A model generated the notes under the pieces. It was not told where the DNA came from and did not search any database. It worked only from the letters and a program-made list of their open reading frames with translations. This document shows positions 1-64,000 of a stretch of DNA of 64,000 nucleotides, piece by piece (positions within the stretch are counted from its first letter, which is position 1; each line of letters starts with the position of its first letter). The stretch is taken from NCBI RefSeq assembly GCF_003019035.1, contig NZ_CP027447.1. One strand, written 5' to 3'. The position numbers were made by a program, and so were the translations under genes. The DNA comes from Escherichia coli (GTDB lineage: Bacteria > Pseudomonadota > Gammaproteobacteria > Enterobacterales > Enterobacteriaceae).

Positions 1-336
1 TGGCTGGCGTGGAAAATCGCTACCAGTCCAACAAAGGAAGATGGGCTTCAGACAAAACCAATCAGTTTTTGGGCCAGCTTTGCTTTGCAGTTTGTGAACG
101 TCAAAATCATTTTGTATGGCATTACAGCACTGTCGACGTTTGTCCTGCCGCAAACGCAGGCGCTAAGCTGGATAATTGGCGTCAGCGTTTTGCTGGCGAT
201 GATTGGGACGTTTGGCAATGTGTGCTGGGCGCTGGCGGGGCACCTGTTTCAGCGATTGTTTCGCCAGTATGGTCGCCAGTTAAATATCGTGCTCGCGCTG
301 CTGCTGGTCTATTGCGCGATACGCATTTTCTATTAA
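1..336 (+). CDS. eamB: Cysteine/O-acetylserine exporter EamB (YfiK), C-terminal part; gene starts upstream of the window
   Basis: Frame-1 translation from base 1 reads ...WLAWKIATSPTKEDGLQ...FQRLFRQYGRQLNIVLALLLVYCAIRIFY, matching the recalled EamB C-terminus (LysE/RhtB family); stop at 334-336. Confidence 0.85.
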   Translation, partial: WLAWKIATSPTKEDGLQTKPISFWASFALQFVNVKIILYGITALSTFVLPQTQALSWIIGVSVLLAMIGTFGNVCWALAGHLFQRLFRQYGRQLNIVLALLLVYCAIRIFY

Positions 337-338
337 TG

Positions 339-372
339 AAAAAAGCGGAAGAGGTCGCCCTCTTCCGCTTAG
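339..372. terminator. Bidirectional rho-independent terminator between convergent eamB and grcA
   Basis: Hairpin aagcggaagagg-tcgc-cctcttccgctt flanked by A-run upstream and T/A downstream. Confidence 0.6.
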
Positions 373-390
373 TAACTTGCTACTTAAGCC

Positions 391-774
391 TTACAGGCTT
401 TCAGTAAAGGTACGAGCGATAACGTCGCGCTGCTGTTCCGGAGTCAGAGAGTTAAAGCGAACTGCATAACCGGATACACGGATGGTCAGCTGCGGATATT
501 TTTCCGGATGCTTAACTGCATCTTCCAGAGTTTCACGACGCAGAACGTTTACGTTCAGGTGTTGACCACCTTCAACGCGAACTTCTGGTTTCACTTCTAC
601 TGGAACTTCACGGTACTCAATGTCACCCAGTTTGCTTACTGCAACCACTTCGTCTTCTGCAAAACCTGCTTTCGCAACGATGCAACGCGCTTCGCCTTTT
701 TCGCTGTCCAGCAGCCAGAAAGAGTTCAGCAGATCGTCGTTAGCGGCTTTAGTAATCTGGATACCTGTAATCAT
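391..774 (-). CDS. grcA: Autonomous glycyl radical cofactor GrcA (YfiD)
   Basis: ORF translation contains [22 protein letters not shown]...[29 protein letters not shown]; start trimmed to the MITGIQ Met (127 aa). Confidence 0.93.
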
Positions 775-881
775 GTGATGCCTCCCCGGCAAAATTATTT
801 GATTTGTTCAGCCTGTCGCGGCCAATTGGTAAAACCATTGTTGCTTGAGTGTATATATACTCCTCAAACACCCTTGATTCT

Positions 882-895
882 TTGATTTAAATCAA
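882..895. promoter_or_regulatory. FNR-type binding site (TTGAT-N4-ATCAA) in the grcA upstream region
   Basis: Perfect palindrome ttgatttaaatcaa about 110 bp upstream of the grcA start; grcA is an anaerobically induced gene. Confidence 0.6.
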
Positions 896-1078
896 TAAAA
901 ACCACATATCGAATGTGGTCACAAATGGATTTTATTGTTTTACATCAACTTATGCAGGTGTGAAATTTTACCAATTTACATTTTTTTGCATGTCTTTTTG
1001 TCTATAAAATGAGCATGATTTTGTTCTGTAGAAAGAAGCAGTTAAGCTAGGCGGATTGAAGATTCGCAGGAGAGCGAG

Positions 1079-1768
1079 ATGGCTAACGAATTAACCTGGC
1101 ATGATGTGCTGGCTGAAGAGAAGCAGCAACCCTATTTTCTTAATACCCTACAGACCGTCGCCAGCGAGCGGCAGTCCGGCGTCACTATCTATCCGCCACA
1201 AAAAGATGTCTTTAACGCGTTCCGCTTTACAGAGTTGGGTGACGTTAAAGTGGTGATTCTCGGCCAGGATCCTTATCACGGACCGGGACAGGCGCATGGT
1301 CTGGCATTTTCCGTTCGCCCCGGCATTGCGACACCGCCGTCACTGCTGAATATGTATAAAGAGCTGGAAAATACTATTCCCGGTTTCACCCGCCCTAATC
1401 ATGGTTATCTTGAAAGCTGGGCGCGTCAGGGCGTTCTGCTACTCAATACTGTGTTGACGGTACGCGCAGGTCAGGCGCATTCCCACGCCAGCCTCGGCTG
1501 GGAAACCTTCACCGATAAAGTGATCAGCCTGATTAACCAGCATCGCGAAGGCGTGGTGTTTTTGTTGTGGGGATCGCATGCGCAAAAGAAAGGGGCGATT
1601 ATAGATAAGCAACGCCATCATGTACTGAAAGCACCGCATCCGTCGCCGCTTTCGGCGCATCGTGGATTCTTTGGCTGCAACCATTTTGTGCTGGCAAATC
1701 AGTGGCTGGAACAACGTGGCGAGACGCCGATTGACTGGATGCCAGTATTACCGGCAGAGAGTGAGTAA
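1079..1768 (+). CDS. ung: Uracil-DNA glycosylase
   Basis: 229-aa [23 protein letters not shown]...[18 protein letters not shown]; canonical Ung family sequence. Confidence 0.97.
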
Positions 1769-1815
1769 ATTTGCGGGAAAATGCCGGATGGCAGAGTTGC
1801 CACCCGGCTGATTTA

Positions 1816-2853
1816 TCAGGCTTTATTCTGACGCCACCATTCGCCAAGAAGAACGCCGGTTGCAACAGAGATATTTAGCCCGGCAACGTTGCCAGTACCA
1901 TCAATCTTCACGCGCAAATCGTTCGGATCGCGTGCGGCATCCGGTAACCCTTCATATTCCTGACCCAGCACCAGTACCATTTTCGCTGGCAGACTGGTTT
2001 TGAACAGCGGTTTCCCCTGCTCGCTGGAAGTGGTCACTACGGTGTAACCTGCCTGACGGAAATCATCCAGCACGTTAACAATGTTGTCGCCAGTAATCGG
2101 CTGAACGTGCTCTGCGCCGCCTTCTGCGGTACGGATAGCCGCACCCGACTCCAGCAGTGCCGCATCCTGCACCACAACGCCTTTCACGCCGAAGTGCGCG
2201 CAGCTGCGCATCATGCCACCCAGGTTATGCGGGTTAGATTCGTTTTCCAGCGCCAGTACACAATCCTGCGCGCCTGCCTGGCTTACCCACTGCTGCACGG
2301 TTGTACCGTTACGCTTTTTGATCAGGAAGCAAACGCCGCCGTGATGTTCCGTGCCTGACGCTTTTGTCAGTTCCGCTTCATCTACCACATGGTACGCTTT
2401 GCGATTTGCTGCCATCCAGCGCAAGGCTTCTTTAAAACGCGGCGTTACACTCTGGATAAACCAGGCGCGAACAATCGCTTCCGGACGGCTCTGGAACAGT
2501 GCCTGACAGGCGTTTTCTCCGTAGACGCGGGTTTCTTCCGCACGCTGACGACGCAAAACTTCCGGATCAATAAAACTTTTACCACTGATGCCACCGTGAT
2601 CGGCCTTTTCCGGCGTCTCATCACCCGGCGCGCGGGAAACCGTGCGCCACGGCGAATCTTCCCACTTGCGGTCACGGTGCTGACTCTGTTTGTCATCGCG
2701 GGCGGGGCGACGGCCACCGTCAGCACGAGATTTTCCTGGACGCCCGCCCCCTTTCCCGGTACGCGGGTTGTGGGTACGTTTATCAGAATCATCATCACTG
2801 CGGACATACATCACTTTGACCTTGCCGCTTTTACCTTTCATTTCATCGTTCAT
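1816..2853 (-). CDS. yfiF: SpoU/TrmH-family tRNA/rRNA methyltransferase YfiF
   Basis: ORF matches YfiF; start trimmed to internal [14 protein letters not shown] (345 aa); basic Gly/Arg-rich N-terminal region then SpoU methylase domain. Confidence 0.85.
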
Positions 2854-3059
2854 GCTTTTCTCCACCAGCGCTGCGCGAAGCGCGCAGATTACCCGAAGTC
2901 CGCGCGGTTCGCCATGATTTCGTTCCAAAGCCTGTGTCTATCATACCCATTGAATAAAACAGATTGTTGTCTGGAACAATGTCCCCGATAATATGTAACA
3001 TATTAGAAACATACCGGCGTCGTTGCCGATAAGTCTCCTTACTCATCCCGAGGTTAGTT

Positions 3060-3479
3060 ATGAATACCGTTTGTACCCATTGTCAGGCCATCAATCGCAT
3101 TCCCGACGATCGGATCGAAGATGCGGCAAAATGCGGACGCTGCGGTCACGACTTGTTTGACGGAGAGGTGATTAATGCGACCGGTGAAACGCTCGACAAA
3201 TTGCTGAAAGATGATCTACCTGTGGTGATCGACTTCTGGGCACCGTGGTGCGGCCCCTGCCGTAATTTCGCGCCAATTTTTGAAGATGTCGCGCAAGAGC
3301 GTAGCGGTAAAGTGCGCTTTGTGAAAGTGAATACCGAAGCTGAACGTGAATTGAGCAGTCGCTTTGGAATTCGTAGTATACCGACGATCATGATTTTCAA
3401 AAACGGTCAGGTTGTCGACATGCTTAATGGCGCAGTACCGAAAGCGCCGTTTGATAGCTGGCTGAACGAATCTCTTTAA
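3060..3479 (+). CDS. trxC: Thioredoxin 2
   Basis: 139 aa; N-terminal Zn-finger CxxC...CxxC followed by the WCGPC thioredoxin active site. Confidence 0.96.
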
Positions 3480-3485
3480 TCTTAC

Positions 3486-3510
3486 CGGGGCGCATCTTGT
3501 GCCCCGTTTT
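3486..3510 (+). terminator. Rho-independent terminator downstream of trxC
   Basis: cggggcgcatcttgtgccccg hairpin followed by ttttct. Confidence 0.6.
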
Positions 3511-3547
3511 CTCCTCTGCGACAATGGCGTTTTTTCGACGCTCTCTT

Positions 3548-4246
3548 ATGACCGAAAACGCTGTTCTCCAGTTACGCGCCGAGCGTATTGCGCGCGCAAC
3601 ACGTCCTTTTCTTGCCCGCGGTAATCGCGTTCGTCGCTGCCAACGCTGTCTTTTGCCAGAGAAATTATGTCTCTGTTCGACAATTACCCCAGCACAAGCA
3701 AAAAGTCGCTTCTGTTTGCTGATGTTCGACACCGAGCCAATGAAGCCCAGTAATACCGGGCGTCTGATTGCTGATATTTTGCCTGATACCGTTGCGTTTC
3801 AATGGTCGCGTACCGAACCCTCGCTAGATTTGCTGGATCTGGTACAAAACCCGGACTATCAGCCAATGGTGGTCTTTCCCGCCTCGTATGCTGATGAGCA
3901 ACGGGAAGTGATCTTCACACCACCTGCCGGTAAGCCTCCGCTATTTATCATGCTCGATGGTACCTGGCCGGAAGCTCGCAAGATGTTTCGTAAAAGTCCG
4001 TATCTGGATAATCTTCCCGTCATTTCCGTCGATCTTTCCCGGCTTTCTGCCTATCGCCTGCGTGAAGCCCAGGCTGAAGGCCAATATTGTACTGCCGAGG
4101 TAGCCATCGCACTGTTAGATATGGTCGGCGATACCGGGGCGGCGGCAGGGTTAGGCGAGCATTTTACCCGCTTTAAAACACGCTATCTGGCAGGAAAAAC
4201 GCAACATCTGGGTAGCATCACAGCAGAACAGTTAGAAAGCGTTTAA
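3548..4246 (+). CDS. yfiP: tRNA-uridine aminocarboxypropyltransferase (DTW domain protein YfiP/TapT)
   Basis: ORF 3497-4246 trimmed to MTENAVLQLRAERIAR (232 aa); CxxC cysteines and a DGTW-type motif (LDGTWPEARKMF). Confidence 0.85.
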   Translation: MTENAVLQLRAERIARATRPFLARGNRVRRCQRCLLPEKLCLCSTITPAQAKSRFCLLMFDTEPMKPSNTGRLIADILPDTVAFQWSRTEPSLDLLDLVQNPDYQPMVVFPASYADEQREVIFTPPAGKPPLFIMLDGTWPEARKMFRKSPYLDNLPVISVDLSRLSAYRLREAQAEGQYCTAEVAIALLDMVGDTGAAAGLGEHFTRFKTRYLAGKTQHLGSITAEQLESV

Positions 4247-4277
4247 AATCATTCGGTCACTTCTGCGGGAGACCGGT

Positions 4278-6938
4278 ATGAGTCAGCGAGGACTGGAAGC
4301 ACTATTGCGACCAAAATCGATTGCGGTAATTGGCGCATCGATGAAACCCAATCGCGCAGGTTACCTGATGATGCGTAACCTGCTGGCGGGAGGCTTTAAC
4401 GGACCGGTACTCCCGGTGACGCCAGCCTGGAAAGCGGTGTTGGGTGTGTTGGCCTGGCCGGATATTGCCAGCTTGCCCTTTACACCCGACCTTGCGGTTT
4501 TATGTACCAATGCCAGCCGTAATCTTGCTCTTCTGGAAGAGCTCGGCGAGAAAGGCTGTAAAACCTGCATTATTCTTTCCGCCCCGGCATCGCAACACGA
4601 AGATCTCCGCGCCTGCGCCCTGCGCCATAACATGCGCCTGCTTGGACCAAACAGTCTGGGGTTACTGGCCCCCTGGCAAGGCCTGAATGCCAGCTTTTCG
4701 CCTGTGCCGATTAAACGCGGCAAGCTGGCGTTTATTTCGCAATCGGCTGCTGTCTCCAACACCATCCTCGACTGGGCGCAACAGCGTGAGATGGGCTTTT
4801 CCTACTTTATTGCGCTCGGCGACAGCCTGGATATCGACGTTGATGAATTGCTCGACTATCTGGCGCGCGACAGTAAAACCAGCGCCATCCTGCTCTATCT
4901 CGAACAGTTAAGCGACGCGCGACGCTTTGTTTCGGCGGCCCGTAGTGCCTCTCGCAATAAACCGATTCTGGTGATTAAAAGCGGACGTAGCCCGGCGGCT
5001 CAACGTCTGTTGAACACCACGGCAGGAATGGATCCAGCGTGGGATGCGGCTATTCAGCGTGCCGGTTTGTTGCGGGTACAGGACACCCACGAACTGTTTT
5101 CGGCGGTGGAAACCCTTAGCCATATGCGCCCGCTGCGTGGTGACCGGTTGATGATTATCAGCAACGGTGCTGCGCCTGCCGCGCTGGCGCTGGATGCCTT
5201 ATGGTCACGCAATGGCAAGCTGGCAACGCTAAGCGAAGAAACCTGCCAGAAACTGCGCGATGCACTGCCAGGACATGTGGCAATCTCTAACCCGCTCGAT
5301 CTGCGCGATGACGCCAGCAGCGAGCATTATGTCAAAACGCTGGACATTCTGCTCCACAGCCAGGATTTTGATGCGCTGATGGTTATTCATTCGCCCAGCG
5401 CCGCTGCTCCCGCAACAGAAAGCGCGCAAGTATTAATTGAAGCGGTAAAGCATCATCCCCGCAGCAAGTATGTTTCTCTGCTGACGAACTGGTGTGGCGA
5501 ACACTCCTCGCAAGAGGCACGACGTTTATTCAGCGAAGCCGGGCTGCCGACCTACCGTACTCCGGAAGGAACCATCACTGCTTTTATGCATATGGTCGAG
5601 TACCGGCGTAATCAGAAGCAACTACGCGAAACGCCGGCGTTGCCCAGCAATCTGACTTCCAATACCGCAGAAGCGCATCTTCTGTTGCAACAGGCGATTG
5701 CCGAAGGGGCTACGTCGCTCGATACCCATGAAGTTCAGCCCATCCTGCAAGCGTATGGTATGAATACTCTCCCTACCTGGATTGCCAGTGATAGCACCGA
5801 AGCGGTACATATTGCCGAACAGATTGGCTATCCGGTGGCACTGAAATTGCGCTCGCCGGATATTCCTCATAAATCGGAAGTTCAGGGCGTCATGCTGTAC
5901 CTGCGTACAGCCAATGAAGTCCAGCAAGCGGCAAACGCTATTTTCGATCGCGTAAAAATGGCCTGGCCGCAGGCGCGGGTCCACGGCCTGTTGGTGCAAA
6001 GTATGGCTAACCGTGCTGGCGCTCAGGAATTGCGGGTTGTGGTTGAGTACGATCCGGTTTTCGGGCCGTTGATCATGCTGGGCGAAGGCGGTGTGGAGTG
6101 GCGTCCTGAAGATCAAGCCGTCGTCGCACTGCCGCCGCTGAACATGAACCTGGCCCGCTATCTGGTTATTCAGGGGATCAAAAGTAAAAAGATTCGTGCA
6201 CGCAGTGCGCTACGCCCCTTGGATGTTGCAGGCTTGAGCCAGCTTCTGGTGCAGGTTTCCAACTTGATTGTCGATTGTCCGGAAATTCAACGTCTGGATA
6301 TTCATCCTTTGCTGGCTTCTGGCAGTGAATTTACCGCGCTGGATGTCACGCTGGATATCGCGCCGTTTGAAGGCGATAACGAGAGCCGGCTGGCAGTGCG
6401 CCCTTATCCGCATCAGCTGGAAGAGTGGGTAGAATTGAAAAACGGTGAACGCTGCTTGTTCCGCCCGATTTTGCCAGAAGATGAGCCACAACTTCAGCAA
6501 TTCATTTCGCGAGTCACCAAAGAAGATCTTTATTACCGCTACTTTAGCGAGATCAACGAATTTACCCATGAAGATTTAGCCAACATGACGCAGATCGACT
6601 ACGATCGGGAAATGGCATTTGTAGCGGTACGACGTCTTGATCAAACGGAAGAGATCCTCGGCGTCACGCGTGCGATCTCCGACCCTGATAACATCGATGC
6701 CGAATTTGCCGTGCTGGTTCGCTCGGATCTCAAAGGGTTAGGCTTAGGTCGACGCTTAATGGAAAAGTTGATTACCTATACGCGAGATCACGGACTGCAA
6801 CGTCTGAATGGTATTACGATGCCAAACAATCGTGGCATGGTGGCGCTGGCCCGCAAGCTCGGGTTTAACGTTGATATCCAGCTCGAAGAGGGGATCGTTG
6901 GGCTTACGCTAAGTCTTGCCCAGCGCGAGGAATCATGA
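4278..6938 (+). CDS. patZ: Protein lysine acetyltransferase PatZ/Pka (YfiQ): CoA-binding/NDP-forming acyl-CoA synthetase-like domain plus C-terminal GNAT
   Basis: 886-aa ORF MSQRGLEALLRPKSIAVIGAS...; C-terminal GNAT region; length and sequence match recalled PatZ. Confidence 0.93.
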   Translation: MSQRGLEALLRPKSIAVIGASMKPNRAGYLMMRNLLAGGFNGPVLPVTPAWKAVLGVLAWPDIASLPFTPDLAVLCTNASRNLALLEELGEKGCKTCIILSAPASQHEDLRACALRHNMRLLGPNSLGLLAPWQGLNASFSPVPIKRGKLAFISQSAAVSNTILDWAQQREMGFSYFIALGDSLDIDVDELLDYLARDSKTSAILLYLEQLSDARRFVSAARSASRNKPILVIKSGRSPAAQRLLNTTAGMDPAWDAAIQRAGLLRVQDTHELFSAVETLSHMRPLRGDRLMIISNGAAPAALALDALWSRNGKLATLSEETCQKLRDALPGHVAISNPLDLRDDASSEHYVKTLDILLHSQDFDALMVIHSPSAAAPATESAQVLIEAVKHHPRSKYVSLLTNWCGEHSSQEARRLFSEAGLPTYRTPEGTITAFMHMVEYRRNQKQLRETPALPSNLTSNTAEAHLLLQQAIAEGATSLDTHEVQPILQAYGMNTLPTWIASDSTEAVHIAEQIGYPVALKLRSPDIPHKSEVQGVMLYLRTANEVQQAANAIFDRVKMAWPQARVHGLLVQSMANRAGAQELRVVVEYDPVFGPLIMLGEGGVEWRPEDQAVVALPPLNMNLARYLVIQGIKSKKIRARSALRPLDVAGLSQLLVQVSNLIVDCPEIQRLDIHPLLASGSEFTALDVTLDIAPFEGDNESRLAVRPYPHQLEEWVELKNGERCLFRPILPEDEPQLQQFISRVTKEDLYYRYFSEINEFTHEDLANMTQIDYDREMAFVAVRRLDQTEEILGVTRAISDPDNIDAEFAVLVRSDLKGLGLGRRLMEKLITYTRDHGLQRLNGITMPNNRGMVALARKLGFNVDIQLEEGIVGLTLSLAQREES

Positions 6939-7051
6939 GTAAGGTACTGGAAATGTTGACCACTTAATCGGGACTGGTGTTATTATTGCCCGCTTATGTC
7001 GTCTGCATTGCACAGAGGACCCTTCAATGAACAGAGAAGAAATGCACTGTG

Positions 7052-8407
7052 ATGTTGTCAAAATTTAAGCGTAATAAACATCAACAACACCTTGCCCAAC
7101 TACCCAAGATTTCTCAATCAGTTGATGATGTCGATTTCTTTTACGCTCCCGCCGACTTCCGGGAGACGTTGCTGGAAAAAATAGCCAGCGCGAAGCAGCG
7201 CATTTGCATTGTTGCCCTGTATCTCGAACAGGATGACGGTGGCAAAGGCATTCTGAACGCGTTGTATGAGGCTAAAAGGCAGCGTCCGGAACTGGATGTG
7301 CGGGTGCTGGTCGACTGGCATCGTGCACAACGTGGACGCATTGGCGCTGCGGCATCTAACACTAACGCTGACTGGTACTGCCGCATGGCGCAGGAAAATC
7401 CGGGCGTAGATGTTCCGGTTTATGGCGTTCCAATCAATACCCGTGAAGCCCTTGGTGTTCTGCACTTTAAAGGCTTTATCATCGACGATAGCGTACTTTA
7501 TAGCGGTGCCAGCCTGAACGATGTTTACCTGCATCAGCACGATAAATATCGCTACGACCGTTATCATCTTATCCGTAACCGTAAGATGTCAGACATTATG
7601 TTTGAATGGGTTACACAGAATATTATGAATGGCCGCGGCGTTAATCGTCTGGATGATGTTAATCGGCCAAAAAGCCCGGAAATCAAGAACGATATTCGTC
7701 TGTTCCGCCAGGAGCTGCGTGATGCCGCTTATCATTTCCAGGGCGATGCCGACAACGATCAGCTTTCCGTAACGCCGTTGGTAGGTCTGGGGAAATCGAG
7801 TCTGTTGAACAAGACCATTTTCCATCTTATGCCTTGTGCCGAGCAGAAACTAACCATCTGCACACCATACTTCAACCTGCCAGCAATCCTTGTGCGCAAT
7901 ATCATCCAGTTACTGCGCGAAGGGAAAAAGGTCGAAATTATTGTTGGTGATAAAACCGCGAATGACTTCTACATTCCGGAAGATGAACCTTTCAAGATAA
8001 TTGGCGCATTGCCTTATCTCTATGAGATCAATCTGCGTCGTTTCCTGAGCCGTTTACAGTATTACGTCAACACTGACCAGTTAGTGGTTCGGTTATGGAA
8101 AGATGACGACAACACCTATCACCTGAAAGGGATGTGGGTTGATGATAAGTGGATGTTGATCACCGGTAATAACCTGAACCCGCGCGCCTGGCGTCTGGAT
8201 CTGGAAAACGCCATTTTGATCCACGATCCGCAACTGGAGCTTGCGCCACAGCGAGAGAAAGAACTGGAGCTGATCCGCGAGCATACCACCATCGTTAAGC
8301 ACTATCGCGATCTGCAAAGTATTGCCGATTATCCGGTGAAGGTTCGTAAACTCATCCGCCGTTTGCGCCGTATCCGCATCGACCGATTAATTAGCCGCAT
8401 CCTGTAA
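7052..8407 (+). CDS. pssA: Phosphatidylserine synthase (CDP-diacylglycerol--serine O-phosphatidyltransferase)
   Basis: ORF begins MMLSKFKRNKHQQHLAQLPK; trimmed to second Met (451 aa); PLD-like HKD motif context (HFKGFIIDD). Confidence 0.93.
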   Translation: MLSKFKRNKHQQHLAQLPKISQSVDDVDFFYAPADFRETLLEKIASAKQRICIVALYLEQDDGGKGILNALYEAKRQRPELDVRVLVDWHRAQRGRIGAAASNTNADWYCRMAQENPGVDVPVYGVPINTREALGVLHFKGFIIDDSVLYSGASLNDVYLHQHDKYRYDRYHLIRNRKMSDIMFEWVTQNIMNGRGVNRLDDVNRPKSPEIKNDIRLFRQELRDAAYHFQGDADNDQLSVTPLVGLGKSSLLNKTIFHLMPCAEQKLTICTPYFNLPAILVRNIIQLLREGKKVEIIVGDKTANDFYIPEDEPFKIIGALPYLYEINLRRFLSRLQYYVNTDQLVVRLWKDDDNTYHLKGMWVDDKWMLITGNNLNPRAWRLDLENAILIHDPQLELAPQREKELELIREHTTIVKHYRDLQSIADYPVKVRKLIRRLRRIRIDRLISRIL

Positions 8408-8411
8408 TCAC

Positions 8412-8440
8412 AACCCCGTCCTGTACGGGGTTTGTTTTGT
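8412..8440 (+). terminator. Rho-independent terminator after pssA
   Basis: ccccgtcctgtacgggg hairpin followed by tttgttttg. Confidence 0.6.
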
Positions 8441-8452
8441 GGAGGCCACGTT

Positions 8453-8776
8453 TTGCGTATTCTTTTTGTCTGTTCGCTATTGTTACTTTCTGGATGCAGC
8501 CATATGGCTAACGATAGCTGGAGCGGGCAGGATAAAGCTCAACACTTTATCGCCTCGGCAATGCTTTCCGCCGCCGGAAATGAATATTCACAGCATCAGG
8601 GGATGAGCCGGGATCGCAGTGCCATGTTTGGATTGATGTTCTCTGTCAGTCTGGGGGCGTCAAAAGAGCTTTGGGATAGCCGCCCTGAGGGGAGCGGCTG
8701 GAGCTGGAAGGATTTGGCCTGGGATGTCGCAGGTGCAAGCACCGGCTATACCGTCTGGCAACTGACCCGTCACTAA
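8453..8776 (+). CDS. yfiM: Lipoprotein YfiM
   Basis: Signal peptide with lipobox LLSGC; ggagg RBS 7 nt before a TTG at 8453 giving [15 protein letters not shown] (107 aa). The ORF track starts at an upstream TTG (8432), so start codon choice is uncertain. Confidence 0.75.
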
Positions 8777-10071
8777 AGACGCATCCCCTTCCCTTTGCGA
8801 TGTAGCATCAAAGAAACCAGAAACGCCACCACGGCCATCAAGGTCACATACCAGAAGAAGGCTGTTTCCATTCCTATTGATTTCAGCGACAACGCTACGT
8901 ACTCCGCCGAACCACCAAATATAGCATTAGCGACCGCATATGACAGACCAACGCCTAATGCGCGAACCTGTGCCGGGAACATCTCAGCCTTCAGTATTCC
9001 ACTGATTGATGTATAAAAACTCACTATCAGCAGGGCACACATCACCAGACCAAAAGCGGCATAAGGCGAGGAAACGTTTTGCAATGCTGAGAGAATAGGA
9101 ACGGTAAAAATGGCTGCCAGCGAACCGAAACATAACATTGAGGTACGGCGACCAATCTTATCCGACAGCGCGCCAATGAGTGGTTGAATAAGCATGAATA
9201 CAAACAATGCGGCAGTCATAATGCCACTCGCCACGTTGGCATGCATTCCCGCAGTATTTACCAGATACTTCTGCATATAAGTGGTGAAGGTATAGAAACA
9301 AAGGGAGCCCGCAGCGGTAAAACCGAGAACCATGATGAATGCACGGCGATTGCGCCATAATCCTTTCAGAGATCCAGCTTCTTTTAAAGCGCGCGTTTCT
9401 TGTTGTGAAGTTTCATCTAACTGACGACGTAACCACAACGCCACAACAGCTAACACAGCTCCTAACGCGAAAGGAATACGCCATCCCCACTCTCTGAGTG
9501 CAGCGTCTTCCATTGTGTGTTGTAAAACCACGACAACCAGTAGAGCTAGCAGTTGCCCGCCGATCAACGTCACATACTGAAATGATGCGTAAAAACCTTT
9601 GCGCCCTTCAACGGCAACTTCACTCATATAGGTGGCGCTGGTGCCATATTCTCCGCCAACGGATAATCCCTGGAATAAACGAGCAAGAAGCAATAATGCC
9701 GGAGCCCAGGTACCGATTGTTTCGTAGCCTGGCAAACAGGCGATAACCAGTGAGCCGAAACACATCATACACACCGATAATAGCATCGATTTTTTGCGAC
9801 CATGTTTATCGGCTATGCGGCCAAATAGCCAACCGCCTATTGGGCGCATCAGAAATCCCGCAGCAAAAACACCTGCTGTTTGTAGTAGTTGAGTCGTCGT
9901 GTTCCCGGAAGGGAAGAAGATGTGGGCAAAGTAGAGTGAACAGAACGAGTAGACATAGAAATCGAACCACTCGACCAGATTACCTGAAGAGGCCCCCACA
10001 ATCGCCCAAATGCGGCGACGAGTATCACTACTTGTCAGTTTGCTGTCTGCCGTTACAGTACTTTCAGCCAT
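8773..10071 (-). CDS. kgtP: Alpha-ketoglutarate:H+ symporter (MFS transporter)
   Basis: 432-aa [46 protein letters not shown]...; MFS sugar-transporter signature; 3' end overlaps yfiM by 4 bp convergently. Confidence 0.95.
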
Positions 10072-10354
10072 GCCATTATGTCTCCTGCCGTAATCCGATG
10101 CTTTTGTCGGTCGCTGTTGTTTATTTTTTTGGTAAAGAAAATGTTATACATTTGTTGCGTATCATTATGCAACCTTAACCATGAATTTAGTTAGCAGGAA
10201 AATGGTTATTGAGGAGCTTAAGGATAAATTTCTGGTAAGGAGGACACGTATGGAAGTAGGCAAGTTGGGGAAACCGTATCCGTTGCTGAATCTGGCATAT
10301 GTGGGAGTATAAGACGCGCAGCATCGCATCAGGCATTTTTTTCTGCACCAATGC

Positions 10355-10380
10355 AAAAAGGCCATCCTGACGGATGGCCT
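10355..10380 (-). terminator. rrn operon terminator downstream of 5S rRNA
   Basis: On the minus strand: ggccatccgtcaggatggcc hairpin followed by ttttt. Confidence 0.7.
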
Positions 10381-10393
10381 TCTGCTTAATTTG

Positions 10394-10513
10394 ATGCCTG
10401 GCAGTTCCCTACTCTCGCATGGGGAGACCCCACACTACCATCGGCGCTACGGCGTTTCACTTCTGAGTTCGGCATGGGGTCAGGTGGGACCACCGCGCTA
10501 AGGCCGCCAGGCA
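10394..10513 (-). rRNA. rrfG: 5S ribosomal RNA
   Basis: Reverse complement of 10394-10513 reads TGCCTGGCGGCC...GGGAACTGCCAGGCAT, a 120-nt E. coli 5S rRNA. Confidence 0.97.
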
Positions 10514-10606
10514 AATTCTGTTTCATCAGACCGCTTCTGCGTTCTGATTTAATCTGTATCAGGCTGAAAATCTTTCTCTCATCCGCCAAAACACCTTCGG
10601 CGTTGT

Positions 10607-13510
<2,904 letters not shown>

Positions 13511-13733
13511 TCACAACCCGAAGATGTTTCACTTCAGAGTTGCGAGAATTTGAGAGACTCACGAACAACTTTCGTTGTTCAGTGTTTCAATTTTCAGCTT
13601 GATCCAGATTTTTAAAGAGCAAATATCTCAAACGTCACCCGAAGATGAGTTTTGAGATATTAAGGCAGGTGACTTTCACTCACAAACCAGCAAGTGGCGT
13701 CCCCTGGGAGGTTTGACCTCATCAGTTAACGCT

Positions 13734-13809
13734 TGGCGTCCCCTAGGGGATTCGAACCCCTGTTACCGCCGTGAAAGGGCGGTGTCCTGGGCCTCTAGAC
13801 GAAGGGGAC
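13734..13809 (-). tRNA. gltW: tRNA-Glu (UUC) in the 16S-23S spacer
   Basis: Reverse complement GTCCCCTTCGTCTAGAGGCCCAGGACACCGCCCTTTCACGGCGGTAACAGGGGTTCGAATCCCCTAGGGGACGCCA, 76 nt. Confidence 0.96.
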
Positions 13810-13894
13810 GTATCAGTCTGCTTCGCAAGACGCCTTGCTTTTCACTTTCTATCAGACAATCTGTGTGAGCACTGCAAAGTACGCTTCTTTAAGG

Positions 13895-15436
<1,542 letters not shown>

Positions 15437-15562
15437 AAAAGTTTGATGCTCAAAGAATTAAACTTCGTAATGAATTACGTGTTCACTCTTGAGACTTGGT
15501 ATTCATTTTTCGTCTTGCGACGTTAAGAATCCGTATCTTCGAGTGCCCACACAGATTGTCTG

Positions 15563-15581
15563 ATAAATTGTTAAAGAGCAG
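15563..15581 (-). promoter_or_regulatory. rrn leader boxA antitermination element
   Basis: Reverse complement TGCTCTTTAACAATTTATC equals the E. coli rrn boxA consensus. Confidence 0.85.
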
Positions 15582-15599
15582 TGCCGCTTCGCTTTTTCT

Positions 15600-15640
15600 C
15601 AGCGGCGCGGGGTGTGCATAATACGCTTTCCCGCTACAGA
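15600..15640 (-). promoter_or_regulatory. rrn P2 promoter
   Basis: Reverse complement contains TTGACT ... TATTAT with appropriate spacing, about 120 bp downstream of P1. Confidence 0.6.
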
Positions 15641-15727
15641 GTCAAGCATTTTTTTGCTTTTCTCTGTTGAGATTCTCAGAAGAACCCCGCTGACCCGGCG
15701 GCGTGTTTGCCGTTGTTCCGTGTCAGT

Positions 15728-15850
15728 GGTGGCGCATTATAGGGAGTTATTCCGGCCTGACAAGCGAAAAATATAAAAACTTTATCGTTCGCTCATTTTT
15801 CAGGCAAAACATCTTAAATATAGTCTTTTCCGTCTAACTTATAGACAAAA
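15728..15850 (-). promoter_or_regulatory. rrn P1 promoter with GC-rich discriminator plus upstream AT-rich UP element/FIS region
   Basis: Reverse complement TTGTCAGGCCGGAATAACTCCCTATAATGCGCCACC (classic rrn P1 -35/-10 with GCGC discriminator); AT-rich tract immediately upstream. Confidence 0.85.
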
Positions 15851-15875
15851 ACGAGCCCCGAAGGGCTCGTTTTAT
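15848..15875 (-). terminator. Rho-independent terminator of clpB
   Basis: Minus-strand transcript AAAACGAGCCCTTCGGGGCTCGTTTTTG directly after the clpB stop. Confidence 0.8.
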
Positions 15876-15877
15876 CA

Positions 15878-18451
15878 TTACTGGACGGCGACAATCCGGT
15901 CTTCATTAACTTCCAGGCGAATAACTTTACCCGGAACCAATTCACCAGACAGTATTTGCTGTGCCAACGGGTTTTCGATCTGCTGCTGGATAGCACGTTT
16001 CAAAGGACGTGCACCATAGACTGGATCGTAACCGTTCTCGCTCAGCAGTTTCAGCGCCTCGTCAGAAATGTGGATTTCATAACCACGTTCTTCCAGACGT
16101 TTGTACAGACGTTTCAACTGAATCTGCGCAATCGAGGCAATGTGCTGTTCGCCCAGCGGATGGAAGACCACCACTTCATCGATACGGTTAATGAACTCCG
16201 GACGGAAGTTATGGCTTACCACACCGAGCACCAGCTCTTTCATATGCGCATAATCCAGTTCACCGAAGCGTTCCTGAATCAAATCGGAACCGAGGTTAGA
16301 GGTCATAATGACAACCGTATTACGGAAGTCGACCGTTCTCCCCTGCCCGTCAGTCAGACGCCCATCATCCAATACCTGCAACAGAATGTTGAAGACATCC
16401 GGATGCGCTTTTTCCACTTCATCCAGCAGGATAACGGAATACGGACGACGACGCACCGCTTCGGTCAGGTAGCCACCTTCTTCATAACCAACATATCCCG
16501 GAGGCGCACCAACCAGACGAGACACCGAGTGTTTCTCCATAAACTCGGACATATCGATACGGACCATCGCCTCGTCGCTATCAAACATAAAGTTCGCCAG
16601 CGCCTTACAAAGCTCAGTTTTCCCCACACCCGTTGGGCCGAGGAACAGGAATGAACCAATCGGGCGATTTGGATCCGCCAGCCCCGCACGGCTACGACGA
16701 ATAGCGTTAGATACCGCATCAACCGCTTCGTTCTGACCAATAACGCGATGGTGCAGTTCTTGCTCCATACGCAGCAGTTTTTCGCGCTCGCTTTCCATCA
16801 TGCGAGAAACCGGAATCCCCGTCCAACGCGCCAGCACTTCAGCAATTTCGGCATCGGTCACTTTATTACGCAACAGACGCATAGTTTTGCCTTCGAGCTG
16901 CGTTGCGGCTTCCAGTTGCTTTTCCAGTTCCGGGATTTTGCCGTATTGCAGTTCAGACATCCGCGCCAGGTCACCCACACGGCGAGCCTGTTCAATAGCG
17001 ATTTTCGCCTGTTCCAGTTCCGCTTTAATGGTCTGCGTACCAGAAAGCGATGCTTTCTCTGCTTTCCACTCTTCTTCTAACTCGGAGTACTGACGTTCTT
17101 TGTCGCTCAGTTCTTCGTTGAGCATATCCAGGCGTTTTTTACTGGCTTCATCAGACTCTTTCATTAACGCCTGTTGTTCCAGTTTGAGCTGGATGATACG
17201 GCGATCGAGTCGGTCGAGTTCTTCTGGTTTTGAGTCAATCTGCATACGAATGCTGGATGCTGCCTCATCGATCAGGTCGATGGCTTTATCTGGCAGCTGG
17301 CGGTCAGCAATGTAGCGATGAGACAACGTCGCCGCTGCAACAATTGCCGGGTCAGTAATTTGCACATGGTGGTGCAGCTCGTAACGTTCTTTCAGGCCAC
17401 GTAGAATCGCAATGGTATCTTCAACAGAAGGCTCGGCAACAAACACTTTCTGGAAACGACGTTCCAGCGCAGCATCTTTTTCGATGTACTGGCGATATTC
17501 GTCAAGCGTCGTGGCACCTACGCAGTGCAATTCACCACGCGCCAGCGCCGGTTTCAGCATGTTTCCGGCGTCCATTGCGCCATCGGCTTTACCCGCGCCG
17601 ACCATGGTATGTAATTCGTCGATAAACAGGATGACGTTGCCTTCCTGTTTGGCAAGATCGTTAAGTACGCCTTTTAAACGTTCTTCAAACTCACCGCGAT
17701 ATTTCGCCCCAGCCACCAGCGCGCCCATATCCAGCGCCAGTACGCGGCGGCCTTTCAACCCTTCGGGCACTTCGCCGTTGATAATACGCTGCGCCAGACC
17801 TTCAACGATGGCAGTCTTACCGACGCCTGGTTCACCAATCAGTACCGGGTTATTTTTAGTACGACGTTGCAGCACCTGAATGGTACGGCGAATTTCTTCA
17901 TCACGACCAATCACCGGATCGAGTTTACCCTGTTCGGCTCGTTCGGTAAGGTCGATGGTATATTTTTTCAAAGCCTGACGTTGGTCTTCAGCACCTTGAT
18001 CGTTCACGCTTTCACCTCCACGCATTTGTTCAATCGCTTGAGTAATGTTGGCGGTGGTCGCCCCTGCTGCTTTCAGGATGTCGGCCAGCGTGCCGCGAGA
18101 CTCAAGTGCCGCCAGAACGAACAGTTCTGACGAGATAAAGTTATCACCACGTTTTTGCGCCAGCTTGTCGCAAAGATTAAGAACGCGCACCAGATCCTGT
18201 GATGGCTGGACATCACCACCAGTACCTTCAACCTGCGGTAAACGATTTAATGCCTGATTGATATCTGTGCGCAACTGGCCAGCATTTATGCCAGCGGATG
18301 TTAATAAAGGACTAACCGAACCCCCTTCCTGATTCAGCAGGGCGCTCATTAAATGAAGTGGTTCGATGAATTGGTTGTCGTGCCCGAGTGCAAGTGATTG
18401 GGCATCGGCAAGAGCAAGCTGGAATTTATTAGTAAGACGATCCAGACGCAT
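15878..18451 (-). CDS. clpB: Hsp100 disaggregase chaperone ClpB
   Basis: ORF trimmed to [18 protein letters not shown] (857 aa); two AAA+ modules with Walker A motifs GEPGVGKT and GPTGVGKT and a long coiled-coil middle domain. Confidence 0.97.
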
Positions 18452-18487
18452 AACTCCTCCCATAACGGATCAAAGTTGCTACTGGAG

Positions 18488-18520
18488 ATTAAATGAGGTC
18501 ATCCCTCAATTATTCAAGGT
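18488..18520 (-). promoter_or_regulatory. Sigma-32 heat-shock promoter of clpB
   Basis: Minus strand reads CTTGAA-N14-CCTCATTTA upstream of the clpB start, resembling the sigma-32 consensus CTTGAAA/CCCCATNT. Confidence 0.6.
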
Positions 18521-18580
18521 TATTGACCAGATTAATGTGAAAAGAAAATCACGCGTACCGGATCGTCTTGATTCTTTAGG

Positions 18581-19312
18581 TTATATCAGCCAAATGAAAC
18601 TTGCCATACGACCGGTGGTCTTGTCGCGACGATAAGAGAAGAAAGTCTCATTTTCCGTATATGTACAACGGTCGCCGCCGAAAATTTGTTCAACACCAAC
18701 GCTCGCCAGACGCTGCCGGGCAAGCTGATAAATGTCCGCCAGATACTTATCACCATGCTGAATGAAAGCTGTACTCGCTTCGGCGTCTACTGCCATAAAC
18801 GCCTCGCGAACCTCCGCCCCCACTTCAAACGCGCGTGGACCAATTGCCGGCCCTAACCAGGCGAGAATATTTTCTGGATTATCAGCAAAACAGGAAACTG
18901 TCTCTTCCAGCACGCCTGCGCACAGTCCACGCCAGCCAGCATGAGCGGCGGCGACTTCCGTTCCCGCTCGATTGCAAAACAGCACAGGGAGGCAGTCGGC
19001 AGTCATCACTGCGCAAACCGTGCCGGGCGTATTGCTATAAGAGGCATCTGCTCGTTTTGAGGCATAAGGTTCGCCAGTAAGCTTAAGCACATCTTTGCCG
19101 TGTACCTGCTCAAGCCAGACCGGTTTAGAAGGCAAATTGCCCGCAGCAAAAAGTCGCTTGCGATTCTCCTCAACGTGATCCGGGTTATCGCCACAATGGG
19201 CACCGAGGTTGAGCGAGTCATACGGGGGCAAGCTCACGCCGCCGATACGAGTAGAGCTACAGGCCGCAACACCTTTTGGCAGCGGCCACTGCGGGACAAT
19301 CAGCTTACTCAT
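18581..19312 (-). CDS. pgeF: Purine nucleoside phosphorylase/polyphenol oxidase-like protein YfiH (PgeF)
   Basis: 243-aa ORF MSKLIVPQWPLPKGVAACSSTRIGGVS...; DUF152/YfiH family. Confidence 0.92.
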   Translation of the reverse strand: MSKLIVPQWPLPKGVAACSSTRIGGVSLPPYDSLNLGAHCGDNPDHVEENRKRLFAAGNLPSKPVWLEQVHGKDVLKLTGEPYASKRADASYSNTPGTVCAVMTADCLPVLFCNRAGTEVAAAHAGWRGLCAGVLEETVSCFADNPENILAWLGPAIGPRAFEVGAEVREAFMAVDAEASTAFIQHGDKYLADIYQLARQRLASVGVEQIFGGDRCTYTENETFFSYRRDKTTGRMASFIWLI

Positions 19313-20289
19313 AACCAGTCCACTTCATCTTTATGCTCTTCGAAATCGGCGCGCATCACCTCAATCAGCTCCACCATATCTTGTGGAATAGGCGCATGCC
19401 ATTCCATTTCGATACCGGAGATCGGGTGATAAAGACGCAGCATGGTTGCATGAAGCGCCTGGCGGTCAAATTTACGCAGCGTGGAGATAAACGCTTCCGA
19501 AGCACCTTTTGGCGGACGCGGACGGCCACCATAAACCGGATCGCCCACCAGCGGATGAGTGATATGGGCCATATGCACGCGGATCTGGTGCGTACGTCCA
19601 GTTTCCAGACGCAACCGCAGACGCGTGTGCACACGGAAGTGTTCCATGATGCGATAGTGAGTCACCGCTGGTTTGCCCATCGGATGCACCGCCATATGGG
19701 TACGTTTGGTCGGGTGGCGGCTGATTGGTTCATCTACTGTACCGCCAGCGGTCATATGACCAATTGCCACCGCTTCATACTCACGAGTAATTTCACGCCT
19801 TTGCAAAGATTCGACTAAACGCGTCTGAGCCGGAACGGTTTTTGCCACAACCATCAGGCCAGTGGTGTCTTTATCCAGACGATGGACGATGCCTGCACGC
19901 GGTACATCGGCAATGGGCGGATAATAATGAAGCAATGCATTCAGTACCGTGCCATCCGGGTTACCCGCGCCAGGATGTACCACCAGGTCGCGCGGTTTAT
20001 TAATGACGATGATATCGTCATCTTCATAGACGATATCCAGCGGGATATCCTGCGGTTCAAAACGCGCTTCTTCTTCAATCTCAGCGTTGATGGCAACCTG
20101 CTCGCCACCCAATACTTTTTCTTTCGGCTTATCACAAACTTTGCCGTTAACCAGCACGCGCTGGTCGAGGATCCATTCTTTTATCCGCGAACGTGAATAA
20201 TCCGGGAACATTTCGGCCAAAGCCTGATCTAAGCGTTGACCGAGTTGGTTTTCGGACACCGTTGCAGTGAGCTGTACTCGTTGTGCCAT
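19309..20289 (-). CDS. rluD: 23S rRNA pseudouridine(1911/1915/1917) synthase RluD
   Basis: 326-aa ORF with S4 domain N-terminus and RluA-family catalytic motif (HRLDKDTTGLMVVAKT); 4-bp overlap with yfiH. Confidence 0.95.
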   Translation of the reverse strand: MAQRVQLTATVSENQLGQRLDQALAEMFPDYSRSRIKEWILDQRVLVNGKVCDKPKEKVLGGEQVAINAEIEEEARFEPQDIPLDIVYEDDDIIVINKPRDLVVHPGAGNPDGTVLNALLHYYPPIADVPRAGIVHRLDKDTTGLMVVAKTVPAQTRLVESLQRREITREYEAVAIGHMTAGGTVDEPISRHPTKRTHMAVHPMGKPAVTHYRIMEHFRVHTRLRLRLETGRTHQIRVHMAHITHPLVGDPVYGGRPRPPKGASEAFISTLRKFDRQALHATMLRLYHPISGIEMEWHAPIPQDMVELIEVMRADFEEHKDEVDWL

Positions 20290-20423
20290 ATATACTGCTT
20301 CTTCGTTTATCGTTGGGGTTTTACGGCTTTGCCGTTTAATATAGTGTGCTATTGTAGCTGGTCTTAACCGGGAGCAGGAACAGAGAATCTCCCGTATTAC
20401 ATTTTGAGGAAAGTCAAAACGTC

Positions 20424-21161
20424 ATGACGCGCATGAAATATCTGGTGGCAGCCGCCACACTAAGCCTGTTTTTGGCGGGTTGCTCGGGGTCAAAGGAAGA
20501 AGTACCTGATAATCCGCCAAATGAAATTTACGCGACTGCACAACAAAAGCTGCAGGACGGTAACTGGAGACAGGCAATAACGCAACTGGAAGCGTTAGAT
20601 AATCGCTATCCGTTTGGTCCGTATTCGCAGCAGGTGCAGCTGGATCTCATCTACGCCTACTATAAAAACGCCGATTTGCCGTTAGCACAGGCTGCCATCG
20701 ATCGTTTTATTCGCCTTAACCCGACCCATCCGAATATCGATTATGTCATGTACATGCGTGGCCTGACCAATATGGCGCTGGATGACAGTGCGCTGCAAGG
20801 GTTCTTTGGCGTTGACCGTAGCGATCGCGATCCTCAACATGCACGAGCTGCGTTTAGTGACTTTTCCAAACTGGTGCGCGGCTATCCGAACAGTCAGTAC
20901 ACCACCGATGCCACCAAACGTCTGGTATTCCTGAAAGATCGTCTGGCGAAATATGAATACTCCGTTGCCGAGTACTATACAGAACGTGGTGCATGGGTTG
21001 CCGTCGTTAACCGCGTAGAAGGCATGTTGCGCGACTACCCGGATACCCAGGCTACGCGTGATGCGCTGCCGCTGATGGAAAATGCATACCGTCAGATGCA
21101 GATGAATGCGCAAGCTGAAAAAGTAGCGAAAATCATCGCTGCAAACAGCAGCAATACATAA
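20424..21161 (+). CDS. bamD: Outer membrane protein assembly factor BamD (YfiO), TPR lipoprotein
   Basis: 245 aa, lipobox LAGCSG, TPR-like repeats; matches BamD. Confidence 0.95.
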
Positions 21162-21180
21162 CAAAAACCTGAAACACAAA

Positions 21181-21208
21181 ACGGCAGCCCTTGAGCTGCC
21201 GTTTTTTT
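21181..21208 (+). terminator. Rho-independent terminator after bamD
   Basis: cggcagcccttgagctgccg hairpin followed by ttttttt. Confidence 0.8.
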
Positions 21209-21377
21209 ATTCTGTTAGTTGTGAAACTGAAGCGATTTAGTCACTATCGATCTCATCAAATATGGCTCGCTTTGAGATATTCCTCAAGTAAAAAAACACC
21301 TCTTCCTGCGATTTCTCACAAAAAAGATTCGTTGACAAAAAGTGACAAAATTATGAGATTCCCATCACACATTTTGA

Positions 21378-21773
<396 letters not shown>

Positions 21774-21796
21774 TCCTTTATATTGAGTGTATCGCC

Positions 21797-21821
21797 AACG
21801 CGCCTTCGGGCGCGTTTTTTG
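21797..21821 (+). terminator. Rho-independent terminator after raiA
   Basis: aacgcgccttcgggcgcgtt hairpin followed by tttttg. Confidence 0.8.
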
Positions 21822-21876
21822 TTGACAGCGTGAAAACAGTACGGGTACTGTGCTAAAGTCACTTAAGGAAACAAAC

Positions 21877-21924
21877 ATGAAACACACACCGTTTTTCTTC
21901 GCATTCTTTTTTACCTTCCCCTGA
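21877..21924 (+). CDS. pheL: pheA leader peptide (Phe-rich attenuation peptide)
   Basis: atg aaa cac aca ccg ttt ttc ttc gca ttc ttt ttt acc ttc ccc tga = MKHTPFFFAFFFTFP, 7 Phe in 15 codons. Confidence 0.9.
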   Translation: MKHTPFFFAFFFTFP

Positions 21925-21971
21925 ATGGGAGGCGTTTCGTCGTGTGAAACAGAATGCGAAGACGAACAATA

Positions 21972-21999
21972 AGGCCTCCCAAATCGGGGGGCCTTTTTT
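21972..21999 (+). terminator. pheA attenuator terminator
   Basis: aggcctcccaaatcggggggcct hairpin followed by tttttt between pheL and pheA. Confidence 0.85.
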
Positions 22000-22022
22000 A
22001 TTGATAACAAAAAGGCAACACT

Positions 22023-23183
22023 ATGACATCGGAAAACCCGTTACTGGCGCTGCGAGAGAAAATCAGCGCGCTGGATGAAAAATTATTAGCATTACTGGCA
22101 GAGCGACGCGAACTGGCCGTCGAGGTGGGAAAAGCCAAACTGCTCTCGCATCGCCCGGTACGTGATATTGATCGTGAACGCGATTTGCTGGAAAGATTAA
22201 TTACGCTCGGTAAAGCGCACCATCTGGACGCCCATTACATTACTCGCCTGTTCCAGCTCATCATTGAAGATTCCGTATTAACTCAGCAGGCTTTGCTCCA
22301 GCAACATCTCAATAAAATTAATCCGCACTCAGCACGCATCGCTTTTCTCGGCCCCAAAGGTTCTTATTCCCATCTTGCGGCGCGCCAGTATGCTGCCCGT
22401 CACTTTGAGCAATTCATTGAAAGTGGCTGCGCCAAATTTGCCGATATTTTTAATCAGGTGGAAACCGGCCAGGCCGACTATGCCGTCGTACCGATTGAAA
22501 ATACCAGCTCCGGTGCCATAAACGACGTTTACGATCTGCTGCAACATACCAGTTTGTCGATTGTTGGCGAGATGACGTTAACTATCGATCATTGTTTGTT
22601 GGTCTCCGGCACTACTGATTTATCCACCATCAATACGGTCTACAGCCATCCGCAGCCATTCCAGCAATGCAGCAAATTCCTTAATCGTTATCCGCACTGG
22701 AAGATTGAATATACCGAAAGTACGTCTGCGGCAATGGAAAAGGTTGCACAGGCAAAATCACCGCATGTTGCTGCGTTGGGAAGCGAAGCTGGCGGCACTT
22801 TGTACGGTTTGCAGGTACTGGAGCGTATTGAAGCGAATCAGCGACAAAACTTCACCCGATTTGTGGTGTTGGCACGTAAAGCCATTAACGTTTCTGACCA
22901 GGTTCCGGCGAAAACGACGTTGTTAATGGCGACCGGACAACAAGCTGGTGCACTGGTTGAAGCGTTGCTGGTACTGCGCAACCACAGTCTAATTATGACC
23001 CGTCTGGAATCACGTCCGATTCACGGTAATCCGTGGGAAGAGATGTTTTATCTGGATATTCAGGCCAATCTTGAATCAGCGGAAATGCAAAAAGCATTGA
23101 AAGAGTTAGGGGAAATCACCCGTTCGATGAAGGTATTGGGCTGTTACCCAAGTGAGAACGTAGTGCCTGTTGATCCAACCTGA
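22023..23183 (+). CDS. pheA: Bifunctional chorismate mutase/prephenate dehydratase (P-protein)
   Basis: 386 aa [39 protein letters not shown]... with C-terminal ACT regulatory region. Confidence 0.96.
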
Positions 23184-23191
23184 TGAAAAAG

Positions 23192-23219
23192 TGCCGGATG
23201 ATGTGAATCATCCGGCACT
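23192..23219. terminator. Bidirectional terminator between convergent pheA and tyrA
   Basis: gccggatgatgtgaatcatccggc hairpin. Confidence 0.7.
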
Positions 23220-23225
23220 GGATTA

Positions 23226-24347
23226 TTACTGGCGATTGTCATTCGCCTGACGCAATAACACGCGGCTTTCACTCTGAAAACGCTGTGCGTAATCGCCGAA
23301 CCAGTGCTCCACCTTGCGGAAACTGTCAATAAACGCCTGCTTATCGCCCTGCTCCAGCAACTCAATCGCCTCGCCGAAACGCTTATAGTAACGTTTGATT
23401 AACGCCAGATTACGCTCTGACGACATAATAATGTCGGCATACAGTTGCGGATCCTGGGCAAACAGTCGCCCAACCATCGCCAGCTCAAGGCGGTAAATCG
23501 GCGAAGAAAGCGCCAGAAGTTGCTCAAGCTGAACATTTTCTTCTGCCAGGTGCAGCCCATAAGCAAAAGTAGCAAAGTGGCGCAGTGCCTGAATAAACGC
23601 CATATTCTGATCGTGCTCGACAGCGCTAATACGATGCAGCCGAGCGCCCCAGACCTGAATTTGCTCCAGAAACCATTGGTATGCTTCCGGCTTACGTCCA
23701 TCACACCAGACCACAACTTGTTTTGCCAGGCTACCGCTGTCCGGGCCGAACATCGGGTGTAACCCCAGCACCGGACCATCATGCGCCGCCAGCATGGCCT
23801 GTAATGGCCCATTTTTCACTGATGCCAGATCGACCAGAATACAATCTTTCGGTAAAGGCGGTAATTTGCCGATAACTTGCTCAGTAACGTGGATTGGCAC
23901 ACTAACAATCACCATTCCGGCATCGGCAACAATATCAGCCGCTCGATCCCAGTCATGTTGCTCCAGAATCCGCACCTGATAACCCGAGAGTGCCAGCATC
24001 TTCTCGAACAGACGTCCCATCTGACCGCCACCACCGACGATAACCACCGGACGCAGTGACGGACAAAGCGTTTTAAATCCTTTGTCGTTTTCACTGGAGT
24101 AAGATTCACGCATCACCCGACGCAAAACATCCTCAATCAGATCTGGCGGTACACCCAGAGCTTCCGCCTCTGCACGCCGCGAGGCCAGCATAGATGCCTC
24201 GCGCTCCGGAACATAAATAGGCAGTCCAAAGCGGCTTTTCACCTCGCCAACTTCAGCAACCAGTTCCAGACGCTTCGCTAATAAATTCAGCAGCGCTTTA
24301 TCGACTTCATCAATTTGATCGCGTAATGCGGTCAATTCAGCAACCAT
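23226..24347 (-). CDS. tyrA: Bifunctional chorismate mutase/prephenate dehydrogenase (T-protein)
   Basis: 373 aa [37 protein letters not shown]... Confidence 0.96.
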
Positions 24348-24357
24348 AATAAACCTC

Positions 24358-25428
24358 TTAAGCCACGCGAGCCGTCAGCTGCCCGTTCAGATCCTGATGA
24401 ATTTCACGCAGCAAGGCATCGGTCATTTCCCAACTAATGCAGGCATCGGTTACGGATACACCGTATTTCATTTCACTGCGCGGTTGCTCGGAAGACTGAT
24501 TGCCCTCGTGGATATTACTTTCGATCATCAGACCAATAATTGAGCGATTGCCATCTTTGATTTGAGCAACCACGGATTCTGCCACCGCAGGCTGACGGCG
24601 ATAATCTTTATTGGAATTACCGTGGCTGCAATCTACCATCAGAGACGGGCGCAGTCCCGCCTGTTCCATCTCTTTTTCACATTGCGCAACATCCGCAGGG
24701 CTATAGTTCGGCGCTTTACCACCGCGCAGGATCACATGCCCGTCCGGATTTCCCTGAGTTTGTAGTAACGCAACCTGCCCTGCCTGGTTAATGCCAACAA
24801 AACGGTGCGGCTGCGCGGCGGCGCGCATAGCGTTAATTGCCGTTGCCAGACTGCCATCGGTGCCGTTTTTAAAACCAACCGGCATGGAAAGCCCGGAGGC
24901 CATTTCACGGTGAGTTTGCGATTCCGTTGTACGAGCACCAATTGCTGACCAGCTAAACAGATCGCCCAGGTATTGCGGGCTATTAGGATCTAACGCTTCC
25001 GTCGCCAGTGGCAGTCCCATATTCACCAGCTCAAGCAGCAATTTACGCGCGATCTGCAGCCCGGCTTCTACATCAAAAGAGCCATCCATATGGGGATCGT
25101 TAATCAACCCTTTCCAACCGACAGTGGTACGGGGTTTTTCAAAATAGACGCGCATTACCAGATAGAGGCTATCGCTGACCTCTGCGGCAAGGGCTTTAAA
25201 TCGACGAGCATATTCCAGAGCAGTTTCCGGATCATGAATGGAACAAGGACCACATACTACCAACAGACGAGGATCGCGCCCGGCGATAATATCTGAAATG
25301 GTTTTACGCGAGTCAGCAATCTGGGCTTCCTGTTGCAGGCTTAATGGAAAAGCGGCCTTCAGTTGTTCCGGAGTCATTAAAACTTGTTCGTCGGTAATAT
25401 GTACGTTATTCAGCGCGTCTTTTTGCAT
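24358..25428 (-). CDS. aroF: Tyr-sensitive 3-deoxy-D-arabino-heptulosonate-7-phosphate (DAHP) synthase
   Basis: ORF trimmed to [24 protein letters not shown] (356 aa); class I DAHP synthase. Confidence 0.95.
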
Positions 25429-25519
25429 GATGGCGATCCTGTTTATGCTCGTTTGCGATAGTTGATCCTCAGCGAGGATGACGTAACGATAACACATAAA
25501 GTAAAGTTTTCAATCCATA

Positions 25520-25545
25520 TTTCGTACATTTTTCTTTACACAAGC
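25520..25545 (-). promoter_or_regulatory. Candidate TyrR box upstream of aroF
   Basis: Minus strand TGTAAAGAAAAATGTACG resembles TGTAAA-N6-TTTACA; aroF-tyrA is TyrR-regulated in E. coli. Confidence 0.45.
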
Positions 25546-25637
25546 AATTTATTCGCGCTTTTAACCCTTGTTTATGTATAAATAAATTTACACCACCTTT
25601 GAAAACAATCCGCTATGCTTTGAAAAAGGAGAAAGAA

Positions 25638-26003
25638 ATGATGAAAAAGTTTATCGCCCCCTTGTTGGCTTTACTGGTTAGCGGATGTCAGATTGATCCT
25701 TATACTCACGCGCCAACCTTGACCAGCACCGACTGGTATGATGTTGGTATGGAAGATGCGATATCGGGCAACGCCATAAAAGATGACGATGCATTTAGCG
25801 ATTCACAGGCGGATCGCGGTCTATACCTTAAAGGATATGCCGAAGGACAAAAGAAAACTTGCCAGACCGATTTTACTTATGCCCGAGGACTTTCCGGTAA
25901 AAGCTTTCCTGCCAGCTGCAACAATGTTGAAAATGCCAGCCAACTGCATGAAGTATGGCAAAAAGGGGCTGATGAAAATGCCAGCACAATACGATTAAAT
26001 TAA
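25638..26003 (+). CDS. yfiL: Lipoprotein YfiL
   Basis: Start chosen at MMKKFIAPLLALLVSGCQ (lipobox LVSGC) after an aggag-like RBS; 121 aa. Confidence 0.8.
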   Translation: MMKKFIAPLLALLVSGCQIDPYTHAPTLTSTDWYDVGMEDAISGNAIKDDDAFSDSQADRGLYLKGYAEGQKKTCQTDFTYARGLSGKSFPASCNNVENASQLHEVWQKGADENASTIRLN

Positions 26004-26152
26004 TTAAACCCCCACAAATAAATTAAACATGAGATTCTACTCATTGTGTTTTATTTCTCACATTGATGACGACCGCATGAAAGAATGATATTTTAATGAG
26101 CATTCTGAAAAAATATCGATGCATTTCGAGCGAAGATGGTGAGGATCCCTGA

Positions 26153-26671
26153 ATGCGTTTTTCTCACCGACTGTTCTTACTGCTGATTCTCCTGCTGACG
26201 GGAGCACCAATACTCGCTCAGGAACCTTCTGACGTTGCGAAAAACGTGCGTATGATGGTTTCCGGTATTGTCAGTTACACCCGCTGGCCTGCGCTATCAG
26301 GGCCACCAAAGTTATGTATCTTTTCATCTTCACGTTTTAGTACCGCCTTACAAGAAAATGCTGCTACATCTTTGCCTTATCTACCTGTCATCATTCACAC
26401 TCAACAAGAGGCGATGATTTCAGGCTGCAATGGTTTTTATTTTGGCAACGAGTCACCGACATTCCAGATGGAATTAACCGAACAATATCCGTCAAAGGCG
26501 TTATTATTAATTGCCGAACAAAATACCGAGTGCATTATTGGTAGCGCCTTTTGTCTAATCATCCACAATAATGACGTCAGATTTGCCGTAAACCTGGATG
26601 CCTTATCGCGTAGCGGTGTAAAGGTCAACCCGGATGTCTTAATGCTCGCACGGAAGAAAAATGATGGATAA
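26153..26671 (+). CDS. yfiR: Periplasmic repressor of diguanylate cyclase YfiN/DgcN
   Basis: 172 aa with signal peptide [23 protein letters not shown]; first gene of the yfiRNB cluster. Confidence 0.9.
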
Positions 26672-27887
26672 CGATAATTCTCTTAATAAGCGCCCCACGT
26701 TTAAAAGAGCATTACGCAACATCAGTATGACCAGCATATTTATCACTATGATGCTGATCTGGTTGCTGCTTTCCGTGACCTCGGTGCTGACCCTGAAACA
26801 GTACGCGCAAAAAAACCTGGCACTGACAGCAGCAACAATGACTTACAGTCTGGAAGCAGCGGTCGTTTTTGCCGATGGCCCTGCAGCAACTCAAACACTG
26901 GCAGCGCTGGGGAAGCAAGGGCAATTTTCAACTGCAGAAGTGCGTGATAAGCAGCAAAATATTCTGGCATCCTGGCATTACACCCGTAAGGATCCAGGCG
27001 ATACTTTCAGTAATTTCATAAGCCACTGGCTCTTCCCTGCCCCCATCATTCAGCCGATTCGTCACAATGGTGAAACCATTGGCGAAGTTCGCTTAACCGC
27101 TCGCGACAGTTCAATCAGCCATTTCATCTGGTTTTCGCTCGCTGTCCTGACCGGTTGTATTCTGCTGGCATCAGGCATCGCAATTACCCTCACCCGCCAT
27201 TTGCACAATGGTCTGGTTGAAGCGTTAAAAAACATCACCGATGTCGTACATGATGTGCGTTCCAACCGCAATTTTTCCCGACGAGTTTCGGAAGAACGTA
27301 TCGCTGAGTTTCACCGCTTCGCTCTCGACTTCAACAGTCTGCTGGATGAAATGGAAGAGTGGCAGCTTCGTTTACAGGCCAAAAATGCGCAGCTTCTACG
27401 TACCGCGCTACATGACCCATTAACCGGGCTGGCTAACCGCGCAGCGTTTCGTAGCGGCATCAACACGTTGATGAACAATTCCGATGCCCGAAAAACGTCG
27501 GCGTTACTATTTCTTGATGGCGATAATTTCAAATATATCAATGATACCTGGGGTCATGCGACGGGCGATAGAGTCTTGATTGAAATAGCAAAACGGTTAA
27601 CTGAATTTGGCGGGCTGCGACATAAAGCATACCGCCTGGGCGGCGATGAATTCGCTATGGTGCTCTATGATGTACAATCGGAATCTGAAGTGCAGCAGAT
27701 ATGCTCAGCACTGACACAAATTTTTAATCTCCCGTTTGATCTTCATAATGGCCATCAGACTACCATGACATTAAGCATTGGTTACGCGATGACCATTGAG
27801 CACGCCTCTGCGGAAAATTTACAAGAGCTTGCCGATCACAATATGTATCAGGCCAAACACCAGCGTGCCGAAAAGCTGGTGAGATAA
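26661..27887 (+). CDS. dgcN: Membrane diguanylate cyclase DgcN (YfiN) with HAMP and GGDEF domains
   Basis: 408 aa; GGDEF active-site motif RLGGDEF present; overlaps the yfiR stop. Confidence 0.93.
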
Positions 27888-27902
27888 CAAGGATATATCG
27901 AT

Positions 27903-28385
27903 ATGATAAAGCACCTGGTAGCCCCCCTGATTTTCACCTCGCTAATACTTACTGGCTGCCAGTCCCCTCAGGGAAAGTTTACTCCTGAGCAAGTCGCCGC
28001 TATGCAATCTTATGGATTTACTGAATCCGCCGGCGACTGGTCGCTGGGCTTATCAGATGCCATTCTGTTCGCAAAAAATGACTACAAATTGCTCCCGGAA
28101 AGCCAGCAACAAATCCAAACCATGGCAGCCAAATTGGCCTCGACAGGGCTAACACATGCCCGTATGGATGGACACACCGACAACTATGGTGAAGACAGTT
28201 ACAACGAAGTCTTATCATTAAAACGGGCGAATGTCGTGGCCGATGCATGGGCTATGGGTGGACAAATTCCGCGCAGCAATCTCACCACACAGGGTTTAGG
28301 AAAAAAATATCCCATAGCCAGTAACAAGACCGCCCAGGGCCGCGCCGAGAACCGCCGCGTCGCAGTGGTGATTACAACCCCTTAA
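27903..28385 (+). CDS. yfiB: OmpA-family outer-membrane lipoprotein YfiB
   Basis: 160 aa, lipobox LILTGCQ, C-terminal OmpA-like peptidoglycan-binding region (NRRVAVVI). Confidence 0.93.
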   Translation: MIKHLVAPLIFTSLILTGCQSPQGKFTPEQVAAMQSYGFTESAGDWSLGLSDAILFAKNDYKLLPESQQQIQTMAAKLASTGLTHARMDGHTDNYGEDSYNEVLSLKRANVVADAWAMGGQIPRSNLTTQGLGKKYPIASNKTAQGRAENRRVAVVITTP

Positions 28386-28460
28386 AACACGAGCAAACAG
28401 ATAAAAAAGGGCCAGCCAATTGGCCAGCCCTTCTTAACAGGATGTCGCTTAAGCGAAATC

Positions 28461-28811
<351 letters not shown>

Positions 28812-28849
28812 TTAATCTCTTATCCTGGGTAAACTGATATCTCGGGGGC

Positions 28850-29617
28850 TTACGCCATCCCATCATGTTTATGTTGCTGTTGTGCGTGTTCCGTTTTGAA
28901 CTCTGCCAGCAACCTTGCTTGCTCTTCAGTCAGAGCCAGGTTTTCCAGAAGTTCAGGTCTTCTAAGCCAGGTACGGCCCAGCGACTGTTTCAAACGCCAG
29001 CGACGTATCTCGGCATGGTTGCCCGACAGTAACACTGGCGGAACTTCCATCCCTTCTAACACCTCAGGCCGCGTATAGTGCGGGCAATCCAGCAATCCTT
29101 CAGCAAAGGAATCTTCCGTTGCCGAGGCTTCATGTCCCAGTACTCCCGGAATAAACCGGGAAACGGAGTCAATCAGCGTCATTGCTGGTAACTCACCACC
29201 ACTGAGAACGTAATCGCCGATTGACCATTCTTCGTCAATTTCGGTTTGGATCACGCGCTCATCTATACCTTCGTAGCGACCGCACACCAGAATCAATTTT
29301 TGATTCGTTGCCAGTTCGCTGACGCCCGCTTGATCAAGCTTGCGTCCCTGTGGTGACAGATAAATCACCTTTGCGCCTTCACCCGCCGCGGCTTTTGCTG
29401 CATGAATGGCGTCCCGCAAGGGTTGCACCATCATTAACATCCCCGGTCCGCCGCCGTAAGGACGATCGTCCACGGTACGGTGCCGGTCATGCGTGAAGTC
29501 GCGAGGACTCCAGCTCTGGATGCTCAGCAGGCCATTTTTAACTGCCCGGCCAGTTACCCCGTAATCGGTAATTGCGCGGAACATTTCAGGAAACAGGCTA
29601 ATTATGCCAATCCACAT
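28850..29617 (-). CDS. trmD: tRNA (guanine37-N1)-methyltransferase
   Basis: 255 aa [29 protein letters not shown]... Confidence 0.97.
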
Positions 29618-29647
29618 AGCGCCGTCTTTTACCGTTTATCCGGTGGT

Positions 29648-30196
29648 TTAAAAACCAGGATCCCAATCTACTTCGATTGAACGAGTAGTGAGATCGACTT
29701 TCTTGATAACCTGCCCATCGAGGAACGGTACGAGACGTTCCTTGATACCAAACGCATCTTTCAGGTTTGCCTTAATGACGAGAACGTCATTAGATCCGGT
29801 TTCCATCATATCGACGACTTTACCGAGATCGTAGCCTTCAGTGGTTACTACCTGGCAGCCCATCAGGTCTTTCCAGTAGTAGTCACCCTCTTCAAGCTGA
29901 GGCAACTGCGATGAATCCACGACAATTTCACAATTCGTCAGCAGGTTCGCCGCATCACGATCGTCAACGCCTTTCAGCTTGATGATCATGTCCTGATTGT
30001 GGTGCTTCCAGCTTTCCAGCTGGACTTGCTGCCACTGACCCGCCTTCTGGATAAACCAGGGCTGATAGTCAAAAATGCTTTCGGCGTCTTCGGTGGAAGA
30101 AAACACTCTGAGCCACCCACGAATACCGTAAGACGAACCCATTTTTCCCAAAACGATGGGATCAACAGGTGCTTGCGCGGTGAGTTGTTTGCTCAT
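29648..30196 (-). CDS. rimM: Ribosome maturation factor RimM
   Basis: ORF trimmed to [33 protein letters not shown] (182 aa). Confidence 0.93.
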
Positions 30197-30214
30197 CATG
30201 ACCACCGTGACAGA

Positions 30215-30541
<327 letters not shown>

Positions 30542-30599
30542 TTACTGATTTCTGGAGAAAATGCAATCAGCAGTTAATAACTCTGTCGCATAAGGTCAT

Positions 30600-31961
30600 T
30601 TAGCGACCAGGAAATCCCGGCGGCATCATCCCTTTCATGCTTCTCATCATCTTTGCCATTCCGCCCTTCTTCATTTTCTTCATCATGCGCTGCATGTCGT
30701 CGAACTGTTTCAGAAGACGGTTAACGTCCTGCACCTGCATACCGCAACCGGCAGCGATACGGCGTTTACGCGAACCTTTGATGATTTCTGGCTTAGCGCG
30801 CTCTTTCATCGTCATCGAGTTGATGATGGCTTCCATACGCACCAGCACTTTATCGTCCATCTGCGACTTGACGTTATCCGGGATCTGCCCCATGCCCGGA
30901 AGTTTGCCCATCAGGCTGGCCATGCCGCCCATATTTTTCATCTGGCGCAGCTGCTCAAGAAAGTCGTTGAGATCGAAGCCGTCGCCTTTTTTCAGCTTGC
31001 TGGCTAATTTCTCTGCCTGCGCGCGGTCAACTTTGCTTTCAATATCTTCGATCAGTGACAGTACGTCGCCCATGCCGAGAATACGCGACGCGATGCGGTC
31101 CGGATGGAACGGCTCCAGCGCCTCAGTTTTCTCGCCAACACCGAGGAACTTGATCGGTTTGCCAGTGATGTGACGAATAGAGAGCGCCGCACCGCCGCGG
31201 GCATCGCCGTCCACTTTGGTCAACACTACGCCCGTAAGCGGTAACGCTTCATTAAATGCTTTTGCCGTATTGGCCGCATCCTGACCAGTCATGGCATCAA
31301 CCACAAACAGGGTTTCAACCGGATTAATCGACGCATGGACTTGTTTGATCTCGTCCATCATCGCTTCGTCAACGTGCAGACGACCGGCGGTATCCACCAG
31401 CAGCACGTCGTAGAATTTCAGTTTGGCTTCTTTCAGCGCCGCGTTAACGATATCTACCGGCTTCTGACCAACATCAGAAGGGAAGAAATCAACGCCCACC
31501 TGCTCTGCCAGCGTCTCCAGCTGTTTGATTGCCGCCGGACGATAAACGTCGGCAGAAACCACCAACACTTTTTTCTTGTGCTTCTCACGCAGGAACTTAC
31601 CGAGCTTGCCCACGCTGGTTGTTTTACCGGCACCTTGCAGGCCCGCCATCAGTACCACCGCTGGCGGTTGCGCAGCCAGATTCAGGGTCTGGTTCTCTTC
31701 GCCCATCGCCGCAACCAGTTCGTTACGGACGATTTTGACGAACTCCTGCCCCGGCGTCAGGCTCTTATTAACTTCATGACCAACCGCTTTCTCTTTTACG
31801 CGATTGATAAACTCACGCACTACCGGCAGGGCGACGTCCGCCTCCAGCAGCGCCATGCGCACTTCGCGCAGCGTATCTTTTACGTTGTCTTCAGTGAGGC
31901 GTCCACGGCCACTGATATTGCGCAGCGTGCGCGACAAACGATCGGTTAAATTATCAAACAT
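30600..31961 (-). CDS. ffh: Signal recognition particle protein Ffh
   Basis: 453 aa; SRP54-type GTPase (GLQGAGKTT Walker A) with Met-rich C-terminal M domain. Confidence 0.97.
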   Translation of the reverse strand: MFDNLTDRLSRTLRNISGRGRLTEDNVKDTLREVRMALLEADVALPVVREFINRVKEKAVGHEVNKSLTPGQEFVKIVRNELVAAMGEENQTLNLAAQPPAVVLMAGLQGAGKTTSVGKLGKFLREKHKKKVLVVSADVYRPAAIKQLETLAEQVGVDFFPSDVGQKPVDIVNAALKEAKLKFYDVLLVDTAGRLHVDEAMMDEIKQVHASINPVETLFVVDAMTGQDAANTAKAFNEALPLTGVVLTKVDGDARGGAALSIRHITGKPIKFLGVGEKTEALEPFHPDRIASRILGMGDVLSLIEDIESKVDRAQAEKLASKLKKGDGFDLNDFLEQLRQMKNMGGMASLMGKLPGMGQIPDNVKSQMDDKVLVRMEAIINSMTMKERAKPEIIKGSRKRRIAAGCGMQVQDVNRLLKQFDDMQRMMKKMKKGGMAKMMRSMKGMMPPGFPGR

Positions 31962-32127
31962 TGTCTCTCGCCTGGGGTGGAAACGGTTGGCCGCAATCGC
32001 GACACATCATCAGTATTTTGCCGCAGTATAACATGAAGGCGTCTTTGTTGTTATGCAACGGTTGGAGCAGCGTTCACCTGACGCTATACTGCTTCTCTTT
32101 CTTATTGCTCAAACTGTCGACATCACT

Positions 32128-32919
32128 ATGCCCGTTTTTGCTCTGCTCGCGCTTGTCGCCTACTCCGTCAGTCTTGCGCTGATTGTTCCCGGTCTGCTGC
32201 AAAAAAACGGCGGCTGGCGGCGCATGGCTATTATTTCTGCGGTCATTGCGCTGGTCTGCCACGCAATCGCTCTGGAAGCCCGCATCCTGCCCGACGGTGA
32301 TAGCGGACAAAACCTCAGCCTGCTGAACGTTGGTTCATTGGTCAGTTTGATGATCTGTACGGTAATGACCATTGTGGCTTCTCGCAATCGTGGCTGGTTG
32401 CTGCTACCCATTGTCTATGCCTTTGCGCTTATCAACCTGGCGCTGGCGACCTTCATGCCCAATGAATACATAACCCATCTGGAAGCAACGCCTGGGATGC
32501 TGGTGCACATTGGCTTATCGCTCTTTTCCTATGCCACGCTAATTATCGCCGCCCTGTACGCGCTGCAACTGGCGTGGATTGATTACCAACTGAAGAACAA
32601 GAAACTGGCGTTTAACCAGGAAATGCCGCCATTGATGAGTATCGAGCGTAAAATGTTCCACATCACGCAGATTGGCGTGGTGCTGCTAACGCTCACGCTT
32701 TGCACTGGCCTGTTCTACATGCACAACTTATTTAGCATGGAAAATATCGACAAGGCCGTGCTCTCTATCGTGGCGTGGTTTGTCTATATTGTGCTGCTGT
32801 GGGGACATTATCATGAAGGATGGCGTGGACGCCGCGTCGTCTGGTTTAACGTTGCGGGTGCAGTCATTCTGACACTGGCCTACTTCGGCAGCCGAATTGT
32901 CCAGCAGTTAATCAGCTAA
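32128..32919 (+). CDS. ypjD: Cytochrome c assembly-family inner membrane protein YpjD
   Basis: ORF trimmed to MPVFALLALVAYSVSLALIVPGLL (263 aa); multiple TM helices. Confidence 0.85.
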   Translation: MPVFALLALVAYSVSLALIVPGLLQKNGGWRRMAIISAVIALVCHAIALEARILPDGDSGQNLSLLNVGSLVSLMICTVMTIVASRNRGWLLLPIVYAFALINLALATFMPNEYITHLEATPGMLVHIGLSLFSYATLIIAALYALQLAWIDYQLKNKKLAFNQEMPPLMSIERKMFHITQIGVVLLTLTLCTGLFYMHNLFSMENIDKAVLSIVAWFVYIVLLWGHYHEGWRGRRVVWFNVAGAVILTLAYFGSRIVQQLIS

Positions 32920-32939
32920 ACCCAGAAAAGGAGTTTCCC

Positions 32940-34226
32940 CTGGAACACATTTCTACTACTACGTTGATCATTATTCTGATCATCATGGTGGTCATTTCAG
33001 CCTATTTTTCCGGGTCCGAAACCGGAATGATGACCCTCAACCGCTATCGTCTGCGACATATGGCGAAACAGGGTAATCGCTCGGCCAAACGCGTCGAAAA
33101 ATTGCTGCGTAAGCCAGACCGCCTGATTAGCCTGGTGTTAATCGGCAATAACCTGGTCAATATTCTTGCCTCCGCGCTCGGCACTATTGTTGGGATGCGT
33201 TTGTACGGCGATGCGGGCGTGGCAATTGCAACTGGTGTGCTGACTTTTGTCGTACTGGTATTTGCTGAGGTATTGCCGAAAACCATTGCCGCGCTGTACC
33301 CGGAAAAAGTCGCTTATCCGAGTAGTTTTCTGCTGGCTCCGCTGCAAATTTTGATGATGCCGCTGGTCTGGTTGCTGAATGCTATCACCCGTATGCTGAT
33401 GCGCATGATGGGTATCAAAACCGATATCGTGGTTAGCGGCTCTTTGAGCAAAGAAGAGTTGCGCACCATCGTGCACGAATCGCGCTCACAAATTTCCCGT
33501 CGCAATCAGGATATGCTGCTTTCGGTACTCGATCTGGAAAAGATGACCGTCGATGACATCATGGTGCCGCGCAGTGAAATTATCGGTATTGATATCAACG
33601 ATGACTGGAAATCGATTCTGCGCCAACTCTCCCACTCACCTCACGGACGTATCGTGCTCTACCGTGACTCGCTGGACGATGCCATCAGTATGCTGCGAGT
33701 ACGTGAAGCCTGGCGACTCATGTCGGAGAAAAAAGAGTTCACCAAAGAGACGATGCTGCGTGCTGCGGACGAAATCTATTTTGTCCCGGAAGGTACGCCG
33801 CTCAGCACGCAGTTGGTGAAGTTTCAGCGCAACAAAAAGAAAGTCGGCCTGGTCGTCAACGAGTACGGAGACATTCAGGGGCTGGTGACGGTTGAAGATA
33901 TTCTGGAAGAGATTGTCGGCGATTTCACTACGTCGATGTCGCCAACACTTGCCGAAGAGGTCACGCCGCAAAACGACGGGTCGGTAATTATCGATGGCAC
34001 CGCCAACGTGCGAGAAATTAACAAAGCCTTTAACTGGCATCTACCGGAAGATGATGCTCGTACTGTTAACGGCGTCATTCTGGAAGCGCTGGAGGAGATC
34101 CCGGTAGCAGGCACCCGCGTGCGTATTGGCGAGTACGATATCGATATTCTCGACGTACAGGACAATATGATTAAGCAGGTAAAAGTTTTTCCTGTAAAAC
34201 CGCTGCGCGAGAGTGTGGCGGAGTAA
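32940..34226 (+). CDS. yfjD: CNNM/CorC-family inner membrane protein YfjD (DUF21 + CBS pair + CorC_HlyC)
   Basis: Start uncertain: aaaaggag RBS then in-frame CTG at 32940 (xEHISTTTLIIIL, 428 aa as recalled for K-12) or the ORF-track TTG at 32964 (420 aa). Confidence 0.8.
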   Translation: MEHISTTTLIIILIIMVVISAYFSGSETGMMTLNRYRLRHMAKQGNRSAKRVEKLLRKPDRLISLVLIGNNLVNILASALGTIVGMRLYGDAGVAIATGVLTFVVLVFAEVLPKTIAALYPEKVAYPSSFLLAPLQILMMPLVWLLNAITRMLMRMMGIKTDIVVSGSLSKEELRTIVHESRSQISRRNQDMLLSVLDLEKMTVDDIMVPRSEIIGIDINDDWKSILRQLSHSPHGRIVLYRDSLDDAISMLRVREAWRLMSEKKEFTKETMLRAADEIYFVPEGTPLSTQLVKFQRNKKKVGLVVNEYGDIQGLVTVEDILEEIVGDFTTSMSPTLAEEVTPQNDGSVIIDGTANVREINKAFNWHLPEDDARTVNGVILEALEEIPVAGTRVRIGEYDIDILDVQDNMIKQVKVFPVKPLRESVAE

Positions 34227-34280
34227 CGAAAACGGCCCGGCATTCGCATGCTGGGCCGTGATTTATTACGAAAGCAGAAA

Positions 34281-35876
<1,596 letters not shown>

Positions 35877-35895
35877 TTTTACGCCAGCCTCTTTA

Positions 35896-35932
35896 CTGTA
35901 TATAAAACCAGTTTATACTGTACACAATAACA
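35896..35932 (+). promoter_or_regulatory. Two LexA (SOS) boxes in the recN promoter
   Basis: CTGTATATAAAACCAG and CTGTACACAATAACAG (CTGT-N8-ACAG-type) about 30-65 bp upstream of recN. Confidence 0.8.
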
Positions 35933-35961
35933 GTAATGGTTTTTCATACAGGAAAACAACT

Positions 35962-37623
35962 ATGTTGGCACAACTGACCATCAGCAACTTTGCTATCGTT
36001 CGTGAGCTTGAGATTGATTTTCATAGCGGCATGACCGTAATAACTGGCGAGACCGGCGCGGGTAAATCTATTGCAATAGATGCCCTCGGTCTTTGTCTCG
36101 GTGGTCGCGCTGAAGCCGACATGGTGCGTACCGGCGCTGCTCGCGCTGACCTGTGCGCCCGTTTTTCTCTGAAAGATACGCCAGCGGCCCTGCGCTGGCT
36201 GGAAGAAAACCAGCTTGAAGACGGGCATGAATGTTTGCTTCGTCGCGTAATCAGCAGCGATGGTCGCTCCCGTGGTTTTATCAACGGTACAGCGGTTCCT
36301 CTTTCACAACTGCGCGAACTGGGTCAGTTGCTGATTCAGATCCATGGTCAGCACGCTCATCAGTTACTCACCAAACCCGAGCACCAAAAATTCCTGCTTG
36401 ATGGCTATGCCAATGAAACCTCTCTACTCCAGGAAATGACCGCACGTTATCAGTTGTGGCATCAAAGCTGCCGTGACCTCGCGCATCATCAACAGTTAAG
36501 TCAGGAACGCGCCGCCCGTGCAGAACTGCTGCAATACCAATTAAAAGAACTTAACGAATTTAATCCGCAGCCCGGAGAGTTTGAGCAAATCGACGAAGAG
36601 TACAAACGTCTGGCGAACAGCGGTCAATTGCTGACTACCAGCCAGAATGCATTGGCAGTAATGGCCGACGGTGAAGACGCAAACCTGCAAAGTCAGCTTT
36701 ACACGGCTAAACAACTGGTGAGCGAATTGATTGGCATGGACAGCAAACTGTCCGGCGTACTTGATATGCTGGAAGAAGCTACCATCCAGATTGCTGAAGC
36801 CAGCGATGAACTGCGCCACTACTGCGATCGTCTGGATCTCGATCCCAACCGACTGTTTGAACTTGAACAGCGCATCTCAAGACAGATTTCGCTGGCACGT
36901 AAACATCACGTCAGCCCTGAGGCATTGCCACAGTATTACCAGTCGCTACTGGAAGAACAGCAGCAACTGGACGATCAGGCCGACTCACAAGAAACGCTCG
37001 CGCTGGCGGTAACGAAACATCATCAGCAGGCACTGGAAACGGCGCGCGCGTTACACCAGCAACGCCAGCACTATGCAGAAGAACTTGCACAGCTGATCAC
37101 CGACAGTATGCATGCACTCTCTATGCCGCATGGGCAGTTTACGATCGATGTTAAATTTGACGAGCATCACCTGGGCGCTGACGGCGCTGATCGTATTGAG
37201 TTTCGGGTAACCACCAACCCAGGTCAGCCAATGCAGCCTATTGCCAAAGTCGCATCCGGTGGTGAATTGTCCCGCATCGCATTGGCAATTCAGGTCATCA
37301 CAGCGCGTAAAATGGAAACCCCGGCACTGATTTTTGATGAAGTGGATGTAGGGATTAGCGGTCCAACAGCGGCAGTTGTCGGCAAACTGCTGCGTCAACT
37401 CGGCGAATCAACTCAGGTGATGTGTGTTACCCACCTGCCACAAGTCGCGGGATGTGGTCATCAACACTATTTTGTCAGCAAAGAAACCGATGGTGCGATG
37501 ACAGAAACGCATATGGAGTCGCTGGACAAAAAAGCGCGGTTACAAGAGCTGGCGCGCCTGCTTGGTGGCAGTGAAGTCACACGTAACACACTGGCGAATG
37601 CGAAAGAACTGCTTGCGGCGTAA
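35962..37623 (+). CDS. recN: DNA repair protein RecN (SMC-like ATPase)
   Basis: 553 aa [42 protein letters not shown]...; Walker A GETGAGKS and coiled-coil centre. Confidence 0.97.
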
Positions 37624-37771
37624 ACTTTTTTCCTGCTTCACGGTCAGAGTAAACAGCAAAACGCCGTAAGACCGGAAAGCAAAAGGTTTTAAAGTGATGA
37701 AAGGTCTATTATCATCGGCATATTACAGATGAGCCACGTACTGCTCGGGCCCGAAAAGGAATCAAATCACT

Positions 37772-38113
37772 ATGCGCTGTAAAACGCTGACTGCTGCAGC
37801 AGCAGTACTATTGATGTTGACCGCAGGCTGTTCCACTCTGGAGCGAGTGGTTTACCGTCCTGACATCAACCAGGGGAACTATCTGACCGCTAACGACGTA
37901 TCCAAAATACGTGTTGGCATGACGCAACAACAAGTTGCGTACGCATTGGGTACACCGCTGATGTCCGATCCATTTGGTACGAATACCTGGTTCTATGTCT
38001 TCCGCCAGCAACCAGGTCATGAAGGTGTAACGCAGCAAACGCTGACGCTGACCTTTAATAGTAGCGGGGTGTTGACCAATATTGATAATAAACCTGCGCT
38101 GAGTGGTAACTAA
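37772..38113 (+). CDS. bamE: Outer membrane protein assembly factor BamE (SmpA) lipoprotein
   Basis: 113 aa, lipobox LTAGCS. Confidence 0.95.
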
Positions 38114-38137
38114 TAATAAAGTTGCTCTCAAAGACGT

Positions 38138-38168
38138 TAAAAAAGGTGCTCAATGAGCACCTTTTTTC
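38138..38168. terminator. Bidirectional terminator between bamE and ratB
   Basis: aaaaaggtgctcaatgagcaccttttttc hairpin with flanking A- and T-runs. Confidence 0.75.
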
Positions 38169-38174
38169 TGTCTG

Positions 38175-38465
38175 TTATTTATTCGCTGATTTTTCTGCTC
38201 GTTGCCTGCGCAGCTCTTTCGGATCGGCAATGAGAGGACGATAAATCTCCACCCGATCGCCATCATGCACGGTATCGCTCAGTTTGGCCGGACGGCTGTA
38301 AATGCCGACTTTGTTTTTAGTTAAATTGATATCGGTACGCAATTCCAGCAAGCCACTGGCACGAATAGCTTCTTCAACCGTCGCACCCTCCTGCAGCGTC
38401 ACGCGCTGCAGGTACTGCTTCTCAGGTAGCGCATAAGCCACCTCAACGGCAATTTTACCTGGCAC
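38175..38465 (-). CDS. ratB: RatB (YfjF), RnfH-family small protein
   Basis: In-frame GTG start giving [27 protein letters not shown]... (96 aa); overlaps ratA. Confidence 0.8.
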
Positions 38466-38931
38466 TGTAAACCTCTTTCGCACGAACCGTAAAAGCCTGG
38501 ACCATATTAGCCGCCAGCTCTTTAAACACGCGACCAAAGGCGAGTTCAATCAACTTATTGGTAAACTCAAAGTCGAGATGAAACTCGATACGACACGCCT
38601 CCTGGCTCAGCGGCGTAAACTTCCATCCACCGATCAATTTCTTGAACGGCCCATCTACCAGATTCATAAGAATACTTTGGTTACTGGTCAACTGGTTGCG
38701 GGTAGTAAACGTTTTGCTGATCCCAGCCTTAGAGACATCTACCGCCGCAGTCATCTGCCCAGGAGTGGACTCCAGAATCCGACTTCCGGTACAACCCGGC
38801 AAAAACTGAGGATAAGACTGAACGTCATTCACTAACTGATACATTTGCTCCGCGCTGTAGGGTACCAGTGCGGTCCGGCTAATCTGAGGCATAACAATTT
38901 CCATCAACAAAAATCCAACAAATAATATCAT
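38455..38931 (-). CDS. ratA: Ribosome association toxin RatA (YfjG), SRPBCC/polyketide cyclase-like fold
   Basis: 158 aa [47 protein letters not shown]... Confidence 0.9.
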
Positions 38932-39062
38932 TTATCCTGCTGTAAAAAAAACGCTATCCCGGCGCTGGGTAACATCGGGTTCATGCTAAGATAGAGCCTT
39001 GTCCCCCGCAGGATTGATATGGGGTGTTTTCGATTTCAGATTACCGATGATTCACGACGCTT

Positions 39063-39545
39063 ATGACGAAGAAAAAAGCACATAAACCTGGTTCAGCGAC
39101 CATCGCGCTTAACAAGCGCGCCCGGCACGAATACTTTATCGAAGAAGAGTTCGAGGCGGGACTTGCCCTGCAAGGCTGGGAGGTTAAATCCCTGCGCGCA
39201 GGAAAAGCCAATATCAGCGACAGCTACGTCCTTCTGCGTGACGGAGAGGCATTTCTGTTTGGCGCTAACATCACGCCAATGGCTGTGGCCTCCACGCATG
39301 TGGTGTGCGATCCTACCCGTACCCGCAAGTTACTTCTCAACCAGCGCGAACTGGACTCATTGTACGGTCGCGTCAATCGAGAAGGCTATACCGTAGTGGC
39401 GCTCTCCCTGTACTGGAAAAATGCCTGGTGCAAAGTGAAAATCGGCGTCGCCAAAGGTAAGAAACAGCATGATAAACGTTCAGATATCAAAGAACGCGAA
39501 TGGCAGGTGGATAAAGCGCGTATCATGAAAAACGCCCACCGTTAA
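39063..39545 (+). CDS. smpB: SsrA-binding protein SmpB
   Basis: 160 aa [48 protein letters not shown]... Confidence 0.97.
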
Positions 39546-39759
39546 ACCTGCACTCCAATTATTGACCCGCTCCTCACCGCGCCTCCCTCTCCGGCGGCGC
39601 GAATGCACATCTTATTGGCTATCACATCCGACACAAATGTTGCCATCCCATTGCTTAATCGAATAAAAATCAGGCTACATGGGTGCTAAATCTTTAACGA
39701 TAACGCCATTGAGGCTGGTCATGGCACTCATGAATCTGGTATACTTACCGTTACACATT

Positions 39760-40123
39760 GGGGCTGATTCTGGATTCGACGGGATTTGCGAAACCCAAGG
39801 TGCATGCCGAGGGGCGGTTGGCCTCGTAAAAAGCCGCAAAAAATAGTCGCAAACGACGAAAACTACGCTTTAGCAGCTTAATAACCTGCTTAGAGCCCTC
39901 TCTCCCTAGCCTCCGCTCTTAGGACGGGGATCAAGAGAGGTCAAACCCAAAAGAGATCGCGTGGAAGCCCTGCCTGGGGTTGAAGCGTTAAAACTTAATC
40001 AGGCTAGTTTGTTAGTGGCGTGTCCGTCCGCAGCTGGCAAGCGAATGTAAAGACTGACTAAGCATGTAGTACCGAGGATGTAGGAATTTCGGACGCGGGT
40101 TCAACTCCCGCCAGCTCCACCAC
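39760..40123 (+). ncRNA. ssrA: tmRNA (transfer-messenger RNA, 10Sa RNA)
   Basis: GGGGCTGATTCTGGATTCGACGGG... through the tag reading frame gcaaacgacgaaaactacgctttagcagcttaa (ANDENYALAA) to the tRNA-like 3' end GGTTCAACTCCCGCCAGCTCCACCA. Confidence 0.96.
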
Positions 40124-40156
40124 TTTTTAGTAAAATGACGTCTACTAAAGTCTACT

Positions 40157-40191
40157 AAGGCCGCATACCACAAGGGTTTGCGGCCTTTTTC
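40157..40191 (+). terminator. Rho-independent terminator downstream of ssrA, inside the island left arm
   Basis: aaggccgcataccacaagggtttgcggcc hairpin followed by ttttt. Confidence 0.75.
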
Positions 40192-40289
40192 ATGTCCAGT
40201 GAAGTCTACTGAGAATTGCTAGAAACCACTCCTTATGGCACCCTCCTATTATCCCTCGTCGATGAGGGAGTAAAAACGAGGGAGCAAAA

Positions 40290-41522
40290 ATGCCAAAGGT
40301 AGCAACAAAACTCACTGACACAGAGATCAAAAAGGCCAAGCCCACAGAGAAAGAGTTCACGCTATGGGATGGAGATGGCTTGTTCCTGCGCATCAAACCA
40401 AGTGGCAAAAAAATCTGGCACCTCGGCTATACCGTTCCATTAACCAAGAAACGGGCCAAAATGAGTCTTGGGTTCTATCCCTACCTGACACTTGCTCAAG
40501 CAAGAGCGCTACGGGATGAATACCTCTCTTTGCTTGCACAGGGTATCGATCCCCAATCCCACAATGAGCAAAAAGCCCAAGCGCTTAAAGATGCCACTGA
40601 ACACACATTCCAGACTGTAGCGAAAAAATGGCTTGATGAAAAAATTAAAACATCAGGCATATCGCAAGATCATGCTAAGGATATCTGGCGTAGCCTTGAA
40701 CGGAACATCTTTCCTACTTTAGGGGATGTTCCCATTAAAGAGATCCGCCCTAAAATGTTAAAACAACACCTTGACCCCATAGAACAAAGGGGCGTACTCG
40801 AAACCTTGCGACGTATAATTTCCCGACTTAATGAAATTTTCCGCTATGCCGCGACAGAAGAACTCATTGAGTTCAACCCCGCTGACAACCTTATCCAACG
40901 TTTTAGTAAACCCAAAAAGCAAAATATGCCTGCGTTGCCGCCAGATGAACTACCCCGTTTCATGACAGCATTATCAAACGCATCTATACGCTTAGAAACA
41001 CGTCTACTAATTGAATGGCAACTTCTTACTTGGGTTCGTCCCGGTGAAGCTGTACGCGCTCGCTGGACTGACATAGACGAAGAAAGCAAGTATTGGAACA
41101 TTCCATCCGATTTCATGAAGATGAAACGTCCTCATAAGGTTCCATTGAGCAAAGAAGCTATACGTATTCTTGAATCCATGAAACCAATCAGCGGTCATCG
41201 TGAGTGGGTTTTCCCCAGCATAAAAAATCCTTTAACACATATGCACGAGCAAACTGCCAACGCCGCATTAATCCGAATGGGCTTAGGTGGAGAACTCGTA
41301 GCACATGGCATGCGTTCTATTGCAAGAACAGCAGCAGAAGAAGCAGGAAAATTTAGGACAGAAGTTCTTGAAGCGGCTCTCGCCCACTCAAAAAAAGATG
41401 AAATCATTGCTGCTTATAACCGTACAGAATATTTAGTCGAGCGTGTCGAGTTAATGCAATGGTGGAGTGATTATCTCCAAATACAAAAATATAAGTCTTT
41501 AACAACTCTGATCGCCAGCTAA
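40290..41522 (+). CDS. P4-type (IntA/SlpA-like) tyrosine site-specific integrase
   Basis: 410 aa; N-terminal arm-binding region (KLTDTEIKKAKP...LWDGDGLFLRIKPSGKKIW) and C-terminal catalytic region with R...HxxR...Y context (VAHGMRSIARTAA...LAHS...AYNRTEY); located directly after ssrA. Confidence 0.92.
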   Translation: MPKVATKLTDTEIKKAKPTEKEFTLWDGDGLFLRIKPSGKKIWHLGYTVPLTKKRAKMSLGFYPYLTLAQARALRDEYLSLLAQGIDPQSHNEQKAQALKDATEHTFQTVAKKWLDEKIKTSGISQDHAKDIWRSLERNIFPTLGDVPIKEIRPKMLKQHLDPIEQRGVLETLRRIISRLNEIFRYAATEELIEFNPADNLIQRFSKPKKQNMPALPPDELPRFMTALSNASIRLETRLLIEWQLLTWVRPGEAVRARWTDIDEESKYWNIPSDFMKMKRPHKVPLSKEAIRILESMKPISGHREWVFPSIKNPLTHMHEQTANAALIRMGLGGELVAHGMRSIARTAAEEAGKFRTEVLEAALAHSKKDEIIAAYNRTEYLVERVELMQWWSDYLQIQKYKSLTTLIAS

Positions 41523-41679
41523 TCCTACAATCAACCCAATATCAGAAGCTGGCTTTAGTAGGGATACTTCCATTTTTCTGATATTGTATTACCATGTAGC
41601 TGAAAGTCAGATACCAAGTAGAAAAACACATTTTTATGTATGCTTTATCGAATAAAACATTAACCAAATAGGGGGACTA

Positions 41680-42399
41680 ATGGAAGATTTAGTTTGTAGT
41701 TGGTCACCAAAGCTGATCGTTGATCTTATAAAAAGTATCGCTTGGCCAGTAGTCGTCCTTCTCATCGGCTTCAGTTTTCGAACTCGAATTTTTGAAGTGG
41801 CACGTTCATTTTTTTCTAAAAACACAGTTTCAGAAATATCAGCTACAGTATCAGGTGTATCGGCAAAATTTGTGACAGCAAAGCAAACAACTGAAGTATT
41901 AGAAAGTGCTAGTACCAATGCAGCGAATTTACCAAAGAGTATGAGTATTGAGGCTATAAGAGCGCGACATGAACAGCATAAAACAGAATTCAGCGAAGAG
42001 TTATATCAATCAATAATTAAACATGCTTCCTCTTTAGATATTAATAATGATGAAAAAGTCAAAATTCTGGCACGTGAATTGTCTATTTATCAAGCTATAA
42101 TACGATATATTGACATTAATAAGATATTATTTCGCTCACAATACAATTTATTTTGTTCTATAAATAGTAATGGTGGTCAAATAAATAAAGAAGACGCCAA
42201 TCTTTTTTTTGAGGCGACCAAGAACAACAATAAAGAAGCATTCTCCGATTGGGATTGGATTAAATATATTGCCTATCCTGTTAGTAATAGCCTTATCTAT
42301 GAAGATAATAATTTTTATAAACTTACAGAGTTGGGAAGATCGTATATAGCTTTTATGTCAAAAAATCCACAACTAATCGACGAACTTGCAAAATTATAG
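41680..42399 (+). CDS. Hypothetical membrane-anchored protein (N-terminal TM helix), island cargo
   Basis: 239-aa ORF with aggggga RBS; hydrophobic segment IAWPVVVLLIGFSF; AT-rich codon usage; no recognisable family. Confidence 0.6.
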   Translation: MEDLVCSWSPKLIVDLIKSIAWPVVVLLIGFSFRTRIFEVARSFFSKNTVSEISATVSGVSAKFVTAKQTTEVLESASTNAANLPKSMSIEAIRARHEQHKTEFSEELYQSIIKHASSLDINNDEKVKILARELSIYQAIIRYIDINKILFRSQYNLFCSINSNGGQINKEDANLFFEATKNNNKEAFSDWDWIKYIAYPVSNSLIYEDNNFYKLTELGRSYIAFMSKNPQLIDELAKL

Positions 42400-42629
42400 T
42401 AGGGAATAATATTAAACCCTACTCAATGACTGTTTCAGATCTTGGTTCTGTATCCCATAAATGATCAGGTAAAGTCTAAGCGAATAGCGTTTAACAGGTG
42501 GGATGACTCACTACGTGAACCACCCACCTATAAAAAGGGTTTTTCTTCTGGTGAGTTGTCAATAAAAATGAAGGTTTCCACCTTTCATGCGGACCCTCCT
42601 TAATTTTTTTTGACAAGTTGAGATCGAGA

Positions 42630-43082
42630 CTATTTATCATTACGTTTTTTCATAAAATATTTATAACGTTCATCAGCTTCTTTTTGAAACTTTTCAGCGT
42701 CAAACGTATCAGTTTCTATTTTTATTTTTTGTTTTACCGCTTCATCTAATCTTTTATTTTCTTTCAATCTTTCTTTTTCTACTAATATAAGTTTATAGTA
42801 TTTTAGCTTAATATTAAAACTTGCTTTTGCTAACTCCTTAGCGTCAAAACCTATATTGTATTTTTTAAGAAGTTTCAATATATAATCTATAGTCATTTTT
42901 TTCACTTCCTTTTTTATTTTTTCTTCATGCGCATCTTTTTTTATACTCCCACTTTTTAACCATTGCTTAAATTTATAGCCATTATAATGCTGCCATTGAT
43001 ATATTTCAGCGGCATACATCACCGACAACATACAAACAATAAAAAATACAACCATAAAAACCACACATATTAAATAATACAT
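42630..43082 (-). CDS. Hypothetical membrane-anchored Lys/Glu-rich protein, gene 6
   Basis: 150 aa; N-terminal TM LICVVFMVVFFIVCMLSVMYAA then a charged helical region. Confidence 0.55.
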   Translation of the reverse strand: MYYLICVVFMVVFFIVCMLSVMYAAEIYQWQHYNGYKFKQWLKSGSIKKDAHEEKIKKEVKKMTIDYILKLLKKYNIGFDAKELAKASFNIKLKYYKLILVEKERLKENKRLDEAVKQKIKIETDTFDAEKFQKEADERYKYFMKKRNDK

Positions 43083-43083
43083 A

Positions 43084-43320
43084 TCAGCCCCCGCCTTTCC
43101 TTCTATATTGTTCTTTTATTAATGCTACGTGATATTTTTTTGCGTTGCTTATACTTACATCAGCAGAGTTTCTAGCAGAAGCAAAAGCACTTGAAACAAC
43201 AGAAGCAATAATGGCAACTAAGAAAGCAGCAACAAAAAAACCCATCACTGGCCCCATAAAACTAGCCCCACCGTCATCTATTGCTGGTTTTGCTTTTGCT
43301 AATAATGATAATAGGCTCAT
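43084..43320 (-). CDS. Hypothetical small membrane protein (single TM), gene 5
   Basis: 78 aa; hydrophobic core GPVMGFFVAAFLVAIIASVVSSAF followed by a basic tail. Confidence 0.55.
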   Translation of the reverse strand: MSLLSLLAKAKPAIDDGGASFMGPVMGFFVAAFLVAIIASVVSSAFASARNSADVSISNAKKYHVALIKEQYRRKGGG

Positions 43321-43730
43321 ATATTTCTCTCTTCTTCAATGTTTTTAATCGCTGTTTCTATTCTTTGTTTTACAAAGTCTCTAAACACATAACCTATTAT
43401 TCGCGCGTCTTCACATATATCTAACTCATCTTTTTTATGAAAATATAAATCAGCGCTTAAAAGCTCTTCGCTTTGAATATTTAACATTTTACTAGCAAGT
43501 GATATTCTAATAATATTTCGCACTTCTAAATCCAAGCTTGCTCTATCATGCTTATTCAAAAGCTGGAGCGGATGAAAATCTTTTTTTCTTTTCATTTCTT
43601 GCATATCATTATCAAAATCTATCATTAAAAAATGTAAGCAAGTAAAAGACGTATCATAGAAGTTTAAGCGGTTCATCATATCCGCCGTTCCCTCTTTTCG
43701 AGGGTTCGGGTTAGGTCTTAATTTATTCAT
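43317..43730 (-). CDS. Hypothetical protein, gene 4
   Basis: 137 aa; overlaps gene 3 by 8 bp and gene 5 by 4 bp. Confidence 0.55.
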   Translation of the reverse strand: MNKLRPNPNPRKEGTADMMNRLNFYDTSFTCLHFLMIDFDNDMQEMKRKKDFHPLQLLNKHDRASLDLEVRNIIRISLASKMLNIQSEELLSADLYFHKKDELDICEDARIIGYVFRDFVKQRIETAIKNIEEERNI

Positions 43731-44064
43731 CTGCTTTACTCCTTTTCTTGTTGTTTTTTAGCTTCCATTCATTCAATCTTTTATCGCCTTCAACTTTTAA
43801 GAACTCACGCTGATCGTGTATTCTTTTCAGTATTAGATTATTAGTTAACGCTCCTACTAACAAAGAAATATCATTCGCAAAATCTAATGTCTCGATGTTA
43901 TTTTCTCTAACTATTCTTATTAGTTCAGCGCCGGCTTTTATTTTACGTGTCGTATCTTTTTTCCTTTCTTCTGCCTTCATTTCTTGCTCCATTCTATTCA
44001 ATAAGTTTGCTCTTTGCTCAATTTCTTTTTTTAATTTATTATATTTTTCTATATTAAACGCCAT
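43723..44064 (-). CDS. Hypothetical basic coiled-coil protein, gene 3
   Basis: 113 aa, Lys/Glu-rich heptad-like N-terminus (EKYNKLKKEIEQRANLLNRMEQEMKAEERKK). Confidence 0.55.
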   Translation of the reverse strand: MAFNIEKYNKLKKEIEQRANLLNRMEQEMKAEERKKDTTRKIKAGAELIRIVRENNIETLDFANDISLLVGALTNNLILKRIHDQREFLKVEGDKRLNEWKLKNNKKRSKADE

Positions 44065-44383
44065 TTTCTGAACCTCTCTTTTCTTTTATCGTAATAAAAA
44101 AGGCAATCAACCCACTGATCAATAAAATTGGTAAAGTTAAAATAAACCCTACCAATAACACTAATGAAAATCCGAGCACGCCGGACATCTCATATAGATT
44201 TCCGAACAATGTGCTTTCGTTTTTATACTCAACCATATTCTGTAAAACAGACCTTTTTTCAATATCTTTTTCTTTTAAAGAATCTTCTCTATATTCATAA
44301 TCTTCACAACTCAAAGAAATTTCCACAGTGTTATCATTCAAATACTCATTATCATAATAGTCGTAATCATTATTCCCAATCAT
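44054..44383 (-). CDS. Hypothetical membrane protein (acidic Tyr/Asp-rich N-terminus, C-terminal TM segment), gene 2
   Basis: 109 aa; hydrophobic stretch GVLGFSLVLLVGFILTLPILLISGLIAFFITI; translationally coupled to neighbours. Confidence 0.55.
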   Translation of the reverse strand: MIGNNDYDYYDNEYLNDNTVEISLSCEDYEYREDSLKEKDIEKRSVLQNMVEYKNESTLFGNLYEMSGVLGFSLVLLVGFILTLPILLISGLIAFFITIKEKRGSENGV

Positions 44384-44565
44384 TCTAGATCTCCTTCTAA
44401 CGTGTCATAAACAACAGTAAAATCATTCTCATGAGAAAGAAGATTGTAAGTTATAAATAAGCTTGTCCTATAAACAATATCTGTATTTTCATCCTGTAGT
44501 TTTTGAATAATCAACTTAACAAGATCAGACGCTGCCACTTCAATTTTTTTATCAATATCATTCAT
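44380..44565 (-). CDS. Hypothetical small acidic protein, gene 1 of the six-gene island operon
   Basis: 61 aa; agagg-type RBS; stop overlaps the next gene start by 4 bp. Confidence 0.5.
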   Translation of the reverse strand: MNDIDKKIEVAASDLVKLIIQKLQDENTDIVYRTSLFITYNLLSHENDFTVVYDTLEGDLE

Positions 44566-44737
44566 GTTCCACCTCTTTTATTTTTTATGATTTCTGTTAT
44601 ATATATTAAGTAATATAATTATTTATTTAAGTAAAGCGCGATATATATTTTTTTGTTTTTAGAACGCATTTTTCAGATAAAAGGCTCACGTGCGGCGGCT
44701 ATTTTAGTTTTGCTAAAAACTACAATAGCGCACTTAT

Positions 44738-44761
44738 ACATTCTTCGAATGTGTGCGCCCC
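44738..44761 (+). promoter_or_regulatory. Candidate origin of transfer (oriT) with MobQ-type nick motif
   Basis: Inverted repeat acattc-ttc-gaatgt immediately followed by GTGCGCCCC, resembling the recalled RSF1010 oriT nick region (IR + TAAGTGCG/CCCT); lies about 115 bp upstream of the relaxase gene. Confidence 0.55.
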
Positions 44762-44874
44762 ATAAATGGGGGTTTACTAACGCAGAAAAATAAAAAGTAA
44801 TATTCGCTTTATGCTCAATATTACTTAATCGCTTTTCAAAAAAGCAAATATATTTTTATTATTTTAAAAAGTAT

Positions 44875-46203
44875 GTGTTTCAATATCAGGAGATAAAAAC
44901 AATGGCAATATTTCATATGAGCGCTCAAACAATAACACGCAGCAAGGGGTATAGTAGCGTAGCTGCGGCAGCTTATCGCCACGGCGAAAAGTTAACGGAC
45001 GAACACACAGGAGAGATCCACGACTACAGCAAAAAGAAAGGTGTTTCAGACAGTGTTATATTAATACCTGAAAGCGCAGACCGTAATTTTTTAAAGCCTG
45101 CGTATTTATGGAACATGATAGAAAAAAGCGAAAAAAGAAAAGATGCGCAGTTAGCTCGCGAGTTTAATATTGCGCTTCCTGTCGAAATGACAGATGAACA
45201 AAAAAAGGCGTTAGCAATAGATTTTTGCCAAGAGCATTTTGTAAAAAATGGAATGATTGCTGATATAGCTTTTCACAAGCTCGATAGCGACAACCCACAT
45301 TTTCATGTAATGCTAACCACCCGCAGCCTTACGCCGGACGGTTCAGAGTTCGGACATAAAGTCAGGGAATGGAACAACAAAGAGCAGCTCGAAGGCTGGC
45401 GCAAGAGCTGGGCTGACACAGCGAACGAGCACATGCAAAAGGCTGGCATCGATGCGCATATAGATCACAGATCACTGAAAGAACAAAAAGCAGAGCTTGA
45501 CGCTATCCTCCCCCCTCTCAGAACGATTGAGCAAGAGGCGCAGGCTATCAGCTTAGACAGACCGCCGACTATCCATAGAGGCCATAGCCGCAATCCAGAG
45601 CGACAAGCACGCTTTGACGTGCTCCAAGAAGTGAAAGTATCACAAGAGGAAAAAGCACTTAACCACATTGAACAGAAACAACTTAAGCCCTCGCCGCTGG
45701 CTCCAGCTTCCTCCCCTGCCGCATCTTTGCAAGATGCTACACAAGGAGGCAATGAAAACAACCCGCAAAATAGACTCGGCGAAGTTGGCGAATATCTTCA
45801 ATCTAAACTCAATAAAGAAGATAAAGCAGATCTTAATACTGATAATGAAATCAAAGTTCACACTACTAAAAATAATAGGGAAAGCAGTTCAGCAGCAGCT
45901 ATAGGTTCAACATCAAATATTAATTTAACCGATGAGAAAACAGATAAGAATCTACACTTAACAGAAGCACAAAAAGAAGAGTTAGAGGATTTAGAAAATA
46001 AAGAAGCAGCAGCGAAGAAAAAAGCTTATCTGATGAGCGGAGCTGCCGTTCCTGAACTTTCTCAAGATTACAAAACACTGTCAAAAAGTGAGTTTAAAAA
46101 TAAGCTTCATACAGCTAAACAATCAATATCATTAACTGAAAAGAGATTTAATGAAGAATGTGAAGCATATGATAACAGAAGAAAACGACCAATACCGCGC
46201 TAA
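44875..46203 (+). CDS. MobA/MobL-family (MobQ-type) conjugative relaxase, relaxase domain only
   Basis: N-terminus MAIFHMSAQTITRSKGYSSVAAAAYRHGEKL aligns with RSF1010 MobA MAIYHLTAKTGSRSGG...ADYIQREGKY (catalytic Tyr region); HFHVMLTTR matches the His motif HCHLMISER; C-terminal half is low-complexity Lys/Glu/Ser-rich with no primase domain. Confidence 0.85.
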   Translation: MFQYQEIKTMAIFHMSAQTITRSKGYSSVAAAAYRHGEKLTDEHTGEIHDYSKKKGVSDSVILIPESADRNFLKPAYLWNMIEKSEKRKDAQLAREFNIALPVEMTDEQKKALAIDFCQEHFVKNGMIADIAFHKLDSDNPHFHVMLTTRSLTPDGSEFGHKVREWNNKEQLEGWRKSWADTANEHMQKAGIDAHIDHRSLKEQKAELDAILPPLRTIEQEAQAISLDRPPTIHRGHSRNPERQARFDVLQEVKVSQEEKALNHIEQKQLKPSPLAPASSPAASLQDATQGGNENNPQNRLGEVGEYLQSKLNKEDKADLNTDNEIKVHTTKNNRESSSAAAIGSTSNINLTDEKTDKNLHLTEAQKEELEDLENKEAAAKKKAYLMSGAAVPELSQDYKTLSKSEFKNKLHTAKQSISLTEKRFNEECEAYDNRRKRPIPR

Positions 46204-46563
46204 GTATTTTGCTCATTTTTTATCCCCAATGAATGACTTAGCGTTATATTTACTTTAACTAATTGATACTATTGATTTATTTTCACCTCACGTCGTATCG
46301 TTTATATCGATCAAAATCGACAAAGTGATAGTTAACACCTATCACAACCAATTCATCGATCGATTAAAACAATTAATACACCGATCGATAAACGAGATTT
46401 AATCGTTAAAAACTATCAATATTAAATAATTGATCTGTTATAACGATCATTTTGCTTGAGAGTAGCCCTCCTCATGGTATGCTCGGAGCGTGGAAGACCG
46501 GGCTACTCACCTTGATATCTTCTTGATTAAGCAAAACTATCGCTCTATGAGGAATGAAATTTT

Positions 46564-47058
46564 ATGAAAACCGAAAACATTATTTTTCTTGTTTGGGCAG
46601 TGATTTTTATCCTGATTCTCTGCCAACTTTTTTATTTTGGCCCTAAAAAAAGAAGATACCTCAATACTTATATAGAGGTATTAGATGGTGATGTCCTCTC
46701 ATATGAATGTCAAAATACCGGCGTAGTTATTGATACTAAAAAAAACACAGTACGTATTTTCAATACATATAAGGACAGCACTTTCAAATACGACAACATC
46801 AGGGAAATAAATTATACGCTATCCGAAGCCGGAAAAATTTATAGCACAAGTAATAATCTAAACTCTATGATAAAGTCCGCTGGAGCTAACAGTAATGAAC
46901 AAATGTTAGCTAATCAGCGTTCCGGTATTTTTATACTGACAGATGATATAAAAAATCCTTCATGGAAAATCAATCTACCAATGAAAAACAAAACATCATC
47001 TACCAATCAGGAGATCTGCGATCGATGGCTTCTCATTTTTAAAAAATACGTTTTATAA
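46564..47058 (+). CDS. Hypothetical membrane-anchored protein
   Basis: 164 aa; gagga RBS; N-terminal TM IIFLVWAVIFILILCQLFYF. Confidence 0.55.
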   Translation: MKTENIIFLVWAVIFILILCQLFYFGPKKRRYLNTYIEVLDGDVLSYECQNTGVVIDTKKNTVRIFNTYKDSTFKYDNIREINYTLSEAGKIYSTSNNLNSMIKSAGANSNEQMLANQRSGIFILTDDIKNPSWKINLPMKNKTSSTNQEICDRWLLIFKKYVL

Positions 47059-47090
47059 CTTTGTTTTTTATTTTTATCTTTGGAGTTGAC

Positions 47091-47468
47091 ATGAAAAAAT
47101 TGATTGCGGCAGCATTTATTATTCTCCCTTTAGCAAGTTGTACTGTTTATGGAAACAAATCCATTAAAGACGAAACGCAGCAAAATATAGCCTCTAAAAT
47201 TATAAAAGGTAAAACTACTCAAAAAGATATCCTTCAACTTTATGGAGAACCTCAGACTAAAGAAACTAACGATGGTAAAGAAATGTGGGGATATTCCGTT
47301 ATGTCCGGTGAATCTCAGATTTCAAATTACATACCGGGATTAGCGTTATTGAAGAATAGCAGCACAGCGCACATGAAAGAACTTGAGATCTTGTTTAAAG
47401 GTGATGTAGTTGAACGCTATACCTTTAGACAAACGGCAAGCAAAGCTTCTCGCGGGTTGTTAGATTAA
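47091..47468 (+). CDS. Hypothetical lipoprotein (possible SmpA/OmlA-like fold)
   Basis: Start at MKKLIAAAFIILPLASC (lipobox LASC) preceded by ggag RBS; about 125 aa; weak pattern similarity to BamE-type lipoproteins (Q..L..YG.P.....W.Y). Confidence 0.55.
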   Translation: MKKLIAAAFIILPLASCTVYGNKSIKDETQQNIASKIIKGKTTQKDILQLYGEPQTKETNDGKEMWGYSVMSGESQISNYIPGLALLKNSSTAHMKELEILFKGDVVERYTFRQTASKASRGLLD

Positions 47469-47730
47469 TTTAAATTAAATACCATTTTATCTTTAAAAAG
47501 AAGTTGGAATAGTCCGACTTCTTTTCTATTTTATCAATAACATGCATTATTTATATTAGTGCCTTATGAAATGGCACCTTACTTTTTATATTTCCCTATC
47601 TGGGGGTTTAACCTTTGTTTTTTATTAAAAAAAATTTTGTACTAGTAGTACTAATTAATTAATTTAAAAATTTTTGGTTTTAAGGTTTTGGGGTTTGTGT
47701 TTTAGCGGGGCGGCTTTCAGCCGTAGTAGT

Positions 47731-47760
47731 TTTCCTCCGAAGGAGGAAATAGTTTTTCTT
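47731..47760. terminator. Perfect palindrome followed by T-run (terminator-like) in the island non-coding region
   Basis: tttcctccgaaggaggaaa followed by tagtttttcttt. Confidence 0.5.
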
Positions 47761-48087
47761 TAAGCATTCCCCCCCTACCCCCCACGCCAAAAAGGCTAAA
47801 AAAGAGAGATAGGAGATGCTCATTGCGTCTTGAAAATATTCAGAACGTTTCCATTCTGATACTTCCCCCACGACCCACGCAAACACAAATCATGAAACTT
47901 TCAAACAACTCTCGTTTTACTAAAGAGTCTATGCTACTGTTTGTAAATTTTTTAGATTGTGCGATTCAGGTTGGCAGCTACGCATATCCCGGTTAACCGC
48001 TGCCGCAATATTCTAAGTTTCACCAAACACTCGATGTCCTTCGTACTTAGACCTTGATACAACAAGGGTAATATTATATTGCTTTTG

Positions 48088-48223
48088 TAGATTAAATGTT
48101 TCTGGAAATGGTATTGACATTTTATCTATGTCAAAGTCGGCGAAATTTGTTTAATCATGCAGATTAGAGGCTTCTGGAAGTGGTATTTAATATTAGTTAA
48201 AAGTCGACGAAGCATTTCTAATC
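48088..48223. repeat. Tandem imperfect direct repeat of about 66-70 bp (two copies)
   Basis: Copy 1 gtagattaaatgtttctggaaatggtattgacatt...gtcaaagtcggcgaaatttgtttaatc and copy 2 gcagattagaggcttctggaagtggtatttaatatt...aaaagtcgacgaagcatttctaatc align by eye with several mismatches and a short gap. Confidence 0.6.
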
Positions 48224-48469
48224 TTTTGTATCTTTATATTATATAAATCTATATATAACACCAGTCAATAGATGAAATCAAAAATATTTTAAAAACATGA
48301 CTAGATGAAAAACAAAAAAAGACCAGATTAAACCCCAGTCTCTTTTTTACTTAATATCAGTTATGTTTTTCATATATAGTTCTAAAACGCTCTGTACGCG
48401 ATTTTGAGACGTTTTACACTGGAAGCGGCGTAATCATATAAATAATAAAATAGAATACTGTAATGATTT

Positions 48470-48673
48470 TTATGCCGCTTGATTACGCGAATAAAAAATC
48501 TTATCATCAATCCATTCGTCAACTTCACTTTCAACAAATGCGATAGTTCTTTCACCAGTCTTGATCGGAGAAGGGAAATCACCCCGGCTAATCAGCCGAT
48601 AGATCCACGCTTTACAAAAACCAGTCTTGTTTAACACTTCGGGTATGCGGATAAGTCTTTTTCTTTCGTTCAT
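48470..48673 (-). CDS. AlpA-family (HTH_17, excisionase-like) transcriptional regulator
   Basis: MNERKRLIRIPEVLNKTGFCKAWIYRLISRGDFPSPIKTGERTIAFVESEVDEWI matches the AlpA/prophage CP4-57 regulator pattern; start chosen at the Met preceded by a gagga RBS (ORF track starts 4 codons upstream). Confidence 0.8.
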   Translation of the reverse strand: MNERKRLIRIPEVLNKTGFCKAWIYRLISRGDFPSPIKTGERTIAFVESEVDEWIDDKIFYSRNQAA

Positions 48674-49133
48674 ATATTTCCTCATAGTTGTTTTGATGAG
48701 GCTATTATTCGAATATCGCTTATGACGATCAACAACTTTTTTAGCAAAAAGTGCTTTTTTAGTTGACTATTTTAAATTAACAGTCATTTAATCACCTTTG
48801 GAAGTTGAACTCATGAGTTCAACTCCTCACCGCTAGTCATGACATTCAAAATGTGCTTATTTTTTAGCCACAATACTTTTTTTATCCCTTTATTGCACCT
48901 CAATGTAAAATACAAATAATTAATATATTTAATAATCAAATGATTAAAGAGTCGATTACAGGGACGCCAGCCAATCATGATTGGACGGTGTAAGGACAAC
49001 ACTAATAAAAACAGGAAGTTAGCAGTCTCAGCAGGACACCGACCAGACGGTGAGGAGACATAAAAGGATACGCAAAGGAGCCGCGGCCCCTGGTGATATG
49101 AAAGCCCACAGATGTGGGCTTTTTCGTTGATGG

Positions 49134-64000: not shown

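What the first reader, a model, noticed from the sequence alone, without database searches (positions are those of the whole stretch)
32928..32966. Probable non-ATG (CTG or TTG) start for yfjD
The only strong RBS (aaaaggag) precedes an in-frame CTG at 32940 and a TTG at 32964; no ATG is available near the conserved N-terminal TM region. The true initiation codon affects the N-terminal topology of this CNNM/CorC-family membrane protein.
Basis: seen in the sequence. Interest (0 to 1): 0.15.

Follow-up and report, generated by a model that had tools for sequence, protein, structure and literature searches.

The report
Known CTG start codon of yfjD
The E. coli membrane transporter gene yfjD (corB) starts translation at the rare codon CTG at window position 32940, not at the TTG eight codons later; this was shown by experiment in 2012-13 and is already in the reference annotation, so the finding is correct but ordinary.

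Summary
The window is E. coli chromosome (ffh, ypjD, yfjD, grpE, nadK). AAGGAG lies at 32928-32933, six bases upstream of an in-frame CTG at 32940. This CTG is the first NTG codon (ATG, GTG, TTG or CTG) of the open frame. A TTG sits at 32964 (codon 9).

- RefSeq and MG1655 (b4461, YP_026171.3, 428 aa) already annotate the CTG.
- The EcoGene 3.0 paper (PMC3531124) reports that start-codon mutagenesis with protein fusions confirmed it, and that mutating the TTG had no effect.
- Across 80 Enterobacteriaceae sequences, codon 1 is always NTG (CTG 37, TTG 30, GTG 13).
- Codon 9 drifts among six leucine codons.
- Codon-like variation begins at codon 2.
- Only the CTG has a Shine-Dalgarno (ribosome-binding) sequence upstream.

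An in-frame ATG does exist, at 32985 (codon 16, inside TM1). Topology should not flip, because only eight polar residues are added to the N-terminal tail.

Extras from this work: ATG is never used in this family, CTG species carry a stronger Shine-Dalgarno sequence (possible compensation), and public databases still hold 413-, 420- and 428-aa versions.

Verdict: already known, low interest.

The parts
32128..32919 (+). ypjD CDS (upstream gene of the same transcription unit). Its TAA stop at 32917-32919 lies 20 nt before the yfjD start.
   Evidence: RefSeq annotation mapped from L001. The gap from the ypjD stop to the yfjD start is 12-30 nt in 74 of 80 Enterobacteriaceae sequences.
32928..32933 (+). 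Shine-Dalgarno sequence AAGGAG
   Evidence: duplex -8.2 kcal/mol with the 16S 3' end. Positions -12 to -7 are the only conserved block upstream of codon 1 in the 79 related loci.
32934..32939 (+). 6-nt spacer TTTCCC between the Shine-Dalgarno sequence and the start codon
   Evidence: These positions are variable across species.
32940..32942 (+). CTG initiation codon of yfjD (read as Met by initiator tRNA)
   Evidence: Annotated start in RefSeq and MG1655. Mutagenesis reported in PMC3531124. In 80 sequences the codon is CTG, TTG or GTG, with TG invariant.
32943..32963 (+). Codons 2-8 (E H I S T T T), the N-terminal tail that is lost if the TTG is taken as the start
   Evidence: Codon positions 1 and 2 are almost invariant while third positions vary. 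The tail is colinear with the M-[DE]-N-I-[STP] N-termini of 40-49% identical orthologs.
32964..32966 (+). TTG, codon 9: an ordinary internal leucine codon and the former annotated start
   Evidence: It is CTG, CTC, CTA, CTT, TTG or TTA in other species, and TTG in only 8 of 80. No Shine-Dalgarno sequence precedes it. Mutating it had no effect.
32985..32987 (+). ATG, codon 16: an internal Met inside TM1, which gene callers that do not allow CTG pick as the start
   Evidence: Invariant in 80 of 80 sequences but with no Shine-Dalgarno sequence upstream. 413-aa calls are on at least 1000 contigs.
32940..34226 (+). yfjD (corB) CDS, 428 aa plus stop; a CNNM/CorB-type HlyC/CorC family transporter
   Evidence: Pfam CNNM, CBS and CorC_HlyC. 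NCBIfam equivalog NF008604 scores 866.6 bits and aligns 1-427 of 428 positions.

Best explanation
yfjD (corB) is translated from the CUG codon at window 32940. The 30S ribosomal subunit is positioned by the AAGGAG Shine-Dalgarno sequence six nucleotides upstream. Initiator fMet-tRNA pairs with CUG with one mismatch at the first base, so the protein begins Met-Glu-His-Ile-Ser-Thr-Thr-Thr-Leu and is 428 residues long. TTG 32964 is simply leucine codon 9, and ATG 32985 is Met-16 inside the first transmembrane helix.

CUG initiates at only about 1-2% of the AUG rate in reporter assays, so the start is intrinsically weak. I infer that the strong, well-spaced Shine-Dalgarno sequence supports it. Ribosomes terminating at the ypjD stop 20 nt upstream probably help as well.

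Shown: the annotation, the published mutagenesis and the comparative signature. Inferred: the contributions of Shine-Dalgarno strength and of coupling to ypjD, and the idea that weak initiation is selected.
For: (1) RefSeq/PGAP (WP_010723175.1) and MG1655 (b4461, YP_026171.3) annotate a 1287-nt CDS starting at this CTG.

[quoted passage not shown] It was the second CTG start in K-12 after hda.

(3) In the 79 other Enterobacteriaceae loci plus the window, codon 1 is CTG 37, TTG 30, GTG 13. Position 1 changed at least 8 times on the gene tree, and positions 2 and 3 never changed. Third positions of codons 3-20 (apart from the invariant Met-16) changed 4-22 times. Codon 9 uses six different leucine codons.

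(4) Three-base periodicity of variation begins exactly at codon 2. Upstream, only AAGGA(G) at -12 to -7 is conserved.

(5) Pairing energy with the 16S rRNA 3' end is -8.2 kcal/mol for the CTG, +2.8 for the TTG and +0.6 for ATG-16.

(6) Distant orthologs that keep the ffh-ypjD-yfjD gene order (40-49% identity) start at the homologous codon with ATG, TTG, GTG and ATG, and their N-termini read M/L-[DE]-N-I-[STP]. Of 93 distant representatives, 63 have N-termini within 3 residues of the 428-aa form.

(7) The NCBIfam equivalog NF008604 aligns 1-427 of 428 positions. Pfam CNNM begins at residue 11. Solved CorB/CorC structures align their residue 10-11 to query residue 10.

(8) CUG initiates at 1-2% of AUG in reporters (bioRxiv 10.1101/063800).
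Against: The mutagenesis is cited in the paper as unpublished results (Dague and Rudd), so the primary data cannot be inspected.

I found no table of ribosome-profiling start sites or N-terminal proteomics that lists yfjD in the supplements held here.

A minor additional product from ATG-16 cannot be excluded from sequence alone.

Coupling to ypjD cannot be essential. Six CTG-start species have 104-159 nt between ypjD and yfjD.
Confidence: 0.93

Rival explanations
1. Translation starts at TTG 32964 (the pre-2013 K-12 annotation, 420 aa), and the eight codons upstream are untranslated leader.
For: TTG is a far more efficient start codon than CTG in general. The 420-aa form is still present in public databases on 389 contigs, for example B7UH61_ECO27 and Shigella sonnei Ss046. 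It is also the first start listed by an ATG/GTG/TTG-only ORF finder.
Against: No Shine-Dalgarno pairing is available upstream (+2.8 kcal/mol).

The codon is TTG in only 8 of 80 Enterobacteriaceae sequences and is otherwise CTG, CTC, CTA, CTT or TTA, none a canonical start and four of them not NTG at all.

The 21 nt upstream evolve as codons under purifying selection.

Mutating it had no effect on expression.
Confidence: 0.02
2. ATG 32985 (codon 16) is the main start, or a second start, giving a 413-aa protein that lacks the first half of TM1.
For: It is the only in-frame ATG near the N-terminus and is invariant in 80 of 80 sequences. Automated gene callers choose it often. The 413-aa form is on at least 1000 contigs, and the 50%-identity cluster representative P0121 starts there.
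Against: No Shine-Dalgarno pairing is available upstream (+0.6 kcal/mol).

Met has a single codon, so its invariance is explained by protein-level conservation.

Codons 2-15 show coding-type conservation.

Starting here would remove Pfam CNNM profile positions 1-5 and truncate TM1.

The reported mutagenesis assigns expression to the CTG.
Confidence: 0.04
3. This is a variant of the mechanism, not a different start site. Initiation at the CUG depends mainly on ribosomes that have just terminated at the ypjD stop (32917-32919) and re-initiate 20 nt downstream, rather than on free 30S subunits binding anew.
For: The gap from the ypjD stop to the yfjD start is 12-30 nt in 74 of 80 Enterobacteriaceae sequences. 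It is 3-19 nt in three distant orthologs that keep the ffh-ypjD-yfjD order. There is no significant mRNA structure around the start (z = -1.07).
Against: Six CTG-start species (the Raoultella group, C. amalonaticus S646, Intestinirhabdus) have 104-159 nt inserted between the genes yet keep AAGGAG-N6-CTG.

The Shine-Dalgarno sequence is conserved everywhere, which argues that it does the positioning.

No experiment available here addresses coupling.
Confidence: 0.3

Closest known systems
yfjD (b4461) CTG start as curated by EcoGene and GenBank U00096.3 / RefSeq NC_000913.3 (YP_026171.3; WP_010723175.1)
   Same: It is the same gene, the same codon and the same 428-aa product. The window sequence around the start is identical to MG1655.
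   Different: Nothing differs at the start. The window is 100% identical over 32700-33300 to strain SCU-301, and MG1655-lineage K-12 strains show about 99% over the same stretch.
hda of E. coli, the first chromosomal gene shown to start at CTG
   Same: A CUG initiation codon in a K-12 chromosomal gene, found after an earlier mis-annotation at a downstream start (as cited in PMC3531124).
   Different: A different gene and function (regulator of DnaA). I did not examine its Shine-Dalgarno sequence or context here.
infC (IF3) AUU start codon (from my own knowledge of the field)
   Same: A near-cognate, low-efficiency start codon of the class that IF3 discriminates against.
   Different: For infC the unusual codon is the basis of a demonstrated autoregulatory loop. 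No regulatory role is known or shown for the yfjD CUG.
CNNM/CorB Mg2+ transporters (MtCorB, PDB 7M1T/7M1U; CorC TM domain, PDB 7CFF/7CFG)
   Same: The same domain architecture: CNNM/DUF21 transmembrane domain, CBS pair and CorC_HlyC. The match to 7m1u has E = 6.5e-44 over residues 10-326, and the solved proteins also carry about 10 residues before the aligned part of TM1.
   Different: About 30-40% identity by my eye from the printed alignment. Transport activity of the E. coli protein was not tested here. In Salmonella, corB deletion gave no phenotype in the excess-cation assays of PMC12421838.

Membership tests
Bacterial near-cognate (CUG) initiation codon | The candidate codon is in frame, downstream of the closing stop, and has a Shine-Dalgarno sequence at 5-9 nt | tested here: met
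   TAA at 32847 closes the frame. The CTG is the first NTG codon. AAGGAG lies 6 nt upstream with a -8.2 kcal/mol duplex.
Bacterial near-cognate (CUG) initiation codon | Orthologs carry start-type codons at the homologous position (first base varies, TG fixed) rather than synonymous sense codons | tested here: met
   CTG 37, TTG 30, GTG 13 in 80 sequences, with 0 changes at positions 2 and 3. Distant orthologs have ATG, TTG, GTG and ATG.
Bacterial near-cognate (CUG) initiation codon | Coding-type conservation begins immediately after the codon and not before it | tested here: met
   Per-column entropy shows three-base periodicity from codon 2. Positions -6 to -1 are variable.
Bacterial near-cognate (CUG) initiation codon | Loss of expression when the codon is mutated; no effect when rival starts are mutated | not testable with these tools
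   Reported in EcoGene 3.0 (PMC3531124), where it is cited as unpublished results.
Bacterial near-cognate (CUG) initiation codon | An initiating-ribosome footprint at the codon, or an N-terminal Met-Glu-His peptide | not testable with these tools
   No held supplement lists yfjD.
CNNM/CorB (HlyC/CorC family transporter) | N-terminal CNNM/DUF21 transmembrane domain | tested here: met
   PF01595, 182.5 bits (cut-off 28.4), residues 11-184.
CNNM/CorB (HlyC/CorC family transporter) | [quoted passage not shown] | tested here: met
   PF00571, 35.9 bits. PF03471, 69.4 bits. The CBS-pair crystal structure 3hf7 matches at E = 2e-74.
CNNM/CorB (HlyC/CorC family transporter) | Equivalog-level match to NCBI's YfjD model | tested here: met
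   NF008604, 866.6 bits against a cut-off of 475, aligning 1-427 of 428 positions.
CNNM/CorB (HlyC/CorC family transporter) | Mg2+/Co2+ efflux activity | not testable with these tools
   Only literature on Salmonella corB and on archaeal and thermophile homologs is available.

The most novel reading that the evidence does not exclude
In Enterobacteriaceae the yfjD/corB start may be held deliberately weak, with its strength kept constant by compensation. ATG is never used in 80 sequences despite at least 8 changes of the first base. Species with the weakest codon (CTG) almost always have the longer AAGGAG Shine-Dalgarno sequence (33 of 37; mean -8.1 kcal/mol). TTG and GTG species have AAGGA followed by a non-G base at that position in all 43 (one, kpr-6, has an offset GGGAG); mean about -6.0 kcal/mol. 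This would point to stabilizing selection on a low initiation rate of a Mg2+-efflux-type transporter. It might also make expression sensitive to IF3 level. The published work established the start site but, as far as I found, not this pattern.
Probability: 0.3. Interest if true: 0.3.

Novelty: already known. Interest (0 to 1): 0.1.

Why it matters
For the genome scan this is a correct call of something already curated. yfjD is one of the very few E. coli K-12 genes with a verified CTG start. The practical relevance is to annotation quality.

Gene finders that allow only ATG, GTG and TTG mis-start this gene. The 413-aa (Met-16) and 420-aa (TTG-9) versions are still widespread in public protein databases alongside the correct 428-aa form. 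The representative of the family's 50%-identity cluster is itself a truncated call.

Studies that count positions from the old start can be misled. The MazF-regulon table entry 'yfjD, 17 nt upstream' appears to be one example.

Biologically, the weak start implies low YfjD/CorB synthesis per mRNA. The family-wide avoidance of ATG together with the Shine-Dalgarno co-variation is a small, testable case of start-codon and Shine-Dalgarno compensation.

Tried and rejected
(1) I looked for direct start-site evidence for yfjD in held supplements. The sources were:
- retapamulin Ribo-seq (bioRxiv 10.1101/520783; the Mol Cell DOI is not held);
- TRAINSPOTTER N-terminomics (PMC13245402);
- INRI-seq (PMC9825163);
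- tetracycline-inhibited profiling (PMC4909307);
- Saito et al., eLife (PMC7043885).
None lists yfjD or b4461, or no supplement is held.

(2) I tested for an mRNA structure around the start that might mask or expose the CUG. Folding 32900-32990 gives -16.3 kcal/mol, z = -1.07, which is not different from shuffles. Rejected as a feature.

(3) I tested the motif for chance occurrence. AAGGAG-N6-CTG on its own is not significant in a 64-kb window, so I did not use it as evidence by itself.

(4) The search for homologous proteins returned only relatives of 87% identity or more. The 50%-clustered library collapsed all relatives above 50% into one cluster. Orthologs of intermediate distance (for example Yersinia, Vibrio, Pasteurellaceae) were therefore not sampled. 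I bridged the gap with four 40-49% identical orthologs that keep the same gene order.

(5) ATT 32949 (codon 4) as a start: it is ATC or ATA in most species, which is normal third-position drift. Rejected.

(6) Obligatory translational coupling to ypjD: rejected as a requirement because of the six species with 104-159-nt gaps. It is retained only as a possible contributor.

Full report
**Context.** The stretch 32700-33300 matches 5425 of 5426 complete E. coli genomes and is 100% identical to strain SCU-301. The local genes are:
- ffh (30600-31961, minus strand)
- ypjD (32128-32919, plus)
- yfjD (32940-34226, plus)
- grpE (minus strand)
- nadK (plus)

**Checking the observation.** Direct reading shows ...cagc TAA acccagaAAGGAGtttccc CTG gaa cac att tct act act acg TTG atc att att ctg atc atc ATG gtg...
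- The ypjD stop is at 32917-32919.
- AAGGAG is at 32928-32933.
- The in-frame CTG is at 32940 and the TTG at 32964.
- The frame is closed upstream by TAA at 32847, and no ATG, GTG, TTG or CTG codon lies between that stop and 32940. The CTG is therefore the first possible NTG start.
- Predicted pairing with the 16S rRNA 3' end is -8.2 kcal/mol upstream of the CTG (about the top 1-2% of window positions), +2.8 for the TTG and +0.6 for ATG 32985.
- The statement that no ATG is available is not strictly true. ATG 32985 (codon 16) and GTG 32988 are in frame, inside TM1.
- The bare motif AAGGAG-N6-CTG is not beyond chance in 64 kb: 1 found, 0.31 expected, and 28 of 100 shuffles have at least one. 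Its weight comes from position and conservation.

**What is already recorded.**
- RefSeq/PGAP annotates yfjD in the identical strain as a 1287-nt CDS whose first base maps to window 32940 (WP_010723175.1). The same holds in a 93.6%-identical strain.
- MG1655 NC_000913.3 annotates b4461 (YP_026171.3) at 2748774-2750060, and the first codon there is CTG.
- The EcoGene 3.0 paper (PMC3531124) says the CTG start was predicted from sequence conservation and inspection of ribosome-binding sites.
[quoted passage not shown] Mutating the previously annotated TTG at codon 9 had no effect on expression.
- yfjD was the second CTG start in K-12 after hda.
- The primary data are cited there as unpublished results.

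**Independent comparative test.** A scan of one genome per species returned 80 loci from Enterobacteriaceae, at 87-100% protein identity. One locus is truncated at the start, so 79 were usable alongside the window.
- Codon 1 is CTG in 37, TTG in 30 and GTG in 13, and never ATG or any other codon.
- On a neighbour-joining tree of the gene, the first base of codon 1 changed at least 8 times. Its second and third bases never changed.
- The third bases of codons 3-20 (except Met-16) changed 4-22 times. That is the reverse of sense-codon behaviour and is what a start codon looks like.
- Codon 9, the old TTG start, is CTG 50, CTC 11, TTG 8, CTA 6, CTT 4 and TTA 1. It is an ordinary leucine codon.
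- Per-column entropy shows that codon-type variation (positions 1 and 2 fixed, position 3 free) starts exactly at codon 2.
- Positions -1 to -6 are variable, and the only conserved upstream block is AAGGA(G) at -12 to -7.

**Distant relatives.** Among representatives at 50% identity or less, N-termini such as MDNISTPTLL, LDNITTSTLL, MDNIPIGLL, MENIPIWVF and MTEISIENL are colinear with E. coli MEHISTTTL. Of 93 near-full-length hits, 63 have an N-terminal offset within 3 residues of the 428-aa form, and only 4 fit a TTG-9-like offset.

I fetched DNA for four of these relatives.
- Three keep the ffh-ypjD-yfjD gene order. The fourth contig shows only an uncharacterized upstream ORF.
- They start at the homologous codon with ATG, TTG, GTG and ATG.

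The position of the start is therefore ancient, and the CTG is a variant found within Enterobacteriaceae.

**Protein-level consistency.**
- The NCBIfam equivalog NF008604 aligns 1-427 of its 428 positions.
- Pfam CNNM starts at residue 11, followed by CBS and CorC_HlyC.
- Solved CorB and CorC structures (7m1u, 7cff) align their residue 10-11 to query residue 10, so they too have about 10 residues before the aligned part of TM1.
- The eight extra residues MEHISTTT are polar and carry no basic residue.
- From this I infer that the start choice lengthens the N-terminal tail without changing the orientation of TM1.

**How it most likely works.** The Shine-Dalgarno sequence places the 30S subunit so that the CUG lies in the P site, and initiator tRNA reads it as fMet (established knowledge of near-cognate initiation). 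In reporter assays CUG initiates at about 1-2% of AUG (bioRxiv 10.1101/063800), so the start is weak. There is no significant local mRNA structure.

The ypjD stop lies 12-30 nt upstream in 74 of 80 Enterobacteriaceae sequences, and 3-19 nt upstream in the distant orthologs. Re-initiation by terminating ribosomes may therefore contribute. It cannot be required, because six CTG species have 104-159 nt inserted between the genes and keep AAGGAG-N6-CTG.

**An extra pattern.**
- Species with CTG carry GGAG in the Shine-Dalgarno sequence in 33 of 37 cases (mean duplex -8.1 kcal/mol).
- All 43 TTG or GTG species have AAGGA followed by A, C or T at that position (mean about -6.0).
- One of the 43, kpr-6, has an offset GGGAG.
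- The difference gives Mann-Whitney p = 4e-11, uncorrected for phylogeny.
- On the tree this corresponds, by my count, to about five concordant independent clade contrasts, one neutral (Atlantibacter) and one discordant (ENT03 versus kpr-6).

Together with the complete absence of ATG, this suggests stabilizing selection on a low initiation rate, with compensation between the start codon and the Shine-Dalgarno sequence. The evidence is suggestive only.

**Rivals.**
- TTG 32964 is effectively refuted. It has no Shine-Dalgarno sequence, is not conserved as a start codon, has coding-type conservation upstream of it, and mutating it had no effect.
- ATG 32985 as the main start is very unlikely. It has no Shine-Dalgarno sequence, starting there would truncate TM1 and the CNNM domain, and codons 2-15 are conserved as codons. 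A minor internal product cannot be excluded from sequence alone.

**Database consequences.** All three versions of exactly this protein are in public collections:
- 413 aa, on at least 1000 contigs
- 420 aa, on 389 contigs
- 428 aa, the correct form

The representative of the 50%-identity cluster is a 411-aa call that starts at Met-16 and has a frameshifted tail.

The MazF-regulon table (PMC5001579) lists a yfjD cleavage site 17 nt upstream of the start. There is no ACA 17 nt upstream of the CTG. There is one exactly 17 nt upstream of the old TTG, at 32947-32949. That site therefore probably lies in codons 3-4 of the real reading frame (inference).

**Verdict.** The open question, CTG or TTG, is settled in favour of CTG by published experiment, current annotation and the comparative analysis done here. 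It is already known and of low interest. The only mildly new element is the family-wide avoidance of ATG with a matching shift in Shine-Dalgarno strength.

Noticed in passing
window 32945-32949 (ACACA in codons 2-4 of yfjD): The MazF-regulon paper (PMC5001579) lists yfjD with a cleavage site 17 nt upstream of the start codon. That distance fits the ACA at 32947 only if it is counted from the old TTG start (32964). With the true CTG start the site lies inside the coding sequence, so MazF cleavage would truncate the reading frame rather than shorten a leader.
   Followed up: partly
window 32928-32942 and loci L005-L084, positions -12 to +3 relative to the yfjD start: Start codon and Shine-Dalgarno strength co-vary across Enterobacteriaceae. 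CTG species have AAGGAG in 33 of 37 cases (mean -8.1 kcal/mol). TTG and GTG species have AAGGA followed by a non-G base (mean about -6.0 kcal/mol). ATG is never used in 80 sequences, although distant orthologs do use it.
   Followed up: partly
window 32940-34226 (protein versions P0001, P0271, P0272, P0121): Public databases hold three N-terminal versions of this exact protein: 428 aa (CTG), 420 aa (TTG-9, 389 contigs) and 413 aa (ATG-16, at least 1000 contigs). The 50%-identity cluster representative is a 411-aa call that starts at Met-16 and has a frameshifted C-terminus.
   Followed up: yes
L003 1720-1749 (E. coli strain ChlosBP-23-1), equivalent to window 32919-32939: This strain has a 9-nt insertion (a duplication-like ccccagtaa) between the ypjD stop and the Shine-Dalgarno sequence. 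The Shine-Dalgarno sequence, spacer and CTG are unchanged.
   Followed up: no
L010, L020, L025-L027, L037, upstream of position 1501: In C. amalonaticus S646, the Raoultella group and Intestinirhabdus, 104-159 nt of unrelated sequence lies between ypjD and yfjD, against 12-30 nt elsewhere. AAGGAG-N6-CTG is kept. The nature of the inserts was not determined.
   Followed up: partly
window 32053-32919 (ypjD): The longest ypjD ORF starts at ATG 32053 (288 aa), but RefSeq annotates ATG 32128 (263 aa). Both lengths are present in public protein collections (P0278 and P0277), so ypjD also has an unsettled or inconsistently called start.
   Followed up: no
L085-L087 (marine metagenome contigs): The divergent ffh / ypjD-yfjD arrangement, with only a 3-19 nt gap between ypjD and yfjD, is kept in relatives only 40-45% identical to E. 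coli YfjD. This suggests a long-standing functional or expression link between the cytochrome-c-assembly-like YpjD and the CorB-type transporter.
   Followed up: partly
protein cluster 1; P0002: The 90%-identity cluster that holds YfjD also contains YpjD proteins (263 and 288 aa). A 640-aa Logan call (P0002) is 100% identical to YfjD over 96% of the query. Some fused or mis-called ypjD-yfjD product may be linking the two families in that clustering.
   Followed up: no

What the first reader, a model, noticed from the sequence alone, without database searches (positions are those of the whole stretch)
40100..48830. Compact AT-rich integrative mobilizable element at the tmRNA (ssrA) site
Directly after ssrA the sequence switches from typical E. 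coli core composition to a visibly AT-rich block of about 8.7 kb. It is bounded by a P4-type integrase on the left and an inward-facing AlpA-family regulator on the right, with a partial copy (GTTCAACTCC) of the ssrA 3' core near 48817-48826. From memory, K-12 MG1655 carries the roughly 22-kb CP4-57 prophage (yfjH, alpA, rnlAB, cbtA/cbeA and others) between intA and ypjA; none of those cargo genes is present here. Instead there is a MobQ relaxase with oriT plus about nine uncharacterised small genes, giving an int + alpA + relaxase/oriT architecture with no conjugation machinery of its own.
Basis: partly seen in the sequence, partly recalled or inferred. Interest (0 to 1): 0.8.

Follow-up and report, generated by a model that had tools for sequence, protein, structure and literature searches.

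The report
Compact mobilizable island at ssrA
An 8.9-kb AT-rich island inserted at the end of the tmRNA gene is a small plasmid's transfer module joined to an integrase/AlpA module, with one swappable slot that in relatives holds anti-phage genes; the kind is known, but it also carries an undescribed conserved structured RNA candidate.

Summary
Window 40123-48973 (8,851 bp, 35.6% GC against 50.7% in the left flank) is an integrative mobilizable element at the 3' end of ssrA. It has a P4-type integrase, an inward-facing AlpA, a MobQ relaxase with a hairpin-plus-GTGCG|CCCC oriT, no replicase, no coupling protein or secretion genes found, and no CP4-57 cargo.

One correction. The real right junction is CGCCAGCCA|ATCATG at 48965-48973, a known degenerate ssrA scar.

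New points:
- The six small genes plus mobQ (42534-46107) are 82-87% identical to 5.4-6.2-kb Rep+MobQ plasmids, so the element is that backbone minus rep.
- One slot after int holds orf239 here, and DRT9, a HEPN protein or a type II restriction-modification pair in relatives.
- The family is at ssrA in E. coli and Salmonella.
- A non-coding block (about 47640-48080) is the most conserved part, shows compensatory base-pair changes, is absent from Rfam, and recurs in other compact IMEs and ROD21-like islands.

Verdict: a new member of a known kind, of moderate interest.

The parts
39760..40122 (+). ssrA (tmRNA gene), the integration target. Its last 14 nt, CGCCAGCTCCACCA (40109-40122), form the attL core.
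   Evidence: ARAGORN; Rfam RF00023 at 295.8 bits; alignment with the empty site L004.
40123..40289 (+). Element left arm. It holds three GTCTACTRA repeats (40140-40212) and a GC-rich hairpin followed by a T-run (about 40158-40191) that would serve as the ssrA terminator.
   Evidence: Sequence. The repeat occurs 4 times against 0.41 expected. The same arm is conserved in the Salmonella copy. The binding-site and terminator roles are inferred.
40290..41522 (+). P4-family tyrosine integrase, 410 aa.
   Evidence: NF007246 at 462.6 bits against a cutoff of 434. 49% aa identity to K-12 IntA. The exact sequence occurs on 244 contigs.
41523..42629 (+). Single variable cargo slot. Here it holds orf239 (41680-42399), a protein with a membrane helix followed by a winged-helix domain and no known function.
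42630..44565 (-). Operon of six small genes (150, 78, 137, 113, 109 and 61 aa), divergent from mobQ. It belongs to the plasmid-derived backbone. orf113 is weakly TraD-like.
   Evidence: ORFs. 82-87% nt identity to 5.4-6.2-kb plasmids. orf113 against the EARL TraD gives E 3e-4, and UniRef labels it 'TraD'. No family hits otherwise.
44728..44761 (+). Candidate oriT: a compound hairpin (GCGCAC...ACATTC-TTC-GAATGT-GTGCGC) that ends in a MOBQ-type nic motif, GTGCG|CCCC.
   Evidence: Sequence. The 23-nt core is conserved in L001, L006 and plasmid L003. The ssDNA fold has z -3.3. The nic assignment is by analogy with RSF1010/R1162 (GTGCG|CCCT), from established knowledge.
44902..46203 (+). MobQ (MobA/MobL) relaxase, 433 aa. 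Tyr25 and the HxDxxNPHxH motif are present.
   Evidence: NF041496 at 254.5 bits against a cutoff of 200. PDB 4ht4 NES at 8.6e-33 and 2ns6 MobA at 3.3e-12. The motifs were read from the translation.
46564..47058 (+). DUF4755 protein, 164 aa, with an N-terminal membrane helix.
   Evidence: RefSeq annotation of relatives. PF15947 on the Salmonella copies.
47091..47468 (+). Lipoprotein, 125 aa (lipobox LASC), followed by an intrinsic terminator at 47496-47525.
   Evidence: phrog_3135 at 1.1e-28. UniRef name 'SmpA/OmlA domain-containing'. Terminator scan.
47640..48080 (-). Conserved structured non-coding block, a candidate RNA read in the alpA direction. It includes the invariant motifs GTACTAGTAGTAC, CGTTTTACTAA and TGCGATTCAGG (written on the + strand).
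   Evidence: 96-99% identical among copies whose alpA is only about 72% identical. 96.6% identical between E. coli and Salmonella. 64 pairs, 27 of them compensatory; 94.6% of cells paired against 85.0% in shuffles (0 of 500) and 40-53% when slid. G.U against A.C is 169:23 on the minus strand. No Rfam match. The ends are approximate.
48314..48347 (-). Intrinsic terminator just downstream of alpA.
   Evidence: Terminator scan: 14-bp stem followed by a T-run.
48470..48685 (-). AlpA-family regulator / recombination directionality factor. The annotated start in relatives gives 67 aa.
   Evidence: PF05930 at 6.5e-18. PHROG excisionase families. 71% aa identity to the AlpA of the tRNA-Phe IME.
48686..48964 (-). 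alpA promoter/operator region and right arm of the element.
   Evidence: Promoter scan. Invariance across copies. The palindrome is found only in ssrA-family copies. Function is inferred.
48965..48973 (+). attR core remnant CGCCAGCCA, the 'CGCCAGC-----CA' state of the ssrA 3' end. It is followed directly by the chromosomal flank ATCATGATTGG.

Best explanation
This is an integrative mobilizable element (IME) that cannot transfer on its own and hitch-hikes on a co-resident conjugative plasmid or ICE.

Shown:
- It sits at the 3' end of ssrA, between an intact ssrA end (attL) and a degenerate copy of the last 14 nt (attR).
- It encodes a P4-family integrase at one end and an AlpA-type directionality factor at the other.
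- It encodes a MOBQ relaxase with its catalytic motifs, next to a conserved hairpin/nic-type oriT.
- No replicase, coupling protein or secretion genes were found.
- Its relaxase-plus-six-gene module is shared at 82-87% nt identity with small Rep-bearing plasmids.
- Closely related copies occupy ssrA in E. coli and Salmonella.

Inferred life cycle:
1. AlpA raises int expression and/or directs excision, as shown for CP4-57.
2. Int recombines attL with attR to give a non-replicating circle.
3. MobQ, perhaps helped by the TraD-like orf113 and its neighbours, nicks oriT at GTGCG|CCCC and pilots the + strand through a helper's secretion system.
4. After complementary-strand synthesis, Int inserts the circle into the recipient's ssrA and re-supplies the gene's terminal nucleotides and terminator.

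The element supplies the functional ssrA end, and attR here is CGCCAGC-----CA. Excision from this chromosome should therefore leave a truncated, inactive tmRNA. That cost would favour retention.

The single slot after int is a defence-cargo position. orf239, a membrane-anchored winged-helix protein, is the allele carried here and is a candidate anti-phage gene by position only.
For: - Boundaries and att.
- Integrase. AlpA. MobQ. oriT.
- No Rep: tblastn with the plasmid Rep gives nothing below E 0.067.
- No transfer-machinery families in any ORF.
- Plasmid kinship.
- Spread across genera at the same site.
- Occupied, empty and otherwise-occupied ssrA sites in E. coli.
- AlpA-induced excision, and inactivation of tmRNA by the attR-derived end, are experimentally shown for CP4-57 (PMC10107115).
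- AlpA and int are required for excision of other IMEs (PIME preprint).
- Slot alleles: DRT9, HEPN, type II R-M.
- Homologues of orf239 sit in ICE cargo, next to a TIR gene plus IS200, and in IS-flanked patches.
Against: - No excision, circular form or transfer has been observed. All life-cycle steps are by homology.
- The attR core here shares only CGCCAGC + CA with attL, which may reduce or abolish excision of this particular copy.
- No helper is identified, and no conjugative plasmid shares the oriT at the blastn level.
- MOB-suite typed at least one related plasmid as non-mobilizable, so this relaxase subclade is not experimentally anchored.
- The defence role of orf239 rests only on its position. 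It has no PADLOC or PHROG match, and its winged-helix fold is equally compatible with a regulator.
- The six small genes have no assigned function.
Confidence: 0.8

Rival explanations
1. This particular copy is a fixed, no-longer-mobile remnant: a domesticated islet kept because it supplies the ssrA 3' end and a cargo gene. The family it derives from would still be mobile.
For: attR is reduced to CGCCAGCCA. The near-identical SCU-301 copy carries several frameshifts. Two other copies are truncated by IS1. By analogy with CP4-57, excision would inactivate tmRNA.
Against: All 12 ORFs are intact in the window. The exact Int, MobQ and other proteins occur on 139-244 contigs. The same attR state is present at other islands and belongs to the chromosomal side of the junction. 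CP4-57 excises even with an imperfect attR.
Confidence: 0.15
2. The element is a phage satellite (P4-like, PICI or minimalist PICMI-type) that is packaged by a helper phage, and the relaxase is incidental.
For: The P4-type integrase, AlpA and an ssrA location are all typical of P4-like satellites and PICIs. The lipoprotein matches a PHROG. P4-like satellites carry defence hotspots.
Against: There is no primase/helicase, psu/delta/sid, capsid-size or packaging-redirection gene. Apart from AlpA and the lipoprotein, no ORF matches any PHROG. The core module is 82-87% identical to mobilizable plasmids and carries a complete relaxase plus oriT.
Confidence: 0.04
3. The element is an integrated plasmid that replicates after excision. 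The conserved non-coding block (47640-48080) would then be an origin: either an oriV fired by a host or helper protein, or a single-strand origin used after transfer, rather than an RNA gene.
For: The element derives from a plasmid backbone. PIMEs excise and then replicate from an oriV. The block is orientation-fixed, highly conserved and independent of relaxase family, as a single-strand origin would be.
Against: No Rep gene is present. The block has no relatives in 72,556 plasmids. It lacks obvious iterons. The strand that folds best is the minus strand, whereas the nic motif puts the transferred strand on the plus strand. However, both strand calls are inferences.
Confidence: 0.1

Closest known systems
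EARL (Enterobacteriaceae-associated ROD21-like) genomic islands (PMC6035254)
   Same: A P4-like integrase and an AlpA-type RDF sit at opposite ends. There is a MobA/MobL (MOBQ) relaxase, whose N-terminal domain is 46% identical to ours. There is a small TraD-like protein and no type IV secretion system. They are AT-rich and carry defence-type cargo (TIR, type III R-M). They share the conserved structured non-coding block.
   Different: EARL islands integrate at Asn-tRNA genes, are 20-60 kb, carry type IV pilin/PilV genes and often H-NS paralogues, and have large accessory regions. This element is 8.9 kb, integrates at ssrA, has no pilin or H-NS genes, and has a single cargo slot.
CP4-57 cryptic prophage of E. 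coli K-12 (P4-like, at ssrA)
   Same: It uses the same att site and the same att core (CGCCAGCTCCACCA). It has an IntA-type integrase (49% aa) and an AlpA-family regulator (32% aa). Its attR is degenerate, so that excision damages ssrA.
   Different: None of the 22 kb of CP4-57 cargo is present. In CP4-57 alpA lies next to intA rather than at the far end. CP4-57 has no relaxase or oriT.
Small 5.4-6.2-kb Rep + MobQ plasmids of Enterobacteriaceae (e.g. pKFu022_4, Kp23-unnamed3)
   Same: mobQ, the oriT and four to six of the small genes are collinear at 82-87% nt identity. Some proteins are closer to the plasmid versions (89-92%) than to other integrated copies.
   Different: The plasmids carry a 563-aa Rep. 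They lack int, alpA, DUF4755, the lipoprotein, the cargo slot and the conserved non-coding block.
PIMEs (Pseudomonadota integrative mobilizable elements; bioRxiv 10.64898/2026.01.12.698999)
   Same: They combine int and alpA, depend on a helper for mobilization, and act as reservoirs of immune systems.
   Different: PIMEs are defined by the co-occurrence of a replicase with trbJ and trbL, are about 20 kb, and replicate after excision. None of those genes is present here.
Compact tRNA-Phe IME of E. coli A1_181 and relatives in Klebsiella indica, Brenneria and Enterobacter
   Same: The layout is the same: int ... relaxase ... conserved non-coding block ... inward-facing alpA ... attR. AlpA is 71% identical and the block 80% identical, and alpA operator sequences are shared.
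   Different: The integrase is only 32% identical and targets tRNA-Phe. The relaxase belongs to a different family ('relaxase/mobilization nuclease' with a separate Mob protein). The ssrA-type palindrome is absent.

Membership tests
Integrative mobilizable element (IME), sensu Guedon et al. 2017 | Site-specific integration module with flanking att repeats | tested here: met
   P4-type integrase. attL CGCCAGCTCCACCA and attR CGCCAGCCA bracket the insert relative to an empty site.
Integrative mobilizable element (IME), sensu Guedon et al. 2017 | Own relaxase and/or oriT | tested here: met
   MobQ matches NF041496 above its cutoff and PDB relaxases. A conserved hairpin plus nic motif is present.
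Integrative mobilizable element (IME), sensu Guedon et al. 2017 | No complete conjugation apparatus (T4SS, coupling protein) | tested here: met
   No ORF of 55 aa or more matches any T4SS or T4CP family in the libraries it was run against. All twelve went to at least two of NCBIfam, PHROGs, PADLOC and Pfam, but not every ORF to every library.
Integrative mobilizable element (IME), sensu Guedon et al. 2017 | Demonstrated excision and helper-dependent transfer | not testable with these tools
   Only indirect evidence is available: the same element occupies the same site in different genera and in unrelated E. coli hosts.
MOBQ relaxase family | N-terminal catalytic Tyr and histidine-triad motif; homology to MobA/NES | tested here: met
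   Tyr25 and HKLDSDNPHFH were read from the translation. 4ht4 at 8.6e-33 and 2ns6 at 3.3e-12.
EARL / ROD21-like islands | Integration at an Asn-tRNA gene with the family's direct repeat | tested here: not met
   It is integrated at ssrA.
EARL / ROD21-like islands | Type IV pilin and pilus-related genes | tested here: not met
   tblastn with the 042-island pilin finds nothing in the compact IMEs, and no pilin ORF exists in the window element.
EARL / ROD21-like islands | MobA/MobL relaxase + TraD homologue; integrase and RDF at opposite ends | tested here: met
   The MobQ N-terminal domain is 46% identical. orf113 resembles TraD weakly, E 3e-4. int is at the left end and alpA at the right.
PIME | Co-occurrence of int, alpA, a replicase, trbJ and trbL | tested here: not met
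   No replicase. No trbJ or trbL family hit. Definition.
P4-like satellite / PICI | Primase-helicase replication module and helper-capsid exploitation genes | tested here: not met
   Only AlpA and the lipoprotein hit PHROGs. No ORF is large enough to be a primase other than int and mobQ.
DRT9 / known defence systems (for the cargo carried here) | Match of orf239 to a PADLOC defence model | tested here: not met
   No PADLOC hit at E <= 0.01. The only hit is a 26-residue WH_III-A match at E 0.011. The DRT9 allele is in PigCaeca_1 and XJ5.2, not in the window.

The most novel reading that the evidence does not exclude
Two undescribed things may ride on this ordinary-looking IME.

(1) The roughly 400-nt block at 47640-48080 may be a new class of structured RNA that belongs to the integrase/AlpA-type mobilizable islands of Enterobacterales. 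It lies downstream of alpA in compact IMEs with unrelated relaxases, and in the 5' leader of the traD-pilin operon of ROD21-like islands. It may couple excision or transfer-gene expression to a signal such as the presence of a helper.

(2) orf239, a membrane-anchored winged-helix protein, may be a new single-gene anti-phage defence. It occupies a slot whose other alleles are DRT9, a HEPN protein and a type II R-M system.
Probability: 0.3. Interest if true: 0.7.

Novelty: new member of a known kind. Interest (0 to 1): 0.45.

Why it matters
It gives a clean, minimal example of how a small mobilizable plasmid becomes a chromosomal hitch-hiker: rep is swapped for an int/alpA module, and gene exchange with the plasmid pool continues.

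It defines a one-gene cargo slot that can be mined for new defence genes. orf239 and the HEPN protein are untested.

Its degenerate attR predicts that losing the element would switch off trans-translation, as shown for CP4-57, which links island stability to ribosome rescue.

The conserved structured non-coding block is shared with ROD21-like pathogenicity islands and other compact IMEs. It is a concrete, testable candidate for a regulatory RNA of island excision or transfer, and that area currently has no known RNA component.

Tried and rejected
It is inside the element, within a conserved palindrome. Similarity to the E. coli core resumes only at about 48955-48971.
- PIME membership is rejected.
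- P4 satellite or PICI is rejected.
- A Rep remnant was searched for and not found.
- orf239 gave nothing significant in PADLOC, PHROGs, NCBIfam, Pfam or PDB sequence searches. Fold searches gave only generic winged-helix hits and uncharacterised look-alikes.
- The six small genes gave no family assignment. Pfam on orf113 gave only DUF3847 at 6e-4.
- The non-coding block has no Rfam match and no relative in PLSDB plasmids. That argues against homology with F-type Frpo/ssi elements.
- I considered the block as the oriT of the ROD21-like islands. This is rejected because those islands have their own hairpin+GTGCG site about 150 bp upstream of mobQ.
- I tried to place a promoter for the block by eye and by scan. 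The result was inconclusive: a strong terminator after alpA at 48314-48347 suggests a separate start or read-through.
- I did not build a covariance model, because the block exceeds the size that can be calibrated.
- The mirror-image structure could not be scored on the plus-strand alignment, because the two MAFFT alignments are not exact mirrors. I used the G.U against A.C count instead. Counting only variable pairs in well-supported helices, the minus-strand preference is roughly 2.6:1. The strand call is therefore favoured, not proven.

Full report
**What is there.** ARAGORN and Rfam place ssrA at 39760-40122. From about 41500 to about 48950, GC drops to 0.29-0.37 from about 0.50 in the flanks. 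The defined element is 35.6% GC against 50.7% in the left flank.

The ORF map reads as follows:
- int, 40290-41522 (+)
- orf239, 41680-42399 (+)
- six small genes on the minus strand, 42630-44565
- mobQ, 44902-46203 (+)
- a DUF4755 gene, 46564-47058 (+)
- a lipoprotein gene, 47091-47468 (+)
- about 1 kb without ORFs
- alpA, 48470-48685 (-)
- ypjA, from 49134 (-)

**Boundaries.** An E. coli genome with an empty site (L004) reads ...CGCCAGCTCCACCA|ATCATGATTGG. The window has ...CGCCAGCTCCACCA|CTTTTTAG at 40122/40123 and ...GGGACGCCAGCCA|ATCATGATTGG at 48973/48974. Across 5,419 genomes, similarity to the window's right flank begins at about 48954-48967.

It is half of a perfect 22-bp palindrome (48803-48824) about 140 bp inside the element. 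That palindrome is invariant in all ssrA-integrated copies and absent from a related tRNA-Phe element. It is more likely a protein-binding site in the right arm or alpA control region than an att core.

**Identity of the parts.**
- Int matches the P4-type model NF007246 above its cutoff. It is 49% identical to CP4-57 IntA.
- AlpA matches PF05930 at 6.5e-18.
- MobQ matches NF041496 above its cutoff. It also matches the solved MOBQ relaxases NES (4ht4, 8.6e-33) and R1162 MobA (2ns6). Tyr25 and the HxDxxNPHxH motif are present.
- Between the divergent operons lies GCGCAC...ACATTC-TTC-GAATGT-GTGCG|CCCC. It folds as ssDNA with z -3.3, and its core is conserved in integrated and plasmid relatives. 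This is the hairpin-then-nic layout known for RSF1010/R1162 (established knowledge).
- No Rep is present, and no ORF matched a coupling protein, a T4SS component or a phage-satellite function.

**Origin.** Positions 42534-46107 (the six small genes, the oriT and most of mobQ) are 82-87% identical to 5.4-6.2-kb plasmids of E. coli, Klebsiella, Enterobacter and Salmonella. Those plasmids consist of just this module plus a 563-aa Rep. Some proteins are closer to the plasmid versions than to other integrated copies: orf113 is 89-90% against 78-80%, and orf78 is 90-93% against 78-79%. Exchange with the plasmid pool therefore appears to be ongoing. The element is that plasmid backbone with rep replaced by DUF4755, the lipoprotein, the non-coding block, alpA, att, int and the cargo slot.

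**Distribution.** Only 4 of 5,426 complete E. coli genomes carry at least 80% of the element, and two more carry IS1-truncated copies. The exact Int, MobQ, DUF4755, lipoprotein and orf137/113 proteins occur on 139-244 contigs each. Their 90%-identity clusters include Salmonella, Citrobacter koseri, Klebsiella, Raoultella, Enterobacter and Pectobacterium. In Salmonella enterica the same backbone sits at ssrA next to fljAB-hin, in hundreds of assemblies.

**Cargo slot.** Similarity among copies breaks between the end of int and about 42455-42648. The slot holds:
- orf239 in the window, SCU-301 and 6EVA
- a full-length DRT9 reverse transcriptase in PigCaeca_1 and XJ5.2 (PADLOC E 1e-221)
- an Eco57I-type methylase plus a BsuBI/PstI-type endonuclease in Salmonella

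orf239 belongs to a length-conserved family with no Pfam domain, found in Enterobacterales, Vibrio, Aeromonas and Alteromonas. Its homologues are always solitary and sit in ICE cargo, in IS-flanked patches, or next to a TIR gene. The model shows an N-terminal membrane helix, a disordered linker and a winged-helix domain. A defence role is plausible by position only.

**Mechanism.** The integration site, the modules and the lack of transfer machinery are shown. The remaining steps are inferred by homology:
1. AlpA-promoted, Int-catalysed excision. This is shown for CP4-57, and alpA and int are required for excision of PIMEs.
2. MobQ nicking at oriT.
3. Transfer through a helper's T4SS.
4. Re-integration at ssrA.

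For CP4-57, the chromosome left after excision inherits the attR-derived 3' end, and that end inactivates tmRNA (PMC10107115). The same logic predicts a truncated tmRNA after excision here.

**A conserved structured non-coding block.** Between the lipoprotein gene and alpA, positions about 47640-48000 are 96-99% identical among copies whose adjacent alpA is only about 72% identical. They are 96.6% identical between E. coli and Salmonella, while int is 79%. Relatives at 73-80% identity exist in 172 of 5,426 E. coli genomes, always in unannotated DNA, and in none of 72,556 plasmids.

A scan of species-representative genomes added Klebsiella indica, Enterobacter, Citrobacter, Brenneria, Affinibrenneria, Yersinia rohdei, Pluralibacter, Tenebrionibacter and Rosenbergiella. 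Two fixed contexts emerge:
- In compact IMEs whose relaxases belong to different families, alpA lies 0.75-1.1 kb away and reads toward the block.
- In islands with a type III R-M system, PilV/pilin, TraD and MobA/MobL, the block lies between mobQ and the traD-pilin operon. These islands fit the EARL/ROD21-like family.

A 16-sequence alignment of five clades gives, on the minus strand, 64 pairs of which 27 carry compensatory changes. Of all cells, 94.6% are paired, against 85.0% in shuffles (0 of 500) and 40-53% when partners are slid. G.U pairs outnumber A.C mismatches 169:23 on that strand. Restricted to variable pairs in well-supported helices, the preference is about 2.6:1.

There is no Rfam match. 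The ROD21-like islands have a separate hairpin+GTGCG site next to mobQ, so the block is not their relaxase's oriT. A strong terminator follows alpA, so the block may have its own start. I read it as a candidate structured RNA transcribed in the alpA direction. A single-strand origin is the main alternative. Its function is unknown.

**Comparison and verdict.** The element fails the definitions of PIME, EARL (att site and pilin genes) and P4-like satellites. It is closest in design to EARL islands and to the compact tRNA-Phe IME of A1_181. IMEs with defence cargo at the E. coli tmRNA hotspot are already noted in general terms.

It is a new member of a known kind. Three features are worth follow-up: its plasmid ancestry, the one-gene defence slot with an uncharacterised allele, and the conserved RNA-like block.

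Noticed in passing
window 47640-48080 (minus strand); also L019 8882-9405, L020 8955-9546, L056 10736-11082: A conserved structured non-coding block is shared by compact IMEs with unrelated relaxases and by ROD21-like (EARL) islands. It shows compensatory base-pair changes and is not in Rfam. It is the most conserved part of the element.
   Followed up: yes
L019 3619-10383 (E. coli A1_181, tRNA-Phe): A second family of compact IME, about 6.7 kb: int, a PF03432-type relaxase plus a Mob protein, the same non-coding block and a 71%-identical AlpA. Its attR is a clean copy of the tRNA-Phe 3' end. Relatives occur in Klebsiella indica, Brenneria and Enterobacter.
   Followed up: partly
window 48803-48824: A perfect 22-bp palindrome, AGTTGAACTCA/TGAGTTCAACT, is invariant in E. 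coli and Salmonella copies. One half mimics the ssrA T-loop (GTTCAACTCC). It may be an Int or AlpA binding site. It is absent from the tRNA-Phe IME.
   Followed up: partly
window 40140-40212; L019 3700-3790 and 10200-10245; L056 1340-1410: GTCTACT(A/G)A-type repeats cluster next to attL in ssrA and tRNA-Phe elements whose integrases are only 32% identical but whose AlpA proteins are 71% identical. They may be AlpA/RDF sites.
   Followed up: partly
window 45250-45750 (inside mobQ): A 500-bp stretch of 51% GC sits within an element that is otherwise 30-36% GC. It covers the end of the relaxase domain and the start of the Pro/Ala/Ser-rich linker, which suggests a mosaic origin for mobQ.
   Followed up: no
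L056 11977-12060 (Salmonella copy, right of attR): Immediately after attR the left-arm sequence is repeated (CTTTTTAGTTGTTTGAAGTA...AAGTCTACTAAGCCCGCA plus a terminator hairpin). It looks like the remnant of an earlier ssrA island in tandem.
   Followed up: no
L007 13041-13738 and L008 14474-15171 (E. coli 6EVA, XJ5.2): IS1 insertions truncate the element after the small-gene operon and are associated with deletion of mobQ through ypjA and beyond. These are independent decay routes for the island.
   Followed up: no
L001 (E. coli SCU-301), 5531-9869: The 99.6%-identical copy in SCU-301 has several broken ORFs (orf150, orf78, orf137, orf109, DUF4755), whereas the window copy is intact. The cause could be decay or homopolymer sequencing errors.
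   Followed up: no
window 54500-56000 and 56849-56924: A second AT-rich stretch (GC 0.33-0.35) lies beyond ypjA, followed by a tRNA with a CAT anticodon on the minus strand. This is probably the pinH-ypjB-ileY region of K-12 and possibly another island boundary.
   Followed up: no
L009 (Klebsiella plasmid Kp23-unnamed3): PLSDB/MOB-suite types this Rep+MobQ plasmid as non-mobilizable although it has an annotated MobQ relaxase and the conserved oriT. This relaxase subclade seems to be missed by the typing scheme.
   Followed up: no

What the first reader, a model, noticed from the sequence alone, without database searches (positions are those of the whole stretch)
40138..40213. Triplicated TCTACTA(A/G)G motif beside the ssrA 3' end (candidate integrase arm sites) and degenerate attR
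Within about 80 bp after tmRNA there are three copies of gtctacta(a/g)g (40141-40150, 40151-40160 as a direct tandem, and 40203-40213) flanking the terminator hairpin. Arm-type binding sites for P4-family integrases are short direct repeats in this position. At the far end, 48801-48826 contains agttgaactc / agttcaactcc, of which GTTCAACTCC exactly matches the ssrA 3' core (GGTTCAACTCCCGCC). Together these mark plausible attL and attR.
Basis: seen in the sequence. Interest (0 to 1): 0.4.

Follow-up and report, generated by a model that had tools for sequence, protein, structure and literature searches.

The report
Excisionase (AlpA) sites beside tmRNA gene
The repeated GTCTACT motif next to the tmRNA gene is real and conserved. 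It most likely marks where the island's small excision-control protein (AlpA family) binds, not its integrase. All of this is ordinary mobile-island architecture.

Summary
The window is E. coli. An 8.8-kb low-GC mobilizable island (integrase, MobQ relaxase, AlpA) sits between ssrA and ypjA.

The motif is real. GTCTACTRAR occurs only three times in 64 kb, all within 74 bp after ssrA. A fourth, degenerate copy (GTCCAGTGAA) makes two tandem 10-bp-phased pairs around an island-supplied ssrA terminator. The sites are kept at the same positions in five other genera.

They are probably not integrase arm-type sites:
- They lie on one arm only.
- They do not vary with integrase lineage.
- Islands at thrW and leuX have integrases only 33-36% identical but AlpA proteins 61-73% identical, and they carry the same motif in the same two-block layout.
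- CP4-57 has a closer integrase (49%) but a distant AlpA (32%), and it carries a different motif.
- The layout matches the experimentally mapped TorI excisionase sites of KplE1.

Better arm-type candidates are the GAGGG-type repeats next to the int start, which have weaker look-alikes in the far arm (not above chance here; significant in relatives).

The proposed attR (48801-48826) is a perfect 22-bp palindrome inside the island. The real right junction is a decayed ssrA 3' copy, CGCCAGC-CA, at 48965-48973. It abuts the DNA that follows ssrA in island-free strains.

This is ordinary biology and a useful annotation correction.

The parts
39760..40122 (+). ssrA (tmRNA gene), the integration target. 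Its last 14 nt, CGCCAGCTCCACCA, contain the att identity block.
   Evidence: ARAGORN. Rfam RF00023, 295.8 bits. In most of 5,425 E. coli genomes, homology to the window stops exactly at 40122.
40109..40115 (+). CGCCAGC, the left copy of the 7-bp exact direct repeat that bounds the island. It is the inferred crossover (overlap) region of attL. T40116 is U357 of the acceptor-stem G.U pair.
   Evidence: This is the only exact identity shared with the right junction. In CP4-57 the attR differs from ssrA on both sides of GCCAGC, and excision is reported to leave a one-base change (PMC3105296). CP4So excision gives delta-U (PMC5148205).
40140..40159 (+). Block 1: two tandem 10-bp sites, GTCTACTAAA and GTCTACTAAG. 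Inferred AlpA-family excisionase (RDF) binding sites.
40157..40192 (+). Island-supplied intrinsic terminator for ssrA (stem GGCCGCA/TGCGGCC followed by U5).
   Evidence: Folding energy -20.6 kcal/mol, z = -5.1. Three pairs show compensatory changes across lineages, including CP4-57. Absent from island-free strains.
40194..40213 (+). Inferred AlpA-family RDF sites next to the int regulatory region.
   Evidence: The position (+72 to +91 after the RNA gene) parallels TorI block I3;4;5 of KplE1 (+69 to +96).
40214..40246 (+). Conserved block AATTGCTAGAAACCACTCCTTATGGCACCCTCC. Probable int regulatory region. Its 3' part is arm-type candidate A (reverse complement GGAGGGTGCCA).
   Evidence: Column identity 0.89 across 8 arms from 6 genera. 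The consensus scan found no sigma-70 promoter here.
40236..40289 (.). Four GAGGG(A/T) repeats, candidate integrase arm-type sites of the P' arm: A 40236-46 (-), B 40248-58 (-), C 40263-75 (+), D 40277-89 (+). B and C can also pair as a hairpin, and D overlaps the Shine-Dalgarno sequence.
   Evidence: Four of the 7 GAGGG[AT] hits in the whole island lie here. The motif changes with integrase subgroup. Equivalent repeats in KplE1 are the mapped IntS P' sites.
40290..41522 (+). Integrase, 410 aa, of the P4/CP4-57 type.
   Evidence: Pfam Arm-DNA-bind_3, Phage_int_M and Phage_integrase. 49% identical to K-12 IntA and 29% to IntS.
48470..48673 (-). AlpA-family gene (67 aa), the inferred recombination directionality factor that binds the GTCTACT sites.
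   Evidence: Pfam PF05930, E = 4.7e-18. PDB 8c3t (AlpA family), E = 1e-5; TorI 1z4h, weak match. The recognition helix KAWIYRLIS is shared with the AlpA proteins of L038, L046 and L048.
48803..48824 (.). It is not the att core. Role unknown: an operator upstream of alpA, or a P-arm accessory site.
   Evidence: Identical in L004. An inverted AGTTCA(A/G)CT pair lies about 165 bp from the core in the diverged L038 arm. A GTTCAA/TTGAAC pair lies upstream of alpA in L046.
48880..48901 (-). P-arm candidates for integrase arm-type sites: E AAGGGATAAAA (reverse complement of 48880-90) and F GAGGTGCAATAA (reverse complement of 48890-901). They resemble P' copies B and A.
   Evidence: The homologous position in L038 carries GGGTTCAAT/GGTTCCAT, matching that island's own P' repeats (p <= 0.007). 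For the window alone the sharing is not significant (p about 0.2).
48934..48946 (+). IHF-consensus-like site AATCAAATGATTA (WATCAANNNNTTR), about 20 bp left of the core.
   Evidence: Read from the sequence. L038 has AATCAATATATTA at the same place. Consensus match only.
48956..48973 (+). True right junction (attR remnant): conserved P-arm end TTACAGGGA, then CGCCAGC (48965-71), then CA. This is a decayed copy of the ssrA 3' end, lacking T and a further 4 nt relative to ssrA.
   Evidence: L004 and L038 have TTACAGGGACGCCAGCCCACCA followed by ATCATGATTGG. Island-free L002 has ...CGCCAGCTCCACCA followed by ATCATGATTGG. K-12 attR.
48974..49134 (+). Chromosomal flank (ATCATGATTGGACGG...) that directly follows ssrA in island-free E. 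coli. It leads to the ypjA terminator and the 3' end of ypjA.
   Evidence: 2,851 of 5,426 genomes have ssrA joined directly to this flank.

Best explanation
The GTCTACT-type repeats are four sites in two 10-bp-phased tandem pairs, at 40140-40159 and 40194-40213. They are most likely binding sites for the island's AlpA-family recombination directionality factor (excisionase), encoded at 48470-48673. They lie in the integrase-proximal (P') arm of attL, between the crossover core at the ssrA 3' end and the integrase arm-type sites.

Inferred mechanism, by analogy with TorI of KplE1:
- Several AlpA monomers bind cooperatively, one helical turn apart, and bend the arm.
- The bend lets integrase bound at the GAGGG-type arm sites next to its own start codon reach the core and assemble the excisive intasome.
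- Occupancy of block 2 also modulates int transcription.

The island also supplies the ssrA terminator that sits between the two blocks.

Strand exchange is inferred to occur within CGCCAGC (40109-40115 and 48965-48971). The real attR is the decayed ssrA 3' copy at 48965-48973, not the palindrome at 48803-48824. Because this attR lacks U357 and four more bases, excision would truncate the tmRNA 3' end, and excision itself is probably impaired.

Shown here: the sites, their conservation, the island boundaries, and the fact that the motif tracks AlpA rather than Int. Inferred: actual binding, bending, the regulatory effect and the crossover position.
For: 1. Motif clustering: 3 exact matches in 64 kb, all within 74 bp, against 0.18 expected. 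A fourth copy lies in register.

2. Positional conservation: the sites are kept in 9 P' arms from Escherichia, Enterobacter, Pluralibacter, Kluyvera, Prodigiosinella and Dryocola. G1 is invariant and A5 nearly so. Column identity is 0.86-0.93 in the sites, 0.81 in the adjacent spacer and 0.70 nearer int.

3. Double dissociation between integrase and AlpA:
- The thrW island L046 (Int 36%, AlpA 73% identical) has GTCTCCTTAA-GTCTACTCAA ... GTCTCTGCTC-GTCTACTCAC-GTTCACAGAA-ATCTACGGTG.
- The leuX island L048 (Int 33%, AlpA 61%) has GTCTACTAAC-GTCTACTTTA-GTCCACAAAA ... GTCTGTTCAC-GTCTACTCAA.
- A position weight matrix at >= 8 bits gives 3 hits in each spacer, against 0.14 and 0.23 expected. All are on the tRNA-to-int strand and at similar offsets.
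- CP4-57 (Int 49%, AlpA 32%) and KplE1 give 0 hits and carry other motifs: GTCC[TG]AAGAG and GTTCG.

4. Recognition helix: KAWIYRLIS is identical in the AlpA proteins of the window, L038, L046 and L048. K-12 AlpA has RATIYDWLN and TorI has KTFIYDRIK.

5. Architecture matches KplE1. There, footprinted TorI sites form two blocks in attL (+6 to +33 and +69 to +96 after argW). The second block is 10-bp phased and abuts the -35 of PintS, and the IntS arm sites lie nearer the ATG (PMC2951348, PMC3509656). Here the blocks are at +18 to +37 and +72 to +91, with the ATG at +168.

6. A separate repeat class fits the arm-type criteria better. It is int-proximal, specific to the integrase lineage, and present in both arms. 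Sharing between arms is significant in KplE1, CP4-57 and L043/L038 (p <= 0.007).

7. AlpA-family proteins drive excision of CP4-57 and CP4So (PMC3105296; PMC5148205).

8. Island boundaries.
Against: - There are no binding data for this AlpA or this Int. All assignments are comparative.
- The dissociation rests on two independent islands (thrW and leuX). The weight matrix and its threshold were chosen after seeing the sites.
- Loci L005-L010 carry the sites but show no AlpA homologue (tblastn, E < 0.01) in the DNA available. For L005 plus L040 that is about 70 kb of a rearranged tandem array. Those islands may have lost the gene, use one in trans, or the binder may be something else.
- In the window itself, arm-type-like copies in the far arm are weak (p about 0.2).
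- One inverted near-copy of the motif (GTCAACTAAA, 48758-48767) and GTTCA half-sites in the palindrome leave open some binding on the other arm too.
- The direction of any effect on int is unknown: TorI represses, whereas K-12 AlpA is annotated as an activator.
- No int promoter could be identified.
Confidence: 0.65

Rival explanations
1. The repeats are arm-type sites bound by the N-terminal domain of the P4/CP4-57-type integrase, like P'1-P'3 of lambda.
For: - The integrase has an Arm-DNA-bind_3 domain.
- The sites are short direct repeats in the int-proximal arm, are physically linked to int, and are conserved with it in six genera.
- An inverted near-copy, GTCAACTAAA, lies about 200 bp from the core in the other arm.
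Against: - The motif is unchanged across integrase subgroups whose N-domains and int-proximal repeats differ.
- It recurs next to integrases only 33-36% identical, at other tRNA targets, and is replaced in CP4-57, whose integrase is 49% identical.
- It has no convincing copies on the P arm.
- In KplE1, the sites at the equivalent positions are TorI sites. The IntS arm sites are the TAAA-containing repeats nearer the ATG, which are present in both arms.
Confidence: 0.12
2. The sites are AlpA-family sites, but their main job is transcriptional. They would control read-through of the ssrA terminator, or activity of the int promoter, rather than shape the excisive intasome.
For: - The two blocks bracket an intrinsic terminator that lies between the very active ssrA gene and int.
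- K-12 AlpA is annotated as a transcriptional activator.
- P. aeruginosa AlpA is a DNA-loaded processive antiterminator (PMC7969949, PMC9371919).
- TorI block 2 represses PintS.
Against: - The thrW and leuX islands keep both blocks with no evident terminator between them.
- P. aeruginosa AlpA loads at a site inside a promoter, not 380 nt into a transcription unit.
- Block 1 of KplE1 has no effect on transcription yet is conserved, which argues for an architectural role.
Confidence: 0.1
3. The repeats are sites for a host factor, or a functionless local duplication carried along with the int module.
For: - Conservation of the sites (0.86-0.93) is only modestly above that of neighbouring spacer (0.81) at this divergence.
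- Several loci with the sites show no AlpA gene in the DNA available.
Against: - The same motif, phasing and two-block layout recur in otherwise unalignable attL arms at thrW and leuX.
- Analogous but different repeats sit at the same positions in CP4-57 and KplE1.
- Island-free ssrA loci lack the repeats, so ssrA does not need them.
Confidence: 0.06

Closest known systems
TorI (RDF) binding sites I1-I5 in attL of the KplE1/CPS-53 prophage at argW, E. coli K-12 (Panis, Ansaldi and co-workers; PMC2951348, PMC3509656)
   Same: - int reads inward from attL and the RDF gene sits at the far end by attR.
- Short direct repeats form two blocks between the RNA-gene 3' end and int. The second block is 10-bp phased and lies just upstream of the int regulatory region.
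- Integrase arm-type repeats lie nearer the ATG and also in the other arm.
- The offsets are nearly superimposable.
   Different: - The motif differs: GTTCG/GTCCG/GATCG there, GTCTACTNAR here.
- There are 5 sites there and 4 here.
- KplE1 has no terminator between its blocks.
- The target is argW, not ssrA.
- Int is only 29% identical, and TorI is only marginally similar to this AlpA.
- Binding is shown for TorI and only inferred here.
CP4-57 cryptic prophage recombination module (ssrA-intA ... alpA) of E. coli K-12
   Same: - Same target and same right-hand chromosomal flank.
- Int is 49% identical.
- It has an AlpA-family RDF whose overproduction causes excision.
- It supplies its own ssrA terminator, flanked by GTC-type repeats (GTCCTAAGAG | hairpin | GTCCCGCGAA GTCCGAAGAG).
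- Its attR also lacks the T of CGCCAGCTCCACCA.

   Different: - alpA lies near int, not at the far end.
- The repeat motif and the arm repeats (TAGGCCCA) differ.
- AlpA is only 32% identical.
- It is a 22-kb prophage remnant, whereas this is an 8.8-kb island with a MobQ relaxase.
Lambda Int arm-type sites P'1-P'3
   Same: Tandem repeats of about 10 bp in the int-proximal arm of a heterobivalent tyrosine recombinase att site.
   Different: - Lambda arm sites occur on both arms and are specific to Int.
- Here the motif is on one arm only and tracks the RDF.
- In this family that role fits the GAGGG-type repeats instead.
CP4So prophage of Shewanella oneidensis at ssrA (PMC5148205)
   Same: It has a P4-like integrase and an AlpA excisionase at ssrA. 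Its attR lacks one T, so excision yields ssrA-delta-U, which lacks the acceptor G.U pair.
   Different: It is a different genus and a 36-kb prophage. No binding-site map has been reported. In the window the attR has lost four further bases.

Membership tests
Integrase arm-type sites (heterobivalent tyrosine recombinase) | The cognate integrase carries an N-terminal arm-DNA-binding domain | tested here: met
   Pfam PF13356 Arm-DNA-bind_3, E = 1.9e-25, residues 8-94.
Integrase arm-type sites (heterobivalent tyrosine recombinase) | The same motif is present in both the P and P' arms | tested here: not met
   No GTCTACT copy lies within 450 bp of the right junction. There is only one inverted 1-mismatch copy, at 48758-67 (8.0 bits against 12.6-14.6 bits for the P' sites, scored with the same matrix in that call). 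The diverged L038 arm has no hits.
Integrase arm-type sites (heterobivalent tyrosine recombinase) | The motif co-varies with the integrase lineage | tested here: not met
   The same motif occurs with integrases 33-36% identical (thrW, leuX). A different motif occurs with the 49%-identical IntA.
Integrase arm-type sites (heterobivalent tyrosine recombinase) | The sites are bound by the Int N-terminal domain | not testable with these tools
   Needs EMSA or footprinting.
RDF (Xis/TorI/AlpA winged-helix excisionase) binding sites | The element encodes an RDF of this family | tested here: met
   The 67-aa ORF at 48470-48673 matches PF05930 Phage_AlpA (E = 4.7e-18) and PDB 8c3t (E = 1e-5).
RDF (Xis/TorI/AlpA winged-helix excisionase) binding sites | Several direct repeats spaced one helical turn apart | tested here: met
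   Starts at 40140/40150 and 40194/40204. The thrW and leuX relatives have 2-4 copies per block at 10-bp spacing.
RDF (Xis/TorI/AlpA winged-helix excisionase) binding sites | The sites lie on one arm, between the core and the integrase arm-type sites | tested here: met
   The order is core 40109-22, blocks 40140-40213, GAGGG repeats 40236-89. The arm-site assignment is itself inferred.
RDF (Xis/TorI/AlpA winged-helix excisionase) binding sites | The motif co-varies with the RDF | tested here: met
   AlpA 61-100% identical with an identical recognition helix goes with GTCTACT. AlpA 32% identical goes with GTCC[TG]AAGAG. TorI goes with GTTCG.
RDF (Xis/TorI/AlpA winged-helix excisionase) binding sites | Specific, cooperative binding that is required for excision | not testable with these tools
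   Needs EMSA or footprinting and excision assays.
   The empty-site flank ATCATGATTGG starts at 48974, and the candidate lies 148 bp to its left. After the 10-nt match, identity to ssrA is 5 of 14 (read). The candidate is a perfect palindrome.
attR core of an ssrA-inserted island (48965-48973) | A copy of the target's 3' end at the island boundary, directly abutting the DNA that follows ssrA in empty-site genomes | tested here: met
   CGCCAGC-CA is followed by ATCATGATTGG. The intact form CGCCAGCCCACCA occurs in L004 and L038 at the same place.
P4/CP4-57-type tyrosine integrase | Arm-binding, central and catalytic domains, with full-length similarity to IntA/IntS | tested here: met
   Three Pfam domains. 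49% identical to IntA over 405 aa and 29% to IntS over 393 aa. Identity to phage P4 Int itself was not measured.
Intrinsic (Rho-independent) terminator | A stable GC-rich hairpin followed by a U-tract, downstream of a transcription unit | tested here: met
   Folding energy -20.6 kcal/mol, z = -5.1, U5 tail. Compensatory pairs. The simple scan missed it because of its 13-nt loop.

The most novel reading that the evidence does not exclude
The AlpA-type sites bracket the terminator that the island itself supplies for ssrA. AlpA bound there might therefore act as P. aeruginosa AlpA does, as a DNA-loaded antiterminator. It would let the very strong ssrA transcription read through into int, so that tmRNA gene expression powers integrase supply at excision.

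A milder version concerns cross-talk. The same GTCTACT cassette sits in front of unrelated integrases at ssrA, thrW and leuX. One island's AlpA could therefore trigger excision of several unrelated islands in the same cell.
Probability: 0.06. Interest if true: 0.6.

Novelty: new member of a known kind. Interest (0 to 1): 0.22.

Why it matters
The main value is correct annotation.
- It fixes the true boundaries of a small mobilizable island at the E. coli ssrA hotspot: 40123-48973, with the 7-bp repeat CGCCAGC at each end.
- It shows that this copy has a damaged attR, so excision would destroy the tmRNA 3' end.
- It separates two classes of repeats that are easily confused: excisionase sites and integrase arm sites.

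It also gives a testable DNA motif (GTCTACTNAR, phased at 10 bp) for one AlpA subfamily. As far as I know no site has been defined for that subfamily. The motif is shared by islands with unrelated integrases at three different RNA genes, which suggests the RDF and its sites move as a module and could allow cross-activation between islands.

None of this changes the general picture of tyrosine-recombinase att sites.

Tried and rejected
- **Search for a second copy of the ssrA 3' end in the window** (24-mer, up to 3 mismatches). None was found. The right junction had to be located by comparison with island-free genomes instead.
- **General repeat search across the island.** It found only low-complexity AT-rich pairs.
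- **Apparent co-ordinated change of all copies in Pluralibacter L007** (GTTCA... instead of GTCTA...). At first I read this as co-variation with the integrase. I rejected that because its N-domain is like those of L009 and L010, which keep GTCTA. A mixed arm (L040b) also shows that GTTCAGT and GTCTACT are interchangeable variants.
- **Right end of the L005 island.** It proved to be a rearranged tandem array with IS elements and a prophage, and was not usable as a clean P arm.
- **Phage record phi467 (integrase 80% identical).** I hoped it held an intact attP. It is an Stx prophage followed in tandem by an intA island, so the arm to the left of its ssrA fragment belongs to another element.
It gave only weak, single inverted hits, one of them inside a coding region.
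- **Promoter scan of 39700-40400.** It found only the ssrA promoter and no int promoter. A sigma-54 reading of TGGCAC fails at the -12 element (plus inspection).
- **Reading GTTCAACTCC plus downstream sequence as a decayed T-loop-type attR.** Only 5 of the next 14 bases match ssrA.
- **L047.** Its alpA-like gene lies beside the HPI integrase but belongs to the neighbouring island, so I did not use it.
- **Papers that could not be retrieved.** Kirby 1994 and Wang 2009 were not available. The statement that K-12 AlpA activates intA therefore rests on the RefSeq product name and my own recollection.

Full report
**What the locus is.** The window is E. coli. Positions 39700-42700 are 100% identical to strain SCU-301. 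The annotated neighbourhood runs smpB, ssrA, integrase, hypothetical genes, MobQ relaxase, DUF4755, a helix-turn-helix gene, then ypjA. ssrA occupies 39760-40122. GC content falls from about 50% to 30-35% between about 41 and 48.5 kb. The 410-aa integrase (40290-41522) has Arm-DNA-bind_3, central and catalytic domains. ORF 44875-46203 is a MobA/MobL relaxase. The 67-aa ORF at 48470-48673 on the minus strand is an AlpA-family protein (PF05930; best PDB match 8c3t AlpA, then weakly TorI). Together these make a small integrative mobilizable element at the ssrA hotspot.

**Checking the observation.** GTCTACTAAA (40140-49), GTCTACTAAG (40150-59) and GTCTACTGAG (40204-13) are present. GTCTACTRAR matches nowhere else in 64 kb on either strand, against 0.18 expected. 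A fourth copy, GTCCAGTGAA (40194-40203), stands in 10-bp register with the third, so there are two tandem pairs. Between them lies a hairpin plus U-tract (-20.6 kcal/mol, z = -5.1). Its stem keeps pairing through compensatory changes in relatives, including CP4-57. Island-free strains lack all of this, so the island brings its own ssrA terminator. At the far end the quoted strings exist, and GTTCAACTCC equals ssrA 40099-40108. Together they form a perfect 22-bp palindrome at 48803-48824.

**Where the island ends.**
- In most of 5,425 E. coli genomes, homology to the window stops exactly at 40122.
- Island-free genomes join ssrA directly to ATCATGATTGGACGG.... 2,851 of 5,426 complete genomes have this empty site with an intact T, and none shows a delta-T scar.
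- That flank begins at window 48974 and is preceded by TTACAGGGA-CGCCAGC-CA.
- Related islands (L004, L038) have TTACAGGGA-CGCCAGCCCACCA at the same place. K-12 CP4-57 has CTCCGCCAGCCCACCA.
- So the true attR remnant is at 48965-48973. It lacks the T of CGCCAGCTCCACCA, as its relatives do, plus four more bases.
After its 10-nt match, only 5 of the next 14 bases agree with ssrA.

**Likely crossover.** The only exact identity between the two ends is CGCCAGC (40109-15 and 48965-71). In CP4-57 the attR differs from ssrA on both sides of GCCAGC, and excision is reported to leave ssrA with a single base change (PMC3105296). In Shewanella CP4So, excision deletes the U of the acceptor G.U pair (PMC5148205). 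Both fit strand exchange within CGCCAGC. That is an inference. Here, excision would give a tmRNA lacking five 3' bases, and the damaged right core half-site probably reduces excision.

**Are the repeats conserved?** Yes. I collected integrase relatives (80-84% identical at the protein level) from Enterobacter, Pluralibacter, Kluyvera, Prodigiosinella and Dryocola, together with E. coli variants. All keep the four sites at the same positions. G1 is invariant and A5 nearly so. The consensus is GT[CT][TC]A[CGT]T[AG]A[AG].

**Integrase arm sites or excisionase sites?** Five lines of evidence favour the excisionase.
1. The motif is confined to the P' arm. The other arm has only one inverted 1-mismatch copy.
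2. A different repeat class sits next to the int start. In the window it comprises four GAGGG(A/T) copies at 40236-40289, which are 4 of the 7 such hexamers in the island. This class changes with integrase subgroup: GG.TACTAAA in the L005 group, GGGTCC in the L007/L043 group, TAGGCCCA in CP4-57, GGGTAAAA in KplE1, and TAGGG-type or ATGTAAC-type repeats (by lineage) in relatives only 34-42% identical. It recurs in the far arm about 80-95 bp from the core. Sharing between the arms is significant for KplE1, CP4-57 and L043/L038 (p <= 0.007). For the window alone it is not (p about 0.2).
3. In KplE1, whose IntS is 29% identical over its full length, the experimentally mapped layout is the same. 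Five TorI sites (GTTCG, GTCCG, GATCG) form two blocks after argW, with the second 10-bp phased and abutting the -35 of PintS. The IntS P' sites, which contain TAAA, lie nearer the ATG (PMC2951348, PMC3509656).
4. The decisive comparison is a double dissociation. An island at thrW (Int 36%, AlpA 73% identical) and one at leuX (Int 33%, AlpA 61%) carry the same GTCTACT motif in two 10-bp-phased blocks at similar offsets, followed by their own different arm repeats (GGGGGTAT and ATGGTAT). A weight matrix at >= 8 bits gives 3 hits in each spacer, against 0.14 and 0.23 expected. CP4-57 (Int 49%, AlpA 32%) and KplE1 give none.
5. The predicted recognition helix, KAWIYRLIS, is identical in the AlpA proteins of all the GTCTACT islands and differs in K-12 AlpA and TorI.

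**Conclusion on mechanism.** The repeats are most likely AlpA-family RDF sites. They would bend the P' arm for the excisive intasome and would also touch int regulation. Binding itself is not shown.

Caveats:
- Several loci with the sites show no AlpA gene in the DNA available.
- The dissociation rests on two islands.
- The sign of any effect on int is unknown.
- No int promoter was found.

**The palindrome.** It is identical in L004. In the diverged L038 arm, an inverted pair of AGTTCA(A/G)CT lies about 165 bp from the core. In the thrW island a GTTCAA/TTGAAC pair lies upstream of alpA. It may be an alpA operator or an accessory site. Its GTTCA half-sites fall within the degenerate first five bases of the block motif. 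I leave it unassigned.

**Verdict.** This is a new member of a well-known kind of system, and interest is low to modest.

Noticed in passing
window 54436-54457: A second, decayed CP4-57-type attR remnant: TTCAGACACCGCCAACTCACCA, against K-12 attR TTCAGACTCCGCCAGCCCACCA. L004 has GCCAGCCCACCA at the same place. This suggests the ypjA / recombinase-fragment segment (48974-54457) is itself an old ssrA island remnant.
   Followed up: partly
window 40123-48973; loci L004, L005, L046: The island is a small int-MobQ-DUF4755-AlpA mobilizable element with unannotated low-GC cargo. Relatives with the same backbone carry a HEPN protein (L004) or an ABC-three-component system (L005). This points to a defence-cargo platform at ssrA.
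   Followed up: no
window 41500-48500 compared with L001 (SCU-301): The otherwise identical RefSeq genome differs by 26 indels of 1-3 bases, almost all in homopolymers. These break its small ORFs and the DUF4755 gene, whereas the window has longer intact ORFs. They are probably long-read consensus errors in the public assembly.
   Followed up: partly
window 40252-40269 and equivalent positions in L005, L007, L043 and CP4-57: The int 5' leader can form a hairpin (CCCTCGTCGATGAGGG). The arms of this hairpin are the inverted and direct arm-type candidates. Each lineage keeps an inverted-plus-direct arrangement with its own sequence. The last copy overlaps the Shine-Dalgarno sequence, so integrase binding could also affect translation.
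   Followed up: no
window 40214-40235: AATTGCTAGAAAC.ACT is almost invariant across six genera but has no recognisable -10 partner. It is absent from CP4-57. Function unknown.
   Followed up: no
E. coli genome collection: About half of complete E. coli genomes (2,851 of 5,426) have an empty ssrA att site. None of them shows the delta-T scar that CP4-57-type excision is reported to leave.
   Followed up: partly
window 56849-56924: ARAGORN calls this tRNA-Met (CAT). RefSeq annotates the same gene as tRNA-Ile. It is presumably the lysidine-modified ileY type.
   Followed up: no
window 48737-48764 and 48860-48869; 40123-40135: TTTTTAG(C/T) recurs three times upstream of alpA and once immediately after the ssrA CCA (CTTTTTAGTAAA). 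The last of these is conserved in 7 of 9 P' arms. It could be a further shared site, or just AT-rich chance.
   Followed up: no

What the first reader, a model, noticed from the sequence alone, without database searches (positions are those of the whole stretch)
41680..42399. Orphan 239-aa membrane-anchored protein immediately downstream of the integrase
This is a single gene with its own RBS, convergent with the six-gene operon and separated from it by a hairpin-rich spacer (42400-42629). It has one N-terminal TM helix followed by a soluble, mostly helical Asn/Ile/Lys-rich domain. Position next to the integrase and standalone organisation are typical of island cargo such as abortive-infection or exclusion proteins. 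No family was recognised.
Basis: inference. Interest (0 to 1): 0.55.

Follow-up and report, generated by a model that had tools for sequence, protein, structure and literature searches.

The report
Membrane-anchored winged-helix cargo gene
The 239-aa ORF is a real gene from an unstudied family of membrane-anchored winged-helix proteins that moves alone between prophages, integron cassettes and islands, often in known anti-phage hotspots, so it is a plausible but untested phage-exclusion gene.

Summary
Window 41680-42399 (+) is a 239-aa ORF with its own ribosome-binding site, directly after a P4-type integrase in a low-GC island at ssrA, and convergent with a six-gene operon.

It is a real gene (Ka/Ks 0.09-0.21). 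Close homologues form 73 clusters, nearly all 237-240 aa, in Gammaproteobacteria. About 219 clusters in a wider superfamily share the same layout.

Predicted layout:
- one N-terminal transmembrane helix, probably N-out/C-in, with invariant Trp22-Pro23;
- a strongly conserved membrane-proximal motif that models poorly;
- an acidic, probably cytoplasmic helical domain ending in an HTH_45/Sso10a-like winged helix.

No curated family (Pfam, NCBIfam, PADLOC, PHROGs, PDB) claims it.

No neighbouring gene is conserved, and integrase adjacency is occasional. The gene travels alone. It occurs in the P2 gpA-gpQ hotspot beside SieB, the K139-type int-cI hotspot beside PDC-S21, phage-plasmids, an ICE, and Vibrio and Halospina integron cassettes. 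It also sits near Lamassu and TIR-TM genes.

Enterobacterial copies keep a relic of the cassette core site, which suggests integron ancestry.

Best reading (about 0.45): a single-gene phage-exclusion or abortive-infection protein acting at the inner membrane, analogous to AbiP and PdpSau but with a different fold. This is untested.

The parts
40290..41522 (+). P4-type tyrosine integrase of the ssrA island. It provides context and is not a functional partner of the target.
   Evidence: NCBIfam NF007246 at 462.6 bits, above the 434 cut-off. The tmRNA gene lies at 39760-40122. Integrase adjacency is not conserved among homologues.
41523..41679 (+). 5' leader that travels with the gene in Enterobacterales. 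It contains a small palindrome, a hairpin with compensatory changes, a degenerate integron core-site relic (ATTAACC at 41659-41665, against GTTAGGC in relatives) and the ribosome-binding site AGGGGGA at 41670-41676.
   Evidence: blastn homology to the Serratia, Buttiauxella and Dickeya copies starts 80-122 nt upstream of the ATG. GTTAGGC lies 13-15 nt upstream of the ATG in 8 other loci. No consensus sigma-70 promoter was found on the + strand.
41680..42399 (+). The 239-aa ORF (WP_080243313): a membrane-anchored winged-helix protein.
   Evidence: Ka/Ks 0.09-0.21.
41710..41778 (+). Codons 11-33: single transmembrane helix with invariant Trp22-Pro23. Predicted topology is N-out/C-in.
   Evidence: Kyte-Doolittle 19-residue maximum of 2.14. 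Mean flank charge is -1.4 on the N side and +2.3 on the C side over 48 homologues. AlphaFold2 models a helix at residues 10-47. W22 and P23 are invariant in 48 sequences down to 22% identity.
41821..41886 (+). Codons 48-69: membrane-proximal motif NTVSExSAxxSGxSAKFxAxxQ. It is the most conserved internal segment and is modelled with low confidence.
   Evidence: Mean majority-residue frequency is 0.79 and entropy 0.77 bits in A1. pLDDT is 31-47. The equivalent K-x-G-x-x-G-h-E motif is present in the distant branch.
41932..42396 (+). Codons 85-239: confident helical domain ending in a winged helix (about residues 164-228). A long preceding helix (123-163) carries invariant Ser153-Gln154. The conserved C-terminal tail is NPQLIDELAKL.
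42398..42423 (+). Hairpin overlapping the stop codon (GTAGGG...CCCTAC). It is a possible weak transcript end and has no U-tract.
   Evidence: Inverted repeat I3, RNA fold, no terminator call.
42491..46102 (.). Plasmid-derived MobQ mobilisation module: the six-gene operon on the minus strand plus the mobQ relaxase. It marks the right-hand limit of the target's own DNA unit.
   Evidence: About 84% nucleotide identity to the 5.4-kb E. coli MobQ plasmid p24AR0376C. MobQ NF041496 scores 254 bits.

Best explanation
The gene encodes a self-contained phage-exclusion determinant (superinfection exclusion or abortive infection) carried as cargo by mobile elements.

Predicted from sequence and model, not measured:
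- The protein is a bitopic inner-membrane protein.
- A 10-residue acidic N-terminus faces the periplasm.
- One transmembrane helix carries invariant Trp-Pro.
- A conserved membrane-proximal motif follows the helix.
- A cytoplasmic helical domain ends in an HTH_45-like winged helix.

Inferred mechanism:
- The winged-helix domain is held at the inner face of the membrane.
- There it recognises something that appears during infection, either incoming nucleic acid or a phage protein.
- The highly constrained transmembrane and membrane-proximal module then either blocks genome entry or early development, or oligomerises and compromises the membrane so that the infected cell dies.
- This would resemble the single-protein, N-terminally anchored abortive-infection proteins AbiP (Lactococcus) and PdpSau (S. 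aureus prophages).

In this E. coli island the gene is probably expressed from a weak promoter of its own, or by read-through from the integrase gene.
For: 1. The gene is real and under selection. Ka/Ks is 0.09-0.21. There are 73 clusters, nearly all 237-240 aa, and 219 representative clusters in the superfamily.

2. Architecture.
- Transmembrane helix and charge bias.
- Winged-helix fold.
- HTH_45 link through relatives.
- The transmembrane helix, the membrane-proximal motif and the long helix are more conserved than the winged helix itself. W22-P23 and S153-Q154 are the only invariant positions across 48 sequences. This argues that the membrane part is functional and not a passive anchor.

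3. Autonomous single-gene unit. No shared neighbour was found in 14 loci.

4. Location of homologues.
- In a Serratia P2-like prophage the gene lies between gpA and the portal gene, next to a SieB-family gene. Rousset et al. 2022 define this interval as the P2 antiviral hotspot (PMC9122126).
- In a K139-like V. fluvialis prophage it lies between int and cI, next to PDC-S21. The same paper names this interval as a hotspot.
- It lies at the integrase end of lambdoid prophages.
- It is carried on Klebsiella phage-plasmids of about 110 kb.
- It lies in an ICE.
- It is an integron cassette in V. cholerae and in Halospina, flanked by attC sites. The Halospina IntI scores 412 bits to TIGR02249.
- It lies near Lamassu LmuB/LmuC (LmuB E = 1.6e-170) and near TIR-TM (E = 6.5e-78).

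5. Precedents from the literature.
- Integron cassettes are documented reservoirs of anti-phage genes, including a small transmembrane protein active against T4 (bioRxiv 10.64898/2026.03.17.712381).
- Membrane-anchored single proteins with a cytoplasmic nucleic-acid-binding domain cause abortive infection. Examples are AbiP, where both domains are required, and PdpSau, which depolarises the membrane on infection (PMC13064643 and PMC10127798).

6. Distribution is sporadic, as expected for accessory conflict genes. The gene is in 2 of 5426 complete E. coli genomes and in 5 of 100,044 species-representative genomes.
Against: - No functional test exists, and no PADLOC model matches beyond a 14-bit winged-helix hit.
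- Only about 5 of 19 contexts have a recognised defence gene nearby. Most neighbours are unknown.
- Mobile-element hotspots and cassettes also carry non-defence cargo.
- The winged-helix domain is acidic (pI 4.7-6) and has few conserved basic residues. This is unlike AbiP and PdpSau and weakens a nucleic-acid-binding mechanism.
- No isolated phage genome in INPHARED carries the gene.
- Topology rests on the positive-inside rule alone.
- There is no enzymatic effector domain, so the killing or blocking step is conjecture.
Confidence: 0.45

Rival explanations
1. It is a membrane-tethered winged-helix transcription factor or DNA tether. The cytoplasmic winged helix binds a specific DNA site on the carrying element or the host chromosome. 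It then regulates genes or holds DNA at the membrane, possibly autoregulating through the small palindrome in its conserved leader.
For: - HTH_45/Sso10a-type hits appear in relatives.
- Some AFDB relatives are labelled ArnR1-like wHTH.
- The conserved leader has a TGACT-GAA-AGTCA palindrome downstream of a TATAAT-like box in several enterobacterial copies.
Against: - The domain is acidic and has no conserved basic recognition residues.
- There is no conserved target locus or neighbouring gene to regulate.
- The leader palindrome is absent outside Enterobacterales.
- The gene is found as a promoterless-type cassette in integron arrays.
- The strongest constraint lies in the membrane and membrane-proximal parts, not in the winged helix.
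Confidence: 0.2
2. It is a conflict function of mobile elements other than phage defence. Examples are entry or establishment exclusion against plasmids, ICEs or incoming DNA, or a counter-defence factor.
For: - The gene is carried by an integrative mobilisable element (this window), an ICE, phage-plasmids and prophages.
- Its inner-membrane location resembles entry-exclusion proteins. This point rests on general knowledge and was not tested here.
- Hotspots also hold anti-defence genes.
Against: - Many carriers have no conjugation genes at all: integron arrays, small chromosomal islets and P2-like phages.
- Known anti-defence proteins are usually small, soluble and expressed early by phages.
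- Nothing links the gene to any particular type IV secretion system.
Confidence: 0.15
3. It is a host-physiology cargo gene, for example in membrane stress response, envelope adaptation or signalling. Its presence in hotspots would then be a by-product of being a small, easily mobilised cassette.
For: - Most integron cassettes and islet genes have unknown, non-defence roles.
- Several loci are small chromosomal islets among housekeeping genes: trpA-ydjM in Aeromonas, pyrF-cvfB in Pseudoalteromonas, and pepT-side in Buttiauxella.
Against: - Distribution is extremely sporadic.
- The gene recurs in two independently defined antiviral hotspots and beside recognised defence genes.
Confidence: 0.15
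4. It is a spurious ORF or a decaying pseudogene in AT-rich island DNA.
For: - GC is low (32.8%) and Asn/Ile/Lys content is inflated in this copy.
- No consensus promoter or terminator was found.
Against: - Full-length conservation at an almost fixed length in 73 clusters.
- Ka/Ks is 0.09-0.21.
- The AlphaFold2 domain is confident.
- The reading frame is intact and the start Met is conserved.
Confidence: 0.02

Closest known systems
AbiP (Lactococcus) and PdpSau (S. aureus prophages): single-protein membrane-anchored abortive-infection systems
   Same: - They are of similar size (PdpSau is 278 aa).
- They have one N-terminal transmembrane helix followed by a cytoplasmic domain of a nucleic-acid-binding type.
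- They are encoded singly on mobile elements.
- The transmembrane helix is required for function in AbiP, and PdpSau depolarises the membrane on infection (PMC13064643 and PMC10127798).
   Different: - Their cytoplasmic domain is OB-like and positively charged. Here it is an acidic winged helix.
- No sequence similarity was detected. PADLOC shows no Abi hit, and tblastn against plasmids finds only Klebsiella homologues.
- They are Gram-positive systems.
- No phenotype is known for this family.
HTH_45 (PF14947) / Sso10a-type and MarR/PadR winged-helix proteins
   Same: - Winged helix preceded and followed by helices.
- Relatives of the target match HTH_45: 8 of 24 at E <= 1e-3.
- The target gives a sub-threshold Sso10a hit.
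   Different: - Those proteins are soluble, usually basic, DNA-binding dimers.
- The target has an N-terminal transmembrane helix and a conserved membrane-proximal motif, and it is acidic.
- The target itself does not reach any Pfam or NCBIfam threshold.
Prophage superinfection-exclusion genes in lysogeny or hotspot positions (SieB; P2 old/tin; K139 int-cI cargo)
   Same: - The genomic positions match: the P2 gpA-gpQ interval, the K139 int-cI interval, and the integrase end of lambdoid prophages.
- It is a small standalone gene.
- It is predicted to sit in the membrane. That SieB does too rests on general knowledge, not on a test here.
   Different: There is no homology to SieB (no Pfam SieB hit) or to old/tin. 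Exclusion activity is not shown.
Integron gene cassettes encoding anti-phage functions (Darracq 2025, Kieffer 2025 and Getz 2025, as cited in bioRxiv 10.64898/2026.03.17.712381)
   Same: - Vibrio and Halospina homologues are bona fide single-ORF cassettes with attC sites.
- Enterobacterial copies retain the GTTAGGC core relic.
   Different: - The E. coli copy is no longer a cassette. Its core site is degenerate, there is no attC downstream, and it is not in an integron.
- This family is not among the named cassette systems that could be checked.
ToxR/CadC/TcpP-type membrane-bound transcription activators
   Same: A winged helix tethered to the inner membrane by a single transmembrane helix.
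   Different: - The order is opposite. Those proteins have an N-terminal OmpR-type wHTH, then a transmembrane helix, then a periplasmic sensor.
- Here the order is transmembrane helix first, only 10 periplasmic residues, no sensor domain and no Trans_reg_C match.

Membership tests
Winged-helix fold (HTH_45 / Sso10a-like) | Canonical H1-beta1-H2-H3-beta2-beta3 topology | tested here: met
Winged-helix fold (HTH_45 / Sso10a-like) | Significant match to the Pfam HTH_45 or NCBIfam Sso10a profile | tested here: inconclusive
   - The query has no Pfam hit.
- Its Sso10a hit is E = 0.014 at 15 bits, against a cut-off of 60.
- Relatives match HTH_45: 14 of 48 (best E = 2e-5) and 18 of 24 (8 at E <= 1e-3).
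- These relatives are homologous to the query family at hhalign probability 99.9%.
Winged-helix fold (HTH_45 / Sso10a-like) | DNA binding | not testable with these tools
   Only indirect evidence is available: domain pI is 4.7-6.0 and few basic residues are conserved.
MarR/PadR transcription regulators | Profile match to MarR or PadR, in a soluble dimeric protein | tested here: not met
   No Pfam or NCBIfam MarR/PadR hit. An N-terminal transmembrane helix is present.
AbiP/PdpSau-type membrane-anchored Abi proteins | Single N-terminal transmembrane anchor, with the rest of the protein cytoplasmic | tested here: met
   Kyte-Doolittle maximum is 2.14 at residues 12-30. The positive-inside bias is -1.4 (N side) against +2.3 (C side) over 48 sequences. 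This is a prediction only.
AbiP/PdpSau-type membrane-anchored Abi proteins | Positively charged OB-like nucleic-acid-binding C-terminal domain | tested here: not met
   The C-terminal domain is an acidic winged helix.
AbiP/PdpSau-type membrane-anchored Abi proteins | Phage-resistance (abortive-infection) phenotype | not testable with these tools
   Requires phage challenge experiments.
Known or candidate defence systems in PADLOC-DB v2.0 | HMM match to a system component | tested here: not met
   The only hit is WH_III-A at E = 0.011 and 14 bits, over residues 201-226.
SieB superinfection-exclusion family | Match to Pfam PF14163 | tested here: not met
   No hit. In the Serratia prophage a SieB gene is a neighbour, not a homologue.
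Integron gene cassette | ORF bounded by a 5' G|TTRRRY core and a 3' attC (RYYYAAC...GTTRRRY), in an array next to intI | tested here: not met
   - For the window copy the feature is not met. The 5' core is degenerate (ATTAACC), there is no attC downstream and no intI.
- It is met for homologues in V. cholerae, which are flanked by VCR repeats.
- It is met for the Halospina homologue, which has a 72-nt attC and an IntI scoring 412 bits to TIGR02249.
   - No neighbouring gene family recurs across 14 loci.
- Integrase adjacency is seen only in the window, in the V. fluvialis prophage (a different integrase, divergent orientation) and in lambdoid prophages L031/L032.

The most novel reading that the evidence does not exclude
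The ORF is the E. coli representative of a superfamily with a fixed architecture that spans several phyla. The architecture is a transmembrane helix with invariant Trp-Pro, a conserved membrane-proximal motif, a helix carrying invariant Ser-Gln, and an HTH_45-like winged helix. Under this reading the superfamily is a new single-protein anti-phage system. It would spread mainly as an integron cassette and would work by a mechanism not yet described: a membrane-tethered, acidic winged helix senses a phage component at the inner membrane and signals through its own transmembrane module.
Probability: 0.3. Interest if true: 0.65.

Novelty: new variant of a known kind. Interest (0 to 1): 0.45.

Why it matters
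If the family protects against phages, it would add a compact single-gene system of about 720 bp with a sensor fold not yet seen in membrane-anchored abortive-infection or exclusion proteins.

It would also give a traceable example of one defence gene passing from integron cassettes into P2-like and K139-like prophage hotspots, phage-plasmids, ICEs and an ssrA mobilisable island. The retained GTTAGGC core relic is a usable marker for such ex-cassette genes.

If the gene has another function, the family is still a widespread uncharacterised membrane-tethered winged-helix architecture. It has two strictly invariant dipeptides (WP and SQ) that offer direct mutational handles.

Tried and rejected
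- Curated family searches on the query (PADLOC, NCBIfam, PHROGs, Pfam) gave only sub-threshold hits.
- A profile search against PDB sequences found nothing meaningful. The best hit was E = 0.011 to ribosomal protein uL6 over the linker motif, probably chance.
- Foldseek against PDB gave only weak winged-helix hits, with E >= 0.15.
- AFDB50 gave almost only uncharacterised proteins.
- tblastn against isolated phage genomes gave no match.
- The search for a conserved partner gene found none. This rejects a two-gene system and rejects integrase linkage.
- The search for domain fusions found none with Pfam domains. One 383-aa variant carries a DUF1176-like N-terminus and was not pursued.
- The genome-wide locus scan with the broad alignments A2 and A4 failed, because no stretch was conserved enough.
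- An attR repeat for the island was not found.
- The literature gave no mention of accession WP_080243313.
- Family motifs were absent from the supplements of Rousset 2022 and of the 2026 cassette-screen preprint.
- Rfam gave nothing in the leader or the spacer.
- An entry-exclusion reading tied to a specific conjugation system was rejected, because most carriers lack one.
- A homodimer model was not attempted.
Full report
**1. The observation**

The window is an E. coli chromosome segment, 100% identical over the queried stretch to strain SCU-301. Its gene order is recN-bamE-ratA-smpB-ssrA. The tmRNA gene lies at 39760-40122.

After ssrA comes a low-GC island of about 8.7 kb, at 30-35% GC against 47.5% for the window. 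The island opens with a P4-type integrase at 40290-41522 (NF007246, 462 bits).

The reported ORF lies 157 nt downstream on the same strand, at 41680-42399. It has an ATG start and encodes 239 aa. AGGGGGA precedes the ATG by 3 nt. RefSeq annotates the same CDS as hypothetical protein WP_080243313.

The ORF is convergent with six small minus-strand ORFs at 42630-44565. The spacer between them has four inverted repeats and folds better than its shuffles (z = -2.73). No canonical terminator was found.

From 42491 onward, through the six-gene operon and the mobQ relaxase to 46102, the DNA is about 84% identical to 5.4-kb MobQ plasmids. Part of the "hairpin-rich spacer" therefore belongs to a plasmid-derived mobilisation module. 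The island is a mosaic integrative mobilisable element. Only 2 of 5426 complete E. coli genomes carry the target.

**2. The gene is real**

A search of 5.8 billion proteins found 73 clusters, nearly all 237-240 aa, at 43-79% identity. They come from Enterobacterales, Vibrio, Aeromonas, Alteromonas, Pseudoalteromonas, Oceanimonas and Thalassolituus. All are named hypothetical and none has a Pfam domain.

The start Met is invariant. Pairwise Ka/Ks is 0.09-0.21. The 94-aa antisense ORF at 41634-41918 recurs only as a shadow of this gene.

An exhaustive phmmer search of 1.84 billion cluster representatives found 219 clusters at E <= 1e-3, most of 200-250 aa. A distant branch (A4, 21-41% identity among its members) aligns to the close family over almost its full length, including the transmembrane helix (hhalign probability 99.9%, E = 1.7e-32). 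AFDB50 shows the same architecture in Alpha- and Gammaproteobacteria, Bacteroidota, Desulfobacterota and candidate phyla. Almost all of these entries are uncharacterised.

**3. Anatomy**

- **Model.** AlphaFold2 on a 37-sequence alignment gave a mean pLDDT of 76.6.
- **Helix 10-47.** It contains the hydrophobic stretch at residues 12-30 (Kyte-Doolittle 19-residue score 2.14).
- **Segment 47-81.** It is modelled with low confidence.
- **Domain 85-239.** It is confident (pLDDT 88-96) and 75% helical. It ends in a winged helix: strand 167-169, helices 170-183 and 193-202, and a wing at 206-215.
- **Topology.** Flank charges over 48 homologues average -1.4 on the N side and +2.3 on the C side. The positive-inside rule therefore predicts N-out/C-in, with the winged-helix domain in the cytoplasm. 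This is a prediction only.
- **Profile matches.** The query misses every curated threshold: PADLOC WH_III-A at E = 0.011, NCBIfam Sso10a at E = 0.014, and no Pfam hit. Relatives do match Pfam HTH_45, at 14 of 48 and 18 of 24, with 8 at E <= 1e-3. The C-terminal domain is therefore an HTH_45/Sso10a-like winged helix by transitive homology.
- **Charge.** The domain is acidic. Its pI is 6.0 in the query and the family median is 5.4. The winged helix alone has pI 4.7.
- **Conservation.** It is not centred on the winged helix. The most constrained segments are the motif at 48-69 (NTVSExSAxxSGxSAKFxAxxQ), the C-terminal tail, the transmembrane helix and the long helix 123-163. Across 48 sequences down to 22% identity, the only invariant residues are Trp22-Pro23 in the transmembrane helix and Ser153-Gln154 in the long helix.
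- **Inference.** The membrane module looks functional and not like a passive anchor.

**4. Context of homologues**

I compared 14 distinct loci by all-against-all BLAST of their ORFs. Nothing recurs except the gene itself. The gene is thus an autonomous one-gene unit. With further loci there are about 19 distinct contexts.

*Carriers*
- A Serratia P2-like prophage, between gpA and the portal gene, next to a SieB-family gene.
- A K139-like V. fluvialis prophage, between int and the cI repressor, immediately followed by PDC-S21/DUF4917 (PADLOC E = 3.6e-122).
- Lambdoid prophages in IMG/VR, in the order xis-int-target at the prophage end.
- Klebsiella phage-plasmids of about 110 kb, seen in 13 PLSDB records and in related IMG/VR contigs.
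- An ICE in Dickeya.
- V. cholerae superintegron arrays, at different positions in different strains.
- A Halospina integron. Its IntI scores 412 bits to TIGR02249.
- Small islets, some flanked by insertion sequences.

*Recognised defence genes nearby*
- TIR-TM (E = 6.5e-78) in Enterobacter.
- Lamassu LmuC and LmuB (LmuB E = 1.6e-170), plus a type IV restriction-enzyme fragment, in Oceanimonas.
- PDC-S21 in V. fluvialis.
- A DUF4238 cassette two cassettes away in V. cholerae. Rousset et al. validated a DUF4238 protein as anti-T7.

*Published hotspots.* Rousset et al. 2022 (PMC9122126) define the P2 gpA-gpQ interval as an antiviral hotspot. They also name the int-cI interval of K139-like Vibrionaceae phages as another. 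The family occupies both.

*Limits of this evidence*
- Ten other neighbours gave no PADLOC hit.
- No isolated phage in INPHARED carries the gene.
- Only 5 of 100,044 species-representative genomes carry it.
- Directly adjacent integrases occur in about 3 contexts (L035 has one further off), and only the window's is P4-type.

**5. An unexpected finding: cassette ancestry**

In the marine homologues the ORF is bounded like an integron cassette. GTTAGGC, which fits the attC R' core GTTRRRY, lies 13-15 nt upstream of the ATG. GCCTAAC, which fits the R'' inverse core RYYYAAC, lies 6-25 nt after the stop.

Supporting details:
- V. cholerae copies are flanked by VCR repeats of about 125-133 nt.
- The Halospina copy has a full 72-nt attC upstream.
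- Copies in the Serratia P2 prophage and the Dickeya ICE still have GTTAGGC at the same distance.
- Buttiauxella, Citrobacter and Klebsiella have degenerate versions.
- The E. coli window has ATTAACC at 41659-41665.
- In the V. fluvialis prophage a collapsed attC (GCCTAACAGGGCGTTATAAC) separates the target from PDC-S21. This suggests that both hotspot genes are former cassettes.
- A distant family member (22% identity) is also in a Vibrio cassette array.

Enterobacterial copies additionally share a leader in which blastn detects homology for 80-122 nt upstream of the ATG, and which the six-sequence alignment extends across the whole int-target gap in the window. The leader contains a TATAAT-like box in relatives, which is degenerate in E. 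coli. It also contains a small palindrome and a hairpin that keeps pairing through different sequences.

In E. coli no consensus promoter was found. Read-through from the integrase gene is possible; this is an inference.

**6. Mechanism**

*Predicted from sequence and model, not measured*
- A bitopic protein with a tiny periplasmic stub.
- A constrained transmembrane and membrane-proximal module.
- A cytoplasmic acidic winged helix.
- Autonomous mobility.
- Repeated residence in antiviral hotspots.

*Inferred.* The gene is a single-gene phage-exclusion or abortive-infection determinant. The winged helix would recognise a phage-derived molecule at the inner membrane. The membrane module would execute the response, either by blocking entry or early development, or by oligomerising and damaging the membrane.

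*Precedents*
- AbiP has an N-terminal transmembrane helix and a nucleic-acid-binding domain, and both are required (PMC13064643).
- PdpSau has an N-terminal helix and a cytoplasmic OB-like domain, and it depolarises the membrane on Kayvirus infection (PMC10127798).
- Integron cassettes are established reservoirs of anti-phage genes. These include a small transmembrane protein active against T4 (bioRxiv 10.64898/2026.03.17.712381).

*Weak points*
- The domain is acidic and has few conserved basic residues. A protein ligand is therefore at least as likely as nucleic acid.
- There is no effector enzyme.
- Only about a quarter of contexts show recognised defence neighbours.
- Nothing has been tested experimentally.

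I put the defence reading at about 0.45. The rivals are:
- a membrane-tethered regulator or DNA tether (0.2);
- another mobile-element conflict role, such as plasmid or DNA-entry exclusion or counter-defence (0.15);
- non-conflict physiological cargo (0.15);
- a spurious ORF (0.02 or less).

**7. Comparison with what is known, and novelty**

The protein works most like AbiP and PdpSau but fails their defining domain feature. They have a basic OB-like domain, whereas this protein has an acidic winged helix. It is therefore an analogue and not a member.

At fold level it belongs with HTH_45/Sso10a-like winged helices. It is not a MarR, PadR or ToxR-type regulator. It matches no model in PADLOC 2.0 or NCBIfam 20.0.

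Its homologues are integron cassettes, but the E. coli copy no longer is one.

I classify it as a new variant of a known kind: a mobile-element-borne, single-protein, membrane-anchored exclusion candidate.

Interest is moderate (0.45). The family is coherent, widespread and unstudied, and its cassette-to-hotspot history is clear. A hypothetical membrane protein in a defence hotspot is not in itself surprising, and function remains unproven.

Noticed in passing
window 40130-48900, especially 42491-46102: The ssrA island is a mosaic integrative mobilisable element. A P4-type integrase is joined to a module about 84% identical to 5.4-kb E. coli MobQ plasmids: four to six small genes of unknown function plus the mobQ relaxase. 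An AlpA-like HTH gene lies at 48470-48685. No Rep gene and no clear attR repeat were found. The target's sequence and spacer (the 41523-42629 query) occur in only 2 of 5426 complete E. coli genomes.
   Followed up: partly
L003, L018, L019, L022, L023, L025, L012, L010; window 41659-41665: The gene family carries integron-cassette boundaries: GTTAGGC 13-15 nt upstream of the ATG, and GCCTAAC/attC just after the stop. A relic of the 5' core persists in prophage, ICE and island copies, and is degenerate (ATTAACC) in E. coli. This could serve as a general marker of ex-cassette genes.
   Followed up: yes
L025 8715-8760: In the K139-like V. fluvialis prophage a collapsed attC (GCCTAACAGGGCGTTATAAC) lies between the target and the PDC-S21/DUF4917 gene. 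This suggests that prophage hotspot cargo was recruited from integron cassettes.
   Followed up: partly
window 41523-41679; L012, L010, L014, L017 and L016 upstream regions: The leader upstream of the gene is conserved across Enterobacterales (blastn homology 80-122 nt upstream of the ATG; the alignment spans about 157 nt). It has a TATAAT-like box, a TGACT-GAA-AGTCA palindrome and a hairpin that keeps pairing with different sequences (CCACAT/ACGTGG, CACATT/AATGTG, CACTAT/ATAGTG). It may be an operator or 5'UTR element, or a decayed attC stem.
   Followed up: partly
protein residues 48-69 (window 41821-41886): The most conserved internal segment of the protein is modelled with very low confidence (pLDDT 31-47). 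It may fold only on oligomerisation, on the membrane, or on binding a partner. A weak profile hit to a beta-strand region of ribosomal protein uL6 is probably chance.
   Followed up: partly
window 40085-40191: A weak partial Rfam match to the IsrM sRNA (31.6 bits against a gathering score of 376, E = 7e-6) lies at the ssrA 3' end and island junction. It is probably shared att or island-junction sequence and not an sRNA gene.
   Followed up: no
P0112 (383 aa; AFDB A0A1W1C0C5): One metagenomic relative replaces the transmembrane N-terminus with a region of about 195 aa labelled DUF1176. It is the only architectural variant seen.
   Followed up: no
window 46564-47468: Two small island genes lie downstream of mobQ. 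One is 164 aa with an N-terminal transmembrane helix and is annotated as a DUF4755 fragment in RefSeq. The other is a 135-aa lipoprotein-like ORF with a weak OsmE-like hit. Neither has a PADLOC match.
   Followed up: partly

What the first reader, a model, noticed from the sequence alone, without database searches (positions are those of the whole stretch)
42630..44565. Six-gene translationally coupled operon of small membrane and coiled-coil proteins with no recognisable homology
Six minus-strand ORFs (61, 109, 113, 137, 78 and 150 aa) are packed with 1-bp gaps or 4- and 8-bp start/stop overlaps, which implies co-translation and stoichiometric assembly. Three have a single hydrophobic transmembrane segment, one is a basic coiled coil and one is strongly acidic. 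The operon is transcribed divergently from the relaxase across the oriT-containing intergenic region. I recognise none of the proteins. The arrangement fits accessory cargo of a mobile element, such as an anti-phage or abortive-infection module, an entry or surface exclusion module, or a minimal membrane complex assisting mobilization, but this is a hypothesis only.
Basis: inference. Interest (0 to 1): 0.85.

Follow-up and report, generated by a model that had tools for sequence, protein, structure and literature searches.

The report
Accessory gene operon of a plasmid-mobilization module
The six small genes are real and conserved, and they are the fixed partner of a DNA-transfer enzyme (relaxase) in a small mobile element; one is a distant relative of known transfer helper proteins (MobC/TraD) and the other five have no known relatives.

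Summary
Six minus-strand ORFs lie at 42630-44565, each with a Shine-Dalgarno sequence, separated by a 1-bp gap or overlapping by 4, 8 or 11 bp, and all under purifying selection (dN/dS 0.04-0.32).

The window is E. coli chromosome. The operon sits in an ~8.5-kb integrative mobilizable element at ssrA.

The operon is backbone, not cargo. P3-P6 always lie divergent from the same MOBQ relaxase across a conserved oriT. This holds in ssrA elements of E. coli, Pectobacterium and Photorhabdus, in an element with an unrelated integrase, and in 5.4-7.2-kb rolling-circle plasmids, down to 32-40% protein identity. The variable slot next to the integrase carries defence-type genes instead.

P3 is a remote homologue of the relaxosome accessory proteins RSF1010 MobC and Ti TraD (hhalign 87-93% probability, far above shuffled controls). 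The layout mirrors mobA|oriT|mobC and traA|oriT|traCDG.

P1, P2, P4, P5 and P6 have no relatives outside this lineage: an exhaustive search of 1.84 billion proteins found only family members. Neither modelled protein (P4, P6) gave an informative fold match.

Best reading: an expanded accessory arm of a MOBQ mobilization module, with three membrane-anchored proteins of untested role. It is a new variant of a known kind and of moderate interest.

The parts
39760..40122 (+). ssrA (tmRNA), integration site of the element (context)
   Evidence: ARAGORN, tag ANDENYALAA. The same position is seen in the related E. coli, Pectobacterium and Photorhabdus loci.
40290..41522 (+). P4-type tyrosine integrase of the integrative mobilizable element (context)
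   Evidence: ORF. Annotated 'integrase domain-containing protein' in the 99%-identical SCU-301 locus. Homologues carry Arm-DNA-bind_3/Phage_integrase domains.
41680..42399 (+). 239-aa protein in the variable cargo slot (not part of the operon)
   Evidence: Other members of the element family carry HEPN, reverse transcriptase or methyltransferase genes in this slot. No family hit.
42630..43082 (-). P6: N-terminal membrane anchor plus Lys-rich helical domain predicted to be cytoplasmic; core gene, orphan family
   Evidence: Hydropathy and flanking charges. AlphaFold2 pLDDT 80, pTM 0.44. No Pfam or PDB match. Relatives down to 32-37% identity always lie in the same operon.
43084..43320 (-). P5: 78-aa single-pass membrane protein with a basic C-terminal tail; core gene, orphan family
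   Evidence: dN/dS 0.05-0.19.
43317..43730 (-). P4: soluble all-alpha helical bundle; core gene, orphan family
43723..44064 (-). P3: basic coiled-coil protein, a remote homologue of the relaxosome accessory proteins MobC (RSF1010) and TraD (Ti); core gene
   Evidence: hhalign against the TraD family: Prob 90-93%, P 4e-7 to 1.6e-6. Against RSF1010 MobC: Prob 87%, P 3.7e-6. Both lie far above 100 shuffled controls. Pfam DUF3847 i-E 5.9e-4, with 6 of 15 family members at or below 1e-3.
44054..44383 (-). P2: acidic N-terminal domain plus a long hydrophobic segment; present in most but not all relatives
   Evidence: Absent from the 5.4-kb plasmids and from L018. Fused to P1 in L006.
44380..44565 (-). 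P1: 61-aa acidic protein, the first gene of the operon in the ssrA elements only; this position is exchangeable
   Evidence: Replaced by a 129-140-aa ORF in L001 and L008, and by a 66-aa ORF in L009.
44566..44874 (.). Intergenic control region: oriT plus the conserved leader of the operon. It contains hairpin 1 (44758-44771), hairpin 2 (44738-44752), the nick-region core ATAAGTGCGC (44728-44737, minus strand) and a 14-bp inverted repeat (44698-44729).
   Evidence: The same core and two-hairpin layout occur in pTi and RSF1010. Compensatory changes in both hairpins are seen across loci.
44902..46203 (+). MOBQ relaxase (relaxase domain about residues 1-200, followed by a low-complexity C-terminal half)
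   Evidence: NCBIfam MobQ 6.9e-76, TraA_Ti 3.3e-63. ATG start as annotated in SCU-301. About 50% identical to the MOBQ4 relaxase domain.
46564..47058 (+). DUF4755 protein, found only in the integrated elements (context)
   Evidence: Pfam DUF4755 2.4e-10. Present in the ssrA elements and absent from the plasmids.
47091..47468 (+). Predicted lipoprotein, found only in the integrated elements (context)
   Evidence: PHROG 3135 1.4e-28. A lipobox-like N-terminus is read directly from the sequence; the Pfam lipoprotein attachment-site match is not significant (LPAM_1 i-E 0.27).
48470..48685 (-). AlpA-family regulator or excisionase at the far end of the element (context)
   Evidence: Pfam Phage_AlpA 4e-16.

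Best explanation
The operon is the accessory arm of a MOBQ-type DNA-transfer (mobilization) module. The relaxase gene and the operon are transcribed divergently from a shared ~310-bp control region that contains oriT.

P3 is a MobC/TraD-type relaxosome accessory protein. By analogy with RSF1010 MobC and Ti TraD, it acts with the relaxase at oriT to promote nicking, and possibly autoregulates the divergent promoters.

P4 (soluble helical bundle), P5 and P6 (membrane-anchored, with basic parts predicted to face the cytoplasm), plus P2 and P1 where present, are lineage-specific partners. I infer that they hold the relaxosome at the inner membrane and help present it to the coupling protein or secretion channel of a helper conjugative plasmid. 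That is the job done in RSF1010 by the small membrane protein MobB.

Shown: the genes are real. They are strictly linked to the relaxase and oriT across unrelated backbones. P3 is homologous to MobC/TraD. The oriT is present.

Inferred: any role of P1, P2, P4, P5 and P6 in transfer; complex formation; membrane tethering.
For: 1. Linkage. P3-P6 sit divergent from the same relaxase clade in every context found:
- ssrA elements in E. coli, Pectobacterium and Photorhabdus;
- a minimal 5.7-kb element with an integrase only 34% identical;
- Rep_1 rolling-circle plasmids of 5.4-7.2 kb.

The gene order persists at 32-40% identity in L009. All 10 complete E. coli genomes with this relaxase and oriT also have the operon.

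2. Backbone versus cargo. The neighbouring slot varies (HEPN, reverse transcriptase, methyltransferase, or the 239-aa protein), while the operon does not.

3. P3 homology. hhalign scores are 39.1-39.8 against the Ti TraD family and 36.5 against RSF1010 MobC. The maxima of 100 shuffles are 19.4 and 20.8, and reversed sequences score 11-13. Pfam DUF3847 is borderline-positive. DUF3847 genes accompany and co-evolve with MOBQ2 relaxases in Faecalibacterium mobilizable elements (PMC12084326).

4. Layout. The nick motif reads towards the accessory genes here, in pTi (traC, traD) and in RSF1010 (mobC). The nearest relaxases (about 50% identity) lie on 4.07-kb E. coli and 9.5-kb Salmonella plasmids with a divergent mobC. 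I assign these to the MOBQ4 family from their size, gene content and the paper's description. There the single divergent mobC raises mobilization by 0.6-1.5 log (PMC6856555).

5. Precedent for a small membrane protein in a MOBQ module. RSF1010 MobB (137 aa) has a C-terminal hydrophobic segment, read directly from the sequence.

6. Economy. Four unknown genes take up about 26% of a 5.4-kb plasmid that otherwise holds only rep and mobQ.
Against: Only P3 has any homology to transfer proteins. P2, P4, P5 and P6 show nothing against MobB, MobC or TraC (Prob <= 1%), Pfam, NCBIfam, PHROGs or PADLOC. The P4 and P6 models match no informative fold in the structure libraries searched.

The sister MOBQ4 plasmids mobilize with a single, non-essential accessory gene. 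Four extra genes are therefore not obviously needed for relaxosome function.

Linkage to a relaxase would also be expected for exclusion or establishment functions.

No experiment or expression data exist for this family. The P3 similarity rests on a core of about 40-50 residues and stays below curated family thresholds (NCBIfam TraD 14.6 bits against a cut-off of 117).
Confidence: 0.55

Rival explanations
1. Entry or surface exclusion, or interference with competing elements. The membrane proteins P2, P5 and P6 sit in the inner membrane of a cell that already carries the element and block entry of the same or related elements through a helper's channel. P3 alone serves the relaxosome.
For: There are three small membrane proteins. 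From my own knowledge, exclusion proteins are typically small inner-membrane proteins and ColE1 MbeD/Exc are reported to give exclusion. Linkage to the mobilization module is equally expected under this reading.
Against: The bulk of P5 and P6 is predicted to be cytoplasmic and basic, whereas exclusion determinants usually face the periplasm. Nothing resembles known exclusion families in Pfam, NCBIfam or the exhaustive search. The soluble protein P4 is conserved with them as a tightly coupled unit.
Confidence: 0.15
2. Leading-region establishment or anti-defence genes. The operon lies on the side of oriT that enters the recipient first, and its products protect or establish the incoming DNA.
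For: The orientation of the nick motif places the operon immediately 3' of the nick on the transferred strand, so it enters first (plus the established 5'-to-3' transfer polarity). The proteins are small and fast-evolving, and P1 and P2 are acidic.
Against: The transferred strand is the sense strand of the operon, so it cannot serve as template for early single-strand transcription. traC/traD and mobC occupy the same side and are relaxosome genes. Three of the proteins are membrane-anchored, which is unusual for anti-restriction or SOS-inhibitor proteins. No anti-defence family is hit.
Confidence: 0.1
3. Anti-phage defence or abortive-infection cargo.
For: The module is compact, multi-gene, membrane-associated, orphan, and on a mobile element. 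The element family does carry defence-type genes.
Against: Those defence-type genes sit in a separate variable slot, while the operon is invariant backbone. It is also the only non-replication, non-relaxase content of minimal 5.4-kb plasmids. There are no significant PADLOC hits (best E 0.011). P3 is a MobC/TraD homologue. Co-occurrence with the relaxase is strict.
Confidence: 0.05
4. Maintenance or addiction function, such as a membrane toxin with antidotes or copy or segregation control.
For: There are small hydrophobic proteins next to small acidic or basic partners. The host is a small high-copy plasmid.
Against: The operon is retained in integrated elements that have no replicon. Some plasmids of the family carry a separate ParE/RHH addiction pair as well. 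Four to six genes is far more than known toxin-antitoxin systems use. In two E. coli elements IS1 removed the relaxase while the operon stayed intact; this is neutral evidence.
Confidence: 0.05
5. Remnant or satellite of a filamentous-phage-like element. A rolling-circle Rep is combined with small coat-like membrane proteins; P5 has an acidic N-terminus, a hydrophobic core and a basic C-terminus.
For: The family's plasmids use an HUH rolling-circle Rep (Rep_1). P5's layout resembles a major coat protein (the resemblance is my own reading).
Against: No tblastn match to 50,697 phage records. No significant PHROG hit for any of the six (best E 0.07). There is no assembly ATPase or adsorption protein. 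The operon also occurs without Rep in integrated elements, and it is always linked to a conjugative relaxase and oriT.
Confidence: 0.02

Closest known systems
MOBQ4 mobilizable plasmids of enterobacteria (pIGWZ12 and ColE9-J types): mobA | oriT | mobC (Garcillan-Barcia et al. 2019, PMC6856555)
   Same: The nearest relaxases found are about 50% identical over the relaxase domain. I assign the 4.07-kb E. coli plasmids that carry them to MOBQ4 by size, gene content and the paper's description. They share the nick-region core GTATAAGTGCGC. A small accessory gene lies beside oriT, divergent from the relaxase gene. P3 aligns to that MobC over the same core (P 6e-4, Prob 28%). The hosts are also the same (Enterobacteriaceae).
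   Different: MOBQ4 plasmids have a single accessory gene of under 100 aa, a roughly 720-aa relaxase with a primase-like C-terminus, and Rep_3 or ColE2 replicons. Here there are four to eight accessory-side genes including three membrane proteins, a relaxase of 384-442 aa, and Rep_1 rolling-circle replicons or integrases. The P3 to MOBQ4-MobC similarity is weak.
RSF1010/R1162 (IncQ1, MOBQ1) mobilization region: mobA-mobB | oriT | mobC
   Same: P3 matches MobC (hhalign Prob 87%, P 3.7e-6, 53 columns; shuffled controls reach at most 20.8 against 36.5). The oriT core TAAGTGCGC follows an inverted repeat, and the nick motif reads towards the accessory gene. That system also has a small membrane-anchored accessory protein, MobB.
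   Different: MobB shows no similarity to P2, P4, P5 or P6 and is encoded inside mobA on the relaxase side. RSF1010 has no counterparts of P4-P6. Its relaxase is fused to a primase.
Ti-plasmid type (MOBQ2) Dtr region: traAFBH | oriT | traCDG
   Same: P3 matches the TraD family (Prob 90-93%). The relaxase N-terminus matches TraA_Ti (3.3e-63). There is a two-hairpin plus ATAA(T/G)TGCGC oriT, and a divergent accessory operon on the same side of the nick. PMC4700958 describes the divergent operons and the RSF1010-like oriT core.
   Different: There is no TraC homologue and no TraG coupling protein. The element cannot transfer itself. P3 carries N- and C-terminal extensions that the 71-aa TraD lacks.
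DUF3847 (PF12958) genes next to MOBQ2 relaxases in Firmicutes mobilizable elements (PMC12084326)
   Same: There are borderline Pfam matches of the P3 family to DUF3847: best i-E 2.7e-5, 6 of 15 members at or below 1e-3, 13 of 15 at or below 0.1. The genomic association with a MOBQ relaxase is the same.
   Different: The matches are near threshold and the most divergent P3 (L009) does not match. No DUF3847 sequences could be obtained for a profile-to-profile test.

Membership tests
MobC (RSF1010 type) / TraD (Ti type, PF06412) relaxosome accessory proteins - for P3 | Sequence similarity over the conserved core (basic R-K-x-(D/E)-T-x-R-K-(I/V)-x-x-G-(G/A) motif followed by a hydrophobic helix) | tested here: met
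   hhalign against the TraD alignment gives Prob 90-93%; against MobC, Prob 87%. Scores of 36.5-39.8 compare with at most 20.8 in 200 shuffled controls.
MobC (RSF1010 type) / TraD (Ti type, PF06412) relaxosome accessory proteins - for P3 | Passes the curated family thresholds (Pfam TraD, NCBIfam PRK13847) | tested here: not met
   Pfam TraD best i-E 0.024 in 2 of 15 members. NCBIfam TraD 14.6 bits against a cut-off of 117. P3 is therefore a remote relative, not a member of the curated TraD family.
MobC (RSF1010 type) / TraD (Ti type, PF06412) relaxosome accessory proteins - for P3 | Gene lies beside oriT, divergent from a MOBQ relaxase gene, on the 3' side of the nick | tested here: met
MobC (RSF1010 type) / TraD (Ti type, PF06412) relaxosome accessory proteins - for P3 | Binds oriT or the relaxase and raises transfer frequency | not testable with these tools
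   Needs EMSA and mating assays.
MOBQ mobilization (Dtr) module - for the locus as a whole | MOBQ relaxase with the MobA_MobL domain | tested here: met
   NCBIfam MobQ 254 bits against a cut-off of 200. PF03389 is present on all homologues.
MOBQ mobilization (Dtr) module - for the locus as a whole | oriT with an inverted repeat followed by a TAAGTGCGC-type nick region | tested here: met
   Compared with pTi and RSF1010. The hairpins covary.
MOBQ mobilization (Dtr) module - for the locus as a whole | Mobilized by a helper conjugative system | not testable with these tools
   No experiment is possible. MOB-suite even calls these plasmids 'non-mobilizable'.
IncQ-type MobB - for P2, P4, P5, P6 | Sequence similarity to MobB | tested here: not met
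   hhalign Prob <= 1% for all four. Any likeness is functional analogy only.
Ti-type TraC - for any of the six | Sequence similarity to TraC | tested here: not met
Known anti-phage defence systems (PADLOC-DB 2.0) | A match of any protein to a defence-system model | tested here: not met
   Best E 0.011-0.017, on fragments of unrelated models.
Filamentous phage (inovirus) morphogenesis module | Similarity to phage proteins, or presence of an assembly ATPase or adsorption protein | tested here: not met
   No PHROG hit at E below 0.07 for the six. No tblastn match in 50,697 phage records. No such genes are present on the complete 5.4-6.5-kb plasmids.

The most novel reading that the evidence does not exclude
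P2, P4, P5 and P6 form a previously undescribed inner-membrane-anchored adaptor complex. It tethers a MOBQ relaxosome (relaxase plus the MobC/TraD-like P3 on oriT) to the membrane and docks it onto a helper plasmid's coupling protein. This would be a new solution to the problem that RSF1010 solves with MobB, and possibly the determinant of which helpers the element can exploit.
Probability: 0.3. Interest if true: 0.6.

Novelty: new variant of a known kind. Interest (0 to 1): 0.4.

Why it matters
Small mobilizable plasmids and integrative mobilizable elements move many genes between enterobacteria. How their relaxosomes reach a helper's secretion machine is understood for only a few models.

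This lineage spends about a quarter of a 5.4-kb genome on four conserved proteins of unknown function, two of them membrane-anchored (P5 and P6). They are strictly linked to a MOBQ relaxase. If they act in transfer, they would define a new class of relaxosome accessory or docking factors. They could also explain helper specificity for a family that typing tools currently call 'non-mobilizable'.

The same module mobilizes an ssrA island family whose variable slot carries defence-type genes (HEPN, reverse transcriptase, methyltransferase). It is therefore relevant to how defence genes spread.

If the genes instead act in exclusion or establishment, the result is still a compact, testable orphan module.

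Tried and rejected
- **Family libraries.** NCBIfam, PHROGs and PADLOC on all six proteins gave nothing significant. Pfam on a concatenate of the six gave nothing at E <= 0.001. Pfam on the P6 family gave nothing.
- **Sequence searches.** Word-index searches for P3, P4 and a P3 profile returned only close family members. An exhaustive phmmer search of concatenated P1+P2+P4+P5+P6 against 1.84 billion representatives gave 26 hits, all family members.
- **Known accessory proteins.** No similarity of P3 to TraC, of P2, P4, P5 or P6 to MobB, MobC or TraC, or among P2-P6 themselves.
- **Other collections.** tblastn of a divergent P3 against plasmids at E <= 10 found no DUF3847-annotated genes, so no DUF3847 profile test was possible. 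tblastn of P2-P6 against phages found no match.
- **Element end.** A search for an attR copy of the ssrA 3' end found none within 3 mismatches of 21-32 nt and no convincing direct repeat. The right end of the element is therefore not defined.
- **Missing record.** RSF1010 accession NC_001740 is not in the collection. An IncQ1 plasmid found through the oriT sequence was used instead.
- **Signals and literature.** The promoter scan was no better than shuffles (16 against 13.0 +/- 3.1), so no promoter is claimed. Literature searches found no paper on this plasmid or element family.
Full report
**Where the locus is**

The window carries ssrA (tmRNA, tag ANDENYALAA) at 39760-40122. It matches the E. 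coli chromosome region grpE-nadK-recN-bamE-ratA-smpB-ssrA. Directly after ssrA comes a low-GC stretch (31-43% against about 50%) that contains, in order:
- a P4-type integrase (40290-41522);
- a 239-aa ORF;
- the six minus-strand ORFs;
- a MobQ relaxase (NCBIfam MobQ 6.9e-76);
- a DUF4755 protein, a predicted lipoprotein and an AlpA-family gene.

This is an integrative mobilizable element of roughly 8.5 kb. I could not define its right end.

**The observation**

All six ORFs are at the stated coordinates and lengths.
- The junctions are overlaps of 4, 11, 8 and 4 bp and one 1-bp gap.
- Each start has a Shine-Dalgarno sequence.
- Nei-Gojobori dN/dS against four to five diverged copies is 0.04-0.32 for every ORF, so all six are protein-coding genes under purifying selection.
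- Hydropathy confirms one hydrophobic segment each in P2, P5 and P6. P3 is basic (net +7), and P1 and P2 are acidic (net -8 and -10).
- Flanking charges place the Lys-rich body of P6 and the basic tail of P5 in the cytoplasm. This is an inference from the positive-inside rule.

**Backbone, not cargo**

The same operon, at 85-99% nucleotide identity, occurs in 12 of 5,426 complete E. coli genomes and on 12 small plasmids of Klebsiella, E. coli, Enterobacter and Salmonella.

The related ssrA elements share the integrase, the operon, mobQ, DUF4755, the lipoprotein and AlpA. Between the integrase and P6 they differ:
- the 239-aa ORF (window, SCU-301, 6EVA);
- an LA2681 HEPN protein (chicken isolate);
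- a reverse transcriptase (pig and bovine E. coli, Pectobacterium);
- a D12 methyltransferase plus a 492-aa protein (Photorhabdus).

So the element has a variable slot with defence-type genes, and the operon is not in it.

The plasmids consist of an HUH rolling-circle Rep (Pfam Rep_1), mobQ and the operon, with little else. In the 5.4-kb form the whole non-rep, non-mob content is P3-P6, about 26% of the plasmid.

A third context is a 5.7-kb contig with a different integrase (34% identity), mobQ and P3-P6.

The most diverged relatives found by exhaustive search have the same layout:
- In L008, P4 is 39% identical.
- In L009, P6 is 36% identical by the exhaustive search (32% by tblastn).
- L009 keeps the order acidic-plus-TM protein, P3, soluble protein, small TM protein, P6, even where sequence similarity has decayed below detection.

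P3-P6 are the core. P2 is usually present. The first position is exchangeable: P1 in the ssrA elements, a 129-140-aa ORF in L001 and L008, and a 66-aa ORF in L009. All 10 E. coli genomes with this relaxase and oriT have the operon. The two genomes with the operon but no relaxase lost it to IS1.

**The origin of transfer**

On the operon's strand the intergenic region reads CCCCATTTATGGGG (44758-44771), ACATTCGAAGAATGT (44738-44752) and then ATAAGTGCGC (44728-44737), followed by a 14-bp inverted repeat.
- Both hairpins keep pairing through compensatory changes in other loci: CCCCCTTTAGGGGG, GTCCATGAAATGGAC and ACATACGAAGTATGT.
- pTi has the same layout, with ACGCGTCGTATCACGACGT followed by ATAATTGCGC.
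- The RSF1010 oriT, GGCCAGTTTCTCGAAGAGAAACCGGTAAGTGCGCCC, which I recalled and then confirmed as exact in 87 IncQ plasmids, has the same core.
- In all three systems the motif reads towards the accessory genes: mobC, traC-traD, and P1-P6.

Given 5'-to-3' transfer from the nick, the operon is on the side that enters first, and the transferred strand is its sense strand.

The whole 310-bp region, including the leader and Shine-Dalgarno sequence before whichever gene comes first, is more conserved (69% mean column identity across eight loci) than the proteins are.

**What the proteins are**

P3 gives borderline Pfam hits to DUF3847:
- i-E is 5.9e-4 for the window protein.
- 6 of 15 family members score at or below 1e-3, and 13 of 15 at or below 0.1.
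- There are faint hits to TraD.

A published survey reports a DUF3847 gene next to, and co-evolving with, every MOBQ2 relaxase in Faecalibacterium mobilizable elements (PMC12084326).

I built a Ti-type TraD alignment from eight annotated plasmid genes. I took RSF1010-type MobC from an IncQ1 plasmid. Profile comparisons gave:
- P3 family against TraD: Prob 90-93%, P 4e-7 to 1.6e-6;
- P3 family against MobC: Prob 87%, P 3.7e-6 over 53 columns.

Controls show this is not composition:
- 100 shuffles of MobC reach at most 20.8, against 36.5.
- 100 column shuffles of TraD reach at most 19.4, against 39.8.
- Reversed sequences score 11-13.
- TraC, a similar small coiled-coil protein, scores nothing.

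The shared core is ERKKDTTRKIKAGAELI in P3, ERKNETRRKVLVGAMIL in MobC and ARKKDTREKIELGGLIV in TraD. P3 scores better to each of them than they score to each other (22.0). It stays far below curated thresholds. I therefore call it a remote homologue of the MobC/TraD class, not a member of either curated family.

P1, P2, P4, P5 and P6 are orphans.
- The exhaustive search of 1.84 billion cluster representatives found 26 proteins, all from this lineage.
- P6 is a membrane helix followed by helices, with no fold or Pfam match.
- None resembles MobB, MobC or TraC, or any other protein of the operon.
- There is no match in phage records.

**Nearest described system**

The closest relaxases outside the family (about 50% identity) lie on 4.07-kb E. 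coli plasmids that carry a divergent 84-aa 'relaxase accessory protein MobC' and the same GTATAAGTGCGC core.

By size, gene content and description, these fit the MOBQ4 plasmids studied by Garcillan-Barcia et al. That paper reports three relevant findings (PMC6856555):
- mobC lies next to oriT, divergent from mobA.
- mobC is non-essential, but its deletion lowers mobilization by 0.6-1.5 log.
- MPF-I helpers are the most efficient.

P3 aligns weakly to that MobC over the same core (P 6e-4).

**Interpretation**

The operon is the accessory side of a MOBQ mobilization module. P3 takes the MobC/TraD role. P4-P6, with P2 and P1, are a lineage-specific expansion whose function is untested.

I favour a role in transfer, namely membrane tethering or docking of the relaxosome. 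RSF1010 MobB, a 137-aa protein with a hydrophobic C-terminal segment, gives a functional but not homologous precedent. Three observations point this way:
- the strict linkage to the relaxase and oriT across unrelated backbones;
- the tight coupling to P3;
- the space the genes occupy in minimal plasmids.

Exclusion, establishment in the recipient, defence, maintenance and a phage-like origin are considered in the rival explanations. The last three are poorly supported. The first two cannot be excluded for the membrane proteins.

**Verdict**

The 'cargo or defence' framing is not supported, while the 'assists mobilization' option is. This is a new variant of a known kind of system and of moderate interest.

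Noticed in passing
window 41680-42399 (+); compare L004 7017-8756, L005 7157-8755, L025 10662-13045, L026 9316-10815: The slot between the integrase and P6 is variable across the ssrA element family. It holds a 239-aa membrane-anchored protein with no family hit here, an LA2681 HEPN protein, a reverse transcriptase, or a D12 methyltransferase plus a 492-aa protein elsewhere. It looks like a defence-gene cargo slot, which makes the 239-aa protein an untested defence candidate.
   Followed up: partly
L003 (E. coli SCU-301) 12231-14160: The copy 99.4% identical to the window has all six ORFs broken into shorter annotated pieces by frameshifts. This reflects either homopolymer sequencing errors in AT-rich DNA or recent decay.
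   Followed up: no
L006 (E. coli XJ5.2) 10407-10904: P1 and P2 are fused into one 165-aa ORF. If this is real rather than a sequencing error, it hints that the two act together.
   Followed up: no
L006 10972-11669 and L007 10739-11436: IS1 insertions have removed oriT and mobQ in two E. coli elements, leaving P2/P3-P6 intact but the element immobile.
   Followed up: no
window 44566-44874 and alignment A8: The 310-bp relaxase-operon intergenic region is more conserved than the proteins it controls (69% mean column identity across eight loci, including L009). The leader and Shine-Dalgarno sequence are kept whichever gene comes first, which suggests dense cis-acting function and modular exchange of the first gene.
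   Followed up: partly
window 46564-47468 (+): A DUF4755 protein and a predicted lipoprotein (PHROG 3135, 1.4e-28, unknown function) follow mobQ in the integrated elements but are absent from the plasmids. A phage-family lipoprotein here could be an exclusion factor.
   Followed up: no
window 40123-49130: No copy of the ssrA 3' end was found downstream (3 mismatches allowed in 21-32 nt), so the right boundary of the element is undefined. The element abuts ypjA (49134-53831).
   Followed up: partly
plasmid records NZ_CP083084.1, NZ_CP091681.1 and 10 others: MOB-suite typing in PLSDB labels all 12 plasmids of this family 'non-mobilizable' although they carry a MobQ relaxase and a canonical oriT. 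PGAP names Ti-type TraD 'type IV conjugative transfer system coupling protein TraD', confusing it with F TraD.
   Followed up: no
L008 5275-5807; L019 6304-6836: Some plasmids of the family carry an additional ParE/RHH toxin-antitoxin pair. L019 was assembled as a head-to-tail dimer.
   Followed up: no

What the first reader, a model, noticed from the sequence alone, without database searches (positions are those of the whole stretch)
44700..46203. MobQ-type relaxase lacking a primase domain, with an RSF1010-like oriT nick motif upstream
The relaxase N-terminus aligns with the recalled RSF1010 MobA sequence (catalytic Tyr region and HxH-type motif HFHVMLTTR). About 115 bp upstream an inverted repeat (acattc-ttc-gaatgt) is followed by GTGCGCCCC, resembling the MobQ nick consensus (TAAGTGCG/CCCT as I recall it). 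Unlike RSF1010 MobA, the protein has only a low-complexity Lys/Glu/Ser-rich C-terminal half and no RepB'-like primase domain, and the element encodes no coupling protein or T4SS, so it would depend on a helper conjugative system. A second palindrome (tagttttgctaaaaacta, 44706-44723) lies just upstream and could be an accessory-protein binding site.
Basis: partly seen in the sequence, partly recalled or inferred. Interest (0 to 1): 0.6.

Follow-up and report, generated by a model that had tools for sequence, protein, structure and literature searches.

The report
MobQ relaxase with misplaced nick site

Summary
The ORF (true start ATG 44902, 433 aa) is a MobQ/MobA_MobL relaxase with Tyr25 and the H125/H133/H135 motif. 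It has no primase domain, and RefSeq already annotates it as such. It lies on an 8.85-kb island (40123 to about 48974) inserted at ssrA. The island carries a P4-like integrase and an AlpA-like gene but no coupling protein or T4SS, so it is an integrative mobilizable element. Its mob module is shared at 83-87% identity with 5.4-6.2-kb enterobacterial plasmids.

The transfer origin is real: 44695-44780 is almost invariant in 12 relatives. The nick assignment is probably wrong. In about 80 of 84 related loci, in RSF1010 and in the MOBQ4 plasmid pSE11-6, the conserved hairpin + ATAAGTGCG|C lies on the strand opposite the relaxase gene. In the window this is the minus strand, 5'-ACATTCGAAGAATGT-ATAAGTGCG|CTATT, nicked between 44729 and 44728.

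Verdict: new member of a known kind, low interest.

The parts
40109..40122 (+). attL: 3' end of ssrA (CGCCAGCTCCACCA); the island begins at 40123
   Evidence: tmRNA at 39760-40122. Comparison with the empty site of E. coli E17 puts the junction right after ...CCACCA.
40290..41522 (+). P4-like tyrosine integrase (410 aa)
   Evidence: NCBIfam PRK09692 integrase domain, 462.6 bits against a cut-off of 434. RefSeq calls it 'integrase domain-containing protein' in SCU-301.
41680..42399 (+). Variable cargo slot: 239-aa protein of unknown function
   Evidence: No NCBIfam, PHROG or PADLOC hit. The same slot holds a DRT9 reverse transcriptase in PigCaeca_1 (PADLOC Drt9 E = 1e-221) and a gene RefSeq names a HEPN-domain protein in Z1323.
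42630..44565 (-). Leftward operon of six small overlapping ORFs (150, 78, 137, 113, 109 and 61 aa), transcribed away from oriT. Four to six of them travel with mobQ on the small plasmids.
   Evidence: ORF list. Synteny in L002-L011. No family hits except for ORF3.
43723..44064 (-). ORF3 (113 aa): candidate MobC/TraD/DUF3847-like relaxosome accessory protein
   Evidence: Pfam DUF3847 at E = 5.9e-4; 7 of 16 family members reach E <= 1e-3. BLASTP against RSF1010 MobC gives E = 5e-4 and against MOBQ4 MobC E = 5e-5, over the ERKxDTxRKIxxGAxL motif. hhalign gives only 24.6% probability. DUF3847 genes sit next to PF03389 relaxases in Faecalibacterium IMEs (PMC12084326).
44695..44780 (.). oriT core: nearly invariant block containing three consecutive hairpins
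   Evidence: 12-sequence alignment A1. Folding z-scores of -4.3 and -4.7.
44698..44729 (.). On the nicked strand it lies immediately 3' of the nick, and its outermost base pair includes the nick nucleotides.
44728..44737 (-). Minus-strand ATAAGTGCG|C: homologue of the MOBQ nic sequence. The predicted nick is between 44729 (G on the minus strand) and 44728 (C).
   Evidence: 9/9 match to TAAGTGCGC. The same element, in the same orientation relative to the relaxase gene, is found in about 80 of 84 related loci, in RSF1010 (oligo with mapped nic in PMC4814116; orientation) and in pSE11-6.
44738..44752 (.).
   Evidence: Across relatives the stem sequence changes (at least 22 variants) but pairing is kept: 100% of 350 cells paired and 69 double changes, reached by 0 of 500 shuffles.
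44753..44761 (+). Positions 44753-44757 are the complement of the outer-stem arm CGCAC that pairs with the nick-proximal GTGCG; 44758-44761 is an arm of hairpin 3.
   Evidence: Inverted repeat GCGCAC/GTGCGC. The outer stem covaries, CGCAC/GTGCG against CCCAC/GTGGG, in 56 loci. The plus-strand motif is not conserved in relatives.
44758..44771 (.). Hairpin 3: CCCCAT-AA-ATGGGG
   Evidence: One compensatory change in Kp23 (CCCCCT...AGGGGG). Small G/C-rich hairpins occupy the same position in distant relatives.
44902..46203 (+). mobQ relaxase, 433 aa. The relaxase domain is residues 1 to about 200 (Y25, E87, H125, H133, H135). Residues 263-361 are predicted disordered, followed by C-terminal helices and a basic tail, RRKRPIPR.
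46564..47468 (+). Two island genes downstream of mobQ: a DUF4755-type protein (46564-47058) and a lipoprotein-like protein (47091-47468; the ORF list extends it to a TTG at 47061)
   Evidence: RefSeq names in relatives. phrog_3135 at 1.1e-28 for the second gene.
48470..48685 (-). AlpA-like HTH protein; probable excisionase or regulator
   Evidence: PHROG 66 and 2790, 'excisionase and transcriptional regulator', at 2.7e-10 and 1.6e-9. RefSeq names it 'AlpA family' in Z1323.
48964..48974 (+). attR: GACGCCAGCCA, an imperfect repeat of the ssrA 3' end; the island ends here
   Evidence: Three-way alignment with the empty-site genome E17.

Best explanation
The locus is the mobilization module (oriT, relaxase and accessory operon) of an 8.85-kb integrative mobilizable element inserted at the 3' end of ssrA.

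Proposed mechanism, inferred by homology with RSF1010 MobA and NES:
1. The integrase, with the AlpA-like protein, excises the island as a circle.
2. The MobQ relaxase binds hairpin 1 (44738-44752) on the minus strand.
3. Tyr25, with a metal ion held by H125/H133/H135, cleaves 5'-ATAAGTGCG|C-3' between 44729 and 44728 and stays covalently attached to the 5' end.
4. The protein-DNA complex is handed to the coupling protein and T4SS of a co-resident conjugative plasmid, because the island encodes neither.
5. The minus strand enters the recipient 5' to 3'. The small-ORF operon enters first and mobQ last.
6. Transfer ends by re-ligation at the regenerated hairpin-nic site.

ORF3 is probably a MobC-like accessory protein that helps open the nick region.

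What is shown: family membership, catalytic motifs, conservation and covariation of the oriT structure, its orientation in relatives, the island boundaries, and the absence of T4CP/T4SS genes. What is inferred: the actual nicking position, excision, the helper's identity, and the role of ORF3.
For: Relaxase:
- NCBIfam MobQ above its cut-off and Pfam MobA_MobL.
- PDB NES at E = 4e-32 and R1162 MobA at E = 6e-11, with Y25 aligned to the catalytic position and E87 to E74.
- Y25, H125, H133 and H135 are invariant across relatives that are 48-53% identical.

oriT:
- The block 44695-44780 is nearly invariant in 12 relatives.
- It folds into three hairpins, z about -4.5.
- About 80 of 84 related loci carry [C(G/C)CAC][AC-stem]-loop-[stem-GT]-ATA(A/G)-GTG(C/G)G|C on the strand opposite the relaxase gene.
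- Covariation test: 100% of cells paired, score 0.496 against 0.145 in shuffles (0 of 500 reach it), and slid controls pair at 52% or less.
- The RSF1010 oligonucleotide with its mapped nic is GGTAAGTGCG/CCCT (PMC4814116). In an IncQ1 plasmid it reads toward mobC and away from mobA.
- pSE11-6 shows the same arrangement inside the 178-bp intergenic region that was shown to act as oriT in MOBQ4 plasmids.

Element:
- An empty-site comparison defines 40123 to about 48974.
- Integrase and AlpA-like gene are present.
- No ORF above 250 aa other than int and mobQ, and no T4SS hit.

Known analogues: ROD21-like islands combine a P4-type integrase, an RDF and a MobA/MobL relaxase; per the paper, ROD21 transferred only from donors carrying pSLT (PMC6035254).
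Against: - There is no experimental nick mapping for this lineage; the strand assignment rests on homology.
- 3' of the proposed nick the window reads CTAT, not the canonical CCCT, whereas the plus-strand motif is followed by CCCC.
- The loci used for the covariation test were chosen for having the core motif and a detectable hairpin, which inflates the percentage paired.
- The evidence that ORF3 is MobC-like is weak (hhalign probability 24.6%).
- attR is only an imperfect repeat (CGCCAGC..CA), so competence for excision is unproven.
- Only 4 of 5426 complete E. coli genomes carry the island, so there is little population evidence of active spread.
Confidence: 0.8

Rival explanations
1. The plus strand is nicked at GTGCG|CCCC (44757|44758), 5 nt after the same hairpin. 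Transfer would then proceed toward mobQ, so the relaxase gene would enter first.
For: The core GTGCGCCC matches the RSF1010 nic core 8/8. It is followed by C-rich sequence and a hairpin, as in RSF1010. The motif is invariant in 11 of 12 close relatives. Scored against the 17 specified positions of the published Gram-positive consensus NcgtNtaAgtGCGCcCTta (PMC10333310), the plus strand scores only slightly lower than the minus strand (11 against 13, my own count).
Against: - The TAA/ATAA spacer between hairpin and GTGCG, conserved in 70 of 70 relatives with a detected hairpin, is missing on the plus strand.
- In more distant relatives the plus-strand equivalent is not conserved: GTGCGAAAT, CGTGCTAAA, GTGGGGTCT.
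- The orientation is opposite to RSF1010 and to pSE11-6.
- Z1323 carries a T-to-C change inside the plus-strand GTGCG core, while its minus-strand site is intact.
- The motif is fully explained as the complement of the covarying outer-stem arm plus an arm of hairpin 3.
Confidence: 0.08
2. The module is an inactive relic. A small MobQ plasmid, or its mob cassette, was captured by an ssrA island. The sequences persist but no longer support excision or mobilization.
For: The island is rare: 4 of 5426 genomes. attR is degenerate. In the near-identical SCU-301 copy several island genes are annotated as shortened or as pseudogenes. Chromosomal relaxases carry a 42-aa insertion in the disordered region.
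Against: In the window all six small ORFs, mobQ, int and the alpA-like gene are intact. The catalytic residues are intact. The oriT core is identical to that of plasmid copies despite 13-17% divergence elsewhere, which indicates purifying selection. Three island variants with different cargo share the module, which suggests recent mobility.
Confidence: 0.1

Closest known systems
RSF1010/R1162 MobA-oriT (MOBQ1)
   Same: HUH relaxase fold with Tyr25 and a 3-His motif. The nic core is TAAGTGCG|C, preceded by an inverted repeat. The nic lies on the strand opposite the relaxase gene and faces a divergently transcribed mobC-like gene. Both depend on a helper T4SS.
   Different: - No fused RepB' primase domain.
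- The relaxase domain is only distantly similar (E = 6e-11).
- Position 89 is Asn where MobA has E76.
- There is one extra nucleotide between hairpin and TAAG.
- An outer stem pairs the nick pentamer with the 5' flank; RSF1010 has no such stem.
- 3' of the nick the sequence is CTAT, not CCCT.
- The module is carried on an integrated island, not an IncQ replicon.
MOBQ4 plasmids (pSE11-6, pIGWZ12, ColE9-J; PMC6856555)
   Same: Enterobacterial hosts. Identical numbering of catalytic residues (Y25, E87, H125, H133, H135). The oriT architecture is the same, GCGCAC-ACAATC...GATTGT-ATAAGTGCG|C on the strand opposite mobQ and facing mobC. The relaxase domain is 49% identical. The MobC motif is shared with ORF3.
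   Different: - 49% identity against about 84% within MOBQ4, so it is not a member of that clade.
- The C-terminal part is unrelated (E = 1.3) and much shorter (433 aa against 719 aa).
- Six accessory ORFs instead of mobC plus one.
- Different replicon, or integrated in the chromosome.
NES relaxase of pLW1043/pSK41 (MOBQ3; PDB 4HT4)
   Same: It is the best solved-structure match (E = 4e-32 over residues 2-187), with a single Glu in motif II. From my own knowledge, its oriT also has a hairpin followed by ATAAGTGCG|CCC.
   Different: NES comes from a Gram-positive conjugative plasmid. From my own knowledge, it has a folded helical C-terminal domain; here the C-terminal half is mostly predicted disordered.
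EARL / ROD21-like genomic islands of Enterobacteriaceae (PMC6035254)
   Same: IMEs with a P4-like integrase, an RDF, a MobA/MobL (MOBQ) relaxase and a TraD-like protein, and no T4SS. They depend on a helper; per the paper, ROD21 transferred only from donors carrying pSLT. Many chromosomal enterobacterial loci recovered carry the TA(A/G)GTGGGC variant of the same oriT; whether those loci are EARL islands was not checked.
   Different: EARL islands are described with ROD21's attL at an Asn-tRNA gene rather than ssrA, and most encode type IV pilin-related genes. The island here is about 9 kb. Its relaxase is only 42-47% identical to those of the chromosomal enterobacterial loci, and its accessory operon is different.

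Membership tests
MOBQ relaxase class (MobA/MobL, PF03389) | N-terminal MobA_MobL relaxase domain | tested here: met
   Pfam PF03389 at 1.8e-63 over residues 18-198. NCBIfam MobQ NF041496 at 254.5 bits, above the cut-off of 200.
MOBQ relaxase class (MobA/MobL, PF03389) | Motif I: a single catalytic Tyr near the N-terminus | tested here: met
   Y25 aligns with position 25 of NES (Phe in the 4HT4 chain) and with Y25 of R1162 MobA. It is invariant in A2 and A4.
MOBQ relaxase class (MobA/MobL, PF03389) | Motif III: HxDx(n)NPHxH metal-binding histidine triad | tested here: met
   H125-KLDSD-NP-H133-F-H135, invariant across distant relatives. It aligns with H112/H120/H122 of MobA.
MOBQ relaxase class (MobA/MobL, PF03389) | Motif II acidic residue(s) (E74/E76 in MobA) | tested here: inconclusive
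   E87 aligns with E74, but N89 replaces E76, as the equivalent Ile does in NES.
MOBQ relaxase class (MobA/MobL, PF03389) | Cognate oriT with an inverted repeat followed by TAAGTGCG|C | tested here: met
   Present on the minus strand at 44752 down to 44728. Conserved and covarying in relatives.
MOBQ relaxase class (MobA/MobL, PF03389) | Site- and strand-specific nicking, and helper-dependent mobilization | not testable with these tools
   Needs biochemistry and mating assays.
MOBQ1 (RSF1010/IncQ1 type) | Relaxase fused to a RepB'-type primase domain | tested here: not met
   No Pfam domain beyond residue 198. BLASTP against the IncQ RepB domain gives E = 7. The C-terminal half is predicted as a disordered stretch plus helices.
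MOBQ4 clade | About 84% identity in the N-terminal relaxase domain within the clade, and a long C-terminal part with weak SogL-primase similarity | tested here: not met
   49% identity to the pSE11-6 relaxase domain. The C-terminal parts are unrelated.
Integrative mobilizable element (IME) | Site-specific integrase with defined att junctions at a tRNA or tmRNA gene | tested here: met
   P4-like integrase. attL and attR defined against an empty site.
Integrative mobilizable element (IME) | Own oriT, with or without a relaxase, but no T4SS and no coupling protein | tested here: met
   ORF inventory and negative family searches.
Integrative mobilizable element (IME) | Excision and helper-dependent transfer | not testable with these tools
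   Needs an attP/attB PCR and mating assays.
EARL (ROD21-like) islands | Integration at an Asn-tRNA gene and conserved type IV pilin-related genes | tested here: not met
   The island is integrated at ssrA, and no pilin-like ORFs were found.

The most novel reading that the evidence does not exclude
The 8.85-kb ssrA island may be a minimal shuttle for defence genes. It would combine a plasmid-derived MobQ/oriT module with an exchangeable cargo slot: DRT9 in one relative, a gene RefSeq names a HEPN-domain protein in another, and an uncharacterized 239-aa protein here. It also carries a conserved six-gene operon of small proteins. By my reading of the sequences, three of them have hydrophobic, probably membrane-spanning stretches; this was not tested with a tool. 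On this reading the 239-aa protein would be a new anti-phage gene, and the small proteins a new kind of mobilization accessory or exclusion set. A less likely alternative is that the near-palindromic oriT is cut on both strands.
Probability: 0.15. Interest if true: 0.45.

Novelty: new member of a known kind. Interest (0 to 1): 0.2.

Why it matters
- It adds one small ssrA-integrated mobilizable island to the known MOBQ repertoire.
- It gives a concrete, testable nick position, on the strand opposite to the one first proposed.
- PLSDB/MOB-suite types the 5.4-6.2-kb plasmids that share this module as non-mobilizable, so this lineage is probably under-counted in mobility surveys.
- The family-wide oriT signature (covarying hairpin plus outer stem, then ATAAGTGCG|C on the strand opposite the relaxase gene) could be used to annotate oriTs next to MobQ genes.
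- None of this changes current understanding of conjugative mobilization.

Tried and rejected
1. Looking for attR as a direct repeat of the ssrA 3' end found only a 10-mer, GTTCAACTCC, at 48817. I rejected it once the empty-site comparison placed the junction at about 48974.
2. NCBIfam, PHROG and PADLOC searches of the six small ORFs, the cargo gene and the downstream genes gave no informative hits. The exceptions were the AlpA-like gene and phrog_3135. Pfam found nothing for ORF4.
3. ORF3 against the TraD-annotated protein of the 4-kb plasmid L012 showed no similarity (E = 9.4). hhalign against RSF1010 MobC was weak (24.6% probability). The homologue search returned only close 'hypothetical' relatives.
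4. GTGCGCCC as a stand-alone statistic is not significant across the whole window.
5. The promoter and terminator scan was at chance level.
6. Rfam found nothing in the island beyond tmRNA.
7. My first motif filter was wrong and returned nothing. It was corrected.
8. I considered membership of MOBQ1, MOBQ4 and EARL and rejected each on a tested feature.
Full report
**1. Observation**

- The ORF list gives 44875-46203 (GTG, 442 aa). The biological start is ATG 44902, preceded by AGGAG. All homologues start MAIFH, and the stretch between GTG and ATG carries indels in relatives.
- HFHVMLTTR is residues 133-141.
- ACATTC-TTC-GAATGT lies at 44738-44752 and is followed by GTGCGCCCC at 44753-44761.
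- The palindrome at 44706-44723 is the centre of a larger one with 14-nt arms, 44698-44711 and 44716-44729.
- As a bare 8-mer, GTGCGCCC is not unusual in 64 kb: 3 found against 2.3 expected. In the 336-bp, 28% GC intergenic region about 2e-4 are expected.
- The 91-nt core folds into three hairpins, z = -4.3 and -4.7.

**2. The protein**

- Pfam finds only MobA_MobL, residues 18-198, at 1.8e-63.
- NCBIfam MobQ scores 254.5 bits against a cut-off of 200.
- Among solved structures the best match is NES of pLW1043 (E = 4e-32), followed by R1162 MobA (E = 6e-11). Tyr25 aligns with the catalytic position and E87 with E74; N89 stands where MobA has E76.
- Y25, H125, H133 and H135 are invariant in relatives that are 48-53% identical. 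This is the same residue numbering reported for MOBQ4 relaxases (PMC6856555).
- The C-terminal 233 residues have no Pfam domain. They show no similarity to the IncQ RepB primase (E = 7) or to the MOBQ4 C-terminal part (E = 1.3).
- AlphaFold2 predicts a disordered stretch at residues 263-361 followed by low-confidence helices.
- The close family keeps the C-terminal part. Chromosomal copies carry a 42-aa insertion, and both chromosomal and plasmid copies end in a basic tail.
- RefSeq already annotates the identical gene as 'MobQ family relaxase'.

**3. Context**

- The window is E. coli chromosome. The tmRNA gene is at 39760-40122.
- It is followed by a low-GC segment of about 30-35% GC.
- In genomes with an empty site, ssrA is directly followed by ATCATGATTGG.... 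Aligning E17 with the window places attL at 40122|40123 and attR at about 48964-48974 (GACGCCAGCCA|ATCATG). The island is about 8.85 kb.
- Its gene order is: P4-like integrase; a cargo gene; six small leftward ORFs; oriT; mobQ; a DUF4755-type gene; a lipoprotein-like gene; an AlpA-like HTH gene.
- No ORF other than int and mobQ exceeds 250 aa, and nothing resembles a coupling protein or T4SS component. The element is therefore an integrative mobilizable element.
- Only 10 of 5426 complete E. coli genomes carry the module: 4 on the chromosome at ssrA and 6 on 5.4-10-kb plasmid records.
- PLSDB holds about a dozen 5.4-6.2-kb plasmids of Klebsiella, Enterobacter, Salmonella and E. coli with the same oriT-mobQ-small-ORF module at 83-87% identity.
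- MOB-suite types all seven of these plasmids that I fetched as non-mobilizable.

**4. The transfer origin and the nick**

- In an alignment of 12 close relatives the block 44695-44780 is almost invariant while the flanks vary. That conservation cannot tell the two strands apart.
- More distant MobQ loci can. Upstream of mobQ in a Clostridium plasmid, a Bacillus plasmid and 4-kb enterobacterial plasmids, the gene strand reads GGCGCACTTATAC followed by a hairpin of different sequence. The reverse complement is hairpin + ATAAGTGCG|CC(CT).
- A protein-based scan of one genome per species returned 80 loci with relaxase domains 41-93% identical.
  - 61 of 84 loci (including the window and three plasmids) have TAAGTGCGC with at most one mismatch on the strand opposite the relaxase gene, within 450 nt upstream.
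  - Most of the remaining loci have the two-mismatch variant TAGGTGGGC in the same architecture.
  - The hits on the gene strand are almost all the complement of the sequence next to that same site.
- The consensus is [C(G/C)CAC][AC-stem of 6-9]-loop-[stem-GT]-ATA(A/G)-GTG(C/G)G|C.
  - At least 22 different stem sequences occur.
  - The outer stem switches between CGCAC/GTGCG (21 loci) and CCCAC/GTGGG (35 loci).
- Formal covariation test on 30 distinct sequences:
  - 100% of 350 cells are paired.
  - 69 cells changed on both sides, a count reached by 0 of 500 shuffles.
  - The covariation score is 0.496, against 0.145 in shuffles.
  - Slid controls pair at 52% or less.
  - Caveat: these sequences were selected for having the core motif and a detectable hairpin.
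- The RSF1010 substrate with its mapped nic is CAGTTTCTCGAAGAGAAACCGGTAAGTGCG/CCCTCCC (PMC4814116). In an IncQ1 plasmid this strand reads toward mobC, while mobA and mobB lie on the other strand.
- In pSE11-6, a plasmid of the MOBQ41 group, the 178-bp mobC-mobA intergenic region was shown to act as oriT in MOBQ4 plasmids. It contains GCGCAC-ACAATC-(13 nt)-GATTGT-ATAAGTGCG|C on the strand opposite mobQ.
- The homologous site in the window is therefore on the minus strand: 5'-GGGGCGCAC-ACATTC-GAA-GAATGT-ATAAGTGCG|CTATTG-3'. The nick falls between 44729 and 44728.
  - On the gene strand the ATAA spacer is absent.
  - The base after GTGSG on that strand is C in only 9 of 19 flank classes, against 70 of 70 on the other strand.
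  - One close relative (Z1323) has a substitution inside the plus-strand core.

**5. Accessory genes**

- ORF3 (43723-44064) hits Pfam DUF3847 weakly (E = 5.9e-4). Seven of 16 family members reach E <= 1e-3, and two touch TraD.
- It shares an ERKxDTxRKIxxGAxL motif with RSF1010 MobC (E = 5e-4) and with MOBQ4 MobC (E = 5e-5). hhalign gives only 24.6% probability.
- DUF3847 genes accompany PF03389 relaxases in Faecalibacterium IMEs (PMC12084326).
- I treat ORF3 as a probable relaxosome accessory protein with moderate confidence.
- The other five small ORFs have no detectable relatives outside this lineage.

**6. Comparison and verdict**

- The system works like a MOBQ mobilization module and passes the sequence-level membership tests for the MOBQ class.
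- It is not MOBQ1 (no primase).
- It is not MOBQ4 (49% identity and an unrelated C-terminus).
- It is not an EARL island (integration at ssrA rather than an Asn-tRNA gene, and no pilin genes). EARL islands are, however, the closest known analogue at the level of the whole element (PMC6035254).
- The finding is a new member of a known kind and is already annotated in RefSeq. Interest is low.

Noticed in passing
window 41680-42399; L003 5236-6834; L004 5099-6838: The slot between the integrase and the small-ORF operon holds different cargo in the three island variants. The window has a 239-aa protein with no family hit. PigCaeca_1 has a DRT9 anti-phage reverse transcriptase (PADLOC E = 1e-221). 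Z1323 has a gene RefSeq names 'LA2681 family HEPN'. The window's gene may be an uncharacterized defence gene.
   Followed up: partly
L005-L011 (plasmids OW968069.1, NZ_CP056714.1, NZ_AP026954.1, NZ_CP092396.1, NZ_CP070023.1, NZ_CP083084.1, NZ_OV753995.1): PLSDB/MOB-suite types these 5.4-6.2-kb plasmids as 'non-mobilizable', although each carries an intact MobQ relaxase and the conserved oriT. This relaxase lineage seems to be missed by that typing scheme.
   Followed up: partly
window 44729-44733 with 44753-44757; loci L017-L096: An outer stem pairs the nick-proximal pentamer GTG(C/G)G with C(G/C)CAC on the 5' side of the relaxase-binding hairpin, leaving an ATAA bulge. It covaries (CGCAC/GTGCG against CCCAC/GTGGG) across 56 loci from several phyla and is absent in RSF1010. 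I do not know whether it has been described, or what it does, for example occluding the nick until the DNA melts.
   Followed up: partly
window 42630-44565 (minus strand): This is a six-gene operon of small overlapping ORFs. By my reading of the sequences, three of them (150, 78 and 109 aa) have hydrophobic, probably membrane-spanning stretches; this was not tested with a tool. Four to six of the ORFs are conserved next to mobQ on the small plasmids. Apart from the MobC-like ORF3, their function is unknown.
   Followed up: partly
L002 3781-5472 (minus strand) and the equivalent gene in the other 5.4-kb plasmids: The 563-aa 'protein rep' of the related plasmids has only a weak match to IS91-family transposases (E = 3e-7, well below the cut-off).
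   Followed up: no
window 44795-44804 with 44817-44826: A perfect 10-nt inverted repeat, AAGTAATATT(12)AATATTACTT, lies between oriT and a promoter-like site at 44833-44862 upstream of mobQ. It could be an operator. It is only partly conserved in the plasmid copies.
   Followed up: no
window 47500-48470: About 1 kb of the island, between the lipoprotein-like gene and the AlpA-like gene, has no convincing ORF and no Rfam match.
   Followed up: no
window 49134-53831 (minus strand) and 50074-50157: Just outside the island lies the ypjA/ehaD autotransporter gene, with a 12-nt tandem repeat that encodes the PDPK/PNP linker. The same right flank follows ssrA or other ssrA islands in 4154 of 5426 E. 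coli genomes.
   Followed up: partly
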